64,000 bases of DNA, from positions 920,203 through 984,202 of the forward strand of contig JBJBEO010000001.1 in the NCBI GenBank assembly GCA_047284725.1, read 5' to 3'. Position 1 is the first letter of the stretch, and each line of letters starts with the position of its first letter. The translations under genes were made by a program, and so were the position numbers. This document shows positions 1-64,000 of this stretch, one piece after another. The notes beneath the pieces were generated by a model. It made no database searches, was not told the DNA's origin, and saw only the letters and a program-made list of their open reading frames with translations. The DNA is from Synechococcus sp. (lineage in GTDB: Bacteria > Cyanobacteriota > Cyanobacteriia > PCC-6307 > Cyanobiaceae).

Positions 1-2
1 CC

Positions 3-3000
3 CGACTTGATGGAATCGACGTAGATGGTGCCCTCGGAACCGAGGAACACCTGCTCGTCGGCATCGACGTTGACGACTCCGCTGGCCTCGATGTCGATGT
101 CCTCCACAAGGTTGATGCGGCTGATGTCGATCTGCTGGGTGAAGCCGCCCGCGATATCTACCGTGACTCCGGTCTCGTCGTCGAGCGTGCCGCCGCTGTT
201 GAGCGTCAGCTTGCTGGCGGTGACATTCTCGATAAGGAAGAACTCGTTGGTGCCAGTGACGTTGGCGCTGTTGCCGGAAATGCTGATCACCATGCCGGCC
301 TGGAAGCCATCGGCCATCCAGCTGCCGCTGTTCCGGGTGATGGTGTCCTGCCCGGAAATCTCGTCAGCAAAGCTCACCACCACTGCGGTGGCAGTGGCGC
401 TGACCACCGGCGCGTTCGGGTCAGGAACCACATTCAGCAGCTGAACCGTGGCGAGTTCAGCGGAAAGCGCCTGATCCAGCGTGATGACGTTACCCACCAC
501 GCTCTCGATCCTATAGGTCTCAAAATCTTCGTTCGCGTTGACGGCATTGCCGACGACCTGGATGAAGTCTCCAGCAGTGAACGCGGCGAAGAGGTCTCCC
601 GAAATGCGCGTCAGCGTGCCTTTGCCATCACTGTTGCCGAACGCCACCTCCGAAGTAATCGGTGCGCTCTTGAGGTAAGTGACATCGTTACGCTCGGCAG
701 CCGCCAGCGTCACACGCTCATCATCGGTAAGGGTGATGGTGACGTCGACGTCGACGTTGCTTGCCGTGTTGAACGAAGCCGGCACAACAACGTTATCATC
801 GTCATCGATGAAGCCGACCGTCAGCACGTTGGTGTTAATCGCAGTGATGATGTAGCTGCCGTTGTCGTGGCCCTCGACGAAGACCTGATCATTAACCGAG
901 AAGCCCGACCAACCGCCTGAGAAGGTGATGTCCGAACCGGAGAAGCTCATCAGGCCTGACTTCGGTGCAGTGCGGAGCTTGGCGACGTCGATGTCGATGA
1001 AGCCCGAGGTCTCACCGATGCCTCCCCCGACGATCAATGTCACATCGTTACCAGTGATGTTGGCCTCTTCTTCACTGACCGTGGTGTCCGAGACGCCTTT
1101 CAGCAGACCGGCACTGATGCTGAACAACAGCTCTGCCTCTGTCCACACCTTGAAGTTGCCCTCGACGTCCTGTTCTTCGGCGGCCGACAGTTCATACGAG
1201 AAGGCCTCATCAAAGGTATCGACGTCTGAAACGACGCCTAGGTTCTCAAGCAGCGTGTGAAGCGCGTGGTATTGGTCGGTGCGTGATTGCTCGAGCGCCT
1301 GCACCTGCAGCTCGTCGTAGTTGAGCCCAGTCGGGTCGGTGTAGAAGGCGAACTCTTCGGCCGTCAGCGCGACCTGGAAGTCGGCATCGTACGTTCCAGG
1401 GTCGGATTGCATGTTGCGGAACTGCCAGTACGAGCGATATTCCTGCGTACGCTGCGACTCCACCTCGATCTTGGCGTTCTCGATCTTGTCGAGGGCACCG
1501 AGCTCTTCGGTGAGGGAAAGATCCGACCACACGCCGCCCTTGAGTTCGTTGTATGTGCGTTCGTCTCGGGTCTGATCGTCGTTGACGTCGAGCAGATTGC
1601 CGTTGTCGACCTTCACCCAGACATCGCCTCCGGTGATGATCTCTTCGAGGCGAAGGTCACCATCGACCTCTTCGACGTACACGTCACCGGCAGCCTGGAT
1701 GCTGACCTTGTCCTTCAGGAACGTTGGCGATATGGCGGAGTTGATCTCAAGCGGAGTGGCGGCGCTGTTGCCAACGCCACCGGTGGCTGAGGTCAGTGTG
1801 ATGCTGCCACCGGTGATGTGGCTGCCGCCGAACGGCGTGCGGAGGTCAGTTTCCCCAACCCTGATCGCACCCGGCGCAAACAGCTCGACGTCGCCGCCAT
1901 TCTCTGCGGTTATCTCTTCGATCGCCAACTCGCCGATCTGTTCCCTAATGTAGATATCGCCATTCTGGGTTGTTGCTTTCAGGCTCGAAGGATTGACGAC
2001 GGCAGAGGTACCGGTACCGACCGCGGTGACGTCCGCCGTTTCGTCTGTAAGTGAAGCCGCTGCGTTAAGCGTGAGCACCTGCTGTGTGACGTTGTCGATG
2101 AGGTATGTACCGTCGTTCTTGTTGGAACCCACGATGGTGATTGTGTTTCCGGCCTGGAAGCCGTCGAGGGTCCAGTCACCACTGGGGCGTGAAATGAGGT
2201 CATTGCCGAGGTGGGCGAGATCGTCGAAGAACAAACGGCCTTCGTACTCCTGCGTCGGGGAGTCCGTCACTCGCGTGACCAGCGGGTTGTCGTCATCAGT
2301 GCCTATTCCACTTAGGGCCTCGAGCTCAACCCGGCGGCCGCCGACGTAGGCGCTCAAGCCCACTGTTTCGATATCCTGCTGCGACACCACCCGGGTCAAA
2401 CCTGTCGGATTGGCGATCGGTCCAATGATTTCGACAGCGCCTGTTCCAGTGGAGTTGACGATGATCCGCCCTTCGTCGTAGCCGAGGAAGGCAATGTCGA
2501 TGGGACGATCGGCCTCGACCGAGTGCGTGTCGGTGACACCCTGCGTCTCGGTCTGCTTGTACTTGACGGTGATGGTCTTTTTCCCATACCAGCTCGTATT
2601 GGTCTTGCTCGACAGCACACCGTCGTCGTCGGTGCCGTATACGCCGTCGGGGCCGGCCGGGTACTGGATACCGAGCGTCACGACCTCTTCGACGTGGTCG
2701 TACTGCGAGGTGTTGTCAATGTCCTTGTAGTAGTAGCCCGCTTCGTCCTCGAGCGTCGGCTGGTTTTCGATCTCGGTGCGATCCCAAGGACCGTCGAAAT
2801 CTGTGCCAAGTGGGATGAACGCCCAGCTTGAATCGACTTGAGTGGCGGTGCGGATGATCTTCTGGGTCAAGCCGACCGTCCAGCCGAAACGCCAGCCCTC
2901 ATCAGGCTGGTAGTTGGACAGGTCCTCGCTTTCCACAGCGGAGGTGTCGAGATTGTCGAGGTTGTTGAGTGAGTCACCGGCATAGACCGTTGAACCCGAG

Positions 3001-6000
3001 TTGTTGCTCTCGGTCACCGTGAATCCTTCGGCAGTCTGCTGGTAGATCGTCACCAGCGGATCCTCTGAGGTGCCGCGGGCCTTATCTCTGATGATGATTG
3101 TGCCTGCACCACGTTGCGAAGCGTCCAGCTCGTGGATCTTTAAGTTGTAGTTGGTGGAGTTATTGACTTCGATGTAGCCGTAGCCACCAAGCGCTCGAAT
3201 CTTGCCATTGGCAGTATTCAGGATGTGTCCTGTGAGGTCGATGGAGCCGCCGCTGACCCTCAGGTCAAGCACCTCGATGGTGTTCGTCGAGGCGTCGTAG
3301 ATGAGGCCGAAGGACTCGCTGCGCAACGAGCTGTCTGGCAGAAAGAAACGACCCGTCTTCCCCCGCTCGAGCAGCGTGTTGATCTCGCTCTGCACGAACG
3401 AGTCGATGTTGAGAACGTAGTCTTCAACTCCGCTCTGGATGATGCCGTTGATGTTGAGGTATTCGGCATCGATAACGATCTTGTCCGCGTACAGGCCGAG
3501 GTAGCCACCGCCCGGTGCTTCCGCAGCTACCAGCTCAGCTTCGATCCGAGCGATATCGGATTCGAGCGTCGCCTCGAGGGAGGAGCCGGCAGCAGCGTCC
3601 ACAAGCGATGACTTCGCGGCCTCCAGCTCGGCGGTGAGCTCGGCAACCAACTCGCGCTGCGCGGCCGTCGATCCCGCCGGCTCGGTTGCGAACACGGTGT
3701 TCTGATTAGACGTGCTCGCCTCCGCGGTCCACGCCGCGGAACTGGAACCGTCGCCGATCGGGCCAGTCGTGGCGTCCGCCCATGCGGTGTAGGGTTTGCC
3801 TTGTGCCTCGAGCTGGGAAACGTCGGGGATAAATAAGGTCCCGCCGGCGACAACGCGGAGGTTACCGGCGATGACCTCGGCCTCGATGATGACGTCACCA
3901 TCACCGGCAGAGTTGGTTTCAAGAACCACGGTCGAAGTTGGAGCGATGATTCCGTCGCCGCTGATCGTCAGATCTGGCCACGGGTAGGTGACATTGACCT
4001 CTGCGGTCACCGGCGTCACCGTGATGGTGACGTTGTCACCGACGCCGAACGGATCGGAGAAGGTCACGCTGTCGCCAGCGACGTATCCGGTACCGAGGCC
4101 GGCGACGCTGAAGTCGATGTCACCGCTTGAGTCAACGAATACCTCGAGCGCGAGGCCTTCTCCAATGCCACTGGTTGAGGACTGTTCGATGCGCTGATGG
4201 AAGAAGCTCGTCCCCGGATCGGTGGGATCATCGGGATCGTCAGTGCCCCAGCCGACGCTGGTGGCCTCGCTGGCGCTGAGCGTCATGTTGACCACCTGGG
4301 TGAACGTTCCACCGGCGGCCGCTGGGTCTCGAACGTCAAGGAGGTTCTGGACTGTGATGGTCGGTGCGTCCTCGCTGCTATCGGGAATCTGCGAGAAGTC
4401 CGCCGTCACTGCATTCCAGTTGCCCTCGTTTTGGTTGAAGGCGTTGTCCTCGTCGACCAGCGTCTGGTTATCAGAGGTGATCTTGGCGTTGCTGGTGACC
4501 TCGTTGCCGTTGAAGAACAGGCCGCCGTTGACCTCAGGAATGGTGATGCCGAGGATGCGCAGGAACGCGGGGGTGTGGTTCTGGATCGTGACGTCCGCGT
4601 CACCCGGCGCTATCCACTCTCCGCTGCCGTATAGCTGATCGCCACGGATGTCGATCATGCCAGCCTCGGCATGCACGGGGTTGATCGTCACAGTCATGAC
4701 GAACTGCTCGTTGGCTACCTGAGCACCCGCGTTCGGGCCGTCGGGCACGGTTTCGAGCAGACCGAGCGCTTCGAGCTCCGCCGTGATGCGAGACACCTCA
4801 CTGGAGTAGAAGGTCACCAGCTCTTCGTTCTCCGGGTACGTGCTGAGCTGCGACTGCGCGAAATCGAGCTCTCGCAATAGACTGTTTTCGAGCTTCTCCT
4901 GATTTTGGGTGAAGCTGATATCGCCTTCATCGACCATGTCGTCGTCGGAATCACGGCTGATCACTGTGACAAGGCCAGTTGTGCGATCCCAGTCCTCCAG
5001 GATGAGTGTCTGCTTGCGCTTGATACCGGTCTCGACGGTGCCGTTATTGATGACTACGGCGTGCGCTTCCGCCAGGCTGTTGCCGACGTCGGCGAACTTG
5101 CTCGGTGCCGAGAACAGGTTTGCCGCCCAGCTGTGGCCCGCGTTAGTCGCCGCAACGTTGCTGAGGCCGACTTCTTCAGCGTGCAACCGCACTTCACGCG
5201 CTGACTGAAGATGTGCCCCGCTGGCGATGTTGATCTCGTTTTCTTGGAACAGGAATGCCTCTGCGTCGAGATCGTCCACCGGGATCGCCGCCGATGAGTA
5301 GCTGTCGACGCGCGACTCGATGTCATACCAGTCCTCGGAGAAGTCACCATCCTCCGCAACCGCGAAGCGGATGTCGCCGTCGGCGAGAATGTTTGCGCCG
5401 GAGCGAATGATGATCTCGTTCTCAGGGTTGATGTCGACGAGTGATTCCCCGATCACCACACCCACACCGCCGTTGGCTTCGGCACTGTTCTGGATCGATA
5501 TGTCGCCCTCGCCCCGCGCCGTCGCGAGGAACATTCCCGAGCTGTAGATATCGGCATCACCAATATCGATCCGCGCGATGTCGTTGAGTGTACGGATCGT
5601 GGAGCTGGTTTTGGCGCCGGCACCCAGGCCAGAGGCCTCGAAGGTGATCTTGTCGTATGCCGTTATTTTGTTTTTGGCCTTGAGGGTTAAGACCTGGTCG
5701 TTGGTGGGCAGGCCGACGATGTCGATATCGGCGTCGTCTTCAATCTTGACGATCGTGACCAGATCCAGGTCGGTGTCGCTGTCGGCACCCGCGCCGCTGA
5801 TCAGCGCCTTGGCCGAGCCGTCTAGGTTCGACGAGCCGCCGCTGAGAGCAGGCTTGTCGATTATGTTGTTAGCCTCCATTTCCAGTGCGAAGGCGACCAG
5901 ATCGGCACCATGGCCGATCTTCGCTGTGACGTCGGAGTCGATGTCGTGGTCGGAATCGCCTCCTGCGCCGGACAGGAAGCCCGCAGCGTTGGCCACAATT

Positions 6001-9000
6001 CGCGAGTTAAAGATCGCCTTGTGGTCAGCCTTGACCACGACCTGGCTGCCTTCAGTTGACGATAGGTCGACATCGGAATTGGCGCCGATCTCAGCGGTGA
6101 CCACTGCATTGTTCTCGGTTCGCGGACGCGCGGAGGCCCCCGACACCACGCCACCCGAGCCGGCGGTGGTGTCGGCAAAATTGTCGTCCTCGCCCGTCGC
6201 GGTGACAGAGAGTGCGCCGCCGTTCACGGTCACGTTGCTGCCGAGATAAGCGAGGGTGGTGGTGGTGGCGATCGCCTCTGACTGGGTGACACCGGCGGCG
6301 ATCAGGCCGAAGGCGTCGCTCGAGGAATCCGCTACCTGACGCGTCTTGTTGTTGGCGTTGACGGTGACATCGTCGACGTTGAGCGTTGTGCTGGCGACGA
6401 CGTAGCTATTCAGCGTCGAGGTGGTCTGCGCCAGGGTCAAGGTGGCATCGAAACCCAGCAGAAGGCCACCGGCGGAACCGACAGCAAATGCATTGGCGGT
6501 GTCATCACTGCCCGGCAACAGTGTCTTGGCCTGCACCGAAAGGCTGTCGGCAGTGATGGTCTTGCCGGAGCCGCCGACATACGCATCCACCGTGGCGGCG
6601 ACCTTCGAAGTCGCGCTCGACACACCCATCGACACACCGCTGCTGACGCTGAATCCCCGTGCCGTGGTTTCGGCTCTCGGTGTCGCCTTGGCTTCAACAG
6701 TGATGTCGTCGGCGTCGACGTCGGCGCCGCTGATGTACGCCTCGACGGTGGGGGTAACAGTCGCCACCCCGAGCGATCCTGATGCCGCTGCAGCGATGAG
6801 CCCGAACGCAGCCGAGGTGGCCTGCACCTCGGAAATGGCGGTCGTGGTGGCATGCGCATCGATGTCGAGATCGCCGGAGAGGCTCAGCACTCCGTTCAGC
6901 ACATAGGCACGGGTCTGGGTGAGCACAGTCCCAGTCGTGGAGGCGCCGCCACCGGAGAGGGAGGCACCGATGCTGACGCTGGCCGAGAGGGCCGCAGCTT
7001 GGGCTGTGGCGGTGATCGTTGCAGTTTCATCGGCGGCAATGGTCAGGCCATCCGGTGCGCCATCGATCTCGGCGTCTCGGACCGAGGCTTCCACGTCATT
7101 GGCGATGGAATTCCCGGCCAGGGAGACACCGATCGCAACGGATGCGCCGATCAGGCCAACGGAGCCCGCGATTGAGGCGGCTTCCGTGCTGGCCGTGATT
7201 GTGGAGAGATCATTGGCGGTCACACTCATGGCACGACCGATGTCGATATGGCCTCCGCGGGTCCCATTGACGACACTCTTGACGTTAATCGCCATCAGGT
7301 TGAGGACGTCGGCACCGGCTCCACTGGCCGCCCCCGCCACGGCCCCTCCCGCCAAGGCGGCTGAGAAGGCGGCGACATCGGCGATGATCGTCTCCACTGC
7401 GTCGGCATCGAGGATCAGATCGCGTGCCGCATCGATGCTGGAATTGATCACCCAGGTCTGCACCCCGGCCGGCTGCGGCACGCTCCCCGCCGTGTACCCG
7501 ATGAAGTTCTTAGCGACGGCACTGCCGATCGATACACCACCACCTACGCCACCAGCACCAACCGCGGCAGAGGCACCGACCACAAGTGCATTGATGGTCG
7601 AGGTGTCGTCTGCCGTGATGGCCACATCACGGACGCTCAGGAGGTCGCTGTTTTCAACGCCGGCGTGCGTCAGGCTCAGGATGACATTGGTGGAGTCGGC
7701 TCCTGCCCCACTGATCGCGATCCCCGCAAAGAGCCCCGCACCCACGGCTGCGCTTGCCGCCGCAGATCTTGCAGTGATCTGAGAGGTGCTGGAGGCGTCG
7801 ATCGTGATGTCCCCTGTGGTGGAGGCGGCAGCTGTTGTGGTGAGGCCGACGTCGGAGATATCCGCCGGGTCGCCATCCACGTTGAGCACAAGGCTTTCGA
7901 CCTCGTTCGCGATTTCGTTGTAGGCCGTTGCCACGCCGATGGAAATCGAAGCGCCAGCGCCGAGCCCGACAGCCCCAGCCAGCGATGCAGCGCCGACATC
8001 GGCATTGATTGTCGAGTTATCGGTGGCGCGCAGCGACACAGTGCCGGCCTCGATGCCATGGATGACACTTGAATTCGGCGAGTCGCCATCGATGGTGGAT
8101 GTGATCAGGGTGCGGATGCGGTTGGTTGCCGAGGCTCCGGCACCTGCAGCGCCAAGACTGCCACCTCCCACAGCAACAGCAACGGATCCCGCCAGAACGG
8201 TGGCATTGATGCTGGCACTGCTGTCAGCGGAGAGAGACAATTCACCCACGGCATCAATGCTGGAGTCGGTGATGGAGGTCAGCACCTCGGAGAGACCATC
8301 AGACCCATCGAGGTTGTAGCCGATGAGATTTTTGGCGATCGCTAGTCCGACGGATGCCCCGATACCCGCCGTGCCGACACCCACAGCAGCACTGGCCGAG
8401 GCGACAAGCGCACTGATTGATGCGGTGCTGGCGGCGTGAAGGGAAACATCACCGGCACTGATGAGAAGGCTGTCGTCGACCCGTGCCCTCGTTGTGGTGA
8501 GGATCACATTGCGTGCTTCCGTACCAGCTCCACTCAGGGAGATACCGGCAAGGCCTCCACCAGCCAGGGCCACGGACACCGCTGCTGTCCGGGCTTGGAT
8601 CGTTGCGTCTTCTGCAACAGCAAGGGAGATGTCTCCAGTCTCGGAAGTAACGCTGCTGATGTTGGAGATCGATGTCTCGACAGCATTGCTGATCTGATTT
8701 TCTGCGAGGGTGATCCCAACTGACAGGGCTCCAGCACCTGTTCCGCCAAATCCGGCTGCGATGGAGACAGCCGCTGCATCGGAGGTGATCGTGGACGTAT
8801 CCGTGGCGCTCAGGCCAATCGTGGCGGCAGTGATGGTGTCTACAGGATCAGCTCCTGAAGAATCATCATCGACGCCATTGATGGAGGCGTTGATGGTGGT
8901 GGCAATCTTGTTCTGAGTTGAAATGCCAGCACCACTGAGGCCGATACCGGCGGTTCCACCGGCAGCCAATGCTGCAGAACCGGCCAGTGAAAGTGCATCA

Positions 9001-12000
9001 ATTTTGCTGTCGGCTGTGGCATTCAGGTTCAGATCGCCGCTCGCTGTGAGCGAGGAGTTATTGATGTAGGCCTGCACCTCGGAGAGCGCTCCCTCTGCAT
9101 TGGTGCTGTTGCCGCTGCCATCCCAACCAATACGGTTGGTGACCACCGAGGCGCCGATCGAGGCCCCCACTCCGGCACTTCCTCCGGCGCCGAGCGCCAC
9201 AGAGACAGCGCCGACCTGGGCTGTGATGATTGACTGGTTGGAGGCGCTGATGTCGACACCGACGGCATTCCTGACGGTGCTGTCGTCGATGAACGCATTG
9301 GTGCGGGTGAGAATCGCATTGGTGGAAACGGCACCAGCGCCGCTGATGGCGACCCCGGCACTTCCACCGAATGAGGCACTGATCGATGCCGCTGCTGCGC
9401 GGGCGGTGATGCTGCCATCGGCCAACTCCCAGAGCCTGGTGTCTGAGTAATCCTCTGCGCCAAGATCTCGCAAGTATCCATTGAACAGAACCCATTCATT
9501 AGGATTTGCTGCAAAATCAATATTTCCGAGATAGATTTCCGCTTCATCGCCAATGTATCGGTAAATATTGCCATTAACCAGCTCAACCGTATTACCCTCG
9601 CGCAGGAGGAGAGCATCATCATTGCGCTCATCGGCCGTCGTTCCGTCAGCTCCGTCGCCGTCGAAGTCGGCATTAAGAACTCCATTATCATTCAAGCTGA
9701 AGTCAGCCACATAGCCCCGGAACCTGTACAGGCGATCACCTTGGCCCCCGTTGCCATGAGTCGCATCAGTTCTGACGGTGTCACCCACATTCAAGGTCTG
9801 CAGTCCGGCACCGCTTGTATACGTTGGAGCATCCGCACTGGACGGCATCGCATGGGCATCGATTCGGATGTCTCCCGCAGAGTTAACATTCGAGACATCT
9901 TTGATAAAGGCGTTGACGTCGTTGTTGACTTCGTTGATGGCCAACGTCAGGCCGATTGAAACGCCAACACCTGTCGAGCCGCCCAGCGATGCACCAACAC
10001 TTGCTGCAAGGGCGTCGGCGTTGATCGACGACATGTCCCGGGCCAGCAGGGAGACCACACCGCCATCGGTCATGATGCCGTTGACAGGTGATCCAGCAGG
10101 CCCATTGCCCTCGATGTAGGCCTGCACAGATGTGCCAATACGATTTTCGCTGTAGACGCCAGCCGCGCTAAGACTCACTCCCGTACTGGCCGCCAGGGCA
10201 ACCGCTGCTGAAATCGCCTGGACAGTCGCATCAATCGCTGCCAGTGAGATGGCTGAAAGGTCAATGCTGCCTTCAGCGTGGATGTCGGAGTCTTTGATGT
10301 AAGCGTGTGTCGTCAGAGGGGAGAGGGTTCGCGAGCCACCAAACGAGCTTGTATCGAGATCAAGCGACCCATCGAAACCGATGAAGTTTTCAGCCACCGA
10401 GATCCCAATTGATCCGGCTACTGAAGAACTGATCCCTCCTGCAGCAGCGATGGACTTGCTGTCGATCAATGCACCAATGATGGAGCGATTGTCGGCCTCA
10501 ATGATGACATTACCCTCATCGCTGACGAGAGTCCATTCAGTATCATCAAAGTTCTGAGTCGAGAGATCGACGATCCCTGGTGTTCCTCCGGTGAACTTGT
10601 AGACACCACCAGGGACGCCTCCCCCTTGGTGGTCGGAGTCAACCCGAACCCGATCGTTCAACGCGAGATCGACTTCACCATGGTTGCTGGTGTATTCATA
10701 ACCGACTGGTGATGAGGCTCTGGCATGAACATTGCTTCCAGTGATATGAGCCTCGGAACCGCCTTGGATGCTATTGATGGCTACAGCACCACCACCGCTG
10801 AAGCCCCTACCACCACTCACACCAACGACTACGGCAATGGATGAAGCTGAAGCGGTCGATTGAATCTCAGCCTCAGTATCAGCAGTGACGATGACACTTC
10901 CGGAAAGTGCGTCCACCGTGTTGACATTTCTGATGTAGGAGTCAAGGTCGTTGTGAATTTCGTTGCGAGCAATGGCAAGGCCCAATGACACGCCATTGGA
11001 TCCCGACAAGCTCGCTGATAACGCCATCGAGGAAACTGCCACCTCAGCATCGATGCCCGAATGATCATCAGCCTGCACGGCGATGTCACCGCCATGGGCA
11101 ATAAAGCTCATGGAGCTGGATGTCGTTTTATCCAAATACGCCTTAACGTCGGTGCTGACTTTGTTCAGCGCAAGCACCGCTCCCACTGAGATCGATGTGC
11201 TGCTGGCCAGCGTTGCTGAGGTGGATACCGCAGCACTTTGGATCATGGCGTCGATGCTCGCGTCAGACGTCGCCGTTACGTTGATCTTTCCGTCTGCATC
11301 GACGGTGGAATCGCGGATAAAGGCCCTGGTCTGCGCCGCGTCCTGATCAGCAAGTGGAGTGTCGAGGAAGATATCGGCGATGTTGAACAGGAAATTCTGG
11401 GGCTCAATACCAACGGTGTTGAAAGCCGCCGTCACACCTACCGAAACACTCGTACCACCGCCGAAGACGGTGGTCTCACTCGTGGTATTGGCATTGATGA
11501 TCGAGCTGTTGCTGGCAGAAACAGTGACATCGCCACCTCCAGTGGTGGTGATGTCACTGTCTGTGACGGAGGCATTGGCGTCGGAGAGGACAACGTTGGT
11601 CACAATCACCGCATTGACGGCCACTGTCGTGCCGCCAACGAATGCGCTACCCCCATCAGACTTGGCAACGCTGTCGTTCATCGCGTCAATTGTGGCGCGC
11701 TCCTTCGCTATGACCTGTACCGCTCCAAAGACATCCACATCAGCGTTCTGGATGTAGCTATCAACCGATCCGCGAACATCGTTCAAAACGATCAGGCCAC
11801 CGATCGCTACGGCATCTGAAGAACTCACATTGAGATTGAGCTGAGCAGGCACCCAACTCAGAAGGTCTGTGGCATCGACCTTTTCCCAATCTGATGAGCC
11901 CTCGAAATCAAAGTCGCTTAAGTTGAATGTCGCTGCCGCAGTTCCTTGGTAGGCATAGACATCTCCTGGGGTATGTCCTGAAATATCGAAGTCCGAGGCC

Positions 12001-15000
12001 AAATAGACAAGCTCGCCCTCTCTGACGGTCTGAACTCCCGACTTAGTGGTGTATTGATACTCATTGGTTGCAGCTCCGATGTAATCAGCCGCGATGCTCG
12101 CTCCACCGTCATTGGTGGTTGTTGACAGTGCCTTCAGCAGGTTATCGGCACTGATCGAAGCATTATCATCAGCGATGATCGTCAGAGCATTGCCGGCATC
12201 GATATCGTTGCTGGATCCTCCGATAGAGGCAACCGTCGAGCTATTGACCTTGTTGGTGGCAATGATTGCTCCGACGGCCATGCCGCTTGCTCCAAACAGA
12301 GCGGAAGCCGCTGAACTTGTTTCATTGCTGATGTTTGAAGTGATCGATGCCGTGGTCTGGGCAGAGACATCGATGCTGCCTTCTGCATTGACTGTTGCAT
12401 TCTTGATCAAGGCCTCTACTGACGCCGGTTTCTCATTGACAAGCGCCGGAGTTCCAATGATGGCATCGATGGTATTAAACAGAATGTTGGAGGGTCTCCA
12501 GCCGATCGAGTTGAACGCCAGGGTCACACCCACGGCGGTGTCGCCGCTGGTCGTCATGCTGAGGTTGGTGGCGTCAAGATCCGAAGAATTGACAGCTGAC
12601 ACTCCTACGTTGCCGAGGCCTCCACCGGTTGTATTGGCATCGATGGTGCTGTCCTCGAGAACCGCCTTTGCTGAGCTCAGAATTAGGTTCGTGGCAATCG
12701 TGCCATTGACCGCCAGGGAGGTGCCGGTGCCGTAGGCGCTGCCGCCGGAGGAACTGGCGGTGCTGTCAACGGTGGCTTGAATCGTCGCGGATTCATCGGC
12801 CGTGACATTCACATCCCCGTTCACCGTGTTAACCAATGAGCCCTTGAGGGACGCCTCGACATCGGCGCGCACATCGTTCAGGACGACGATGCCGCCGATG
12901 GCGATCGAATCCGACCCGCTGACGTTGAGACCCTGGGGGATCAGCTGGCTCTCGGGCACTTCCTTCCAGTACCCCAGGTCGCTGTAATTCAACCGACTCA
13001 GATCGCTCGAGCCGGCTAAGCCGCTGGCCGGGTCGATCCCGTCGGCCCCCATGAATTCATAGACAGAGCCGGCACTGCCGCTGATCTCGACCCAGTCGAG
13101 GCTGCTGCCGTAGTCCAGGGTCACCAGATCGACAACCGTCGGGGGATCCTGCTCCTCGCCCACGTACTGATACACGCTGCCGACGGTGCCGTCGCCTGTG
13201 GCCTCCTCGGTCACCTCCACGACCATTCCGTCGATCAGGCCCTGCTCATTCGTGCTCAGACCCAGCTGCGGTGTCGTGCTGTGGGTCGGCACCGCGTAAT
13301 CATCGGCCAGCCGCACCCGATCACCGAACTCCAGGGTCACGCTGGTGGCGTCGGAGGTGTGGTCCACCTCGAGGAGATCATTGATGCTTTCCTGCAGCAC
13401 CGACGCGCCACCGTCATTGGTGGTGGTCGATGAGGAGACGATCTTGGTGTTGGAGTAAACGCCGGCGCTGTCGCTGGCGGTGATTGCGACGCTGCCACCA
13501 GCCTCCACCGCGGTGCTGACGGCATCTCCGCCATCGCTGTCCTCCACGTAGGCCCGCGTGGCGGTGCTGACCTTGTTGCTCGCCAGAATCGCACTGGTGC
13601 TCATGCCCATCGCACCGAACAGGGCCGAGGCTTCTGAGATCGCGGCGTTGGAGACGGTCGCGTTCAGCCCGGCATCGTTCACCGCGCTCACCGTCAGGTC
13701 GCCGCTGAGCTTGAGGGTGGAATCCTCGATCGCGGCGATCACCGTGGCCGGATCCTCACGGCCGATCAAGCTGTCGCCCACCAACGCATCAATGGCGTTG
13801 AAGAGCACGTTCTGCGACTGCCAGCCGATCGTGTTGAAGGCCAGCGTGACCCCGACCGCCGTATCCCCCGAGCTGGTCGAGCCCAAGATGGTGGCATCGA
13901 TGGCGGAGGTGTTCTCGGCCGTCACCGCAACAGCGCCGCCGATGGCGGTTGTGCCGTCACCGATCTCGCTGTCGGTGATGGTGGCCTCGGTCGTGCTCTG
14001 CACCAGGTTGGTGGCGATCGTGCCGTTGACCGCCAGGGAGGTGCCGGTGCCGTAGGCACTGCCACCGGAGGAGGACACCTCACTGAGGATCGTGGCGGCG
14101 ATCTGCGCATTGGAGAGCGCCGCGACTGTCAGATCACCGCCCGCCGCAACATCGGCGTTATCGATGAAGACGTCGACACGGCTTCTGACATCGTTGCGCA
14201 CGACCACACCGCCGATGGCCACCGAATCGGAGCCCGTCACATTGCCGACATTGGGGATGTAGTCGGCGGTGCTTTCGGTCACCTTGACCCAATCGCCGGA
14301 GGTCTCGTAATCAATCGTGCCCAGATCAATCTGGGCGGCTTGTGCCCCCTCGTAGCGGTAGATCCCGCCCTCATCTCCACCGTTGCTGTAACCGGGACCC
14401 ACCCGCACCCTGGTGGATTCGGCCGCACCCTGCCGGCTCCAGAACGTTGTGTCGTTGTAGTTCTGGCTGGCCAGATCCAGCGTGTCGTCAACAAGGTCAC
14501 CGTCACCGAGGTATTCATAGACCGCACCTTCCTCGCCGCTGATCTCCTGCCACAGTGTTGCGTCGGTGAAATCCTGCGCGGTGAGGTCGAGGGTTCCGCC
14601 CTGTCCGACGTATCGGTAATAGCCGCTGCCGACGCGCACGATGGTGGTGTCCTTCACCACGGTGGCACTCTCGGCACCGCTGTCGGTGGTGGTGTAGTCG
14701 GGGGTGATGGCCTCGAAATAGCCGTAGTCGACCTTGACCCGATCGCCGAGTGCGACCACGGTGCTGCCCTCACCGGTGCTGTGGTCGTAGCTGGGCAGCC
14801 CGACGAGCACGGACCCCGATTCGGTGGTGAAGTCGTACTGCCTGTCCAGGTTGGCCAGCGCGTCTTGCAGCAGGCTCACGCCGCCGTCATTGGTGGTCAC
14901 CGACACCGAGGTGATGTCGCTGCTGGAGAGGACGCCGGCCTCGTCGCTGGCCGTGACCGTCACATGGCCGAGCGCACTGACATCGCCCTGGGCGCCGCTG

Positions 15001-18000
15001 AAGGCGATGAAGGCATCCGCCGCGCTGCTCACCAGGTTGCTGGCCAGCACCCCGGAGGTGCTCATCCCCGTCGCCCCGAAGAGCGCCGACGCTGCACTGT
15101 CGGCCTGATTGGTGATGGTTGCGTCCAGCTGCGCCGCATTGCGTGCCGTCACGCTGATGTCAGCGGCGGCGGTGAGCTGGCTGTCGCGGCTGTAGGCCGT
15201 GACCTGCGCCGGTGCCTCCTGGCCGAGCACCGAATCACCGAGCAGGGCATCGAGCGTGTTGAACAGCAGGTTCTGGGGCTGCCAGCCGATCGTGTTGAAG
15301 GCGAGCGTGACCCCGACCGCCGTATCCCCCGAGGTGGTGGCACTCAGCACCGACGCGTCGATGGCGGAGGTGTTCTCGGCCTCCACCGCGATGGTGCCCG
15401 CCTCGGTGGTGCCGCCCGCTGCGTCCTGGGCTTCCACCGTGCTGTCGGTGATCCGCGCGCTCGCCGCACTCAACACCGTGTTGGTGGCGATGAGGCCGTT
15501 GATCGCCAGGGAGGTGCCGGTGCCGTAGGCGCTGCCGCCGGAGGAGGAGGCGGCGCTCTCTGCCGTGGCGGTGATGGCGGCGATCTCGCTGGCCTCGACC
15601 GTGACATGGCCGTCCCTGGCCAGGACGGTGGCGTCGTTGATGTAGGCATCGACGGTGCCGCGCACGTCGTTGCGCACCACCAGGCCGCCGATGCCGATCG
15701 AATCCGAACCGCTGACGTTCAGGCCACTGGGGATGATGTTGGTCTGATCGAGCGGCTTCCAGAGCCCATAGTCGCTGTAATCCTGGGCGCCGAGATCACG
15801 GGCCTGGCTCTCACCCATGTACTGGAAGATCTGACCTGCCGGATCGAAGGAGCTATCAACAACTTCGTTGAAGCTGTAGTCATCATCTACACGGACCCGA
15901 TCACCGAAGTTCAGCTCAGGCGTGCCTGACTGGCTGGTGAACTGATAGTCATCGAGCAGTGTCTGTGCCAGGCCATTGAGAATGCCGGCACCACCGTCAT
16001 TGCTCGTTGACGACGCCGACACCACCTGGCTTGTGGCCTCGATCGTCGCGCTGTCGGCCGCCGAGACCGCAATGCCGCCGGCCGCAACGTCCGTCGAGAG
16101 ATCCAGCCAGTTGGTCGTGTCGGTTGTGTAGTTCTGGCTGCCGGTGCTCAGATCCACCGACGACTGAAGATTCTCGCCCTGATATTGGTAGTAGTCACCG
16201 TTGAACCCGACAATGTCGTTCTGGTTCAGCTGGGTCGGTGTATCGCTGTCTGTATAAAGCGTGCTCCCCGGGAGCAGTGTGGGGCTGCTAGTGCCAATGT
16301 CGAGCCAATCATTGTTACTGGCATAGTTCTGTGCTGTGTTGCTCAGATCCAGCGACGACTCGATTGGCGCTGTGCCCTGATATTCATAGACATCGCCGGA
16401 ATCGAGGCGTACCCGATCCCCGATGTTCAAGGTCACCGGACCATCGCTCGGGGCGTAATCCCAGGCATGCCCGAGATGGGCATCCGTCGTGGTGCTGACC
16501 ATGTTGCCGGCCAGCACACCGGCGAAGCTCATGCCGGTGGCGCCAAAGAGGGCGGAAGCCGCCGAGGTGGCCTCGTTGCCGACCGTGGCGGTGATCGCCG
16601 CGCCGGTCTCGGCATTCACGGTGACGCTGCCCACCGCATCGACCGAGGTGTTGTCGATCAGCGCCAGCGTCTCGAAGGGATCCTCGCTGCCGATGCTGCT
16701 GCCGAGCAGCGTGTCGATCGCATTGAAGAGAACGTTCTGGGACTGCCAGCCGATCGTGTTGAAGGCCAGCGTCACCCCCACCGCGGTGTCGCCGCTGGAG
16801 GTGGCGCTCAGGTTGCTCGCCTCGATCGCAGCGGTGTTGAGCGCCGTGACCTCAAGATCGCCGCCCAGGGGGGTGAGGGTGCTGTCCTGGACAAGCGCAC
16901 GCGCTGATCCCAGCACGGTGTTGGTGGCGATCACGCCATTGACCGCCAGGGAGGTGCCGCTGCCGTAGGCACTGCCGCCGGAGGACGATACCGTCGCATC
17001 GGCCGTCGCCTGGATCGTGGCGTTCTCCGACGCGCTCACCACCACGTCATCACCGGCCTGCAGGGTGATGGAGTTCAGGGACGCCTCGACATCGGCGCGC
17101 ACATCGTTCAGGACGACGATGCCGCCGATGGCGATCGAATCCGACCCGCTGACGTTGAGACCCTGGGGGATCAGCTGGCTCTCGGGCACTTCCTTCCAGT
17201 ACCCCAGGTCGCTGTAATTCAACCGACTCAGATCGCTCGAGCCGGCTAAGCCGCTGGCCGGGTCGATCCCGTCGGCCCCCATGAATTCATAGACAGAGCC
17301 GGCACTGCCGCTGATCTCGACCCAGTCGAGGCTGCTGCCGTAGTCCAGGGTCACCAGATCGACAACCGTCGGGGGATCCTGCTCCTCGCCCACGTACTGA
17401 TACACGCTGCCGACGGTGCCGTCGCCTGTGGCCTCCTCGGTCACCTCCACGACCATTCCGTCGATCAGGCCCTGCTCATTCGTGCTCAGACCCAGCTGCG
17501 GTGTCGTGCTGTGGGTCGGCACCGCGTAATCATCGGCCAGCCGCACCCGATCACCGAACTCCAGGGTCACGCTGGTGGCGTCGGAGGTGTGGTCCACCTC
17601 GAGGAGATCATTGATGCTTTCCTGCAGCACCGACGCGCCACCGTCATTGGTGGTGGTCGATGAGGAGACGATCTTGGTGTTGGAGTAAACGCCGGCGCTG
17701 TCGCTGGCGGTGATTGCGACGCTGCCACCAGCCTCCACCGCGGTGCTGACGGCATCTCCGCCATCGCTGTCCTCCACGTAGGCCCGCGTGGCGGTGCTGA
17801 CCTTGTTGCTCGCCAGAATCGCACTGGTGCTCATGCCCATCGCACCGAACAGGGCCGAGGCTTCTGAGATCGCGGCGTTGGAGACGGTCGCGTTCAGCCC
17901 GGCATCGTTCACCGCGCTCACCGTCAGGTCGCCGCTGAGCTTGAGGGTGGAATCCTCGATCGCGGCGATCACCGTGGCCGGATCCTCACGGCCGATCAAG

Positions 18001-21000
18001 CTGTCGCCCACCAACGCATCAATGGCGTTGAAGAGCACGTTCTGCGACTGCCAGCCGATCGTGTTGAAGGCCAGCGTGACCCCGACCGCCGTATCCCCCG
18101 AGCTGGTCGAGCCCAAGATGGTGGCATCGATGGCGGAGGTGTTCTCGGCCGTCACCGCAACAGCGCCGCCGATGGCGGTTGTGCCGTCACCGATCTCGCT
18201 GTCGGTGATGGTGGCCTCGGTCGTGCTCTGCACCAGGTTGGTGGCGATCGTGCCGTTGACCGCCAGGGAGGTGCCGGTGCCGTAGGCACTGCCACCGGAG
18301 GAGGACACCTCACTGAGGATCGTGGCGGCGATCTGCGCATTGGAGAGCGCCGCGACTGTCAGATCACCGCCCGCCGCAACATCGGCGTTATCGATGAAGA
18401 CGTCGACACGGCTTCTGACATCGTTGCGCACGACCACACCGCCGATGGCCACCGAATCGGAGCCCGTCACATTGCCGACATTGGGGATGTAGTCGGCGGT
18501 GCTTTCGGTCACCTTGACCCAATCGCCGGAGGTCTCGTAATCAATCGTGCCCAGATCAATCTGGGCGGCTTGTGCCCCCTCGTAGCGGTAGATCCCGCCC
18601 TCATCTCCACCGTTGCTGTAACCGGGACCCACCCGCACCCTGGTGGATTCGGCCGCACCCTGCCGGCTCCAGAACGTTGTGTCGTTGTAGTTCTGGCTGG
18701 CCAGATCCAGCGTGTCGTCAACAAGGTCACCGTCACCGAGGTATTCATAGACCGCACCTTCCTCGCCGCTGATCTCCTGCCACAGTGTTGCGTCGGTGAA
18801 ATCCTGCGCGGTGAGGTCGAGGGTTCCGCCCTGTCCGACGTATCGGTAATAGCCGCTGCCGACGCGCACGATGGTGGTGTCCTTCACCACGGTGGCACTC
18901 TCGGCACCGCTGTCGGTGGTGGTGTAGTCGGGGGTGATGGCCTCGAAATAGCCGTAGTCGACCTTGACCCGATCGCCGAGTGCGACCACGGTGCTGCCCT
19001 CACCGGTGCTGTGGTCGTAGCTGGGCAGCCCGACGAGCACGGACCCCGATTCGGTGGTGAAGTCGTACTGCCTGTCCAGGTTGGCCAGCGCGTCTTGCAG
19101 CAGGCTCACGCCGCCGTCATTGGTGGTCACCGACACCGAGGTGATGTCGCTGCTGGAGAGGACGCCGGCCTCGTCGCTGGCCGTGACCGTCACATGGCCG
19201 AGCGCACTGACATCGCCCTGGGCGCCGCTGAAGGCGATGAAGGCATCCGCCGCGCTGCTCACCAGGTTGCTGGCCAGCACCCCGGAGGTGCTCATCCCCG
19301 TCGCCCCGAAGAGCGCCGACGCTGCACTGTCGGCCTGATTGGTGATGGTTGCGTCCAGCTGCGCCGCATTGCGTGCCGTCACGCTGATGTCAGCGGCGGC
19401 GGTGAGCTGGCTGTCGCGGCTGTAGGCCGTGACCTGCGCCGGTGCCTCCTGGCCGAGCACCGAATCACCGAGCAGGGCATCGAGCGTGTTGAACAGCAGG
19501 TTCTGGGGCTGCCAGCCGATCGTGTTGAAGGCGAGCGTGACCCCGACCGCCGTATCCCCCGAGGTGGTGGCACTCAGCACCGACGCGTCGATGGCGGAGG
19601 TGTTCTCGGCCTCCACCGCGATGGTGCCCGCCTCGGTGGTGCCGCCCGCTGCGTCCTGGGCTTCCACCGTGCTGTCGGTGATCCGCGCGCTCGCCGCACT
19701 CAACACCGTGTTGGTGGCGATGAGGCCGTTGATCGCCAGGGAGGTGCCGGTGCCGTAGGCGCTGCCGCCGGAGGAGGAGGCGGCGCTCTCTGCCGTGGCG
19801 GTGATGGCGGCGATCTCGCTGGCCTCGACCGTGACATGGCCGTCCCTGGCCAGGACGGTGGCGTCGTTGATGTAGGCATCGACGGTGCCGCGCACGTCGT
19901 TGCGCACCACCAGGCCGCCGATGCCGATCGAATCCGAACCGCTGACGTTCAGGCCACTGGGGATGATGTTGGTCTGATCGAGCGGCTTCCAGAGCCCATA
20001 GTCGCTGTAATCCTGGGCGCCGAGATCACGGGCCTGGCTCTCACCCATGTACTGGAAGATCTGACCTGCCGGATCGAAGGAGCTATCAACAACTTCGTTG
20101 AAGCTGTAGTCATCATCTACACGGACCCGATCACCGAAGTTCAGCTCAGGCGTGCCTGACTGGCTGGTGAACTGATAGTCATCGAGCAGTGTCTGTGCCA
20201 GGCCATTGAGAATGCCGGCACCACCGTCATTGCTCGTTGACGACGCCGACACCACCTGGCTTGTGGCCTCGATCGTCGCGCTGTCGGCCGCCGAGACCGC
20301 AATGCCGCCGGCCGCAACGTCCGTCGAGAGATCCAGCCAGTTGGTCGTGTCGGTTGTGTAGTTCTGGCTGCCGGTGCTCAGATCCACCGACGACTGAAGA
20401 TTCTCGCCCTGATATTGGTAGTAGTCACCGTTGAACCCGACAATGTCGTTCTGGTTCAGCTGGGTCGGTGTATCGCTGTCTGTATAAAGCGTGCTCCCCG
20501 GGAGCAGTGTGGGGCTGCTAGTGCCAATGTCGAGCCAATCATTGTTACTGGCATAGTTCTGTGCTGTGTTGCTCAGATCCAGCGACGACTCGATTGGCGC
20601 TGTGCCCTGATATTCATAGACATCGCCGGAATCGAGGCGTACCCGATCCCCGATGTTCAAGGTCACCGGACCATCGCTCGGGGCGTAATCCCAGGCATGC
20701 CCGAGATGGGCATCCGTCGTGGTGCTGACCATGTTGCCGGCCAGCACACCGGCGAAGCTCATGCCGGTGGCGCCAAAGAGGGCGGAAGCCGCCGAGGTGG
20801 CCTCGTTGCCGACCGTGGCGGTGATCGCCGCGCCGGTCTCGGCATTCACGGTGACGCTGCCCACCGCATCGACCGAGGTGTTGTCGATCAGCGCCAGCGT
20901 CTCGAAGGGATCCTCGCTGCCGATGCTGCTGCCGAGCAGCGTGTCGATCGCATTGAAGAGAACGTTCTGGGACTGCCAGCCGATCGTGTTGAAGGCCAGC

Positions 21001-21404
21001 GTCACCCCCACCGCGGTGTCGCCGCTGGAGGTGGCGCTCAGGTTGCTCGCCTCGATCGCAGCGGTGTTGAGCGCCGTGACCTCAAGATCGCCGCCCAGGG
21101 GGGTGAGGGTGCTGTCCTGGACAAGCGCACGCGCTGATCCCAGCACGGTGTTGGTGGCGATCACGCCATTGACCGCCAGGGAGGTGCCGCTGCCGTAGGC
21201 ACTGCCGCCGGAGGACGATACCGTCGCATCGGCCGTCGCCTGGATCGTGGCGTTCTCCGACGCGCTCACCACCACGTCATCACCGGCCTGCAGGGTGATG
21301 GAGTTCAGGGACGCCTCGACATCGGCGCGCACATCGTTCAGGACGACGATGCCGCCGATGGCGATCGAATCCGACCCGCTGACGTTGAGACCCTGGGGGA
21401 TCAG
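3..21404 (-). CDS. Downstream open frame of the giant surface protein (at least 7134 codons, partial)
   Basis: Spot translations give recurring motifs AVGVTLAFNTIGWQ, SSGGSAYGTGTSLAVNG, SGSDSIAIGG..NDVR and TTNDGG. Same frame as the N-terminal part. Confidence 0.85.
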   Translation of the reverse strand, partial: MIPQGLNVSGSDSIAIGGIVVLNDVRADVEASLNSITLQAGDDVVVSASENATIQATADATVSSSGGSAYGSGTSLAVNGVIATNTVLGSARALVQDSTLTPLGGDLEVTALNTAAIEASNLSATSSGDTAVGVTLAFNTIGWQSQNVLFNAIDTLLGSSIGSEDPFETLALIDNTSVDAVGSVTVNAETGAAITATVGNEATSAASALFGATGMSFAGVLAGNMVSTTTDAHLGHAWDYAPSDGPVTLNIGDRVRLDSGDVYEYQGTAPIESSLDLSNTAQNYASNNDWLDIGTSSPTLLPGSTLYTDSDTPTQLNQNDIVGFNGDYYQYQGENLQSSVDLSTGSQNYTTDTTNWLDLSTDVAAGGIAVSAADSATIEATSQVVSASSTSNDGGAGILNGLAQTLLDDYQFTSQSGTPELNFGDRVRVDDDYSFNEVVDSSFDPAGQIFQYMGESQARDLGAQDYSDYGLWKPLDQTNIIPSGLNVSGSDSIGIGGLVVRNDVRGTVDAYINDATVLARDGHVTVEASEIAAITATAESAASSSGGSAYGTGTSLAINGLIATNTVLSAASARITDSTVEAQDAAGGTTEAGTIAVEAENTSAIDASVLSATTSGDTAVGVTLAFNTIGWQPQNLLFNTLDALLGDSVLGQEAPAQVTAYSRDSQLTAAADISVTARNAAQLDATITNQADSAASALFGATGMSTSGVLASNLVSSAADAFIAFSGAQGDVSALGHVTVTASDEAGVLSSSDITSVSVTTNDGGVSLLQDALANLDRQYDFTTESGSVLVGLPSYDHSTGEGSTVVALGDRVKVDYGYFEAITPDYTTTDSGAESATVVKDTTIVRVGSGYYRYVGQGGTLDLTAQDFTDATLWQEISGEEGAVYEYLGDGDLVDDTLDLASQNYNDTTFWSRQGAAESTRVRVGPGYSNGGDEGGIYRYEGAQAAQIDLGTIDYETSGDWVKVTESTADYIPNVGNVTGSDSVAIGGVVVRNDVRSRVDVFIDNADVAAGGDLTVAALSNAQIAATILSEVSSSGGSAYGTGTSLAVNGTIATNLVQSTTEATITDSEIGDGTTAIGGAVAVTAENTSAIDATILGSTSSGDTAVGVTLAFNTIGWQSQNVLFNAIDALVGDSLIGREDPATVIAAIEDSTLKLSGDLTVSAVNDAGLNATVSNAAISEASALFGAMGMSTSAILASNKVSTATRAYVEDSDGGDAVSTAVEAGGSVAITASDSAGVYSNTKIVSSSTTTNDGGASVLQESINDLLEVDHTSDATSVTLEFGDRVRLADDYAVPTHSTTPQLGLSTNEQGLIDGMVVEVTEEATGDGTVGSVYQYVGEEQDPPTVVDLVTLDYGSSLDWVEISGSAGSVYEFMGADGIDPASGLAGSSDLSRLNYSDLGYWKEVPESQLIPQGLNVSGSDSIAIGGIVVLNDVRADVEASLNSITLQAGDDVVVSASENATIQATADATVSSSGGSAYGSGTSLAVNGVIATNTVLGSARALVQDSTLTPLGGDLEVTALNTAAIEASNLSATSSGDTAVGVTLAFNTIGWQSQNVLFNAIDTLLGSSIGSEDPFETLALIDNTSVDAVGSVTVNAETGAAITATVGNEATSAASALFGATGMSFAGVLAGNMVSTTTDAHLGHAWDYAPSDGPVTLNIGDRVRLDSGDVYEYQGTAPIESSLDLSNTAQNYASNNDWLDIGTSSPTLLPGSTLYTDSDTPTQLNQNDIVGFNGDYYQYQGENLQSSVDLSTGSQNYTTDTTNWLDLSTDVAAGGIAVSAADSATIEATSQVVSASSTSNDGGAGILNGLAQTLLDDYQFTSQSGTPELNFGDRVRVDDDYSFNEVVDSSFDPAGQIFQYMGESQARDLGAQDYSDYGLWKPLDQTNIIPSGLNVSGSDSIGIGGLVVRNDVRGTVDAYINDATVLARDGHVTVEASEIAAITATAESAASSSGGSAYGTGTSLAINGLIATNTVLSAASARITDSTVEAQDAAGGTTEAGTIAVEAENTSAIDASVLSATTSGDTAVGVTLAFNTIGWQPQNLLFNTLDALLGDSVLGQEAPAQVTAYSRDSQLTAAADISVTARNAAQLDATITNQADSAASALFGATGMSTSGVLASNLVSSAADAFIAFSGAQGDVSALGHVTVTASDEAGVLSSSDITSVSVTTNDGGVSLLQDALANLDRQYDFTTESGSVLVGLPSYDHSTGEGSTVVALGDRVKVDYGYFEAITPDYTTTDSGAESATVVKDTTIVRVGSGYYRYVGQGGTLDLTAQDFTDATLWQEISGEEGAVYEYLGDGDLVDDTLDLASQNYNDTTFWSRQGAAESTRVRVGPGYSNGGDEGGIYRYEGAQAAQIDLGTIDYETSGDWVKVTESTADYIPNVGNVTGSDSVAIGGVVVRNDVRSRVDVFIDNADVAAGGDLTVAALSNAQIAATILSEVSSSGGSAYGTGTSLAVNGTIATNLVQSTTEATITDSEIGDGTTAIGGAVAVTAENTSAIDATILGSTSSGDTAVGVTLAFNTIGWQSQNVLFNAIDALVGDSLIGREDPATVIAAIEDSTLKLSGDLTVSAVNDAGLNATVSNAAISEASALFGAMGMSTSAILASNKVSTATRAYVEDSDGGDAVSTAVEAGGSVAITASDSAGVYSNTKIVSSSTTTNDGGASVLQESINDLLEVDHTSDATSVTLEFGDRVRLADDYAVPTHSTTPQLGLSTNEQGLIDGMVVEVTEEATGDGTVGSVYQYVGEEQDPPTVVDLVTLDYGSSLDWVEISGSAGSVYEFMGADGIDPASGLAGSSDLSRLNYSDLGYWKEVPESQLIPQGLNVSGSDSIAIGGIVVLNDVRADVEASLKGSLVNTVNGDVNVTADESATIQATVDSTASSSGGSAYGTGTSLAVNGTIATNLILSSAKAVLEDSTIDANTTGGGLGNVGVSAVNSSDLDATNLSMTTSGDTAVGVTLAFNSIGWRPSNILFNTIDAIIGTPALVNEKPASVEALIKNATVNAEGSIDVSAQTTASITSNISNETSSAASALFGASGMAVGAIIATNKVNSSTVASIGGSSNDIDAGNALTIIADDNASISADNLLKALSTTTNDGGASIAADYIGAATNEYQYTTKSGVQTVREGELVYLASDFDISGHTPGDVYAYQGTAAATFNLSDFDFEGSSDWEKVDATDLLSWVPAQLNLNVSSSDAVAIGGLIVLNDVRGSVDSYIQNADVDVFGAVQVIAKERATIDAMNDSVAKSDGGSAFVGGTTVAVNAVIVTNVVLSDANASVTDSDITTTGGGDVTVSASNSSIINANTTSETTVFGGGTSVSVGVTAAFNTVGIEPQNFLFNIADIFLDTPLADQDAAQTRAFIRDSTVDADGKINVTATSDASIDAMIQSAAVSTSATLASSTSISVGAVLALNKVSTDVKAYLDKTTSSSMSFIAHGGDIAVQADDHSGIDAEVAVSSMALSASLSGSNGVSLGLAIARNEIHNDLDSYIRNVNTVDALSGSVIVTADTEAEIQSTASASSIAVVVGVSGGRGFSGGGAVAINSIQGGSEAHITGSNVHARASSPVGYEYTSNHGEVDLALNDRVRVDSDHQGGGVPGGVYKFTGGTPGIVDLSTQNFDDTEWTLVSDEGNVIIEADNRSIIGALIDSKSIAAAGGISSSVAGSIGISVAENFIGFDGSLDLDTSSFGGSRTLSPLTTHAYIKDSDIHAEGSIDLSAISLAAIDATVQAISAAVALAASTGVSLSAAGVYSENRIGTSVQAYIEGNGPAGSPVNGIMTDGGVVSLLARDMSSINADALAASVGASLGGSTGVGVSIGLTLAINEVNNDVNAFIKDVSNVNSAGDIRIDAHAMPSSADAPTYTSGAGLQTLNVGDTVRTDATHGNGGQGDRLYRFRGYVADFSLNDNGVLNADFDGDGADGTTADERNDDALLLREGNTVELVNGNIYRYIGDEAEIYLGNIDFAANPNEWVLFNGYLRDLGAEDYSDTRLWELADGSITARAAAASISASFGGSAGVAISGAGAVSTNAILTRTNAFIDDSTVRNAVGVDISASNQSIITAQVGAVSVALGAGGSAGVGASIGASVVTNRIGWDGSGNSTNAEGALSEVQAYINNSSLTASGDLNLNATADSKIDALSLAGSAALAAGGTAGIGLSGAGISTQNKIATTINASINGVDDDSSGADPVDTITAATIGLSATDTSTITSDAAAVSIAAGFGGTGAGALSVGITLAENQISNAVETSISNISSVTSETGDISLAVAEDATIQARTAAVSVALAGGGLAGISLSGAGTEARNVILTTTRARVDDSLLISAGDVSLHAASTASISALVASASAAVGVGTAGIGASVGLAIAKNLIGYNLDGSDGLSEVLTSITDSSIDAVGELSLSADSSASINATVLAGSVAVAVGGGSLGAAGAGASATNRIRTLITSTIDGDSPNSSVIHGIEAGTVSLRATDNSTINADVGAASLAGAVGLGAGASISIGVATAYNEIANEVESLVLNVDGDPADISDVGLTTTAAASTTGDITIDASSTSQITARSAAASAAVGAGLFAGIAISGAGADSTNVILSLTHAGVENSDLLSVRDVAITADDTSTINALVVGASAAVGAGGVGGGVSIGSAVAKNFIGYTAGSVPQPAGVQTWVINSSIDAARDLILDADAVETIIADVAAFSAALAGGAVAGAASGAGADVLNLMAINVKSVVNGTRGGHIDIGRAMSVTANDLSTITASTEAASIAGSVGLIGASVAIGVSLAGNSIANDVEASVRDAEIDGAPDGLTIAADETATITATAQAAALSASVSIGASLSGGGASTTGTVLTQTRAYVLNGVLSLSGDLDIDAHATTTAISEVQATSAAFGLIAAAASGSLGVATVTPTVEAYISGADVDADDITVEAKATPRAETTARGFSVSSGVSMGVSSATSKVAATVDAYVGGSGKTITADSLSVQAKTLLPGSDDTANAFAVGSAGGLLLGFDATLTLAQTTSTLNSYVVASTTLNVDDVTVNANNKTRQVADSSSDAFGLIAAGVTQSEAIATTTTLAYLGSNVTVNGGALSVTATGEDDNFADTTAGSGGVVSGASARPRTENNAVVTAEIGANSDVDLSSTEGSQVVVKADHKAIFNSRIVANAAGFLSGAGGDSDHDIDSDVTAKIGHGADLVAFALEMEANNIIDKPALSGGSSNLDGSAKALISGAGADSDTDLDLVTIVKIEDDADIDIVGLPTNDQVLTLKAKNKITAYDKITFEASGLGAGAKTSSTIRTLNDIARIDIGDADIYSSGMFLATARGEGDISIQNSAEANGGVGVVIGESLVDINPENEIIIRSGANILADGDIRFAVAEDGDFSEDWYDIESRVDSYSSAAIPVDDLDAEAFLFQENEINIASGAHLQSAREVRLHAEEVGLSNVAATNAGHSWAANLFSAPSKFADVGNSLAEAHAVVINNGTVETGIKRKQTLILEDWDRTTGLVTVISRDSDDDMVDEGDISFTQNQEKLENSLLRELDFAQSQLSTYPENEELVTFYSSEVSRITAELEALGLLETVPDGPNAGAQVANEQFVMTVTINPVHAEAGMIDIRGDQLYGSGEWIAPGDADVTIQNHTPAFLRILGITIPEVNGGLFFNGNEVTSNAKITSDNQTLVDEDNAFNQNEGNWNAVTADFSQIPDSSEDAPTITVQNLLDVRDPAAAGGTFTQVVNMTLSASEATSVGWGTDDPDDPTDPGTSFFHQRIEQSSTSGIGEGLALEVFVDSSGDIDFSVAGLGTGYVAGDSVTFSDPFGVGDNVTITVTPVTAEVNVTYPWPDLTISGDGIIAPTSTVVLETNSAGDGDVIIEAEVIAGNLRVVAGGTLFIPDVSQLEAQGKPYTAWADATTGPIGDGSSSAAWTAEASTSNQNTVFATEPAGSTAAQRELVAELTAELEAAKSSLVDAAAGSSLEATLESDIARIEAELVAAEAPGGGYLGLYADKIVIDAEYLNINGIIQSGVEDYVLNIDSFVQSEINTLLERGKTGRFFLPDSSLRSESFGLIYDASTNTIEVLDLRVSGGSIDLTGHILNTANGKIRALGGYGYIEVNNSTNYNLKIHELDASQRGAGTIIIRDKARGTSEDPLVTIYQQTAEGFTVTESNNSGSTVYAGDSLNNLDNLDTSAVESEDLSNYQPDEGWRFGWTVGLTQKIIRTATQVDSSWAFIPLGTDFDGPWDRTEIENQPTLEDEAGYYYKDIDNTSQYDHVEEVVTLGIQYPAGPDGVYGTDDDGVLSSKTNTSWYGKKTITVKYKQTETQGVTDTHSVEADRPIDIAFLGYDEGRIIVNSTGTGAVEIIGPIANPTGLTRVVSQQDIETVGLSAYVGGRRVELEALSGIGTDDDNPLVTRVTDSPTQEYEGRLFFDDLAHLGNDLISRPSGDWTLDGFQAGNTITIVGSNKNDGTYLIDNVTQQVLTLNAAASLTDETADVTAVGTGTSAVVNPSSLKATTQNGDIYIREQIGELAIEEITAENGGDVELFAPGAIRVGETDLRTPFGGSHITGGSITLTSATGGVGNSAATPLEINSAISPTFLKDKVSIQAAGDVYVEEVDGDLRLEEIITGGDVWVKVDNGNLLDVNDDQTRDERTYNELKGGVWSDLSLTEELGALDKIENAKIEVESQRTQEYRSYWQFRNMQSDPGTYDADFQVALTAEEFAFYTDPTGLNYDELQVQALEQSRTDQYHALHTLLENLGVVSDVDTFDEAFSYELSAAEEQDVEGNFKVWTEAELLFSISAGLLKGVSDTTVSEEEANITGNDVTLIVGGGIGETSGFIDIDVAKLRTAPKSGLMSFSGSDITFSGGWSGFSVNDQVFVEGHDNGSYIITAINTNVLTVGFIDDDDNVVVPASFNTASNVDVDVTITLTDDERVTLAAAERNDVTYLKSAPITSEVAFGNSDGKGTLTRISGDLFAAFTAGDFIQVVGNAVNANEDFETYRIESVVGNVITLDQALSAELATVQLLNVVPDPNAPVVSATATAVVVSFADEISGQDTITRNSGSWMADGFQAGMVISISGNSANVTGTNEFFLIENVTASKLTLNSGGTLDDETGVTVDIAGGFTQQIDISRINLVEDIDIEASGVVNVDADEQVFLGSEGTIYVDSIKS
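12847..13445. repeat. 599-bp direct repeat, copy R3 (CAG allele)
   Basis: Matches 17077-17675 and 21307-21905; G at 12947. Confidence 0.9.
17077..17675. repeat. 599-bp direct repeat, copy R2 (CAG allele)
   Basis: Matches the other two copies; G at 17177. Confidence 0.9.
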
Positions 21405-21905
21405 CTAGCTCTCGGGCACTTCCTTCCAGTACCCCAGGTCGCTGTAATTCAACCGACTCAGATCGCTCGAGCCGGCTAAGCCGCTGGCCGGGTCGATCCC
21501 GTCGGCCCCCATGAATTCATAGACAGAGCCGGCACTGCCGCTGATCTCGACCCAGTCGAGGCTGCTGCCGTAGTCCAGGGTCACCAGATCGACAACCGTC
21601 GGGGGATCCTGCTCCTCGCCCACGTACTGATACACGCTGCCGACGGTGCCGTCGCCTGTGGCCTCCTCGGTCACCTCCACGACCATTCCGTCGATCAGGC
21701 CCTGCTCATTCGTGCTCAGACCCAGCTGCGGTGTCGTGCTGTGGGTCGGCACCGCGTAATCATCGGCCAGCCGCACCCGATCACCGAACTCCAGGGTCAC
21801 GCTGGTGGCGTCGGAGGTGTGGTCCACCTCGAGGAGATCATTGATGCTTTCCTGCAGCACCGACGCGCCACCGTCATTGGTGGTGGTCGATGAGGAGACG
21901 ATCTT
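21307..21905. repeat. 599-bp direct repeat, copy R1 (TAG allele)
   Basis: tcagctAgct at 21401-21410 versus tcagctGgct in R2 and R3. Confidence 0.9.
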
Positions 21906-24551
21906 TGAATTTGAATAGATACCCGACTCATCCGTGGCACGGACTATGGCATTTCTGACAGCATTCACATCGGTCGTGATCGAGTCATCAGTGTCCTGAT
22001 CAGCGATATAGGCGAATGCACCACTATTGATCTTGTTGGATGCGAAAATCCCTCCAGAGCCAACGCTCGATGCGCCGAAGATGCTGTCGGCAGTGCTTGC
22101 GGCTGCATTACTGACCGTTGCGTTGAACTTGCTCTTGGCGTCGGCACTGAGCAGCACATCTTGTGCCGAGACGACGCTGGAGTCGATAATGTATGCGCTC
22201 ACGTCGGAGCGTTCGAAGCTTCCAGGGCCAGGGCCAAGAAGAGCATCGAGCGTCTGGATACCAGGCACGACGCGCCAGCCTATGGAGTTGAAGGCAACTG
22301 AGGCACCTAGGCTGAATCCGGTTCCGCCCAAGGAGATCTCGGGTGTTTGAGATGTCGCCGAAGCGCCCGATTTTGCGTCAACGCCTGATGTGTCCTCAGC
22401 CCTAACAAGTACATCGCCACTTGTCAGCGTTTTGATATCACTGTCGTTCTCAATGTAGGCAGTGGTACTGCCGATCAGTGTGTTGGAGGAATATGTTCCG
22501 CCGATGCTGATGCTTCCTGTGAAAGGTAGTGATGCAGCAACCGAAGTGGTTTTCGCTTGCGCACCCAACTGCGCTTGCTTGGTCGCTTCGATTGTGATAT
22601 CGGCACCGGTCGCCTCCAAGGCGGAATTGGTGATGAACGCTTCGACGTTCCGATCCAACAGATTCTGCGCCGATGCAACATTCACCGAGACCGGCAGGAC
22701 GACTGAATCGAGGTTGACGATCTGTTCCGGTGCTGCCGCCGTGAGCATCGCTAGATCGTTCGCGGCAACTGATACTCCGCCGGCTCCGGCATTCACCGAG
22801 CTTCCTTCGATCGAAGCCTTCACGTCACCATCGATCTCGTTCAGCGCAGAAACGGCAAAAGCGCTGTAGTTGGTTTGTGTGGTGGCGTCTATCGAAAGTC
22901 CACCTACATTGATGGTATTAGTGGAATTCTTGATTGATGCCACCGCGCTCTCGGTGAACCGATTCACAGTCGAAATCGTCGACGCTGAACGCACCTTGCC
23001 CTGGGTCGTTGCCGACAGAGAGAACGTTGTTGCCGTGATGCTGCCGCCATCAACGTGGACACTCGCGCTTGAATCCGCCGTGAGGTCAATGGGAAGAGGC
23101 GTGGAAATGTTGATGTCACGTTTCACCGTGGCACTAGCGGTCACATTGCCTGTGGCGTTGATGTCACCAGCGATGTTGATGCTGGCCTGAAGGTTGCTTA
23201 CATTGGCAGCATTGGTGATCTGGTTTGATTCTTCTGCGATCGCGTTAAAAAGTACGCTGCCCAGGCCCGATAGGCTGGCCCCAGTCGCCACATTGATTCT
23301 TTCTGCGTGGATCTCCAGGTTGTTCCCTTCGAGATCAACAGTTCCTGTGAGCACCACCGAGTCGGTGCCCGCGCCGCCGCGAATTGTTAGCTTGGCGTCA
23401 ATGTCAGCCGTTGCGATCTCGAGGACGTCGTCGGCGCCGCCGAGGTCGATGATCAGCTCGGTGGTCGGCTTGACGAAATAAATGGTCTCGATGGTGGGGC
23501 TGACGTCCGGGTCGTTGCGCAGCACCAGATCGCTGGTGTTGGTGCTGTCGTCCTCGAGAATCAACGTGTCAGCAAGCGCCGCCGCTGGAGCCACCGTCTG
23601 CGGATTTTCGTTGGATCCGGCGTTGCCGGCGCTGTTCGCCGCGATTAGATCCGCGTCGATGGTGAGCGTCGCCACCGCGCTGTTGAGCGTGATCGGCTCA
23701 AGACCTTCGTAGTTGACCGTCTGCCCGTCGAGCGTCACTGAACCAGAATGCGGGCCGGATGCCTCGAAGCCGACGTTTGTATAGCTTTCTCCAACGAACA
23801 CAAGGCTGTCGAAGCCACCGTCGCCACCGTCGATACCGCCGCTGATGGCTCCTTGTTGCTCAAAGACAAACGTGTCTTCGTTGTCCGTGCCACCGGTGAG
23901 TTTCTCAACACCAGAAAATTGCACCACTGTGTTCACGTTGCCCTGATTGAGGGCGGTGACTGTCCATAGGCTGTCCATGCCGGGGCCGAACAGGGTGTCC
24001 GTCCCCAGGCCACCATCGAAATGCAGGCTTCCCCCGACCGCACCGAGGGCATTGATCAGCTCAGAACTAACGGTTAAAGCGTCATCGCCCTCTCCCAGTG
24101 CAACCGTGACACCAGCGGCTGTCAGAGGTGCGAGAACGATGACCTCCCCTGCTTGAACCGTTGCTGTGAGCTCACCGGCGTCGTTGGCATCAAGGGCAAG
24201 CGCCTGGCCTAGAGAGTCACCAACCAGTGAAATCTCACCACTGAGATCGTCGATCAGCCAATTGATGCCACTGGATTGAAGCGACGAACTTTCCTGAGGC
24301 GGACTGCCACCGTCAATGATGGGATCATGGGGCGAATCACTCAGCAAGTTCTCAGATACCTCGCCTTCAATTTCGGCTTCGGGGGTATCAACGGCTACCA
24401 ATAATTCGCTGTCGATTGAGCCTGAGTCCAGGAGCGACTCGCCAAGCTGAGGCCCGGATGAGTCACTCTCCAGCGCCGCTTCCTCCTCAAGTCCAGGCAG
24501 TAAATAGCCTTCTTGGAGTGCTTCCAGGGAAGGATCTTGAGGCACAGCCAT
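21405..24551 (-). CDS. N-terminal 1048-aa fragment of the giant surface protein, with acidic leader and RTX-like GGxGxD motifs
   Basis: ORF track. Motifs FDGGLGTDTL, IDGGDGGFDSL, IRGGAGTDSV. No obvious hydrophobic Sec signal peptide. Ends at a TAG where the two paralogous repeat copies have CAG. Confidence 0.85.
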   Translation of the reverse strand: MAVPQDPSLEALQEGYLLPGLEEEAALESDSSGPQLGESLLDSGSIDSELLVAVDTPEAEIEGEVSENLLSDSPHDPIIDGGSPPQESSSLQSSGINWLIDDLSGEISLVGDSLGQALALDANDAGELTATVQAGEVIVLAPLTAAGVTVALGEGDDALTVSSELINALGAVGGSLHFDGGLGTDTLFGPGMDSLWTVTALNQGNVNTVVQFSGVEKLTGGTDNEDTFVFEQQGAISGGIDGGDGGFDSLVFVGESYTNVGFEASGPHSGSVTLDGQTVNYEGLEPITLNSAVATLTIDADLIAANSAGNAGSNENPQTVAPAAALADTLILEDDSTNTSDLVLRNDPDVSPTIETIYFVKPTTELIIDLGGADDVLEIATADIDAKLTIRGGAGTDSVVLTGTVDLEGNNLEIHAERINVATGASLSGLGSVLFNAIAEESNQITNAANVSNLQASINIAGDINATGNVTASATVKRDINISTPLPIDLTADSSASVHVDGGSITATTFSLSATTQGKVRSASTISTVNRFTESAVASIKNSTNTINVGGLSIDATTQTNYSAFAVSALNEIDGDVKASIEGSSVNAGAGGVSVAANDLAMLTAAAPEQIVNLDSVVLPVSVNVASAQNLLDRNVEAFITNSALEATGADITIEATKQAQLGAQAKTTSVAASLPFTGSISIGGTYSSNTLIGSTTAYIENDSDIKTLTSGDVLVRAEDTSGVDAKSGASATSQTPEISLGGTGFSLGASVAFNSIGWRVVPGIQTLDALLGPGPGSFERSDVSAYIIDSSVVSAQDVLLSADAKSKFNATVSNAAASTADSIFGASSVGSGGIFASNKINSGAFAYIADQDTDDSITTDVNAVRNAIVRATDESGIYSNSKIVSSSTTTNDGGASVLQESINDLLEVDHTSDATSVTLEFGDRVRLADDYAVPTHSTTPQLGLSTNEQGLIDGMVVEVTEEATGDGTVGSVYQYVGEEQDPPTVVDLVTLDYGSSLDWVEISGSAGSVYEFMGADGIDPASGLAGSSDLSRLNYSDLGYWKEVPES

Positions 24552-24805
24552 GGCTGAACGAATCGCCTAATCCTTTACTCATAAAGGGGCCAGCTTTGGC
24601 ACGCAATGTCGCATCCGCTTTTAAGTGGGCATGCCTAAAATCAGTGTTTAATCGGATTCTCACCAGTCTTTAAGATTCAAGTTTTTTAGTTGAGCTATAA
24701 GCATTTTGAAGTCTTAATTTGTCGCTTCAAATATTAAAAAACCGTGAGCAAATGTTCAATAATTTCTCGCTTTTGTTATGACTCAAGGGCCTTATTTCTT
24801 TGGTG
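24552..24805. promoter_or_regulatory. AT-rich divergent intergenic region, probable promoters for the giant gene and the SapC-family gene
   Basis: Head-to-head genes; visibly AT-rich at 24640-24800. Individual promoter elements not assigned. Confidence 0.5.
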
Positions 24806-25561
24806 ATGGCTCCACAGCTGCTGTTTTACAACGATGTTGTTCCTCTGAATAAGGAGCGTCATCAGGGCTGGTCTCTTAAGCAGGTTGATGATTATTCGTT
24901 TGCAGACAAGGCCAACTCTGTCCCTCTGATGTCTGTTGAGTTCTTCCAGGCCTCCGCTGATTATCCAATTGTCTTTGCTGGCGACGAAGAAGTCGTTTCT
25001 CCCGTGCTGTTGCTCGGATTGCAGCAGGCTCAGAATTTATTCCTGCAAAGCAATGGGTCATGGAGTGGTGGTTACATACCCGCCTTTATCAGAAGGTATC
25101 CATTCGTATTTACTCGCTCTGATGACGGTGAGCAATACTATCTATGCATCGATGAGTCGCATCCAGGTTTCAATCAATACGGTGAAGGTGAGGCTTTGTT
25201 GAACGAAGATGGTAATCCTACGGACTTCACCGACAACATCCTCAAGTTTCTGAGTAGCTACCAATATGAGTTCCAGAGGACGCAGGCATTTTGCAAGAAG
25301 CTGAAGGAGCTCAATCTCCTGGAGGCAAAGCAAGCTGATATTTCCCTTCCGGATGGTACCAAGAAGTCCTTGAAAGGTTTTTATACTGTTGAGCGACAAC
25401 GCCTGGCATCACTGTCGTCTGAGTCCATCGTGGAGCTTGTTCGGTCGGGTTACTATGAGATGATTTGTAGCCATCTCGCTTCATTGCGTAACTTCAAGCT
25501 TCTCAGTGATCTCAGCAATGAGCGAGTTAGCGAAAGTGGGGAATTGCATGCTGTGGTGTAG
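24806..25561 (+). CDS. sapC: SapC-family protein (Campylobacter fetus S-layer locus SapC type)
   Basis: Motifs VPLNKERH, YSFA..NSVPL..EF..A..YPIVF, LLGL..NLFL..G.W.GGYIPAFIRRYPF are characteristic of the SapC family. ATG at 24806 (track start TTG 24800). Confidence 0.85.
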   Translation: MAPQLLFYNDVVPLNKERHQGWSLKQVDDYSFADKANSVPLMSVEFFQASADYPIVFAGDEEVVSPVLLLGLQQAQNLFLQSNGSWSGGYIPAFIRRYPFVFTRSDDGEQYYLCIDESHPGFNQYGEGEALLNEDGNPTDFTDNILKFLSSYQYEFQRTQAFCKKLKELNLLEAKQADISLPDGTKKSLKGFYTVERQRLASLSSESIVELVRSGYYEMICSHLASLRNFKLLSDLSNERVSESGELHAVV

Positions 25562-26221
25562 TTGGTTGGTGCATGATGTCTTTGGTGTGAGGTGAATTTT
25601 TCGTGGCACTGCCTCTCAACGATGCAGTGCTCTTTTTTTGTTCTGTCGTTTCGCTTCTCTGACCATCTGCTGTGTGATTGGAATGCTCCCGGTTTCTCGC
25701 TTGGGCTCGTTGCTGGCCGTCAGGCCTCAGGCATCGGTAGGGCTTGACGTTGATGGCATTGGCTCTGTTGTCTGCTGATCGTCGTTTTCCCAAGCAATCG
25801 ACGAGAAGCTGGCGTGCTGAAGTGTCTGTGGCAGTCCTATTTGCAAGTCTGTGATTGGTGTCAATGCTTTCTGCAGACTTGCTGGCTTTGATGCGTCGTG
25901 GTTCTGGGTGGTGGTGGTTGCCTGGAGCTGTAGTCTTCGGCTTGTCTTGTAGAAGCTTGGCGTGAATGTGTGAAGTTGGCGGCGTTTGCCCCTGTGTCAA
26001 GCACTACACATTTTGGCTCTTGTTGATTGATGATGGAGGAGATCGCCGCCTGTGGGTTCTGGCTTGTCTGTTGATCTTTTGATCAAGCCTTGCTTCTCAA
26101 GATCGATCGTTCGCTTTGGTTGGAGTGCTCTTGTTCCACACTCTGAATTGCAGGCGCCTGATGTTGAGTGCTTTTCAGAGTTGTTGTCTGACGATCTCAT
26201 CAAGAGTTCGATCTCCAGGAT

Positions 26222-26908
26222 CTAGTTCAACATCAGGCCGCTGACTCCCTGCCAGCCGAGATAGCCGCCAAGGCCCAGGCTCACAGCGCTCACCACCAGT
26301 TCTCCACGTGTAAAGAGAAGCTCTTTGCCTTTCTCTAAAACCGGCAGCACTTTGTTGCGGCCAATCACCACCGCCAGCAACGGCACCATCAGCAGCAGGC
26401 TGGCTCCGGCAGTGAAGGTCACCAACCCCACCAGTTCCTGCCAGCGCGGTAGCTGGGCCGCCAGCACGATGCCAGCCGATTTGGCGAACAGCAGCAGATC
26501 GTCAGGGCTGGCCACTTCGGTGAGGGCGCCGAGGCCGACCAACAGCGGCAGCGGCATGGCCACGAAGCGATCGATGCTGCGCGTCCAGCCGGGAGGGTGG
26601 TTGCCATCGGTCAAGGCCCTCAGCAGTTCCTTCACGCCGATCGCGATCAAGGCTCCGCCAGCGACAAGATCCAGGCCCGTGCGATGGTCGGAGCCCTGGG
26701 TCATGTCAAGCACCAAGGTGTGCCCCACAGTGAGCAGCAGGCTGACCGTGGCCAGGGTGGTGATCACCCAGCCGGTCACAAACCAACCGCCGCGTTGCAG
26801 GGGATTGGGGCCCAACAGCAGCAGCAGCAACACTGCCAGATGAATCGGGGAGAGGCTGATGCCAGTGCCGTAGGCCAGCAGCTCAGCCCAGAGAGTGGTG
26901 TCGCTCAT
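26222..26908 (-). CDS. GAP/Sap-family membrane protein
   Basis: Multiple hydrophobic segments; N-terminal GISLSPIHLAVLLLLL. ATG at 26908 (MSDTTLW). Confidence 0.7.
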   Translation of the reverse strand: MSDTTLWAELLAYGTGISLSPIHLAVLLLLLLGPNPLQRGGWFVTGWVITTLATVSLLLTVGHTLVLDMTQGSDHRTGLDLVAGGALIAIGVKELLRALTDGNHPPGWTRSIDRFVAMPLPLLVGLGALTEVASPDDLLLFAKSAGIVLAAQLPRWQELVGLVTFTAGASLLLMVPLLAVVIGRNKVLPVLEKGKELLFTRGELVVSAVSLGLGGYLGWQGVSGLMLN

Positions 26909-26964
26909 CGCACGGGGGTGGGTGGGGGTCTGAGATGAATGCTGATGATGCCTGGGCTCTGTGT

Positions 26965-27561
26965 TCAGGGCCTGAACCAGGCGCCTGCAGGGGCATTCCA
27001 CCGCTTCACCACCCGGAGATGGTGTTCATGGCCGAGGACGCAGATCGAACCGGTGTCAAGGCGGAACAGCCTTCCCCCGTCCGCGCCGATGCCAAGCCAG
27101 GTGCCTGCGAGGGCTCGCAGCAGGTGGCCATGGGCAAACAACGCCACAGCACCCGCGTTCTGAATCGCCATGGCGTTGTCAATCACCGCGCAGCATCGCT
27201 TCTGCACAGTCGCGGCATCCTCACCCCCCGGGCAGCCGTGGCTCCAGATCGACCAATCCGGAACCGATTGCTGGATCTGAGGCGTGGTGAGACCCTCATA
27301 GTGGCCATAGTTCCATTCCCTCAACTCCTCAAGCAGCACAGCCTGTTGGCCAAGTCCTGCAAGCTCGCAGGTGCGTCGTGCTCGGTTCAGCGGTGAGCAA
27401 AAGACGGCTGCAAACGGCACCTGTTTCAGGACCGGTTGGAGCTCCTGGGCTTCCTGCTCACCCTCCGGGAGCAAGGGCAGATCCGTGCTGCCGGTGTGGC
27501 GTCCGTTGAGAGCCCATGCCGTGGCACCGTGCCGTAGCAACCACAGCTGACGTTCTTGCAC
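26965..27561 (-). CDS. Histidine phosphatase (phosphoglycerate mutase-like) family protein
   Basis: LLRHG, SPL.RA..T, L.EWNYG.YEG and FAHGH motifs. Confidence 0.9.
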   Translation of the reverse strand: MQERQLWLLRHGATAWALNGRHTGSTDLPLLPEGEQEAQELQPVLKQVPFAAVFCSPLNRARRTCELAGLGQQAVLLEELREWNYGHYEGLTTPQIQQSVPDWSIWSHGCPGGEDAATVQKRCCAVIDNAMAIQNAGAVALFAHGHLLRALAGTWLGIGADGGRLFRLDTGSICVLGHEHHLRVVKRWNAPAGAWFRP

Positions 27562-27572
27562 AGATTGCAGCG

Positions 27573-27998
27573 CTAGGTGTGCTTGATTTCAAACCAGTCT
27601 TCGCCTGTGGTCGGTAACTGGCTCAGTCGCACCATGTGAACCTTGCTGCCGACGGGGCCCCGTTCACACCACATCCTCAGTTCGTTCAAAGCGAAGCTGC
27701 TGCCTTCCGCCTGCACTTCCACTTTTCCATCACTGAGGTTTTTCACCCAGCCACAAAGACCCAGTTCGGTGGCCCGTTGCAGGCAGGCGTTGCGGAACCC
27801 GACACCCTGCACATCTCCGATCACCATCAGTCTCCAGCGCTCGGGGTGCAGCTGCGGTTTGGCTTTCTGTCGGCTGAGGAAGCGGCCCCGGTCCTGATGG
27901 CTGCGGCTTCGACTGCGCCGCGCCATCGGCATGAGATCGTCGAGCATCCTCCCCAGTGGAGGTGGACCCAGCTGGCGTGAAGACTTGGATGACTCCAT
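27573..27998 (-). CDS. acyP: Acylphosphatase (start uncertain)
   Basis: GDVQGVGFR and GWVKNLSDGKVE signatures. N-terminal extension overlaps the cobB 3' end. Confidence 0.85.
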   Translation of the reverse strand: MESSKSSRQLGPPPLGRMLDDLMPMARRSRSRSHQDRGRFLSRQKAKPQLHPERWRLMVIGDVQGVGFRNACLQRATELGLCGWVKNLSDGKVEVQAEGSSFALNELRMWCERGPVGSKVHMVRLSQLPTTGEDWFEIKHT

Positions 27999-29296
27999 CC
28001 TTCCCTCCGTCGGGGAATGTGCCACCCTTCAATTTGCCAAAGCGGTTGCAATCTGCCAACTGGTGGGATGTCCCCCGTTCCATCGCTGTCGGTGGGGGCG
28101 TCAGCACTCAGCTCCCATCGGTGGAATTCATGGCCCGTGAGCTGGTCCCCACGGCGGAGCAGCAGGCCATTGTGCTCCGCCTCCAAGCGGCGATAGCCCA
28201 CCTGAAGTTGGCCCTTGCGGGCGTGAAACGGGAGCAGGCCGGCCATCGCATGGGCCTTGCCTTGGGCATCGCTGAGGCTTTGCCCCAGCAGCAACATCCC
28301 CCCGCATTCGGCATAGATCGGTTTGCGGCCGAACCACCGCCGCAAGCTCTCGAGGCTGCGTCCGCACCGGCTGAGGTCTTCAGCATGCAGTTCGGGGAAC
28401 CCCCCCGGCAGAATCAATCCCTGGGCGTCCCGGGGAAGCGGTTCATCCGCCAAGGGTTGCCAGGGAAGGACCGGCAGCATGAGGGCATCAAGCCAGTCCT
28501 GCAGTTCCGGGTAGCGGAAGTGAAAAGCCTGGTCTTGGGCCACCGCGATGGGGATGGCTTGGTTGGTGCTGTGGTCAGCATGCTGCTCGAGCTGGCGTTG
28601 TACAGGGTTGGGGCCCTCGCTTGGGGCCGTGAGCAGCGGTAACAGGGCGTCGAGACGCAGGTGTTCCTCCGCGAGCTGGGCCCATGCATCCAAGCGCTGG
28701 CGCAGGCCGTCAAGTTCATGGGCTGGGGCAAGGCCGAGGTGGCGGCTGGGTAGATCGAGATCCACGTGGCGCGGCAGACAGCCCAGTAGGGGCACTTGGA
28801 TGCCGTCGAGCACCTCCTGCATCAGTTGGCGATGGCGGACCGTACTCACGCGATTGAGCACCACGCCAGCCAGATGCAGCGCGGGGTCATGGAGCTGGAA
28901 GCCCCGCACAACAGCCGCGAGCGACTGGGCCTGCCCCCCTGCGTCCACCACCAGCACAACCGGGAGGTTCAGCAGCTTGGCGATGGCGGCGCTGCTGCCC
29001 TCGCTGCTGGGACCGATGCCGTCGTACAGCCCCATGACCCCCTCCACCAGACAGAGGTCGGCTTGACCACCAAAGCTGTGGAAGCTGTCGTGCACCCAGG
29101 TGGGGCTGCACAGGGGCAGGTCAAGGTTTCGGCAAGGGCGACCGGCCGCTGCACTGAGCAGCTGGGGATCGAGGTAGTCAGGCCCTACCTTGAAAGGCTG
29201 CAGGCTCAGGCCTCGGCGTCGGGCCCAGGCCGTCAGGCTGAGGCTGAGAAGTGTTTTGCCGCTCCCACTGGCTGGAGCCGCGATCAGACAGGCCAT
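27827..29296 (-). CDS. cobB: Cobyrinate a,c-diamide synthase
   Basis: SGSGKT P-loop, FKVGPDYLDP, EGVMGLYDG, LPSRHLGL; glutaminase domain GGFPE, YAECGG, GHEFH. Confidence 0.93.
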   Translation of the reverse strand: MACLIAAPASGSGKTLLSLSLTAWARRRGLSLQPFKVGPDYLDPQLLSAAAGRPCRNLDLPLCSPTWVHDSFHSFGGQADLCLVEGVMGLYDGIGPSSEGSSAAIAKLLNLPVVLVVDAGGQAQSLAAVVRGFQLHDPALHLAGVVLNRVSTVRHRQLMQEVLDGIQVPLLGCLPRHVDLDLPSRHLGLAPAHELDGLRQRLDAWAQLAEEHLRLDALLPLLTAPSEGPNPVQRQLEQHADHSTNQAIPIAVAQDQAFHFRYPELQDWLDALMLPVLPWQPLADEPLPRDAQGLILPGGFPELHAEDLSRCGRSLESLRRWFGRKPIYAECGGMLLLGQSLSDAQGKAHAMAGLLPFHARKGQLQVGYRRLEAEHNGLLLRRGDQLTGHEFHRWELSADAPTDSDGTGDIPPVGRLQPLWQIEGWHIPRRREGWSHPSLHASWVHLHWGGCSTISCRWRGAVEAAAIRTGAASSADRKPNRSCTPSAGD

Positions 29297-29336
29297 GGTC
29301 GGCGGGGGCGTTGAACGTCATCCCGCCATGGGCGGT

Positions 29337-30620
29337 TCAGTGGAGAAGCTTGGCAGCCAGAGGCGCAGCGGCTGCCAACAGGGGATTGGTGGTGTCGTGT
29401 CCTCCCTCCAGAACACGGGCCACGTCGTCTTCGACCGTGGTCTGCGAAAGCGGCACCACTTCCTCGATCAGTTCCATGCTGGCCATCCCACCGGCTTCCA
29501 GACGCATGCAGCCTCCGGATTCGGCACAGAGAATCACGCACGCCGCCGGGCTTGCGTCGGGTTGGCAGATCATCCGCAAGCCCACGATCTGGCCTGGGTG
29601 AATGCTCGGTTGCCCCATCGGGATGGGGGCGACCCGAAGGTTGACGGGGGTGCCATCGTTGCGATGGAAGGTGGCGGTGAGACTGCCGTCACTCTCTTTC
29701 TGGCTGCTGTTCAGTTGCCAGCCGAGCCGATCAGCGATCCAAGCCCCGAGCAGCAGACCCTGCACGGGATGGTCGCTCTCCACGTCGAGATCCAGTTGCA
29801 CCACATGGCTGAGGGCATGACGCCGTTGCGGTGGATCGAACACCATCGCCAGGGTTTCGCGCCAGCCCCGCAGTCGCAACCAGTTGAGATCGTTCACTGA
29901 CTGACCGGCTTCGATGCGGTCCTTGAGCAGGTCGAGGCAGTGGCGAGGATCGCCCAGGGCTGAATCGAGAATTAATCGTCTGTTGCGAATGGCGAGCTGC
30001 TGCAGCAGTTCTGGGGCCTCATCGATGCTGCCGTTCCACCAAACCCAGGAAGGCATGTCATCGGGGAGCAGTGGCTGAAGCAGTCCCAGGCCCTGGGTGA
30101 GGTTGGTCTGGCCGCCCCGCAGCACCACCACATCGCCGCAGGCGGCGCTGGCGCCACCTTCCTCCGGCAGGGGGCAGTAAGCCGCCACCAGGGTTTGAAG
30201 AGGTTGCTCCGTCTGCAGACTCGGTGCCAAGGTGATCAGGCGCCTGGGTCGGAGGGCGCTGATGGCGGCGTCGACATGTTGGCCGCGCAGATCTTCACTC
30301 AGTTGATCACCGCTGAGGTTGCTGAGGGCATCCGCCACTGTGGTCGTGAGCGGGGGTGTGCTCAGGGGTAGATCGCTGTCGATCACCACCTGCCGCGCTT
30401 GGCTGATCACCTCATCCCGTTGGGCTCCGAGGACGGGTCCATGCAGGCGGCCGGTGCGCACGAGCTGCTGCTCCACCCAGGCGGGCTCCCACACCAGCAG
30501 GCAGAAGGTGTGGGCCCCCAGGTTGTTGCCCGATTCTTCAGTCCAGAGTTTGTCCAGATAGCCGGAGACTTCGGCGGGGGGAAGCCCCAGGGGGGTTTGG
30601 AGCGTGAGCTGGGGTGACAT
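29337..30620 (-). CDS. opcA: Glucose-6-phosphate dehydrogenase assembly protein OpcA
   Basis: MSPQLTLQTP start, DLNWLRL..WRE motif, directly downstream of zwf. Confidence 0.93.
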   Translation of the reverse strand: MSPQLTLQTPLGLPPAEVSGYLDKLWTEESGNNLGAHTFCLLVWEPAWVEQQLVRTGRLHGPVLGAQRDEVISQARQVVIDSDLPLSTPPLTTTVADALSNLSGDQLSEDLRGQHVDAAISALRPRRLITLAPSLQTEQPLQTLVAAYCPLPEEGGASAACGDVVVLRGGQTNLTQGLGLLQPLLPDDMPSWVWWNGSIDEAPELLQQLAIRNRRLILDSALGDPRHCLDLLKDRIEAGQSVNDLNWLRLRGWRETLAMVFDPPQRRHALSHVVQLDLDVESDHPVQGLLLGAWIADRLGWQLNSSQKESDGSLTATFHRNDGTPVNLRVAPIPMGQPSIHPGQIVGLRMICQPDASPAACVILCAESGGCMRLEAGGMASMELIEEVVPLSQTTVEDDVARVLEGGHDTTNPLLAAAAPLAAKLLH

Positions 30621-30672
30621 GGTGGCCTCAGACGTAAGGACGGCAGAAACAGATCGAAAGGGATTTCACGCG

Positions 30673-32196
30673 TCAGGGGCGGCGCCAGAGCAGGCCGTCA
30701 CGGCCCAGCATGGCGTCGGCAGCGGCCGGTCCCCAGGTGCGTGATTCATAGGGGTGAATCGGCAATCGCCAGGGGCTGTCCTCGATCAGCTCCAGCAGCG
30801 GGGTATAAAGGCGCCACGCAGCCTCCACCTCATCACTGCGGGTGAACAACGTGGGGTCGCCGAGCATGGCGTCCGCCAGCAGGCGCACATAGCCTTCATC
30901 GGAGGGTTCGCCGAAGGATTCGTCGTAGGAGAACTCCATCTCCACCGGTCGGCTGCGCATGCCTGATCCGGGCGATTTCACATCAAAGCGGAATTCCGCC
31001 CCTTCATCGGGCTGGATCCGCAGGATCAGTTGGTTGGCAGTGGGGCTGCCACCAGCGGCATCAAACAGATGCACCGGCGCCTCCCGGAAGGTCAGCACCA
31101 CTTCGCTGAGGCGTTTCGCCAGCCGTTTACCCGTGCGTACATAGAAGGGCACGCCCTGCCAACGCCAGTTGTCGATGAACAGCTTCATCGCCACGTAGGT
31201 CTCGGTGGTGCTGTTGGGATCTACACCCGGTTCTTGCCGGTATCCCTTCAGTGGTGCCGACTGGCTGCCCCCTGGCCCGTACTGGCCACGGATGCAGCAG
31301 TTCCAGGGTTCCTCTTCATCGGCGAGACGGGCCGCCTGCAACACTTTGGCCTTTTCGCTGCGGATCGCTTCAGGGTCAAACCGCCCCGGCGTTTCCATGG
31401 CGGTCATCGCCAGCATCTGGGTGAGGTGGTTCTGCACCATGTCGCGCAGTGCGCCAGAACTCTCGTAGTAACCGGCCCGTTCCTCGACCCCAACGGTTTC
31501 GGCGGCGGTGATCTGAACGCTCGAGATGAAATTGCGGTTCCAGAGCGGCTCGAAGATCGTGTTGGCAAAACGCAGAACCATGATGTTCTGAACCGTTTCC
31601 TTGCCCAGGTAATGGTCGATCCGGAAGATCTGGTTCTCTTTGCCGCAGGACTGCACCACTTTGTTGAGTGCCTGGGCGCTGCTGTAGTCCCGACCGAAGG
31701 GTTTTTCGATCACCACCCGGCTGCGATCTGCGTCCTGCAACAGGCCTGCATCAGCGAGGGCCCGGCATCCGCTTGCGTAAAACTTCGGAGAGACCGAGAG
31801 ATAAAAGGTGCGGTTGCCGCGGGTGGCGCGTTGCCGATCAATGGCGGCCAGTCGCACCCCCAACTGCACGACATCGTCGGGTTTTTGCAGGTCGACAGGC
31901 TCGTAGAACAGTCCTGCTGAGAACTGCTTCCAGGCCTGAGGGTGATCCTTGATCTTATCGACCATGGCCTCGGCCATCTTGCTGCGGAACTCCTCGTCGC
32001 TCCAGGGCCGCCGGGCACAGCCGAGCAGGGCGAATTCACTGGGTAGCCTCCGCTGGAGAAACAACTCAAACAGTGCAGGCACAAGTTTGCGATGGGTGAG
32101 GTCGCCGCTGGCCCCGAAGATCACCAGACATTGGGGCGCGATCACCCGTTCCTGCCTCAGTCCAACCCTTAAGGGGTTCGTCAACGTGGCGTTCAT
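30673..32196 (-). CDS. zwf: Glucose-6-phosphate 1-dehydrogenase
   Basis: GASGDL, EKPFG and RIDHYLGKE motifs. Confidence 0.97.
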   Translation of the reverse strand: MNATLTNPLRVGLRQERVIAPQCLVIFGASGDLTHRKLVPALFELFLQRRLPSEFALLGCARRPWSDEEFRSKMAEAMVDKIKDHPQAWKQFSAGLFYEPVDLQKPDDVVQLGVRLAAIDRQRATRGNRTFYLSVSPKFYASGCRALADAGLLQDADRSRVVIEKPFGRDYSSAQALNKVVQSCGKENQIFRIDHYLGKETVQNIMVLRFANTIFEPLWNRNFISSVQITAAETVGVEERAGYYESSGALRDMVQNHLTQMLAMTAMETPGRFDPEAIRSEKAKVLQAARLADEEEPWNCCIRGQYGPGGSQSAPLKGYRQEPGVDPNSTTETYVAMKLFIDNWRWQGVPFYVRTGKRLAKRLSEVVLTFREAPVHLFDAAGGSPTANQLILRIQPDEGAEFRFDVKSPGSGMRSRPVEMEFSYDESFGEPSDEGYVRLLADAMLGDPTLFTRSDEVEAAWRLYTPLLELIEDSPWRLPIHPYESRTWGPAAADAMLGRDGLLWRRP

Positions 32197-32298
32197 TGAT
32201 CACGCAGCTCTGAAGAAGGTTTAACCAGGAATCTGCCGATGCACAGCGTCAGGCTTCGTCACCGCCATGAATTGTCTTTGTCTGCACAAAAAACCATC

Positions 32299-32326
32299 AA
32301 AAAAGCCCGCTCGAAGGCGGGCTTTT
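32299..32326 (-). terminator. Intrinsic terminator after petH (possibly bidirectional)
   Basis: AAAAGCCCGC-TCGAAG-GCGGGCTTTT hairpin; the A6 run gives a U-tail on the minus strand. Confidence 0.85.
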
Positions 32327-32348
32327 GAACCGTGATCGCTGGGATGGA

Positions 32349-33536
<1,188 letters not shown>

Positions 33537-33693
33537 CTATCCACTAAACGGGGCGATCATAGGCGTGTTGGCTCTGGCCAATCCCTTTGTGTGTCGCTTG
33601 CTGCAACGGATTTGCACCGAGAGCCCCTTCCAAGGTGCTTGTTGAGCCTATTGTTCAGGCCAGGGTCAATCCACGAATCGAACCGTTTTCCTT

Positions 33694-34248
33694 TTGGCGT
33701 CGTCTGAAACCACTGTTGTTCTGCCAAGCAGTGCTTTGACTGGCTCTGGTGTTCGTCACCAAACCATCGAGCAGACCATGGAGCGTCTGCCCCAGGGAGC
33801 CCGCCGCCTGGCCGCCCAACTGCGGACGCCGCTCTCTGTTGCTTTGCTGTGGAAGGTGCTGACCGATTACGAAAACCTCAGCACGTTTATTCCCAATCTT
33901 GCCAGCAGCACTGTCTTGGACAAAACCGCAAACACGGTTCGTTTGGCGCAAGTTGGTAGCCAGCAATTGCTGGGGTTGAAGTTTTCAGCTCAAGTGGAGC
34001 TCGAGCTGACTGAGCACCCTGCAGATGGCTTGTTGCGGTTCCGCATGATCAAGGGGGATTTTCGTCGTTTTGAGGGCATGTGGCGGCTCCAGGCCTTGCC
34101 GGATGGCACGTCCCTGCTTTACGAACTCACTGTTCAGGGATGTCTCGGGATGCCGGTTGGTCTGATTGAGCAGAGGTTGCGGTCAGATCTCGCCGCAAAT
34201 CTGGTAGCTGTCGAGCAGGAAGCCCTGCGTCGTCAGTCCTCTTGTTAG
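33694..34248 (+). CDS. SRPBCC / polyketide cyclase-like protein (start uncertain)
   Basis: W.VLTDYENL..FIPNL and GDFRRFEG.W motifs. Confidence 0.8.
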   Translation: MASSETTVVLPSSALTGSGVRHQTIEQTMERLPQGARRLAAQLRTPLSVALLWKVLTDYENLSTFIPNLASSTVLDKTANTVRLAQVGSQQLLGLKFSAQVELELTEHPADGLLRFRMIKGDFRRFEGMWRLQALPDGTSLLYELTVQGCLGMPVGLIEQRLRSDLAANLVAVEQEALRRQSSC

Positions 34249-34423
34249 ATGAAGGGTTGGGAGTAATAAAAACTGATCGTTAATCCAGATGATTTGGATG
34301 GCTTGATCTGAAGAATTTCAATCGCTTAAAAAGCTAAAAATTGATTTAAATCAAATAAAACTAATCAATCTATAGGCCTAACAATGCAAATGCCTTGTAA
34401 AGGACTTTAGTGTTGAAGATTAA

Positions 34424-34496
34424 TACCCCCAAGGGGATTCGAACCCCTGTCGCCTCCGTGAAAGGGAGGTGTCCTAGGCCTCTAGACGATGGGGGC
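34424..34496 (-). tRNA. trnE: tRNA-Glu (UUC)
   Basis: Reverse complement GCCCCCATCGTCTAGAGGCCTAGGACACCTCCCTTTCACGGAGGCGACAGGGGTTCGAATCCCCTTGGGGGTA forms a cloverleaf with TTC anticodon; CCA not encoded. Confidence 0.97.
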
Positions 34497-34539
34497 GAGG
34501 CCGTGACCGAAACGCTTCTGTTCCGTGCACCTGATGAAA

Positions 34540-35703
34540 TTACGGGGCCGATGGACCCTCCGTCAAGACAGTGGTCGGATCGTGGTCTGGATTGAGTTGG
34601 TCCTGTCCCTGCCAGACCGGAACGGTGAAGAAAAAGCAGGCGCCTTCCCCGGGTGCGGAGACCACCCAGATCTTCCCTCCATGGACTTCGACAATGCGCC
34701 TGCACACGGACAGACCCACCCCGAACCCTGACGTTTCGCTGGAGGTTTGTGGCAAGCGAACGCGATCCAGGAAGATGCGTTGCTGTTCTTCCGAAGGGAT
34801 GCCAGGGCCGCTGTCGCAGATGCTGACCTGCAGCCACTGACTGGTGCGGTGCAGCATCGTGAGAGACAGTTTGCCGCCGTCCTGGGTGTACTTCAGGGCA
34901 TTCTCAAGCAGGTTGAGAAGCACCTGCCGCATGCGTCGCTGGTCGGCGTAGACCTTGGGAAGATCCGAGGGGATATCGGTATGTATGCCGACATTGCGGC
35001 CTAACCATTGCTTCTCCAGTTCCAGGATGGCTTCGGCCGCCACACTGGCCAGGTCAAGCTTCTGGGGGTTGAACATGGCCTCCCAGCGGGTGCTGCCCAC
35101 CTCCAGAAGATCTTTCGAAAGCAGTGCGATTTCCTCGAGGCGCCGTTTGAGCACATCCTGAAAACGGTTGAGATCGATCTGTCCCAGTTGCTGGCTTTGC
35201 AGAGCAAGCGTGGCAGCCGTTAACGGTGTGCGCAATTCATGGGCCACCATGCGCAGGAGCCGCTCTTGGGCCTGAAGGCGATCGATCAGGGTCTCGTTTT
35301 CCTGGCGCAGTACCAGGAGTTGATCTTCGAGTTGAAGCTCACGTTGGGTTCGGCTGCCATCAAGCTCCGTGGGCTTGAGGCTCAGTCCCAGGTCGCTTAC
35401 GACTTCATCCTGCTGCCAACGAGGCACCCAGCCACGAAGTTGCTGAAAGATGCTGCTGCCAGCGAAGACCTGTTTGGGAGCCGGTTGAAGCTTGATCAGT
35501 GCTGGTGTGACCACCAGACGGTGAAGTTCAAGCAGCTCGGGCTGGGAGGTGGGATCCGCGAGTTGCAGGGTGACATCAAATCCACAGTCCTCGCTCTCGA
35601 GAAACTGGATGAGGGATCGGATGTCTCCGCTCGAAAGATGGTGCCTGCTGGCGACCAGTAGCAGCTTCAGGGGCTGGCGCGGAGTGGGAGCGCTCCCATC
35701 CAA
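34540..35703 (-). CDS. sasA: Adaptive-response sensor histidine kinase SasA
   Basis: KaiB-like N-terminus ([17 protein letters not shown]), H-box [10 protein letters not shown] boxes. Probable TTG start at 35703 (track extends to 35805). Confidence 0.88.
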
Positions 35704-35807
35704 AGGTCTGAAAGCCGCAATGTTGAGACTCACCTTATGGGGTTTTGCCACCCTGTATGGATTCGCTATGACGAAGCTGAACAGACTGTTGTCTTGCAGG
35801 GCCATTT

Positions 35808-36380
35808 ATGCCGTTACTCCCGCTTGAGAGACGGGGTGCCCAGCATCCCCCCACGGGCTCACCACCCAGTGAACGCTTCAACCTTGACAGCAATTTGAGG
35901 CGTTGGTTCGCACGCAACCTTGGAACCTGGCGTTCGAGACGCCAATACATTTTCCATGATGAGGAGGTCCTCTACCTCGACATGGTGATTCGGGTGGAGA
36001 TTTTTGCGGAATCCGCCGTTGGTGCGCCCCGGTATCGGTTCAGTTGGTGGCCTGAAAAGGAGACCGATTTCTTTGATCGCAAGCCTCGCTATGAGCGTCA
36101 AGGCGTCATGGAGTCGACTTTGCTGGGGCACCAGCTCCAGCGCGACAGGGCTTATCTCGAAGACATTCCTGTGCGTAGTCAGATTCGCCAGGTTGATGAG
36201 CACGAAGTGGTGTTTGAATCGCACTACGCCGACTGGCATGTGCTGGAGCACACCCGTCTGATCGATCAAGACCGATACCGCTCGCGGGCCATCTACAGCT
36301 GGCAGAAAGGTGATCTGGCCATTGTTGAGCACCATCACGAAACAAGGCTGGAAGACGCTTCTGAGCCGATCGCGGCCTGA
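35808..36380 (+). CDS. Conserved hypothetical protein, possibly CpcS/CpeS-like beta-barrel
   Basis: 190-aa ORF; WF..NLG.WRSRR loosely resembles the S-type bilin lyase N-terminus. Confidence 0.65.
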   Translation: MPLLPLERRGAQHPPTGSPPSERFNLDSNLRRWFARNLGTWRSRRQYIFHDEEVLYLDMVIRVEIFAESAVGAPRYRFSWWPEKETDFFDRKPRYERQGVMESTLLGHQLQRDRAYLEDIPVRSQIRQVDEHEVVFESHYADWHVLEHTRLIDQDRYRSRAIYSWQKGDLAIVEHHHETRLEDASEPIAA

Positions 36381-36477
36381 ACGGCGAACACACTGATCTG
36401 ACCGCATCAGCGGGTCGGATCAGACTTGGTCATCGATTGATTGGTGAAACACCCCTGAGATACGGCACGATGGTGCG

Positions 36478-36915
36478 GTGATTCGATTCGGTCAGTTGTT
36501 TACGTTCTCCCGCAGTGCACGTCTGCTGTTGTCAGCTTCACTGGCGCTGACTCCCTTCGCGTTGTCCACGCCTGCTGCTCAGGCGCAGCAGGCCAATGCC
36601 GCTAAACCAGCTGCTCCAGAAGACATCGTCCTCTATCGGGGTGTGGGGTCGTCGTACGTCTGCAACGCCCGGGCTGCAAAGGTTGAATTCCCCAAAGCTG
36701 TCGGTATCGCTGCGGCTACCTATGTCCAACTCCTTAACGGACGCCATGGTGGAAAGGTTGAGTCTGCAGGCAGCAAGAAGCTCACCAATGAGCAGCTGTT
36801 TGCGGGGGCTGAATTTCAGATCATCACAGGAGCCATGCAGTTCTGCCCAGACGAGGTCCCTGCGGATGTGAAGTCAAAAGTTGAGGCTGCGATCAAGAAA
36901 CAAAACGCCAACTGA
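36478..36915 (+). CDS. Conserved picocyanobacterial exported protein
   Basis: Signal-peptide-like N-terminus ending AQA; followed by a terminator. Confidence 0.75.
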   Translation: MIRFGQLFTFSRSARLLLSASLALTPFALSTPAAQAQQANAAKPAAPEDIVLYRGVGSSYVCNARAAKVEFPKAVGIAAATYVQLLNGRHGGKVESAGSKKLTNEQLFAGAEFQIITGAMQFCPDEVPADVKSKVEAAIKKQNAN

Positions 36916-36929
36916 AGTCTGGAGATCCG

Positions 36930-36967
36930 GCCCCATCGTTGCCCTTACGGCAGCGATGGGGCTTTTT
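36930..36967 (+). terminator. Intrinsic terminator
   Basis: GCCCCATCGTTGCC-loop-GGCAGCGATGGGGC followed by TTTTT. Confidence 0.88.
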
Positions 36968-37061
36968 GTTGCCCATGGCGCATCGTCTGAGCCTTCCCCA
37001 GGAATGAGTGCCACGACAGGGGATGGAGACGCGTCAGGATCACTGCAGTGATCGGTTCTCC

Positions 37062-39680
37062 ATGGCTGCAGGTTCCACCGTTCGTCTCGCTGATTACCAG
37101 CCTTATCCCTTCAAGGTGGCCACTGTTTATCTGGATGTTCAGGTGCAGGAGCGGTTGGTGCAGATCACCAGCACCATGGCCGTGGAGCCTCGCCGCGCAG
37201 GATCTTCAGAACCGATGCTCCTGCGCGGCGAGGGGTTGGACCTTGTCGAGATTTCTCTTGATGGACAGCCCTTGGATGCCAGTCGTTATCGCCTGGATGA
37301 TCAGGCTCTCGAGGTGCATCAACCTCCTGCGCAAGCCTTTGAACTGAAGACGGTTTGTCGCCTTGACCCATTTGCCAATGCCTCTCTGGAGGGGCTCTAT
37401 GCCAGTGGGGGCATGCTCACGACCCAATGCGAGGCGGAGGGTTTCCGGCGGATCACCTTTCATCCCGATCGCCCTGACGTCCTTAGCCGTTATCGCGTAC
37501 GCATTGAAGCCGATCGACAGCACTACCCGGTCTTGCTGTCCAATGGCAACCTGATCCGTGCTGGAGTCCTTGATTCTGATTCCGGACGCCATGAGGCGAT
37601 CTGGGACGATCCCTTCCCCAAGCCCTCCTATCTCTTTGCCCTTGTTGCCGGTGATCTGCGCGAGGTGCATGACCGTTTCACGACGGCCTCCGGCCGCGAG
37701 GTGGCTCTTCGCTTGCATGTGGAACCCGGAGACGAACCATTCACGGCCCATGCCATGGCCTCGCTGCAACGGTCGATGGCCTGGGATGAGCAGGTCTATG
37801 GCCTCGAATATGACCTCGAGGAGTTCAACACCGTTGCAGTGCGCCACTTCAACATGGGCGCGATGGAGAACAAGAGTCTCAATATCTTCAACTCCAAGTT
37901 GGTGCTGGCCGATGCTGAAACAGCCACCGATGGGGAACTTGAACGGATTGAGAGCGTGGTGGCCCACGAGTACTTCCATAACTGGTCCGGCAATCGCATC
38001 ACCTGTCGCGATTGGTTCCAGCTTTCACTGAAAGAGGGGCTCACGGTGTTTCGCGATCAGTGTTTCACCGCTGATCTGCACTCACCGGCGTTGAAGCGCA
38101 TCGAAGATGCCGCGATGCTGCGCAACACCCAGTTCCGGGAAGATGCCGGGCCCACAGCCCATCCCGTCAAGCCTGATGCCTACCAGGCGATCGATAACTT
38201 CTACACCACCACGATTTATGAGAAAGGAGCCGAGTTGATCCGCATGCTCCAGACCTTGCTGGGACAAGCACGGTTCATGCGTGGCATGGCGTTGTACTTC
38301 CAGCGTCATGACGGAGAAGCCGCGACGACCAATGATTTCGTTGCCGCGATCGTGGAAGGGGCAACCCAGGATGGACAGCCCCTCGGGTTTGATCCCGTTC
38401 AATTCGAGCGCTGGTATCGCCAAGCCGGTACACCGATGGTGCAGGTGAAAAGAGTCTGGGAACGCCAGCAGGGTCGCCTGACCCTGACCTTCTGTCAACG
38501 CACGCCTCCGACGCCAGGCCAGCCTGAGAAGCAGGCCGTGGTGATTCCGGTGTTGTGGTCTGTCGTGGCAGCCGATGGAGGCCCTGGTGAGGAACAGTTG
38601 TTGGTGCTTGATCAGCCGGAACAAACGGTGGTCCTCGAGGGTCTGCCACCCACAGATCAACCTCCAGCCCTGTCGCTGTTCCGGCAGTTTTCAGCACCGG
38701 TGCAATGGCAGGCCGATCAGACCCCAGAGGAGTTGTTTCATCTGTTTGCTTACGACAACGATGCGTTTGCCAGGTGGAATGCAGGCCAGCAGCTTTGGCA
38801 GAGCATGCTGCTGGCAAGGGCAGAGGGGTCTGCGGATGCCGCTCTGGAGCAGCAGATGCTGGCAGCCCTGAAGGTGATGCTTTGCGATAAGGGGGAGCAG
38901 GACGCAGCGGTGCTCGCCACGTTGCTCAGTTTCCCTGGTACTCCAGAACTGGAGGCTCTTCAGAGTGTTGCCGATCCCTTGTCGCTGTATCTGGCGGGCT
39001 GTGCCTTGCGGGAACAGCTCGGCCGTGGACTTCAGCCTGAGCTGAGACAGCGTCTTGCGCAGCTGCAACCGCACCTCGATCAGGCCTGGCCTGCCGGGCA
39101 AGGAGAACGGCAACTCACCGGCGTGATCTGGAGTTGGTTGGCAGCAGCGGGAGATCAGGCCGTGCTTGATCAGGCCCTGGCAGCGGTGACTGGCCCCTCG
39201 ATGACGATGTCGCGCTCAGCGTTGCGGGCCCTCCAACCGCTTGACGTGACCCAAAGAGAGGTGGCTCTTCAGCATTTTCATGATCGCTGGCAGGAGCGGC
39301 CGGTCATTTTTGATAGTTGGTTCGCTCTGGAGGCCTCGACCCCAAGGGAGGATGGTTTGGATCGGATTCAGGCCCTGCTCCAGCATCCTCGCTTCGATCC
39401 GATGGCTCCGAATGCAGTGCGGGCCGTGCTGGGGGGATTGGCCGGCAATCCCGTTGTCTTTCATGCCCTCGATGGTCGCGGCTATCGCCTGATGGCCGAA
39501 CAGATCATTGCGGTGGATCAGCGCAATGCAATCACGGCATCACGGATGGCGAAGGTGTTCAGCCGTTGGCGTTGTTACAGCCCAACCCGTCAGGCACAGG
39601 TTCGGGAGGCCCTCGCCTTGCTGGAGTCGGCGAAGTTGTCGACCAACACCCGTGAGGTGGTGGCCATGATGACCGCCTGA
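37062..39680 (+). CDS. pepN: Aminopeptidase N (peptidase M1)
   Basis: GAMEN and HEYFH...LKEG zinc motifs; ATG at 37062. Confidence 0.96.
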   Translation: MAAGSTVRLADYQPYPFKVATVYLDVQVQERLVQITSTMAVEPRRAGSSEPMLLRGEGLDLVEISLDGQPLDASRYRLDDQALEVHQPPAQAFELKTVCRLDPFANASLEGLYASGGMLTTQCEAEGFRRITFHPDRPDVLSRYRVRIEADRQHYPVLLSNGNLIRAGVLDSDSGRHEAIWDDPFPKPSYLFALVAGDLREVHDRFTTASGREVALRLHVEPGDEPFTAHAMASLQRSMAWDEQVYGLEYDLEEFNTVAVRHFNMGAMENKSLNIFNSKLVLADAETATDGELERIESVVAHEYFHNWSGNRITCRDWFQLSLKEGLTVFRDQCFTADLHSPALKRIEDAAMLRNTQFREDAGPTAHPVKPDAYQAIDNFYTTTIYEKGAELIRMLQTLLGQARFMRGMALYFQRHDGEAATTNDFVAAIVEGATQDGQPLGFDPVQFERWYRQAGTPMVQVKRVWERQQGRLTLTFCQRTPPTPGQPEKQAVVIPVLWSVVAADGGPGEEQLLVLDQPEQTVVLEGLPPTDQPPALSLFRQFSAPVQWQADQTPEELFHLFAYDNDAFARWNAGQQLWQSMLLARAEGSADAALEQQMLAALKVMLCDKGEQDAAVLATLLSFPGTPELEALQSVADPLSLYLAGCALREQLGRGLQPELRQRLAQLQPHLDQAWPAGQGERQLTGVIWSWLAAAGDQAVLDQALAAVTGPSMTMSRSALRALQPLDVTQREVALQHFHDRWQERPVIFDSWFALEASTPREDGLDRIQALLQHPRFDPMAPNAVRAVLGGLAGNPVVFHALDGRGYRLMAEQIIAVDQRNAITASRMAKVFSRWRCYSPTRQAQVREALALLESAKLSTNTREVVAMMTA

Positions 39681-40061
39681 TCGCGGAGTTTTCCCCAGAT
39701 GGGTTGGGCGCGGCACCGCCTGGCCCCTCTTTTCCACAAAAAAGCCGGTCGCGAGACCGGCCGGGTGATGGGGATTTCCACAGTTTATCCTGCTGCGGGG
39801 CTGAGTGGAGGCTTTTCAGCGCGTTTTGCCCTTGGATGTCTCGTTTCTCCACAGGCGGAGTCTGGGGAGGGGGTGAGGGGTGTTTTTGATGGCGGTTGCC
39901 AGGCAGTTAGAGGTTCTTCCAGGCAGTCAAAGGTTCTGGTCTCAATGCTGCTGATTGATCTGTGGATTGCGATCAGCGTCACTCTGCGAATTCTGAACTG
40001 ATTGTTGTCTGGCCGGTTTGGTGAGTCTCGGCAGTCAATGGAGGCTTGACTTCGTGTTTGA

Positions 40062-40084
40062 AGTTATGCATGCCTTGCATAACT
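40062..40084. promoter_or_regulatory. Perfect 9-bp inverted repeat upstream of the AbrB-like gene (candidate operator)
   Basis: AGTTATGCA-TGCCT-TGCATAACT, about 45 bp before the ATG. Confidence 0.5.
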
Positions 40085-40128
40085 AACGCGTGAGTGTGTA
40101 TGTTTCATGTAATTCATCATCGAAAAGA

Positions 40129-40524
40129 ATGCTCACTGGATCGGACCTGCTTGCCAAGGTGAAAGAGCTTGGCGATGTCTCCAAGACTGATCTGGCAACT
40201 GCTTGTGGCTACGTCTCCGATAAGAAAGACGGTGGTCAGCGCGTGAATTTCACGGCCTTCTATGAGGCGCTTCTCAATGCCAAGGGAATTGATCTGGGCG
40301 CAGGAACGAAAGGAATTGGCAAGGGCGGTCGCAAGCTCTCCTACGTGGCCACTGTGCAGGGAAATGGCAACCTTCTGATTGGTAAGGCCTACACCGCCAT
40401 GCTCAACCTCGAGCCCGGCGATGAGTTTGAAATCAAGCTTGGGAAGAAAGCCATTCGTTTAATCCCTACCGGAGCAGCTGCCACCCACAGCGACAGTGCG
40501 GCCATGGAGGACGGCGAAGAGTGA
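40129..40524 (+). CDS. AbrB-like transcriptional regulator (cyanobacterial type)
   Basis: MLTGSDLLAKVK, FTAFYEALLNAKG, VQGNGNLLIGKAY motifs. Confidence 0.9.
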   Translation: MLTGSDLLAKVKELGDVSKTDLATACGYVSDKKDGGQRVNFTAFYEALLNAKGIDLGAGTKGIGKGGRKLSYVATVQGNGNLLIGKAYTAMLNLEPGDEFEIKLGKKAIRLIPTGAAATHSDSAAMEDGEE

Positions 40525-40554
40525 GCCTCTGTGCTCCAGACACTTCTCATGATC

Positions 40555-40580
40555 AGCCCCGCTTCACGGCGGGGCTTTTT
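40555..40580 (+). terminator. Intrinsic terminator
   Basis: AGCCCCGC-TTCACG-GCGGGGCTTTTT. Confidence 0.88.
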
Positions 40581-40613
40581 GTTGGCTTCGCTTGGTTTGG
40601 CACGTTGTCCTGA

Positions 40614-41780
40614 TCAGGGATTGGTGCCCAGCTTGATCAAGGCTTTTCGTCTGAACTCCCCGCCCTCTTTGCCAGCATGAGCGCCCCAAAGTCCTTCCCA
40701 GTAGAAAAAGATGATTCCATAACCCCGTTCTCGACTGAGACGCACTTTCTCGGTCAAGACGGGGATGGATGTGGTGCGGTCACCAAAGCCAGCCAGGATG
40801 CCGATTTGGACGGGGATGCCCCATTGCCGCGCTTTGCGTAGAGCTGGCTGGTCGAGGTCTTTGGCGAATCCCTGGAGGGAATAGGCGTAGTTCTGAACGA
40901 CGAGATCATCGATGAGTTCACCGACGGCCCACAGTTCCCAATCCTGAAGCCAGTGGTTGTAAGCGAACCGAAAGGGGCCCGGAGACAGGGAGATGCGTCG
41001 TGGTAATCCCTCCTGCTTGAGGCGCTGGCGCAGTTCCCGCAACAAACCTGTGAGTTTTCGGCGCCTCCAGGTCATCCAGGTGCGATTGGTGTGGTCGGCA
41101 GGGGGGTGAACCCCGGTTTCTTGCTGGTAGAGCGTCACCGTGTATGGGTCGTACCCCAGCTCCACAGGCCAAGCGAAATGGTCATCCAGCTGGATGCCAT
41201 GCACCGGGCAGCGTTGGAGCACTTCCACCACTAAGCCGATGAATCGTTCTTTCACCTCTGGATGGGCTGGGTTGAGCCACACCATCTCCTTGCCATGCAT
41301 CCTGACCACAGGGTTGCCATTGGCCTTGGCCAGAACCCAGTCAGGGTTGTTCAGAACGGCGTCTGAGTCGGCTGGTTGCATCAGGCCGTACTCAAACCAG
41401 GGCACCACCCTCATCCCTTGCTTGCGGGCTTCCAGGCTGAAGCTGCAGATGGGATCAATGTTGACCCCGGCCTTGGCCAAGGTCGGTTCCACAGGTGCAA
41501 AGCGGCTGGTATGAAACGTGGTGCCTCGACTCCACACATTGGGATAGATCGCGTTGAACCCTGCTTCTTTCAACTCAGCAACAGCTTGCTTGATGCGTTG
41601 ACGGTTGTAATAAACAGGGCTTGGGCTGTTGGTGATCCAGACCCCGAAGGTGCTGGCTGGTGGGGCGTTACTTGGTAATTCAGCTGCCCAAGCGCTTCGA
41701 GTGGCTGGGGGCTTTGTCCTCGCATGGCTTGGGAGCGACCCCAGGATGGGTTCCAATGCCACCAGTGAACCTGTCAACAT
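40614..41780 (-). CDS. Glycoside hydrolase-like family 10 (GHL10/DUF187) protein (start uncertain)
   Basis: GVWIT, PWFEYG, WLNPAHPEV and GIQLDDHF motifs. Confidence 0.85.
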   Translation of the reverse strand: MLTGSLVALEPILGSLPSHARTKPPATRSAWAAELPSNAPPASTFGVWITNSPSPVYYNRQRIKQAVAELKEAGFNAIYPNVWSRGTTFHTSRFAPVEPTLAKAGVNIDPICSFSLEARKQGMRVVPWFEYGLMQPADSDAVLNNPDWVLAKANGNPVVRMHGKEMVWLNPAHPEVKERFIGLVVEVLQRCPVHGIQLDDHFAWPVELGYDPYTVTLYQQETGVHPPADHTNRTWMTWRRRKLTGLLRELRQRLKQEGLPRRISLSPGPFRFAYNHWLQDWELWAVGELIDDLVVQNYAYSLQGFAKDLDQPALRKARQWGIPVQIGILAGFGDRTTSIPVLTEKVRLSRERGYGIIFFYWEGLWGAHAGKEGGEFRRKALIKLGTNP

Positions 41781-41853
41781 CAACGTTCCTGCAGCGGAAC
41801 AGGCTCGCTTGCGAAGAGCACCTATCACACAGCGCTGCAAGTTGCTGATCGCA

Positions 41854-42849
41854 TCAGCGGAACATGGAGCTGACGGAACTTTCTTCATGGATCCGCCAGA
41901 TCGCTTCTCCAAGCATGTTGGCGACCGACAGCACTTTGAGCTGAGCGAACGTGCGATCTGGAGGAATGGGAATGCTGTTGGTCACCACCACCTGCTCAAA
42001 CAACCCTTCGGTGGACAGTCGTTCACAGGCAGGCGGTGAGAACACCGCATGGGTGGCGCAAGCCAAGACCCGATTGGCTCCCTGCTGGCGCAGCAGCCTG
42101 GCGCCGGAGCAGATGGTGCCGCCGGTGTCGATCATGTCATCGATGAGAATCGCTGTTTTGCTCTCAACATCGCCGATCACGGTGAGGCTTTCCGCTTTGT
42201 TGTGGCCGGTGCGGCGTTTATCAATGATGGCGAGGGGGGCGTCGTTCATCTGTTTTGCAAAGGCCCGAGCCCTCGCTACACCCCCCACATCGGGCGAGAC
42301 CACGACGATTTGTCCCAGCTCCTGGGCGGAGAGATAGTCCACCAACACTGGCGATCCGTAAATGTGGTCACAGGGAATATCGAAATAACCCTGAATCTGC
42401 GCTGAGTGAAGGTCCATCGCCAGCACACGATCGACGCCTGACTGGGCCAGAAGATTGGCCGTGAGTTTGGCTGTGATCGATTCGCGTCCTGCCGTTTTTC
42501 GGTCAGCTCGTGCATAGCCGTAATACGGCACCACAGCGGTGATCTGACGTGCTGAGGCCCGTCGACAGGCGTCCACCATGATCAGCAGCTCCATCAGGTG
42601 ATCATTCACCGGAGCACAAGTGGGCTGGATCAGGAAGACATCGCATCCCCTGATGGATTCCTGGATCTGCACATAGAGCTCGCCGTCGGCGAAGCGTTTG
42701 CACACTCTTGGCCCGTCGGGCACACCCAGATAGGCAGAAATCTCCTGCGCGAGCGCAGGATTCGACGTTCCACTGAAAAGCCGCAGCCTGCGATTGTCCG
42801 AGTGGATCTTCTCCTGCTCAGTACGGGCTGCAGCAAGGAAACTGGTCAC
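41854..42849 (-). CDS. prs: Ribose-phosphate pyrophosphokinase
   Basis: RFADGE, DLHSAQIQGYFD, VVSPDVGG, LIDDMIDTGGT. GTG start at 42849. Confidence 0.96.
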   Translation of the reverse strand: MTSFLAAARTEQEKIHSDNRRLRLFSGTSNPALAQEISAYLGVPDGPRVCKRFADGELYVQIQESIRGCDVFLIQPTCAPVNDHLMELLIMVDACRRASARQITAVVPYYGYARADRKTAGRESITAKLTANLLAQSGVDRVLAMDLHSAQIQGYFDIPCDHIYGSPVLVDYLSAQELGQIVVVSPDVGGVARARAFAKQMNDAPLAIIDKRRTGHNKAESLTVIGDVESKTAILIDDMIDTGGTICSGARLLRQQGANRVLACATHAVFSPPACERLSTEGLFEQVVVTNSIPIPPDRTFAQLKVLSVANMLGEAIWRIHEESSVSSMFR

Positions 42850-42945
42850 GACGCCCGTCAAGGAGAACAGCTGTGTCCCGATCGTAGTGCCGGGCCGGAC
42901 ACCCACCCACGCGGACTGGTAGCCCAAGCTCGTTAAGGTCGTTGA

Positions 42946-43452
42946 ATGCTCAATCGATCTGTGATGGTGATCGGTGCAGGGCCTCTGCCCGAGTTGCTGA
43001 TGGCCAGGGGCTGCACCACCCTGGCTCAGGCGGTTGGTCTGCCTTTGTGCACTGTGAACGTGGGGCAAGCGCCTGATCCTTGGTTCAGCAGGCAGGTGGC
43101 TGCATCCCCAGCACTGATGCGACTCTGCGGCGATGCCGCGCGGATCAGTCGTGATGGAAGCAGTTGGCTCGATGCCCTTGGTGCCTGGCAGATCCCCACC
43201 GTGGTTCTGGCGGTGACAGAGTCTGACGGTGCTGTTCCAGGCATCGTTCCAGCCACCATCGCGTTGTGCAAAGCTCGTCGTGTACCCCTGAAAGCTCTGC
43301 TTCAGTTGGGTGACAGCTGGAACAGATGTGAGCGGCTCAGGGACGGCTTGCCTTGGCAAGGATGGCTCTCTGCTCGGAACGAAGATGGCCTGGACGGTGT
43401 CGTGGCCTTGCTGCGGGGGCAGCTGGCAGTGCCGTCAACGCCTCAATTCTGA
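42946..43452 (+). CDS. Conserved hypothetical protein
   Basis: 168-aa ORF filling the gap between prs and the LCP gene. Confidence 0.6.
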   Translation: MLNRSVMVIGAGPLPELLMARGCTTLAQAVGLPLCTVNVGQAPDPWFSRQVAASPALMRLCGDAARISRDGSSWLDALGAWQIPTVVLAVTESDGAVPGIVPATIALCKARRVPLKALLQLGDSWNRCERLRDGLPWQGWLSARNEDGLDGVVALLRGQLAVPSTPQF

Positions 43453-44420
43453 ATCGGCCACAGTGGTTGTTTGGCATTGGCCTTGATCTGCCGCAGCGGC
43501 TGTTCACCCGCCCGTGGCGCCAGGGGAAGGGTGGTAAACACCGGAGGTTTCTGGCTGGTGAGTGCTGCAGCCGTCAGGCTCAACCACTCCTTGGTGCTGA
43601 GATCAGTTTCCACCTGGGAACTCAGCTCACTGACGAGTCCTGGAAGCACAAGGATGGAGTCAGGCTGTTCCAGTTGTTCTTGGATGGCCCGCATCAGTAA
43701 TTGTTGACGCAGTCGGCGTTCCTGTTCCTTGAGGGGATCTGGACGGAAGCGGGCGAGCTGCTCAGCTTGCGCTCCATTCAAGGTCTGGCGGCCTGCCTGG
43801 AGGTTGACGCTGAAGTCCTGACTGCGGTCCTTGTGACGCAGGGTCTGACTGAGGCGTACATCCACATCGCCGAGCCCATCCACCAACGCGCGTAGGGCAC
43901 GGCGTGGCATCACCACGTAGCGACTCGGTTCTCCATCGGGGAGTCCCACCACTTTCGACACCACATCAGAGGTCAGGGCGACGCCTCCCCGCCTGTAGCT
44001 GCTGGCCATGGGTTGCATGGTGTCGCTGCCCGGCAAATTCACACCCAGCTCAGTCGGCAACTGGAGGATTCGCAGGGGTTCGTCCGTTTGCACCCTGATC
44101 AGCATCAGGCTGTCGGCGTTGGCAGGCCCCGTGGGGGCAGCCCGATTGACGGGGTCATTGATGCCATTGGCATCAATCCCCACCACCAACACCGTGATCG
44201 GTCGGCTGGGCAGCGGGGCCAGGCTGCTGGGAGCATCTGCCGAGGGGAGGACAGGAGCGATCCGATCGGCCTCTGGCCACAGCGTTGATAGAACGCTGCC
44301 CATAATCCAGATGCTGCCGACGGCGGCGCTAATGCGCAGCAGAGTCCTGCCGGGATGGTTGCCCAGCCGGCGGCTCTGATGTCCTGGTTGCGCGTTGCGC
44401 TTTTGTCCCCGGGCCGACAT
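43443..44420 (-). CDS. LytR-CpsA-Psr (LCP) family protein
   Basis: Single TM helix, LVVGID, ADSLMLI, LVDGLGDVDV, G.QTLNG.QA..LARFR. Confidence 0.88.
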   Translation of the reverse strand: MSARGQKRNAQPGHQSRRLGNHPGRTLLRISAAVGSIWIMGSVLSTLWPEADRIAPVLPSADAPSSLAPLPSRPITVLVVGIDANGINDPVNRAAPTGPANADSLMLIRVQTDEPLRILQLPTELGVNLPGSDTMQPMASSYRRGGVALTSDVVSKVVGLPDGEPSRYVVMPRRALRALVDGLGDVDVRLSQTLRHKDRSQDFSVNLQAGRQTLNGAQAEQLARFRPDPLKEQERRLRQQLLMRAIQEQLEQPDSILVLPGLVSELSSQVETDLSTKEWLSLTAAALTSQKPPVFTTLPLAPRAGEQPLRQIKANAKQPLWPIQN

Positions 44421-44502
44421 CCGCCGTGCTGATTTCAAATAGTGCCCAGTCTTGCTCAACTTCAGCTGTTTAGCGTTGGAACTCTCGAGCCACGGCCCAT
44501 CT

Positions 44503-45711
44503 GTGACGCAAGCCCCCAGTTCTCCTGCTCCCCACGAACGGGCCAGGCCCATTCCCAGGGATGTGGTGCGGCCTGCCAAAGATCTCTGCAGTGACTGCGG
44601 CTTATGTGACTCCCGCTGGGTGGCTTATGTGCGCCAGGCCTGTGCGTTTCTTCAGCAGGACTTTGGGGGGATGGAACAGCGCCATCACGGCCGCACCCGT
44701 GACCTCGACAACGACGATGAGCTCTACTTCGGTGTGCAGGAGCGCATGCTCACCGCACGCCTGCGGGAGCCGATCGATGGAGCGCAGTGGACCGGGATTG
44801 TCAGTCATCTGGGTGTGCAGGCGTTGAAACGTGGTCTGGTCGATGCCGTTCTTTGCGTGCAGCAGAGTCCCGATGATCGCTTTCAACCGATGCCGGTGTT
44901 GGCTCGCACACCGGATGAAGTGCTTGCGGCGCGGGTGAACAAGCCGACCCTCTCCAACAACCTCTCGGTGTTGGAGCAGTTACCCGGCAGTGGCATCCGC
45001 AGGCTGTTGGCCATTGGCGTGGGTTGCCAGATTCAGGCTCTGCGGGCGGTGCAGGACACTTTGCCGCTCGATGAACTGTTTGTGCTCGGACTTCCTTGCG
45101 TCGACAACGTGTCACGTGAGGGGTTGAACACCTTTCTCAACAGCGCCAGCGCGTCCCCCGACACCGTGGTGCACTACGAGTTCATGCAGGACTTCCGTAT
45201 TCACTTCCGTCACAGTGACGGCCATGAGGAAACCGTGCCGTTCTTTGGGTTGGACACCCCCAAACTCAAGGACGTGTTCTCCCCCAGCTGTCTCAGTTGT
45301 TTTGATTACACCAATGCTGGAGCGGATCTGGTGGTGGGCTACATGGGTGCCGAATTTGGACGTCAGTGGTTGGTGGTCCGCAACCAACGCGGTGCCGCGT
45401 TACTCGATCTGATCGAAGCCGATCTCGACACGGCCCCTGTCACCAGCAAAGGCGATCGACGTGCCGCCGTTCAGCAGGGCATCGATGCTTACGACAAGGC
45501 CCTGAAGTTACCGATGTGGGTGGCTGAAGCCGTGGGCTGGGTGGTGCAACGGGTTGGCCCCAAGGGGCTGGAATATGGCCGCTTCTCGATCGACTCCCAT
45601 TTCACGCGCAATGCCCTCTGGGTGCGCAGGAACCATCCCGAGCTTTACGAGCGGCATCTCCCCGCGTTTGCGCGCCGCATTGTTGAGCGCTACAAGCTCC
45701 CCGCGTCCTGA
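44503..45711 (+). CDS. bciB: Ferredoxin-dependent 8-vinyl chlorophyllide reductase (FrhB-like family)
   Basis: AKDLCSDCGLCD, GAQWTGIV, GVGCQ, PCVDN, CLSCFDY; matches the Slr1923/CvrA type. GTG start at 44503. Confidence 0.85.
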   Translation: MTQAPSSPAPHERARPIPRDVVRPAKDLCSDCGLCDSRWVAYVRQACAFLQQDFGGMEQRHHGRTRDLDNDDELYFGVQERMLTARLREPIDGAQWTGIVSHLGVQALKRGLVDAVLCVQQSPDDRFQPMPVLARTPDEVLAARVNKPTLSNNLSVLEQLPGSGIRRLLAIGVGCQIQALRAVQDTLPLDELFVLGLPCVDNVSREGLNTFLNSASASPDTVVHYEFMQDFRIHFRHSDGHEETVPFFGLDTPKLKDVFSPSCLSCFDYTNAGADLVVGYMGAEFGRQWLVVRNQRGAALLDLIEADLDTAPVTSKGDRRAAVQQGIDAYDKALKLPMWVAEAVGWVVQRVGPKGLEYGRFSIDSHFTRNALWVRRNHPELYERHLPAFARRIVERYKLPAS

Positions 45712-45719
45712 CCGTGTCC

Positions 45720-47228
45720 ATGCAGTGTTCAGAGTCGCGCCGTCTCGGTGTCTTACTGCATCCCACAGCCCTGCCAGAGGCTCCTGTCTGTGGTGGTTTT
45801 GGTGCGGAGGCGCGCCACTGGCTCGAGGCCATGGCGCGCCATGGCATCCATGTCTGGCAAGTGCTGCCCCTCGCCCCAACCGATGCCACCGGATCGCCCT
45901 ACAGCTCGCCCTCCAGTTTTGCCATCAATCCCTGGTTGTTGAGTGCTCAGGATCTCGTGGATCAGGGCTATTTGGCTGCCTCATGTCTCCCGCAGCTGCC
46001 AGGGGCCACGGCTTTGACAGGCCCCCTTGATTGTCATCTGGCTGATCAACGGGCCGAGGCTGTGGCCCAGGCTCTTCAGAACGCCTGGTCCCGTCAGTCA
46101 ACCGAACGCCACGACGCCTTTTCCCGTTGGTGTGCCAAGCAGGCCTTCTGGTTGGAGGATCACGTCTGTTTTGTCGAATTGCGACGTCAGTTTGAGGGCC
46201 TGCCCTGGTGGGATTGGCCCCAGCCCCTCGCGCATCACCGTCGGAGTGCTCTCAAGGCCTGGAAGGCCAAGCATCAGCAGGCTCTGGAAGCCCACAGGTT
46301 GCTTCAATGGCACCTTGATCAGCAATGGCAAGCGGTGCGCAGCCTTGCCGATCAGCTGGGGGTGCAGATCTTTGGAGATCTGCCTTTTTATGTGGCTCGC
46401 GACAGTGCGGATGTGTGGAGTCATCGCAGGCTGTTTTCGATTCAGGCCGATGGAACTCTCACCACCCAAAGCGGAGTGCCTCCCGATTACTTTTCGGCCA
46501 CCGGTCAGCTGTGGGGCACTCCGGTGTATCGCTGGTGGCGCCATCGCTTTACAGACTTCCATTGGTGGCGGCGACGGTTGAAGCGGCAGTGGCAGTTGCT
46601 TGATCTTCTCCGACTTGATCATTTCCGCGCTCTTGCGGCCTATTGGGCCGTCCCCGGTGGAGACGACACCGCTGCGCATGGAACCTGGGAGGCTTCACCA
46701 GGACGCGCGTTGTTGAAGCGTCTCCAGGCCGATGCTGGAGGCCAATTGCCTCTGGTGGCTGAAGATCTTGGCGTGGTCACCGCTGATGTGGAAGCGCTGA
46801 GGGATGGCTTTGGCCTGCCCGGTATGAAGATCCTTCAGTTCGCGTTTGACGGCAACGTCGACAACCCTTACCTGCCGGCCAATATTCGTGGCGCGAACTG
46901 GGTCGTCTACACCGGAACCCATGACAATCCCACTACGGTGGGCTGGTGGCGTGACCTCGATGACGAGGCCCGTCATCGGGTGTCAGAGGCGGTGGGTGCG
47001 GCGGTGACCGCACCTGGTTGGCAGTTGCTGGAGCTGGGGTTGGCCAGTGCGGCGGGTCTGATGATGACTCCGTTACAGGACTTGCTCCATCTGGATGATG
47101 CAGCCCGTTTCAACACCCCTGGGACGGTGGGGCGGAACTGGAGCTGGCGTCTTCCTCAAATCGATCAGAGCGTTGAGGATGCTCTCAAAGGCTATGGCGA
47201 ACGGGGATCCCTCTGGGGCAGGCGATAA
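45720..47228 (+). CDS. malQ: 4-alpha-glucanotransferase (amylomaltase)
   Basis: GVLLHPTALP, GVPPDYFS.TGQLWG.P, RLDHFR, AEDLG, YTGTHDN. Confidence 0.96.
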   Translation: MQCSESRRLGVLLHPTALPEAPVCGGFGAEARHWLEAMARHGIHVWQVLPLAPTDATGSPYSSPSSFAINPWLLSAQDLVDQGYLAASCLPQLPGATALTGPLDCHLADQRAEAVAQALQNAWSRQSTERHDAFSRWCAKQAFWLEDHVCFVELRRQFEGLPWWDWPQPLAHHRRSALKAWKAKHQQALEAHRLLQWHLDQQWQAVRSLADQLGVQIFGDLPFYVARDSADVWSHRRLFSIQADGTLTTQSGVPPDYFSATGQLWGTPVYRWWRHRFTDFHWWRRRLKRQWQLLDLLRLDHFRALAAYWAVPGGDDTAAHGTWEASPGRALLKRLQADAGGQLPLVAEDLGVVTADVEALRDGFGLPGMKILQFAFDGNVDNPYLPANIRGANWVVYTGTHDNPTTVGWWRDLDDEARHRVSEAVGAAVTAPGWQLLELGLASAAGLMMTPLQDLLHLDDAARFNTPGTVGRNWSWRLPQIDQSVEDALKGYGERGSLWGRR

Positions 47229-48097
47229 CGGCCCGGTTTGCCGTCGAGGGGTGTCTGGGGTTGGCCGTTCCACAGCAGTTGATCATCCGCCTGCAGAGGC
47301 GGTGTCAACGTTAGGTTGATGGGGGCCAGCAGTTGAAGGGTCAGCTTCCCCTGGCTCCCTTTCAAAGCCGTTCGATCGCCGCCTTCACTGGTGATGTCGA
47401 TCGCGCTCGGTCGACTGAGGGTGAGCTGGAGAACTCCCAGGTCCTGGCCATCACCCTGGCTGACTGCTTCCAGACGGGAGGCCGGAGGGATCCACTGCAC
47501 CAACGGCCGACGCTTGGAGTCCTCAAGAGGTCGCAGCCCAGGAATGACCTCGGCCGGCCCTCGCCGTTGGTTGTTGAGGTTCAGATCCTCGGCGGTGGGG
47601 GCAATCGGCTGCAGTTGCTGGCTGTTGCGTTGGGCCAGGTATCGCTGCTGTTGATTGAGGGCCATCAGGGTGCCCGCCATCACCAGGCCGTACACCACAC
47701 TGCCCTGCCAGGTGCTGAGGATGTCGATGCTGCCGACGGTGAAGCGTCGGTTGCCTGCTGCTTGGGTTGCGTTGCGGCCGGTTTTGGGAGTGGGAAGGGC
47801 TCCGATCAGGCTGGCTGGAGGCAGGTCGAGGTGCCGTTCGAGTCGCGTCAGCATCGTGCCCAGATAAGCCGATTCCGGTAAACGGTCACTCCAGCCTCTT
47901 TCCAGAGCTTCCAACACCGGTGTGGTGATACGGATTTCTCTGGAGAGATCGCGCATGCTCAGGCCCCGCTGCTCACGGCTTTGTCTGAGCAGTTGGCCCG
48001 CCTGCTGCAGAGGTGACTGGGCGTCTGCATGGTCAGGGGCCAGGACAGGCACGGCCGGGGACGATCTGCGCCAAGGCCAGAGCCTGGTGAATCTCAT
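47192..48097 (-). CDS. RodZ-like helix-turn-helix membrane protein
   Basis: G..LR..RE.RGLS..DLS...RI....L.ALE.G....LPE..Y HTH followed by a TM segment. ATGA overlap with the upstream gene. Confidence 0.8.
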   Translation of the reverse strand: MRFTRLWPWRRSSPAVPVLAPDHADAQSPLQQAGQLLRQSREQRGLSMRDLSREIRITTPVLEALERGWSDRLPESAYLGTMLTRLERHLDLPPASLIGALPTPKTGRNATQAAGNRRFTVGSIDILSTWQGSVVYGLVMAGTLMALNQQQRYLAQRNSQQLQPIAPTAEDLNLNNQRRGPAEVIPGLRPLEDSKRRPLVQWIPPASRLEAVSQGDGQDLGVLQLTLSRPSAIDITSEGGDRTALKGSQGKLTLQLLAPINLTLTPPLQADDQLLWNGQPQTPLDGKPGRYRLPQRDPRSP

Positions 48098-48858
48098 CGC
48101 GGCGGACTGGTCAGGGCAAGCCATTCTCCCTTGTTCAGCGGGCGCCAGCGACCCTCTTGAAGAGAACCGAGAGAGATGCCCGCGATTGAAGTGCGCTGCA
48201 GGTCAACAACCGGATGGCCCAGTTGGTCGGCCACGCGACGGATCTGGCGGTTGCGTCCCTCCCGCAGTTTCACCTCCAGCAGGGTGTGCTCCCTCTCGGA
48301 TTCAAGGCGGCGCACCACCGCCGCTTGTGTCATCCGGCCTTCCAGGGGAAGCCCATGGCGCCAACGCTCGAGACTGGAGTGTGTTGGACGTCCCTTCACC
48401 CAAACCCTGTAGGTCTTCGTGTGGCCGTAGCGGGGATGGGTGAGCCGCAGGGTGAGATGCCCTTGGTTGGTGAGCAGCAGTGCACCGCGGCTGTCGGCAT
48501 CCAGGCGTCCGACCGGGTGCAGGCCGTGGCGAAGATCTGCGGGGAGAAGATCAAGCACGATGGGGCGTCCACCTGGGTCGTGACAGCTGCAGATGACCCC
48601 TTTGGGTTTATTGAGCAGGAGGAGCCGTGGTGGGTCTGCTGCACGGATCGGTTGGCCATCAATGCAGATGTGGTCTCGGTTGGGGTCGGCTTTATCGCCG
48701 AGCTGAGCCAGATGGTCGTTGACGCTGACGCGGCCCTGACGCAGAAGATCTTCTGCATGGCGTCTGGAGCAAATCCCTGCAGTGGCGATCACTTTCTGCA
48801 GGCGCTCGCTCCCCCTGGCGTCGGGGCTTCGTGAGGTTTCGGCGTTGTTGTGTGTCAC
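48094..48858 (-). CDS. rRNA pseudouridine synthase, RsuA/RluB family (start uncertain)
   Basis: S4 domain ERLQK.IA.AG..SRR, LNKPKG, VGRLD, EGRNRQIRR. Confidence 0.92.
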   Translation of the reverse strand: MTHNNAETSRSPDARGSERLQKVIATAGICSRRHAEDLLRQGRVSVNDHLAQLGDKADPNRDHICIDGQPIRAADPPRLLLLNKPKGVICSCHDPGGRPIVLDLLPADLRHGLHPVGRLDADSRGALLLTNQGHLTLRLTHPRYGHTKTYRVWVKGRPTHSSLERWRHGLPLEGRMTQAAVVRRLESEREHTLLEVKLREGRNRQIRRVADQLGHPVVDLQRTSIAGISLGSLQEGRWRPLNKGEWLALTSPPR

Positions 48859-48880
48859 GGCTGTGCCATTCGATGCCAAC

Positions 48881-50035
48881 TCACGTCTGCTCGTGATGGA
48901 CATTGCGCGGCAGCAGCAGTTCAATGCTGGCGCCACCATCGGGCTGGTTGCGGGCCTGGATCCGGCCTCCATGGTTCACCGCGATCTGTTGAACAATCGC
49001 CAGGCCAAGGCCACTGCCGCTGCGGGTCGTGCGGGCTCGAGACGGATCGCCGCGGTAGAAGCGCTGAAACATCCTCTCCAGGTCGGGTTCGCTCAATCCC
49101 TGGCCATGGTCACGAACCGCCAGCAACCACCAGCCTCCACTCGGCTGGAGGTCGACTTCCACCGCGCTGCCATCGGGTGCGTAACGCAAGGCGTTGTCGA
49201 GCAGATTGAGAATGGCCCGATGCAGCCTAGGTTGGTCTCCTCGCATCCATGCTTCAGGCTCTCCAGTCATCATCAGATGGATGCACCGTTGTTCGGCGAG
49301 TGGACGGATGCTGCTCCAGGCGTTCTGGACCACGTCATTGAGGATCAGGCCTTCGTAATGGCTCTGGTTCATCGGCAGACTGTTCTCCAGCCGTGAAAGT
49401 TCGAGCAGGTCATCAACGAGCACTTTGAGGCGACTGAGTTCTTTTTGAAGCCGTTGCACCAGCACCGTGTCGTCGCCTTGAACGGCGGCTTCGAGTCGAT
49501 CACTCACCAGCATCAGAGCCGTGAGGGGGGTCTTGAGCTCGTGGGCAACATCGCTCACCCAGCGTTCCTGCTGTTGTTGCTGGGCATCCAGGGATTGGCG
49601 ACTCTGCAGCAGCAACAGCAGCCACTCATCGGAGCCGGGCAGCACCACCGCTTCGAGCGGATCGCCCCGCATGTCCCATTCGATGCGCTGAGGTCGTTGC
49701 TGCTGGCGAACACTGAGGATGACCTCATGGATTAGATCAACCCGCAAGACATCTTCGACCTGTTGTCCGCGCACCAGGGTGTGCTGGGGGATGCGCAGCA
49801 GGCGTTCCGCCTTTGCGTTGATGTACGCGATGCTGAGATCGGGTTTGAGGATCAACCAACCCTGGGTTGCGCTATCAATCCAGGCAAGCAATTGCGGAGT
49901 GTTGAGGGGGTTGGAATCACTGGCCCTGGATGTGGCGCGATGGCGCAGCCGGGCGCTGGGGTACCTGAACAGCCAGCTGCCCCAGCCGCCAAGGGCTAAC
50001 CCCAGCACGACACCCAGCACCCACTCGCCAGCCAT
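48881..50035 (-). CDS. phoR: Phosphate-sensing histidine kinase PhoR/SphS
   Basis: PAS-like region, SDVAHELKTPL, NLLDNA, FYRGD.SR, GSGLGL; downstream of a phoB-like regulator. Confidence 0.85.
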   Translation of the reverse strand: MAGEWVLGVVLGLALGGWGSWLFRYPSARLRHRATSRASDSNPLNTPQLLAWIDSATQGWLILKPDLSIAYINAKAERLLRIPQHTLVRGQQVEDVLRVDLIHEVILSVRQQQRPQRIEWDMRGDPLEAVVLPGSDEWLLLLLQSRQSLDAQQQQQERWVSDVAHELKTPLTALMLVSDRLEAAVQGDDTVLVQRLQKELSRLKVLVDDLLELSRLENSLPMNQSHYEGLILNDVVQNAWSSIRPLAEQRCIHLMMTGEPEAWMRGDQPRLHRAILNLLDNALRYAPDGSAVEVDLQPSGGWWLLAVRDHGQGLSEPDLERMFQRFYRGDPSRARTTRSGSGLGLAIVQQIAVNHGGRIQARNQPDGGASIELLLPRNVHHEQT

Positions 50036-50040
50036 GGCGA

Positions 50041-50760
50041 TCAGCCGAAGCGGTACCCGAACCCCCGCACCGTGCGGATGTGTTTCGGGGAGGACGGTTC
50101 GTCTTCGATCTTTTCCCTTAACCAGCGGATATGCACATCGACGGTTTTGGTGTCACCGACGAAGTCGATGCCCCAGACCTTCTCGAGCAGTTGATCTCGG
50201 CTCCAAACCCGCTTTGGATTCCTGATGAACAGTTCGAGGATGCGGTATTCCTTCGGGGAGAGATTGAGATCGTTCTGGTCGCGGGTGACGCGGCATTGCT
50301 GAGCGAAGAGGCAGAGGTTGTCGTGGCGAACGATGTCACCAGCAGCAGGTTCGGATCGGACTGGAGACTGGCAGCGCCGCAGCAGAGCACGGCAGCGGGC
50401 AACCAGTTCCCGCATCCCGAAGGGCTTGACCAGATAGTCGTCAGCACCAACCTCAAGGCCGAGGACGCGATCGGTTTCGCTGTCTCTGGCGCTGATGATC
50501 AGGATTGGTGTGGTGTTGTCGAGCTTGCGCAGCTGGCGGCAGAGGTCAAGACCTCCCATGCCGGGAAGCATCAGGTCGAGCAGAACCAGGTCCACAGGTT
50601 CGGCCCCCTCTGCGGTGAGCATCGCCAGTGCTTCGGCGCCGTTCGCGCACGACCTCACAGCGAAGCCATCTTCCTTCAGCGCTTCGTCAACGGTGTCACG
50701 GATGGAGTCGTCATCCTCCACAACCAGCAGTTGTGCTGGGGACACAAGTGTTGCGGGCAT
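50041..50760 (-). CDS. phoB: OmpR-family response regulator PhoB/SphR
   Basis: VVEDD, LDLMLP, GADDYLVKPF, TVDVHIRWLREKIE. Confidence 0.88.
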   Translation of the reverse strand: MPATLVSPAQLLVVEDDDSIRDTVDEALKEDGFAVRSCANGAEALAMLTAEGAEPVDLVLLDLMLPGMGGLDLCRQLRKLDNTTPILIISARDSETDRVLGLEVGADDYLVKPFGMRELVARCRALLRRCQSPVRSEPAAGDIVRHDNLCLFAQQCRVTRDQNDLNLSPKEYRILELFIRNPKRVWSRDQLLEKVWGIDFVGDTKTVDVHIRWLREKIEDEPSSPKHIRTVRGFGYRFG

Positions 50761-50888
50761 TGCGCCGTTCACTGATAAGTGACATTGGTCGTACCCATCC
50801 TGGCGAATCGCGCAGACCACCCCTTTTTCGTTATGGATAAGCAAAAATGGTGGTAGGTTTCGAAACCACTCGGTTTCGTAATTGATCG

Positions 50889-51854
50889 ATGGCGCCCCTG
50901 TCCCTGCTGCCTGACGCGGATCTGGTGCGTTCGTACCTGCGTGACATCGGCCGCGTGCCACTGCTGAGCCATCAGCAGGAGATCACGCTGGGCCGACAGG
51001 TACAGGAGCTGATGGAGCTGGAGTCGCTGGAGTCGGAGTTGAAGGATCAGCTGGGCGGAGAGTCGGTGCCTGCAGCGGAGCTGGCGAAGAAGGCGGGTCT
51101 GAGCGGTGTGCAGCTGAAGCGGAAGCTGCAGGCGGGCCGCCGGGCGAAGGAGCGGATGGTGGCGGCCAATCTGAGGTTGGTGGTGAGCGTCGCGAAGAAA
51201 TACACCAAGCGGAATATGGAGCTGCTGGATCTGATCCAGGAGGGAACGATCGGTCTGGTGCGTGGTGTGGAGAAGTTTGATCCGACCCGCGGATACAAGT
51301 TCAGTACGTATGCGTACTGGTGGATCCGTCAGGGGATCACGAGGGCGATCGCCGAGAAGAGCCGAACGATTCGTCTGCCGATTCACATCACGGAGATGCT
51401 GAACAAGCTGAAGAAAGGTCAGCGTGAGTTGAGCCAGGAGCTGGGGCGTACGCCGACGGTGACGGAGCTGGCGGAGTTTGTGGAGCTGCCCGAGGAGGAG
51501 GTGAAGGATCTGATGTGCCGCGCCCGTCAGCCGGTGAGTTTGGAGATGAAGGTGGGAGATGGTGATGACACGGAACTGCTGGAACTGTTGTCGGGGGATG
51601 GCGAACTGCCGAGTGAGCAGGTGGAGGGCGAGTGCCTGAAGGGAGACCTGCGGGATCTGCTGGAGCAACTGCCGGATCTCCAGCGGAAGGTGCTGCGGAT
51701 GCGCTACGGGATGAATGGAGAGGACCCGATGAGCCTCACCGGTATTGCTAAGAACCTCAAGATGAGCCGGGATCGCACCCGCAGGCTCGAACGGGAAGGA
51801 CTGGAGATGCTGCGTAACGGTGATGCTCAGCTTGAGGCCTATGTTGCGATCTGA
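50889..51854 (+). CDS. Group 2 RpoD-like RNA polymerase sigma factor
   Basis: DLVRSYLRDIGRVPLL, ANLRLVVSVAKKY, DLIQEG, GYKFSTYAYWWIRQ; lacks region 1.1. Confidence 0.93.
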   Translation: MAPLSLLPDADLVRSYLRDIGRVPLLSHQQEITLGRQVQELMELESLESELKDQLGGESVPAAELAKKAGLSGVQLKRKLQAGRRAKERMVAANLRLVVSVAKKYTKRNMELLDLIQEGTIGLVRGVEKFDPTRGYKFSTYAYWWIRQGITRAIAEKSRTIRLPIHITEMLNKLKKGQRELSQELGRTPTVTELAEFVELPEEEVKDLMCRARQPVSLEMKVGDGDDTELLELLSGDGELPSEQVEGECLKGDLRDLLEQLPDLQRKVLRMRYGMNGEDPMSLTGIAKNLKMSRDRTRRLEREGLEMLRNGDAQLEAYVAI

Positions 51855-52096
51855 TCGGCAACGACCTAATTTTGCCGAAGCTTAACTGGGACAGAGGGCT
51901 TCGGTATCTAGGCTGCAAATGATGTGTTGATTTGCGCCTGGATCGGATTTTCGGGTGATCGCAATGATCGATAATTAGGTCGAAATTTCTAATTTTTATC
52001 GTTTTTTTCGTATGGTATCTGATATCCAATGCTCTCGGTAACTGCGTCGTCGCATTGAGCTAAGCGCTGGTCAATGGATGACGCTGTTTTGAGTTA

Positions 52097-52576
52097 TTAA
52101 AAGAATTCGTCGAAATTATCAAAGTCAACGGCCTTGAAGTTTCCTGTTTCCACTTGGCTCATCAATCTTTCGAGCTGAGCCCAAAGCGCACCAGCGGTCA
52201 AGAGCGACAGCAACAGTGCTACCAGCAACGCCGCTCCAGACGCGAAGCCAAACACTTGAAGCGATCCGCCAATGAACAGGGTGACACCGATCACGATACC
52301 GGTGTAGCTGCTGGTGGTTTCGAACCGCCCCAATGGCAGCAAGGGGATGCGATCGTTTTTCCAGCGATCCAGTTTGTCTTTGACCAGCTGGGCGAAGGTC
52401 AGTCCACAGAGGATTCCGATTGCTAAACCGACACCAGCCATAAGATAGGGGGGCTGGCTGAGACGGGCGTACTCGAGCAGGATCTCGTCGGCATTGAGAT
52501 CCCCAAAAAGACCGGAGTAGGCATCAAAGTCGGCCTGTTGCAGATCAATGGGAGCGAAAGTGGGCTCTAGAGCCAT
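52097..52576 (-). CDS. Conserved cyanobacterial membrane protein
   Basis: Three hydrophobic segments; PPYLMAG.GL..G.LCGLTF. Confidence 0.75.
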   Translation of the reverse strand: MALEPTFAPIDLQQADFDAYSGLFGDLNADEILLEYARLSQPPYLMAGVGLAIGILCGLTFAQLVKDKLDRWKNDRIPLLPLGRFETTSSYTGIVIGVTLFIGGSLQVFGFASGAALLVALLLSLLTAGALWAQLERLMSQVETGNFKAVDFDNFDEFF

Positions 52577-52623
52577 GGAAAGCAATCACTCCGAGAGGAA
52601 AAGAGGAATCGACCTTAGAGGAC

Positions 52624-54315
52624 TCAGGCGGCAGCCAGGGGATTCAGGCGTCGCAGCATGCCGCTCGCCACGTTTCTGGGCCCGAAGGTTCGGCCAAGCA
52701 TCCCCCCCAGGGCCCTGAAATCACTGGTGCTGAGTCGGTCATCCTTGATCAGGGTCATCAGCAAGCGTCTGCGTAGATCACGGCCGTCTTTACCCAGCAA
52801 TAATTTCAACCCTGCTCCTGCCACTGGAATCAGTTCAAGCCCAGGGCTCTGGCCGCTGCTGCCAACCACATTGAGCAGGCTCTCCAACCGTTCAATGCGG
52901 AGCTGGCCGTTGCTGTCAAAAATCACTTCAAGCAGTTTTTCGCGCATCTCCCAGGTGTCACCAGCCAACAGGCGCTTGGCCACGTAGGGGTAGGCCACCG
53001 CAATGATGCGGAACTCGGGATCCAGTCTCAAGGCCAGTCCTTCCTGGCTCACCACTGCTCTGATGATCAGAGCAAATCGCGCCGGCACTCTGAAGGGGTA
53101 GTCATACATCAGCTCCGAAAAGCGGTCAGTGATTGCTTTGAAGTTGAACGAACCCACTTCCTCTCCCAGGCTCCCGCCCAGGACTTCCCTGAGGGGGGGA
53201 ACGATGGCAGACAGATTTGCATTGGGTGCCAGGAAACCCAGTTGTTGGAAATCTTTGGCGAGAGCATCGAAATCCTGATTGATCAGATGCACCACGGCAC
53301 CTGTCAGGGTGAGACGATCGGTATCGCTGATCGAATCCATCATCCCGAAATCCACATAAGCCACATGGCCCAGATCGCCACTGCGGCCACTGAGGGCAAA
53401 GAGATTGCCGGGGTGAGGATCGGCGTGAAAGTATCCGAATTCCAGTAGTTGCTGCAGACCGCTGATCACCCCGGTGCGGATCAGGGCACTGGGATCAAGG
53501 CGTTGGGCTTTGAGTTCCTGACGATCCCGCAGTTTGGTGCCATGGATCCAGCTGGTCGTCAGGACCCGCCTGGAGGTGAGCATGCGCTCCACCCGGGGAA
53601 TGGTGACCGCTGGGTTGTCAGCAAAGAGTGCGGCGAATCGCTCCGCGTTATCGGCTTCACGCATGTAGTCGATTTCTTCGAAGAGGCTGCGGCCAAACTC
53701 ATCGATGATTTCTCCCAGGCCGAAGCCGAGGTTGAGGGGCAGAAGCGGTGCCACCAGCACTCCCAAGCTGCGGATCAGGACCATGTCGCGCCGCAGGATG
53801 AACGGCAGGTTGGGGCGTTGCACCTTCACCGCCACCCAGTGCTGACCGTGCAGGCGTGCGCGATACACCTGCCCCAGGCTGGCTGCCGCGACGGGCTGAT
53901 CGGGGAACTCTTCGAAGAGCTGCGTGACTGCTGCACCCAGCTCCTCTTCAATGGTTCTCAGTGCGATTGCATGACTGAAGGGCGGTAGATCGTCTTGAAG
54001 CTTTGTCAGCTCATCCAACCAATCGCGCCGGATTAAATCGGGCCGTGTTGACAGGGCTTGCCCCACTTTGATGAAGCAAGGTCCAAGGTTGGTCAACGTG
54101 CGAAGCAGGGTGCGGGCCAGTTGCCGCTGCACGTCGGGATCGCTGCTGTGGCCTCGAATCAGCAGGCTCGCCGCGAGCCCCAGCAATGCCCAGACGATTT
54201 GAATCAGGCGTGGAATGGTGATCCAAGGCCTCAGGATTAACCAACGGGCATCACGGCCTGGTTGGTAGCGAAGTGGTTCATGCTGCTGGCCGCCGGTTGC
54301 CGTGCTGCCTGCCAT
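52624..54315 (-). CDS. ABC1/UbiB (AarF) family atypical kinase
   Basis: LGP.FIKVGQ.LSTRPD, AAASLGQVY, VAVKVQRP, FHADPHPGN, DFGMM. Confidence 0.93.
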   Translation of the reverse strand: MAGSTATGGQQHEPLRYQPGRDARWLILRPWITIPRLIQIVWALLGLAASLLIRGHSSDPDVQRQLARTLLRTLTNLGPCFIKVGQALSTRPDLIRRDWLDELTKLQDDLPPFSHAIALRTIEEELGAAVTQLFEEFPDQPVAAASLGQVYRARLHGQHWVAVKVQRPNLPFILRRDMVLIRSLGVLVAPLLPLNLGFGLGEIIDEFGRSLFEEIDYMREADNAERFAALFADNPAVTIPRVERMLTSRRVLTTSWIHGTKLRDRQELKAQRLDPSALIRTGVISGLQQLLEFGYFHADPHPGNLFALSGRSGDLGHVAYVDFGMMDSISDTDRLTLTGAVVHLINQDFDALAKDFQQLGFLAPNANLSAIVPPLREVLGGSLGEEVGSFNFKAITDRFSELMYDYPFRVPARFALIIRAVVSQEGLALRLDPEFRIIAVAYPYVAKRLLAGDTWEMREKLLEVIFDSNGQLRIERLESLLNVVGSSGQSPGLELIPVAGAGLKLLLGKDGRDLRRRLLMTLIKDDRLSTSDFRALGGMLGRTFGPRNVASGMLRRLNPLAAA

Positions 54316-54372
54316 GAACCGCGCTTTGAAGAATGGCTGAATCTAGGCAGCAACCGTCCACCATTGAGACTG

Positions 54373-55806
54373 GTGAACGATGGCCTTCGCCTGCTGACGG
54401 CTTTGGAGACGCCCTTGCTGCCGTTGTTGCAACCTCGCTCTGGCGACTGGCTGCATTTGCCTTCCCATGGCCGTGGGCGCGCCCTGCCCGGATCGATGCG
54501 CCGCCTCCTGAACGGTCCTGCTGGCAGCTGGGATCTGCCAGAGCTTCCCCAGATCGGCGGACCACTGGAAAGCGACGGTGCTGTGGCCGCGAGCCAAGCT
54601 GCTGCTGCTGAAGCCTATGGCGCTGAACGTTGTTGGTATGGGGTGAATGGGGCGACAGGACTGTTGCAGGCTGCCCTGCTGGCCATGGCCTCCCCTGGTC
54701 AGGCGGTGTTGATGCCACGCAATGTGCATCGCAGCCTGATTCAGGCCTGTGTGCTGGGTGGAATCACGCCGGTGCTGTTTGATCTGCCGTTCCTCGCTGA
54801 TCGCGGCCATGTCGCGGGGTTGGATGCTGCCTGGTTGGAGCGGGTGCTTCTGGCGTTGGAGTCCCTGCCTTTGGTCGTGGTGGGTGCGGTACTGGTTCAG
54901 CCCACTTACCACGGCTATGCGGTGGATCCGCAACCCATGGTGAATGCTCTGCAGGCCCGTGAGTTACCGGTGCTGGTGGATGAGGCCCATGGCAGCCATC
55001 TGCTCGCCGGTGTGGACCCCCAGTTGCCCCAGTCGGCATTGCACGCCGGTGCCGACCTGGTGGTGCACTCATTGCATAAATCCTCCACCGCCCTTGGCCA
55101 ATCAGCAGTGCTCTGGTGCCAGGGACGTCGGATTGATCCCGAGCAGGTGGATCGCAGTCTGGGTTGGCTGCAGACTTCGAGTCCAAGTGCGTTGTTGCTC
55201 GCATCCTGCGAGGCTTCACTTGCGGATTGGCAAATGACCAAGGGGCGGGTGCGTTTGCGCCGCCGTCTAGATCAGGGGCGCGCGTTGCAGGCCCGCCTTC
55301 GCCGCTCCGGAGTGCCCTTGCTCTCGACCACCGATCCCTTGCGTTTGATCCTGCACACCGCCGCTGCAGGCTTATCGGGGCTCGAGGTCGACCACTGGAT
55401 GATGCAGCGGGGAGTGGTTGCTGAGTTGCCTGAACCAGGCTGTCTCACGTTTTGCATGGGCTTTGCGCGCCATCGAGGCTTTGCACGTCGCATCGTCGGG
55501 GCTTGGCGCATGCTCAGCCGCAACCATGCCACTCAGGCACCTCTGCCTTCTTTCATGCCACCGCCGCTCCCTCTGCTCAGCAGTCCGACCGTGGCCTGCG
55601 GCGAGGCTTGGCGGGCTGAGAGCCGCATGGTGGATTGGCCCGATGCGGTGGGGTCTCTCTCCTCCCAGCTGGTTTGCCCCTACCCCCCTGGGATTCCGCT
55701 GCTGATTCCTGGCGAGCGTCTTGATCGGGATCGGGTGAGCTGGATCATGCAGCAGCGCCAGTTTTGGCCGGATCAGATCAGCAGTAAGGTAAGGATTGTG
55801 GCCTGA
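54373..55806 (+). CDS. PLP-dependent Orn/Lys/Arg decarboxylase family protein (start uncertain)
   Basis: LPSH.RG, VNGAT, PRNVHRS, VDEAHG, HSLHKS, PYPPGIP. Confidence 0.88.
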   Translation: MNDGLRLLTALETPLLPLLQPRSGDWLHLPSHGRGRALPGSMRRLLNGPAGSWDLPELPQIGGPLESDGAVAASQAAAAEAYGAERCWYGVNGATGLLQAALLAMASPGQAVLMPRNVHRSLIQACVLGGITPVLFDLPFLADRGHVAGLDAAWLERVLLALESLPLVVVGAVLVQPTYHGYAVDPQPMVNALQARELPVLVDEAHGSHLLAGVDPQLPQSALHAGADLVVHSLHKSSTALGQSAVLWCQGRRIDPEQVDRSLGWLQTSSPSALLLASCEASLADWQMTKGRVRLRRRLDQGRALQARLRRSGVPLLSTTDPLRLILHTAAAGLSGLEVDHWMMQRGVVAELPEPGCLTFCMGFARHRGFARRIVGAWRMLSRNHATQAPLPSFMPPPLPLLSSPTVACGEAWRAESRMVDWPDAVGSLSSQLVCPYPPGIPLLIPGERLDRDRVSWIMQQRQFWPDQISSKVRIVA

Positions 55807-55816
55807 AGGTCAGGCG

Positions 55817-56680
55817 ATGCAGAGCGTTTCCAGCCAGCGCCTGGTCAGTGGTCTGGCTGCTGGTGGATTTGGCTTGGTGGTGGTTGGCCTTGGTGGATGG
55901 TGGTTCACCGCGGCCCTGATGGTGATTGTGCATCTGGGTTTGCTGGAGTTCTTCCGCATGGCTCAATGCACGGGCATCAGGCCTGCCACCAAGACCACTC
56001 TGGTGGCCTGTCAGCTCCTGCTGATTAGCACCCAGTGGGATGTGGCAGGAACCGTTCCCTCCTCGTTGGCTTCAGCTGTTCTGCCCCTGTCCGGTGCCGC
56101 CATCTGCGGATGGTTGCTTCTGCAGCCCAAGACTGGCTCGATCGCGGATATAGCCGCGTCCATTTTCGGGCTGTTTTATCTCGGTTATCTGCCCAGTCAC
56201 TGGTTGCGACTCCGTCAGCTCACCCAGCCCCCCTTGCCTCCAGAGGCTTTCAACTGGCTGAGCACAGGGTTCGTGGTCACGCTGATGGCCTGCCTGATGA
56301 TTGTGGCCAGTGACATCGGCTCGTACTGGATCGGCCGTCGTTTCGGTCGGTTGCCCTTGTCTCCTATCTCCCCTGGGAAGACCGTGGAAGGGGCTGTGGG
56401 AGGACTCGGCGCGGCTGTCACGGTGGGGGTCGTGTTTTCTGTCTGGCTCCAGTGGCCTGTGGCGATCCTTTCCGGTGGCCTGCTGGGTGCCTTGGTGGCC
56501 CTCTTCGCGCTGGTGGGTGATCTCACCGAATCAATGATGAAGAGAGATGCAGGCCTCAAGGATTCCGGGGATGCGTTGCCAGGTCATGGCGGAATCCTGG
56601 ATCGAATCGACAGTTACCTGTTTACTCCAGCTGTGGTGTTTTATGCAGTGACTCTTTTTTTGCCGTTGTTCCCTTCGTGA
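55817..56680 (+). CDS. cdsA: Phosphatidate cytidylyltransferase
   Basis: ISPGKTVEG and GDL.ES.MKR.AG.KDSG..LPGHGGILDRIDS signature. Confidence 0.95.
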   Translation: MQSVSSQRLVSGLAAGGFGLVVVGLGGWWFTAALMVIVHLGLLEFFRMAQCTGIRPATKTTLVACQLLLISTQWDVAGTVPSSLASAVLPLSGAAICGWLLLQPKTGSIADIAASIFGLFYLGYLPSHWLRLRQLTQPPLPPEAFNWLSTGFVVTLMACLMIVASDIGSYWIGRRFGRLPLSPISPGKTVEGAVGGLGAAVTVGVVFSVWLQWPVAILSGGLLGALVALFALVGDLTESMMKRDAGLKDSGDALPGHGGILDRIDSYLFTPAVVFYAVTLFLPLFPS

Positions 56681-56700
56681 GGCACGGATGAGACGCCGTG

Positions 56701-57336
56701 TCAGGGAGTCACCCGGGCATGGCCTCTCAGATGCAGTTGTCCAGCTTTGAGGGCAGCTTCTTCGATGTCGATATTGCTGTCCATTGGCAGCAACAGCTCA
56801 CCATCGGCTCCAACACGGCTGATCCGGATCGTGCCTTGGGCAGCATCCAGACGGTATTCCTTTTTCACGACCTCCCCGGCATTGATCACCGGTGAGGTGA
56901 GCACCAGCATGTCGTTGTCGATTTCTAGTCCACCCAGGGTGTTGAGCCCCATCAACTGTTCGGCCAGCCAGTCGCCAAGCCAGCGCCAGCGTTCTGTCAG
57001 TAGGGCCCGGTTGAGATCCACCCCGCGCATGGTGACGGACCCCCTCAGCTGGAACTCCTCCTTGAATTGAAGGAGTTGGCCGGGTTGTTGGGGCTTGATG
57101 TTGAGATTGAGGGGGCCACTGCTCACATGGGTGTGATGAATGGGGAGTCCCTGAAACGTCACGAGGCGTCCTTCCAGGTCGACTCTGTTGAGCTTGCCTC
57201 TGAGTAATTGAAGTGCAGAGCCGTTCAGCACCAGGTTCAGATCGCCGACTTCATCGCACTGACGCCGAATCCAAAGGCTTAGGCCGTTGGCCAACAACTG
57301 GAGCACAGGGCCTGAGCTCGGGGTTGAGTCACTCAT
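56701..57336 (-). CDS. DUF2993 (LmeA-like) family protein
   Basis: L.LWIRRQC..V..L.L.L.GS..QLL.G; ATGA overlap with the upstream gene. Confidence 0.7.
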   Translation of the reverse strand: MSDSTPSSGPVLQLLANGLSLWIRRQCDEVGDLNLVLNGSALQLLRGKLNRVDLEGRLVTFQGLPIHHTHVSSGPLNLNIKPQQPGQLLQFKEEFQLRGSVTMRGVDLNRALLTERWRWLGDWLAEQLMGLNTLGGLEIDNDMLVLTSPVINAGEVVKKEYRLDAAQGTIRISRVGADGELLLPMDSNIDIEEAALKAGQLHLRGHARVTP

Positions 57337-58208
57337 GCTGTTGCCCCTGCATCCATGCCCTGCCAACGCTCTGCCACCAACTCAGGTTGATCGAGGTGAG
57401 GGAGATGACCACAGTGATCAACCTCTTCAAGACGTGGCCCAAGCAGTTCTACAGCGGCTTTTTTTTGTGGTGCACGCAGGATGCGGTCTTGCTCGCCCCA
57501 AAGGACATGCAAGGGTTGATTGGGAAGGGGGTTGCCGCAACCGGCAAAGCCGCCACTGCGGGCAAAGGTGGCGAGCGACTGAGCCCATCCAGTCACCCTG
57601 AGGTGCGCCGAGGCAATTTCAAGTTCTGCGTCCCCGACGCTGCTTTCGGGATCCGCAAAAGCCTGGCGGCAGAGGCCGCTGCGGACGCCAGGTCGTCCCA
57701 GGAACCACACCCCCAGTCGATCGAGCACGGGTGGGAGCGGCATCGGCTTGCCATCGAGTCCGGCAGGAGAGAGCAGCAGTAAGCGGCTGATCCGCTCAGG
57801 ATGGCGCCTGGCCAGTTCCATGGCGATGGCGCCTCCCATCGACGCTCCGATCAACCCGATGGGTTGATCGCTGGGGAGTTTGTTCAGGAGTGCCGCGAGG
57901 TGGGCGAGCACCGCCTCAGGACCGACAGCAGCACCAGGATGACGGGGGCAGAACCCGAAGCCGTAAAGATCCGGCACCACCACTCGGTGGGTCTGCTGCA
58001 ACAGCGGCACGAGTCGGCGGAACTCAAGATGGCTGCTGTCGAATCCGTGCAGGAGCAGCACCACAGGGCCATCACCGTGTTGAACAACTGGATAGAGATC
58101 GTTTGTAGGGGCATCCAGCTCCCACCACTGCAGGCCTTTGTGTAGTTGGCGAGCCTGGGGGTCAAGAAAACTGGGGCCTAACGATTCGAGCAGGGCCCGG
58201 TGGTTCAA
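57333..58208 (-). CDS. Alpha/beta hydrolase
   Basis: LLHGF, PDLYGFG, GASMGG nucleophile, WGEQD, CGHLPH. Confidence 0.9.
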   Translation of the reverse strand: MNHRALLESLGPSFLDPQARQLHKGLQWWELDAPTNDLYPVVQHGDGPVVLLLHGFDSSHLEFRRLVPLLQQTHRVVVPDLYGFGFCPRHPGAAVGPEAVLAHLAALLNKLPSDQPIGLIGASMGGAIAMELARRHPERISRLLLLSPAGLDGKPMPLPPVLDRLGVWFLGRPGVRSGLCRQAFADPESSVGDAELEIASAHLRVTGWAQSLATFARSGGFAGCGNPLPNQPLHVLWGEQDRILRAPQKKAAVELLGPRLEEVDHCGHLPHLDQPELVAERWQGMDAGATA

Positions 58209-59347
58209 GTCGGAGTCTCCTTGCCCACCACGGCACTGGGCGTATAACCGCTTTGTGTGCTGATCAGGGCTTCAAGCAGGTCAGTGGCCTCGACATTAAA
58301 GGGAAGATGGTGCAGATCCGAGCCAGGGCGGCAGGCAAATTCACAGGCACTCTGCAGATCATGCAGACCCGCCTGACCCAATCCAAGATCCTGCAACGAC
58401 ACCGGCAGACCGAGTTCCTGAAGCAGAGGCAGCAGTTGGCGGCGCGCTTGAGCGGCTAACTGACTGCCTCCGAGGCGTTCCTCCAAGCGCAGTTGGACCA
58501 GGATTCCAAACCCAACCTTTTCTCCATGAAGCACGTCGTGACAGGCGTTTAACTGGGTGAGGCCGTTGTGAACGGCATGGGCAGCAACAGTTCGGCATTG
58601 AGCACCGCCGAGGCCACCGATCACACCTGCAGTGAGGCCGCAGGCTTCAGCCACCCGTATCCAGGCTGCACTGGCGGGATCCTGCAATGCTTCGCTTGCA
58701 TCCAACAGCAGTTGGTCGCGGAGGACCCTTGCCATTTGCACTGCTTGTTGAATCAACCCATCCGTGCTGGCGCCGCTACTCACGGATGCCTCGTACCATT
58801 TGGCGAGAGCGTCGGCGATGCCGCTGGCGAGCGTGCGAGCCGGTGCCTGGCGTAGAAAACCGTGGTCGAAGATCAAGAGATCTGGACACCGCTTCAGTGC
58901 CACGTCCTCAATGAAGGCGCCGTTCGGGGAATAGAGGTTCGAGAGTGCTGTCCAGCCCGCGCAGGTGGCTGCACTGAGTGGAACGGTGATGCAGACAATC
59001 CCGAGACGGTCGGCGAGCAGTTTGCCTGCATCCATGACTTTCCCACCACCGGCTGCAATCAATCCATCGCAGCCAGTAATTTTGATCTGTTGCTCTAACC
59101 GTTGAAGATCCTTCTCGCAACAGTCGTGGTTGAGGCAGACAGGAAGACTTTCAATTCCTTGCCCTTGCAGCTCAACACTCAGCTGCTGACGCAGCCCAGC
59201 GGTGGCTTCACTTCGACCCAAGAGCGCAGGGCTGCGACACAGAGCTGAAATGAGAGGCAGAGCGTCACTCCAGGCATGCTCCCCCCGGATTAACCGGGAG
59301 GGCGCCATAGTGTGGTGCACAGTGGACGCCAGAGACTGCGTGGTCAT
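58205..59347 (-). CDS. gldA: Glycerol dehydrogenase-like iron-containing alcohol dehydrogenase
   Basis: GGGK.MD.GK, SGIADALAKWYE, AHAVHNGLT, HGEKV. Confidence 0.85.
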   Translation of the reverse strand: MTTQSLASTVHHTMAPSRLIRGEHAWSDALPLISALCRSPALLGRSEATAGLRQQLSVELQGQGIESLPVCLNHDCCEKDLQRLEQQIKITGCDGLIAAGGGKVMDAGKLLADRLGIVCITVPLSAATCAGWTALSNLYSPNGAFIEDVALKRCPDLLIFDHGFLRQAPARTLASGIADALAKWYEASVSSGASTDGLIQQAVQMARVLRDQLLLDASEALQDPASAAWIRVAEACGLTAGVIGGLGGAQCRTVAAHAVHNGLTQLNACHDVLHGEKVGFGILVQLRLEERLGGSQLAAQARRQLLPLLQELGLPVSLQDLGLGQAGLHDLQSACEFACRPGSDLHHLPFNVEATDLLEALISTQSGYTPSAVVGKETPT

Positions 59348-59358
59348 GACGCCTGGCT

Positions 59359-61920
59359 TCAGAGACCAGCACTGGCCAGTTCAGGAGTGACCGTTGCCTG
59401 CGAAGGAGTGCCATGACGGACCACGACTTTCTTGTTGGCATCCACATCCACTATCACGCTGTCGCCATCTTTGATGCGACCCGACAACACCTCTTCGGCC
59501 AGACTGTCTTCCAGCAGTCGCATAACAGCGCGGCGCAGAGGCCGGGCGCCGTAAGCAGGGTTGAACCCTTCCTCCACGAGGCGTTCTTTAAACGCTTCTG
59601 AAACAGACAGGTTGATCCCCTTTTCGCCGATCCGGGCAAAGACTTCCCGCAGCATGATCTCGGCGATCTGCTTTACTTCCTCGCGATTGAGTTGACGGAA
59701 AACAATGATTTCGTCGAGACGGTTGAGGAACTCAGGACGGAAGTACTGTTTGAGCTCTTCATTCACCAGAGAACGAATGCGGTTGTATTGATTCTCTTCG
59801 GCATTTTCGCCCGAGAATTCAAAACCAAGGCCACCGCCCCCTTTCTCAATCACCTTGGATCCGATGTTCGAGGTCATGATCACTAGAGTGTTCTTGAAAT
59901 CGACTGTGCGGCCCTTTGAATCGGTCAGACGCCCATCTTCAAGAAGCTGAAGCAGAAGATTGAACACATCAGGGTGTGCTTTTTCGATTTCGTCAAACAG
60001 CACCACGGTGTAGGGGCGACGTCGCACGGCTTCGGTGAGCTGACCTCCTTCGTTGAAGCCCACATAACCCGGAGGAGAACCGATCAATTTGCTGACGGTG
60101 TGCCGCTCCATGAATTCCGACATGTCGAGGCGGATCATGGCTTCTTCGCTGCCGAAGAAATAGGTCGCAAGGGCTTTGGTGAGCTCGGTTTTACCGACTC
60201 CAGTGGGGCCGGAGAAGATGAAGCTGGCGATTGGACGATTGGGGTTTTTCAGCCCCACACGCGCCCGACGGATGGCCTTCGATACAGCCTTGACAGCTTC
60301 GTCTTGACCGATCAAGCGCTTGTGGAGAGTTTCCTCCATGTTCAGGAGCTTCACTGACTCACTTTCGGTAAGTTTCTGCACAGGAACCCCAGTCCAGGAC
60401 GCAACGATCTGGGCGATATCTTCTTCGTCCACCACCGGTGTTGTGAGACCTGAATCATTCTCTACGGTTTCAGCGGCAGGGGGGGCTGCGGTGATCACGG
60501 ATTCAGTGCCGCTGGAGTCTGTGGTCTCCCGATTCGATTGCAGCAAGGTACGAATCTGCTCGCGCAACTCGACCTCTTTGTCACGGAGTTCACCAGCTCG
60601 AGTGAAATCTTGTTCGCGTACGGCGTCTTCTTTCTCTTTCTGAATCTTACGAAGTTCCTTGTCCACCTCCTTGGCGGCGGGAGGAAGCTTGGAATTGAGC
60701 AATCTCACACGACTTCCAGCTTCATCAATCAGATCGATGGCCTTATCGGGAAGGAAACGATCGGAGATGTAGCGGTCGCCCAGGGTCGCTGCAGCATCAA
60801 GGGCCTCATCCGTGATCTTGAGGCGATGGTGCTGTTCGTAGCGCTCCCGCAGACCTCGCAGGATTTCAATGGTGTCGGCAATCGACGGCTCACCCACATT
60901 CACAGGCTGGAATCGACGCTCCAGGGCTGCATCCCGTTCGATGTGCTTGCGGTATTCATCAAGGGTGGTGGCACCGATGCATTGCAGCTCCCCTCGTGCC
61001 AGAGCCGGTTTGAGGATATTGGCAGCATCGATCGCGCCTTCGGCAGCGCCAGCGCCAATCAGGGTGTGCACCTCGTCAATCACAAGGATCACATTGCCTG
61101 CAGCCTTGATCTCCTCCATGATCTTTTTGAGCCGCTCCTCGAATTCACCCCGATATTTCGTGCCGGCCACGAGGAGGCCGATATCAAGGGTGAGAACTCT
61201 TTTCTCTTCAAGGATGTCGGGTATGTCACCTTGCTGAATGCGTTGAGCGAGACCTTCGGCGATGGCGGTTTTGCCGACACCGGGCTCCCCGATTAACACC
61301 GGATTGTTCTTGGTGCGGCGACCGAGGATCTGGATCACCCGATCAATTTCACTTTGACGGCCAACCACGGGATCCAATTTGCCTTCGCCTGCCAGCTGAG
61401 TGAGATTGCTGCCGAATTCATCGAGGGTGGGAGTTTTTGTGGATCCCTTCGCGCCGCTGCTGCCGCCTCCAGCACCCACCTCAGCGGTTTCTCCCAGCAT
61501 GCGAATCACCTGGGTTCTCACTTTGGCCAGGTCAACACCGAGGTTCTCGAGGACACGGGCTGCAACGCCTTCACCTTCGCGGATCAACCCCAGGAGCAGA
61601 TGCTCCGTACCGATGTAGTTATGACCGAGTTGGCGCGCTTCTTCGAGGGACAACTCAAGGACGCGCTTGGCTCTTGGTGTGAATGGAATCTCGACAGCAA
61701 CGAAGCCTGAACCGCGGCCAATGATTTTCTCCACTTCAACGCGAGCGTCCTTGAGGTTCACCCCCATCGACTTGAGCACCTTGGCGGCGACACCAGTGCC
61801 TTCGCCGATCAGACCCAGCAGGATCTGTTCAGTGCCCACGAAATTGTGGCCAAGGCGCCTGGCCTCCTCTTGGGCCAGCATGATCACCTTGATGGCCTTC
61901 TCGGTAAACCGCTCGAACAT
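59359..61920 (-). CDS. clpC: ATP-dependent Clp protease ATP-binding subunit ClpC
   Basis: [10 protein letters not shown] start, two AAA+ modules ([16 protein letters not shown]), UVR-type coiled coil. Confidence 0.97.
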
Positions 61921-62121
61921 TGTTCAGGCCGAAAGCAGATAGGAACTAATTTATCAGGGCCGGAGCGAGAGTGTGGCAAATGGCTTCGTTTCGCCACATC
62001 CATTGCCCAGAGCGGGATTGCCACGCATCAAATTAATAGCCAAATCGCGGTAATCACCACCAATTTGTATTGGTTATGACGGTTATCCGAACCTTTCTTC
62101 AACAGCCTGATCGGGCGTGGT

Positions 62122-62592
62122 TCACTCGCCAAGTTCGCACCACTGAATCAGAGCATCCCGGCCGTCGCTGTAGTAAGCGCGACGACGGCCAGCGTTCTTG
62201 AATCCACAACGTCGATACAAGGCGATTCCTGCTTGATTGCACGAGGCCACTTCCAGAGTGGCGCGAAGGGCGCCATGGGCATAAGCCTGTTCAAGCAGGG
62301 CGCGAAGCACCCGCTTGCCCAGCCCCTGGCGTTGGTGCTGAGACGCGACGGCCACAAGACTGATCTGCAGTTCATCCACCACCATCCAGCCGCAGGCGAC
62401 TGCCAGAAGGTGTTCGCCTGCCGGGATGCCAAGGCACAGGCGGTTCGCCTCCAGCAGTTCGCTCCTCCACTGCTCTGGTGTCCACAATCCTTGAAGGACA
62501 TCCTTGTCTAGCTTCAGGCAGGCCTGGAGGTGGCTGATCTGGAGTCGAACGGGTTCGGGGACGGGAGGTGAGTGGCCTGAATGAGGTTGCAT
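62122..62592 (-). CDS. rimI: GNAT acetyltransferase, RimI-like
   Basis: RQGLG, TLEV...N..GI.LY...GF...GRR..YY.DG.DA. Confidence 0.8.
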   Translation of the reverse strand: MQPHSGHSPPVPEPVRLQISHLQACLKLDKDVLQGLWTPEQWRSELLEANRLCLGIPAGEHLLAVACGWMVVDELQISLVAVASQHQRQGLGKRVLRALLEQAYAHGALRATLEVASCNQAGIALYRRCGFKNAGRRRAYYSDGRDALIQWCELGE

Positions 62593-62662
62593 CGGGCTTC
62601 TGAAAGGAAAGCACCGCTTCTTAGATTGCCCTCAACGTGTGTGCAGAACCCTCTTCATTTCC

Positions 62663-64000
62663 ATGCCTCAACCCTTTGAACCTTCTCGTGATCCGCTCAG
62701 CCCCAATCGCAATCTGGCGCCGCTGACCACGGAGTTGGACGATCAGGGTTGTCTGCAGGTGGGTGGTTGTCGCCTCAGCGATCTCGCTGAGCGCTTCGGA
62801 ACACCTCTTTATGTGCTGGATGAGGCAGGGATTCGAGCGGCTTGTCGTGCTTATCGCAGTGCGCTCGAGCGTCACTATTCAGGCCCCTCACTGGCTGTTT
62901 ATGCCTCGAAGGCCAACAGTTCCTTGGCCATGACGGCTCTGGCAGCCTCGGAAGGTCTTGGCCTGGATGCCGTCTCCGCTGGCGAACTGCTGACGGCCCT
63001 TGAGGGGGGAATGCCTGCTGAGCGGATGGTGCTCCATGGCAACAACAAGTCAGACGAGGAACTGACGCTCGCCTATCGCAACGGCGTCACGATCGTTGCT
63101 GACAACCAACACGATCTCGACCGACTCGCGGTCTTGGTGCCTTCAGGTGCAGCTCCAGCGCGGCTGATGCTCCGCTTCACACCTGGCATCGAATGCCACA
63201 CCCATGAGTACATCCGCACAGGACATCTGGACAGCAAGTTCGGCTTTGATCCCGACCAACTTGAGCCGGTGTTGCGGCGGCTGATCAATGTCCAGTGGGC
63301 GAGGGTCACCGGTTTGCATGCCCACATCGGATCCCAGATCTTTGAGCTCACCCCCCACCGGGATCTGGCGGCCGTGATGGCTGATGCCCTCAAACTGGCG
63401 CGGGAGCTTGGCCATCCGGTTGCTGACCTGAATGTGGGTGGTGGCCTCGGTATTCGCTACGTCGAATCCGATGACCCGCCGTCGATCGATGTCTGGGTTC
63501 AGGTCGTGGCTGAAGCGGTCACGGCTGCATGCCAGGAGCGGGGTCTTGATCTGCCTCGCTTGCTCTGTGAGCCAGGTCGTTCGCTGGTGGCCAGCTCTGG
63601 AGTCACCATCTATTCCCTCGGGTCCAGAAAGGAGGTGCCGGGGGTGCGTACCTATCTCTCCGTCGACGGAGGTATGAGCGATAACCCGCGTCCCATCACC
63701 TATCAATCCCTTTACACCGCCTGCTTGGCGGATCGCCCGACGGCTGAGGCCACCGAATCGATCACCCTCGCCGGCAAACACTGTGAATCCGGTGACGTTC
63801 TGCTCAAAGACCTGACCCTGCCGCCCAGCGTCAGTGGTGATGTGCTGGTGGTGTTTTCCACGGGTGCTTACAACGCGTCGATGAGCTCCAACTACAACCG
63901 CATCCCTCGCCCCGCAGCTGTGCTTGTGCATGACGGAGCTGCTGATGTGATCCAACGGCGGGAAACCTCGGAGGATCTGTTGCGTTACGACAACCTGCCC
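62663..64000 (+). CDS. lysA: Diaminopimelate decarboxylase (3' end outside window)
   Basis: Manual translation from ATG 62663: FGTPLYVLDE, YASKA, SKFG, HAHIGSQI, NVGGGLG, EPGRS, CESGD, GAY...MSSNYN. Absent from the track because the stop is outside the window. Confidence 0.95.
   Translation, partial: MPQPFEPSRDPLSPNRNLAPLTTELDDQGCLQVGGCRLSDLAERFGTPLYVLDEAGIRAACRAYRSALERHYSGPSLAVYASKANSSLAMTALAASEGLGLDAVSAGELLTALEGGMPAERMVLHGNNKSDEELTLAYRNGVTIVADNQHDLDRLAVLVPSGAAPARLMLRFTPGIECHTHEYIRTGHLDSKFGFDPDQLEPVLRRLINVQWARVTGLHAHIGSQIFELTPHRDLAAVMADALKLARELGHPVADLNVGGGLGIRYVESDDPPSIDVWVQVVAEAVTAACQERGLDLPRLLCEPGRSLVASSGVTIYSLGSRKEVPGVRTYLSVDGGMSDNPRPITYQSLYTACLADRPTAEATESITLAGKHCESGDVLLKDLTLPPSVSGDVLVVFSTGAYNASMSSNYNRIPRPAAVLVHDGAADVIQRRETSEDLLRYDNLP

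What the first reader, a model, noticed from the sequence alone, without database searches (positions are those of the whole stretch)
12847..21905. Candidate recombination-reversible ON/OFF and length switch in a giant adhesin gene
Seen: on the coding strand the order is R1(TAG)-U-R2(CAG)-U-R3(CAG), with R = 599 bp and U = 3631 bp, all in frame. The only difference I found is the nonsense base at 21407 in R1. Inference: a crossover in the ~498 identical bp 5' of the stop (21408-21905) between R1 and R2 or R3 would delete the stop with one or two 1410-aa units and restore a shorter complete protein. Gene conversion from R2 or R3 would restore it at full length. The gene thus carries its own repair templates, coupling expression state to filament length with no invertase or slippage tract. 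A plain loss-of-function mutation fixed in culture explains the data equally well.
Basis: partly seen in the sequence, partly recalled or inferred. Interest (0 to 1): 0.85.

Follow-up and report, generated by a model that had tools for sequence, protein, structure and literature searches.

The report
Broken giant filament gene, one-way repairable
A 36-kb gene for a predicted giant secreted filament protein in a marine cyanobacterium carries a perfect 4.2-kb internal duplication and one early stop codon; it is most likely a recently broken, length-variable surface gene that recombination could repair once, not a built-in on/off switch.

Summary
12847-21905 is R-U-R-U-R (599/3631 bp, period 4230, in frame), identical except at 21407, which puts TAG at codon 1049 of an 11,915-codon gene. 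The gene encodes an LktA-repeat, RTX-motif giant in a ~44-kb island; it was not found in 45 congeners. The repeat block has its own codon signature, with sharp steps at both edges. Near-identical repeats three modules apart recur in 3 of 53 homologue frames, and 2 more are looped three-module contigs, so length variation of the Periscope kind is likely real. The stop is not shared: 39 of 39 homologous positions are sense codons. About 25-30% of possible nonsense changes fall in the repeat anyway. Recombination can remove the stop, but a repaired allele keeps no stop-bearing template, so the change runs one way. Best reading: a recent null mutation that happens to be revertible (0.62). An assembly artefact remains possible (0.25). 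An evolved switch is unlikely (0.07). No reads tested the stop itself.

The parts
21405..24551 (-). 5' part of the giant gene: 1048-aa product ending at the premature TAG; lacks the C-terminal RTX region
   Evidence: NF012206 LktA_tand_53 57.8 bits vs cut-off 50; singleton cluster
21405..21407 (-). Premature TAG, codon 1049, inside R1; the only difference among the repeat copies
   Evidence: homologous position is sense in 39 of 39 motif hits
21906..24551 (-). Unique 5' flank X (codons 1-882), including the first beta-solenoid module; GC at four-fold sites 0.58 over codons 583-882
21307..21905 (-). R1 (codons 883-1082): side domain budding from the solenoid plus conserved flanking strands; predicted weak likeness to CBM5/12 chitin-binding domains
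   Evidence: GC at four-fold sites 0.91
17676..21306 (-). U1: three beta-solenoid modules (A, B, C) with two further side domains
   Evidence: GC at four-fold sites 0.875
17077..17675 (-). R2 (CAG copy), followed by U2
13446..17076 (-). U2, identical to U1
12847..13445 (-). R3 (CAG copy), followed by unique flank Y
1..12846 (-). Unique 3' part of the gene; runs on to genome 909,006 with RTX nonapeptides and a C-terminal HExxH matrixin-like motif
   Evidence: (PF00353 112.9 bits vs 23; PF00413 26.8 vs 24)
24800..25561 (+). sapC, divergent neighbour at the island's edge; sapC also lies upstream of 3 of 19 homologue loci scanned
   Evidence: PF07277 E 2e-75; L008, L025, L035

Best explanation
The gene is an island-borne giant whose 9-kb identical repeat block and single TAG are in the sequence; the TAG is most likely a very recent, ordinary loss-of-function mutation in a gene whose length likely varies by recombination, and recombination would be able to remove it but not to put it back. 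Shown: the repeat, the stop, the open 10,866 codons behind it, the LktA-repeat and RTX matches, the ~44-kb insertion, and the codon-signature steps at both block edges. Inferred, step 1: the ancestral layout was X-R-ABC-R-D, with the two R copies made identical by conversion or brought in as one block from another allele. Inferred, step 2: unequal crossover between the R copies duplicated ABC, adding 1410 aa and three side domains to a predicted beta-solenoid filament. Inferred, step 3: after that, a C-to-T change in R1 switched the gene off, probably favoured in culture because an ~11,900-aa secreted protein is costly. The 1048-aa stub lacks the C-terminal export region and would not be secreted. 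Predicted, step 4: revertants with a shorter or full-length gene arise at a low, steady frequency and are held down by selection; they can only go OFF again by new mutation.
For: The TAG is the only difference in 9,059 bp of repeat and the only break in 11,915 codons, so it postdates the duplication or last homogenisation. It is unshared: sense codon in 39 of 39 motif hits in 22 of 72 loci; singleton protein cluster. Its location is unremarkable: 625 of 2554 one-step nonsense changes, and 162 of 545 transitions, lie in the duplicated block. Other members are broken in unrelated ways: L017, in a closed Anabaenopsis chromosome, is split by a short insert with 13-bp inverted ends and a 9-bp target repeat. 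Repeat architecture recurs: exact in-frame repeats of 755 bp (L033), 610 bp (L016) and 114 bp within 310 bp at 95% (L051), each three modules apart; L007 and L012 are three-module contigs whose ends overlap. In L033 and L051 the repeat covers the same side domain as R. Wild relatives: an X2 contig bridges the U-to-R joint (75 letters on the short side); X1, 2-4% different, shows R-to-U bridged and both X and U leading into R with 30-letter overlaps, and a net 204-bp in-frame loss inside R. Four-fold GC steps from 0.58 to 0.91 at R1's first codon and from about 0.9 to 0.66 after R3 (GC3 Fisher p 1e-8 and 5e-5). R2 is a CAG copy followed by U, which simple double-counting of one U behind a TAG copy would not give (inference). 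Benchmark: 438-bp direct repeats delete at a median 6.5e-4 in Deinococcus (PMC4627823, passages).
Against: No raw reads or sister allele test the TAG. The one X1 contig covering 21407 ends 17 letters past it, and its third difference is not located. Most homologue frames (48 of 53) show no such repeat, and P0007 has its repeat two modules apart, so three-module spacing is not a rule. The genome has other perfect arrays (489 bp x14, 657 bp x16) and a tandem extra rRNA operon, and manual rebuilding of giant-gene repeats from coverage is documented for this genus. Selection in culture and secretion are inferred, not shown. The codon signature could reflect GC-biased conversion rather than import.
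Confidence: 0.62

Rival explanations
1. Assembly or finishing artefact: the TAG is a consensus error, or a real variant placed in the wrong copy, or U was written twice from a coverage estimate or from a culture polymorphic at R1.
For: The base sits in a three-copy repeat 498 bp from unique sequence. The genome holds three other near-perfect arrays, one with an N, and a tandem rRNA operon. PMC4559175 (passages) says the swmB repeats of a marine Synechococcus were rebuilt by hand from copy-number estimates. PMC7522525 (passages) used that pipeline for 31 genomes. bioRxiv 2025.09.30.679566 (passages) finds unique breaks in repetitive RTX adhesins often cannot be told from errors. How this genome was sequenced is not known to me.
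Against: Copy-pasting gives identical copies, yet R1 differs, and the 284-bp array also keeps copy-level differences. Both TAG-then-U and CAG-then-U exist in the assembly. The U-to-R and R-to-U joints exist in independent contigs. The tandem rRNA copies are separated by 367 bp found once in the genome. Completeness is 99.98%.
Confidence: 0.25
2. Evolved contingency switch: the stop in R1 is a selected OFF state, and the repeats are kept as repair templates that couple switching ON to filament length.
For: The geometry allows in-frame repair. recA is present. R-U-R layouts recur across phyla. A precedent exists for recombinational reversion of a nonsense allele, gonococcal pilE (PMC2187963, abstract).
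Against: There is no route back to OFF: an ON allele carries no TAG copy, unlike pilS donors, which persist. The stop is not conserved and not seen elsewhere. None of the 5 homologues with repeats or loops has an in-frame stop in the repeat. One in four random nonsense changes would look like this.
Confidence: 0.07
3. The stop is functional without recombination: leaky readthrough or re-initiation yields the 10,800-aa downstream part, which keeps its RTX export region, splitting an N-terminal anchor from a released filament.
For: 10,866 codons remain open with the C-terminal RTX region intact. In-frame GTG/ATG codons follow the stop from codon 1074 on.
Against: No CUA-anticodon tRNA among 50 ARAGORN calls. 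None of the 15 in-frame start codons in codons 1050-1300 has a Shine-Dalgarno-like word, while the real ATG has AAAGGA upstream. The identical sequence in R2 and R3 shows no tuning for initiation. An intact tail is also what a recent mutation leaves.
Confidence: 0.06

Closest known systems
Periscope Proteins (SasG, Rib, Sgo_0707, Esp, CdrA; PMC8201768, passages)
   Same: Long, near-identical in-frame DNA repeats in a surface-protein gene, proposed to drive gain and loss of repeats by intragenic recombination.
   Different: The unit here is 1410 aa of three solenoid modules with side domains, in only two copies, bounded by a 599-bp third partial copy. Strain-to-strain variation of this very gene is not shown, and one copy carries a stop.
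Cag_665 of Chlorobium chlorochromatii (bioRxiv 10.64898/2026.03.19.712371, passages)
   Same: Giant protein with LktA-like tandem repeats near its N-terminus, modelled as two layered beta-sheets, beside sapC and a type I export gene. Our module model has ~20-residue strands, and sapC is adjacent.
   Different: Not aligned to it here. Our protein ends in RTX nonapeptides and a matrixin-like motif, has no adjacent tolC, and is interrupted. The passages read mention no internal perfect duplication.
Neisseria gonorrhoeae pilE/pilS phase variation (PMC2187963, abstract)
   Same: A nonsense allele reverts at high frequency by intragenomic recombination with homologous copies.
   Different: pilS donors are separate, silent and persist, so switching runs both ways. 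Here donors are inside the reading frame, and the OFF base is lost on repair.
Haemophilus influenzae type b cap duplication with truncated bexA (bioRxiv 543454, passages and a cited title)
   Same: A tandem duplication with a lesion in one copy, where recombination between copies changes the expression state in one direction.
   Different: There the unit is an operon flanked by IS1016 and recombination turns capsule off. Here the unit is intragenic and recombination would turn the gene on.
RTX adhesins and marine Synechococcus giants such as SwmB
   Same: Very large, repetitive, strain-specific, island-borne proteins with RTX motifs; often broken or mis-assembled.
   Different: The repeats here are beta-solenoid LktA-type modules, not Ig-like extenders. 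SwmB was not compared by sequence.

Membership tests
Periscope Proteins | Long, highly identical in-frame tandem DNA repeats | tested here: met
   4230-bp unit, one mismatch in 9,059 bp
Periscope Proteins | Repeat number varies between strains carrying the gene | tested here: inconclusive
   No sister allele: 0 of 45 congeners match. Family-level repeats in 3 of 53 frames plus 2 looped contigs; an in-frame 204-bp loss in X1
Periscope Proteins | Repeats form an elongated rod of folded domains | tested here: inconclusive
   One module modelled at pLDDT 86 as a wide beta-solenoid; best matches Z 6-7 to solenoids; tandem array not modelled
Periscope Proteins | Cell-surface anchor and distal ligand-binding domain | not testable with these tools
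   No retention or anchor family hit; localisation needs experiment
pilE/pilS-type gene-conversion phase variation | Separate silent donor copies that persist after switching and hold both states | tested here: not met
   No other copy of R or U elsewhere in the genome in the self-comparison; donors lie in the reading frame
pilE/pilS-type gene-conversion phase variation | Templated switching in both directions | tested here: not met
   Any TAG-bearing copy makes the allele OFF, so ON alleles hold no OFF template (follows)
pilE/pilS-type gene-conversion phase variation | High measured switching rate, RecA-dependent | not testable with these tools
   recA present; no rate measured
Slippage or invertase phase variation | Simple-sequence tract, or invertible segment with a recombinase | tested here: not met
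   No homopolymer of 8 or more and no 2-9-bp tract; only weak inverted repeats near R; no recombinase family among the island ORFs scanned
LktA-repeat filamentous proteins (NCBIfam NF012206) | Score over the curated cut-off with many repeats | tested here: met
   57.8, 174.3 and 276.5 bits vs cut-off 50 in three parts
RTX / type I-secreted proteins | C-terminal Ca-binding nonapeptide repeats | tested here: met
   PF00353 112.9 bits vs 23, 7 stretches
RTX / type I-secreted proteins | Cognate type I exporter | tested here: inconclusive
   Two HlyD over cut-off elsewhere in the genome, beside the other two giants; sapC adjacent; outer-membrane efflux or HlyD genes upstream of 6 of 19 homologue loci
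RTX pore-forming toxins (NF033943) | Whole-protein score over cut-off | tested here: not met
   72.6 bits vs cut-off 1000, nonapeptide region only

The most novel reading that the evidence does not exclude
LktA-repeat giants across phyla keep a three-module cassette between homogenised direct repeats as a dial for filament length and for the number of sugar-binding side domains. In this lineage the same repeats serve as a selected ratchet: nonsense alleles inside the repeat give a cheap OFF state from which cells return ON, often with a shorter filament, as bet-hedging against grazers or phage.
Probability: 0.08. Interest if true: 0.7.

Novelty: new member of a known kind. Interest (0 to 1): 0.3.

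Why it matters
As it most likely stands, this is a clean natural example of a revertible null, and it extends Periscope-type length variation to a widespread, little-described family of giant LktA-repeat proteins. Recombination there would add or remove about 1,400 residues and three side domains at a time. It also warns that giant-gene 'pseudogenes' in cultured picocyanobacteria may be recent or may be assembly products. If the stop proved to be a selected, recurrent OFF state, it would be a contingency mechanism that needs no slippage tract, invertase or silent cassette, and it could be tested with one deep long-read run.

Tried and rejected
Reads: no listed holder had half of the sampled words, and no RNA holder was listed. 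All 7 runs laid were contigs; none bridges 21407, and none shows the R-to-Y joint. U was covered more often than X in X1, X2 and X4, but contig depth is no copy number, so I did not use it. X2 and X4 pieces with no differences could come from this strain or a very close one. Sister alleles: DNA search of 60 relatives gave only a 32-bp and a 60-bp hit; protein search of 45 congeners gave none; two protein-collection searches gave nothing above 51% identity; the metagenome scan gave 7 distant loci. In-frame stops in homologues: the 37 split rows are, by my reading, shadow frames or gene boundaries. Breaks in L027, L048 and L064 sit at N gaps. Frameshifts in L016 (just past its second repeat copy) and L045 may be long-read errors. 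Amber suppressor: none. Promoter and terminator scan near the stop: no excess over shuffles. Protein self-BLAST printed no rows, so modules were defined by motifs. Foldseek found no match at E <= 0.001 for the module or the side domain; VIA Z-scores are all under 8. One search covered an irrelevant family. Literature: searches listed no paper describing an intragenic repeat-repaired stop as a switch in a giant secreted protein; the library lacks most subscription papers. (ploidy) was seen as a listing only and not used. No supplements were read.

Full report
Observation. 12847-21905 is R1-U1-R2-U2-R3 on the minus strand, with R = 599 bp, U = 3631 bp and period 4230 bp (1410 codons). The only mismatch is at 21407, which makes codon 1049 TAG in R1 where R2 and R3 have CAG. 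With the genome laid, the frame runs from ATG 24551 to genome position 909,006: 1048 codons, the stop, then 10,866 open codons.

What the gene is. The host is a closed 2.58-Mb, 59% GC genome. I call it a marine Synechococcus on the strength of earlier scan notes and a recalled tmRNA tag; I did not test this further. The protein scores over the cut-off for NCBIfam NF012206 (LktA_tand_53 filament repeats) in three parts. Near its C-terminus it has RTX nonapeptides and a matrixin-like HExxH motif. It is far below the RTX-toxin cut-off (72.6 vs 1000 bits). Its 5' third is built of roughly 430-550-aa modules. One module models at pLDDT 86 as a solenoid of ~20-residue strands, with only generic solenoid matches (Z up to 7.3, rmsd 8.0 A over 103 residues; Z 6.5, rmsd 2.4 A over 109). 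R encodes a side domain and the conserved strands around it. Folded alone (pLDDT 87), its core weakly resembles CBM5/12 chitin-binding domains (best Z 4.6, rmsd 2.2 A, 48 residues); this is a hint, not a function. The gene sits in a 43.8-kb insertion: the two flanking host genes are 5-17 bp apart in 3 of 5 congeners and 2.5 and 5.2 kb apart in the other 2. The island also holds sapC, DUF3467, a methyltransferase, a radical SAM gene and an orphan copy of the giant's C-terminal peptidase-like end. The module was not found in 45 congeners, while 65 genome loci from many phyla hold relatives. The closest described protein is Cag_665, with LktA-like repeats, layered beta-sheets, sapC and tolC (passages). 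Type I export is inferred from the RTX motifs, from HlyD genes elsewhere in the genome, and from efflux or HlyD genes upstream of 6 of 19 homologue loci scanned (69 of the 84 ORFs listed, covering 19 of 24 loci).

How the repeat arose. A single tandem duplication gives two periods, but the identical span is two periods plus 599 bp. An R-U-R allele with identical R copies therefore probably came first (inference). Three results agree. First, homologues: of 53 frames with three or more module motifs, L033 (755 bp exact), L016 (610 bp exact) and L051 (114 bp exact in 310 bp at 95%) have in-frame direct repeats three modules apart, and L007 and L012 are three-module contigs with overlapping ends. 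In L033 and L051 the repeat covers the same side domain as R. The other 48 show no such repeat; short-read assemblies break at identical repeats, so this may undercount. P0007 has a 78-aa exact repeat two modules apart. Second, wild sequence: an X2 contig bridges the U-to-R joint with 75 letters on the short side. In X1, 2-4% different from the window, one contig bridges R-to-U, and both an X-side and a U-side contig end in the same 30 letters of R, one short of the tool's bridging rule but the expected overlap at a branch. X1 also has R with 218 bases replaced by 14, an in-frame loss of a nested sub-domain. Third, codon signature: GC at four-fold sites is 0.58 before R1, 0.91 in R, 0.875 in U and 0.66 then 0.58 after R3, with the step at codon 883. 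The far 3' half of the gene is 0.76. The block thus has a different history from its flanks, by import from another allele or by biased conversion; I cannot tell which.

The stop. It is the only break in the gene and the only difference among copies, so it is younger than the duplication or the last homogenisation. At the homologous position, 39 of 39 motif hits in 22 of 72 loci are sense codons (Q in 22); the other 50 loci had no motif hit. The 1048-aa stub is a cluster of one on one contig. Of 2554 single-base routes to a stop in the gene, 625 (24.5%) lie in the duplicated block; of 545 transitions, 162 (29.7%). A repairable position therefore needs no special cause. A homologue in a closed Anabaenopsis chromosome is broken differently, by a short insert with inverted ends and a target repeat. 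There is no amber suppressor and no Shine-Dalgarno-like word before the 15 in-frame starts that follow.

Is it a switch? Repair is possible: all products of recombination between the copies keep the frame, recA is present, and 438-bp direct repeats delete at 6.5e-4 in Deinococcus, with little effect of spacing (passages; another organism, so only a guide). But the change runs one way. A TAG in any copy stops translation, so no ON allele can store the OFF base, and unequal crossover only moves TAG among OFF chromosomes. Gonococcal pilE reverts from nonsense alleles at high frequency (abstract), but its pilS donors stay behind and supply both states. The nearer logic is the Hib cap duplication, a one-way change by recombination between copies (passages). 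No slippage tract or recombinase supplies a way back. What remains is Periscope-type length variation (passages) plus a null allele that is revertible by accident.

Could it be an artefact? It could. The genome has perfect arrays in its two other giants and a tandem rRNA operon. Manual rebuilding of giant-gene repeats from coverage is documented in this genus (passages), and unique breaks in repetitive RTX genes are often unverifiable (passages). Against it: the copies are not all identical; a CAG copy followed by U would not arise from counting one U twice behind a TAG copy; and the joints exist in independent data. No data reached the base itself.

Verdict. Observation confirmed, interpretation partly supported. 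Recent null in a length-variable giant gene 0.62; artefact 0.25; evolved switch 0.07; readthrough or re-initiation 0.06. New member of a known kind; interest 0.3. The most worthwhile lead is the recurring three-module cassette in this family, not the stop. Earlier scan notes concerned only the neighbouring enzyme cassette; a word search found none on this idea.

Noticed in passing
L033 7667/10934; L016 8817/13215; L051 2747/6386; L007 and L012 contig ends; L075 1088/8510: In-frame near-identical direct repeats three modules apart (six in L075) recur in LktA-repeat giants of several phyla; a candidate family-wide length-variation cassette.
   Followed up: partly
L017 about 9260-9470: Homologue in a closed Anabaenopsis chromosome is split by a ~210-bp insert with 13-bp inverted ends and a 9-bp target repeat, likely a MITE.
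   Followed up: partly
genome 816141-825716 and 1084694-1099039 (outside the window): Two more giant genes with perfect arrays (489 bp x14 with one N; 657 bp x16), each near an HlyD gene over the cut-off.
   Followed up: partly
genome 268467-281327: Two rRNA operons in tandem with 367 unique bases between them, plus a third elsewhere; real duplication or finishing product.
   Followed up: partly
genome 1874146-1875548: A 284-bp unit in 4.9 near-identical tandem copies, between tRNA-Trp and tRNA-Asp.
   Followed up: no
L004 2652-3298 (-): Orphan paralogue of the giant's C-terminal HExxH peptidase-like end at the far edge of the island, apparently in two overlapping frames.
   Followed up: partly
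L004 3596-8781: Methyltransferase, radical SAM, two unknown proteins, kinase and DUF3467 next to the giant's 3' end; already noted by earlier scan findings. Radical SAM or methyltransferase genes also lie upstream of L008 and L010.
   Followed up: partly
window 21946-22053 (run X1): Of 10 listed differences just 5' of R1, 6 change the amino acid, a high share for so close a relative; one contig only.
   Followed up: no
window about 12350-12750 (-): Short high-GC patches in flank Y match cassette modules (68 bp at 93%), suggesting small conversion tracts beyond R3.
   Followed up: no
L046 3707-5881; L054 968-3172: A SecA-like gene lies just upstream of two distant homologues of the giant.
   Followed up: no
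genome 752.7-756.4 kb (+): Another pair of long same-frame ORFs (1050 and 857 codons) split by one TGA; may be two genes or a second broken large protein.
   Followed up: no
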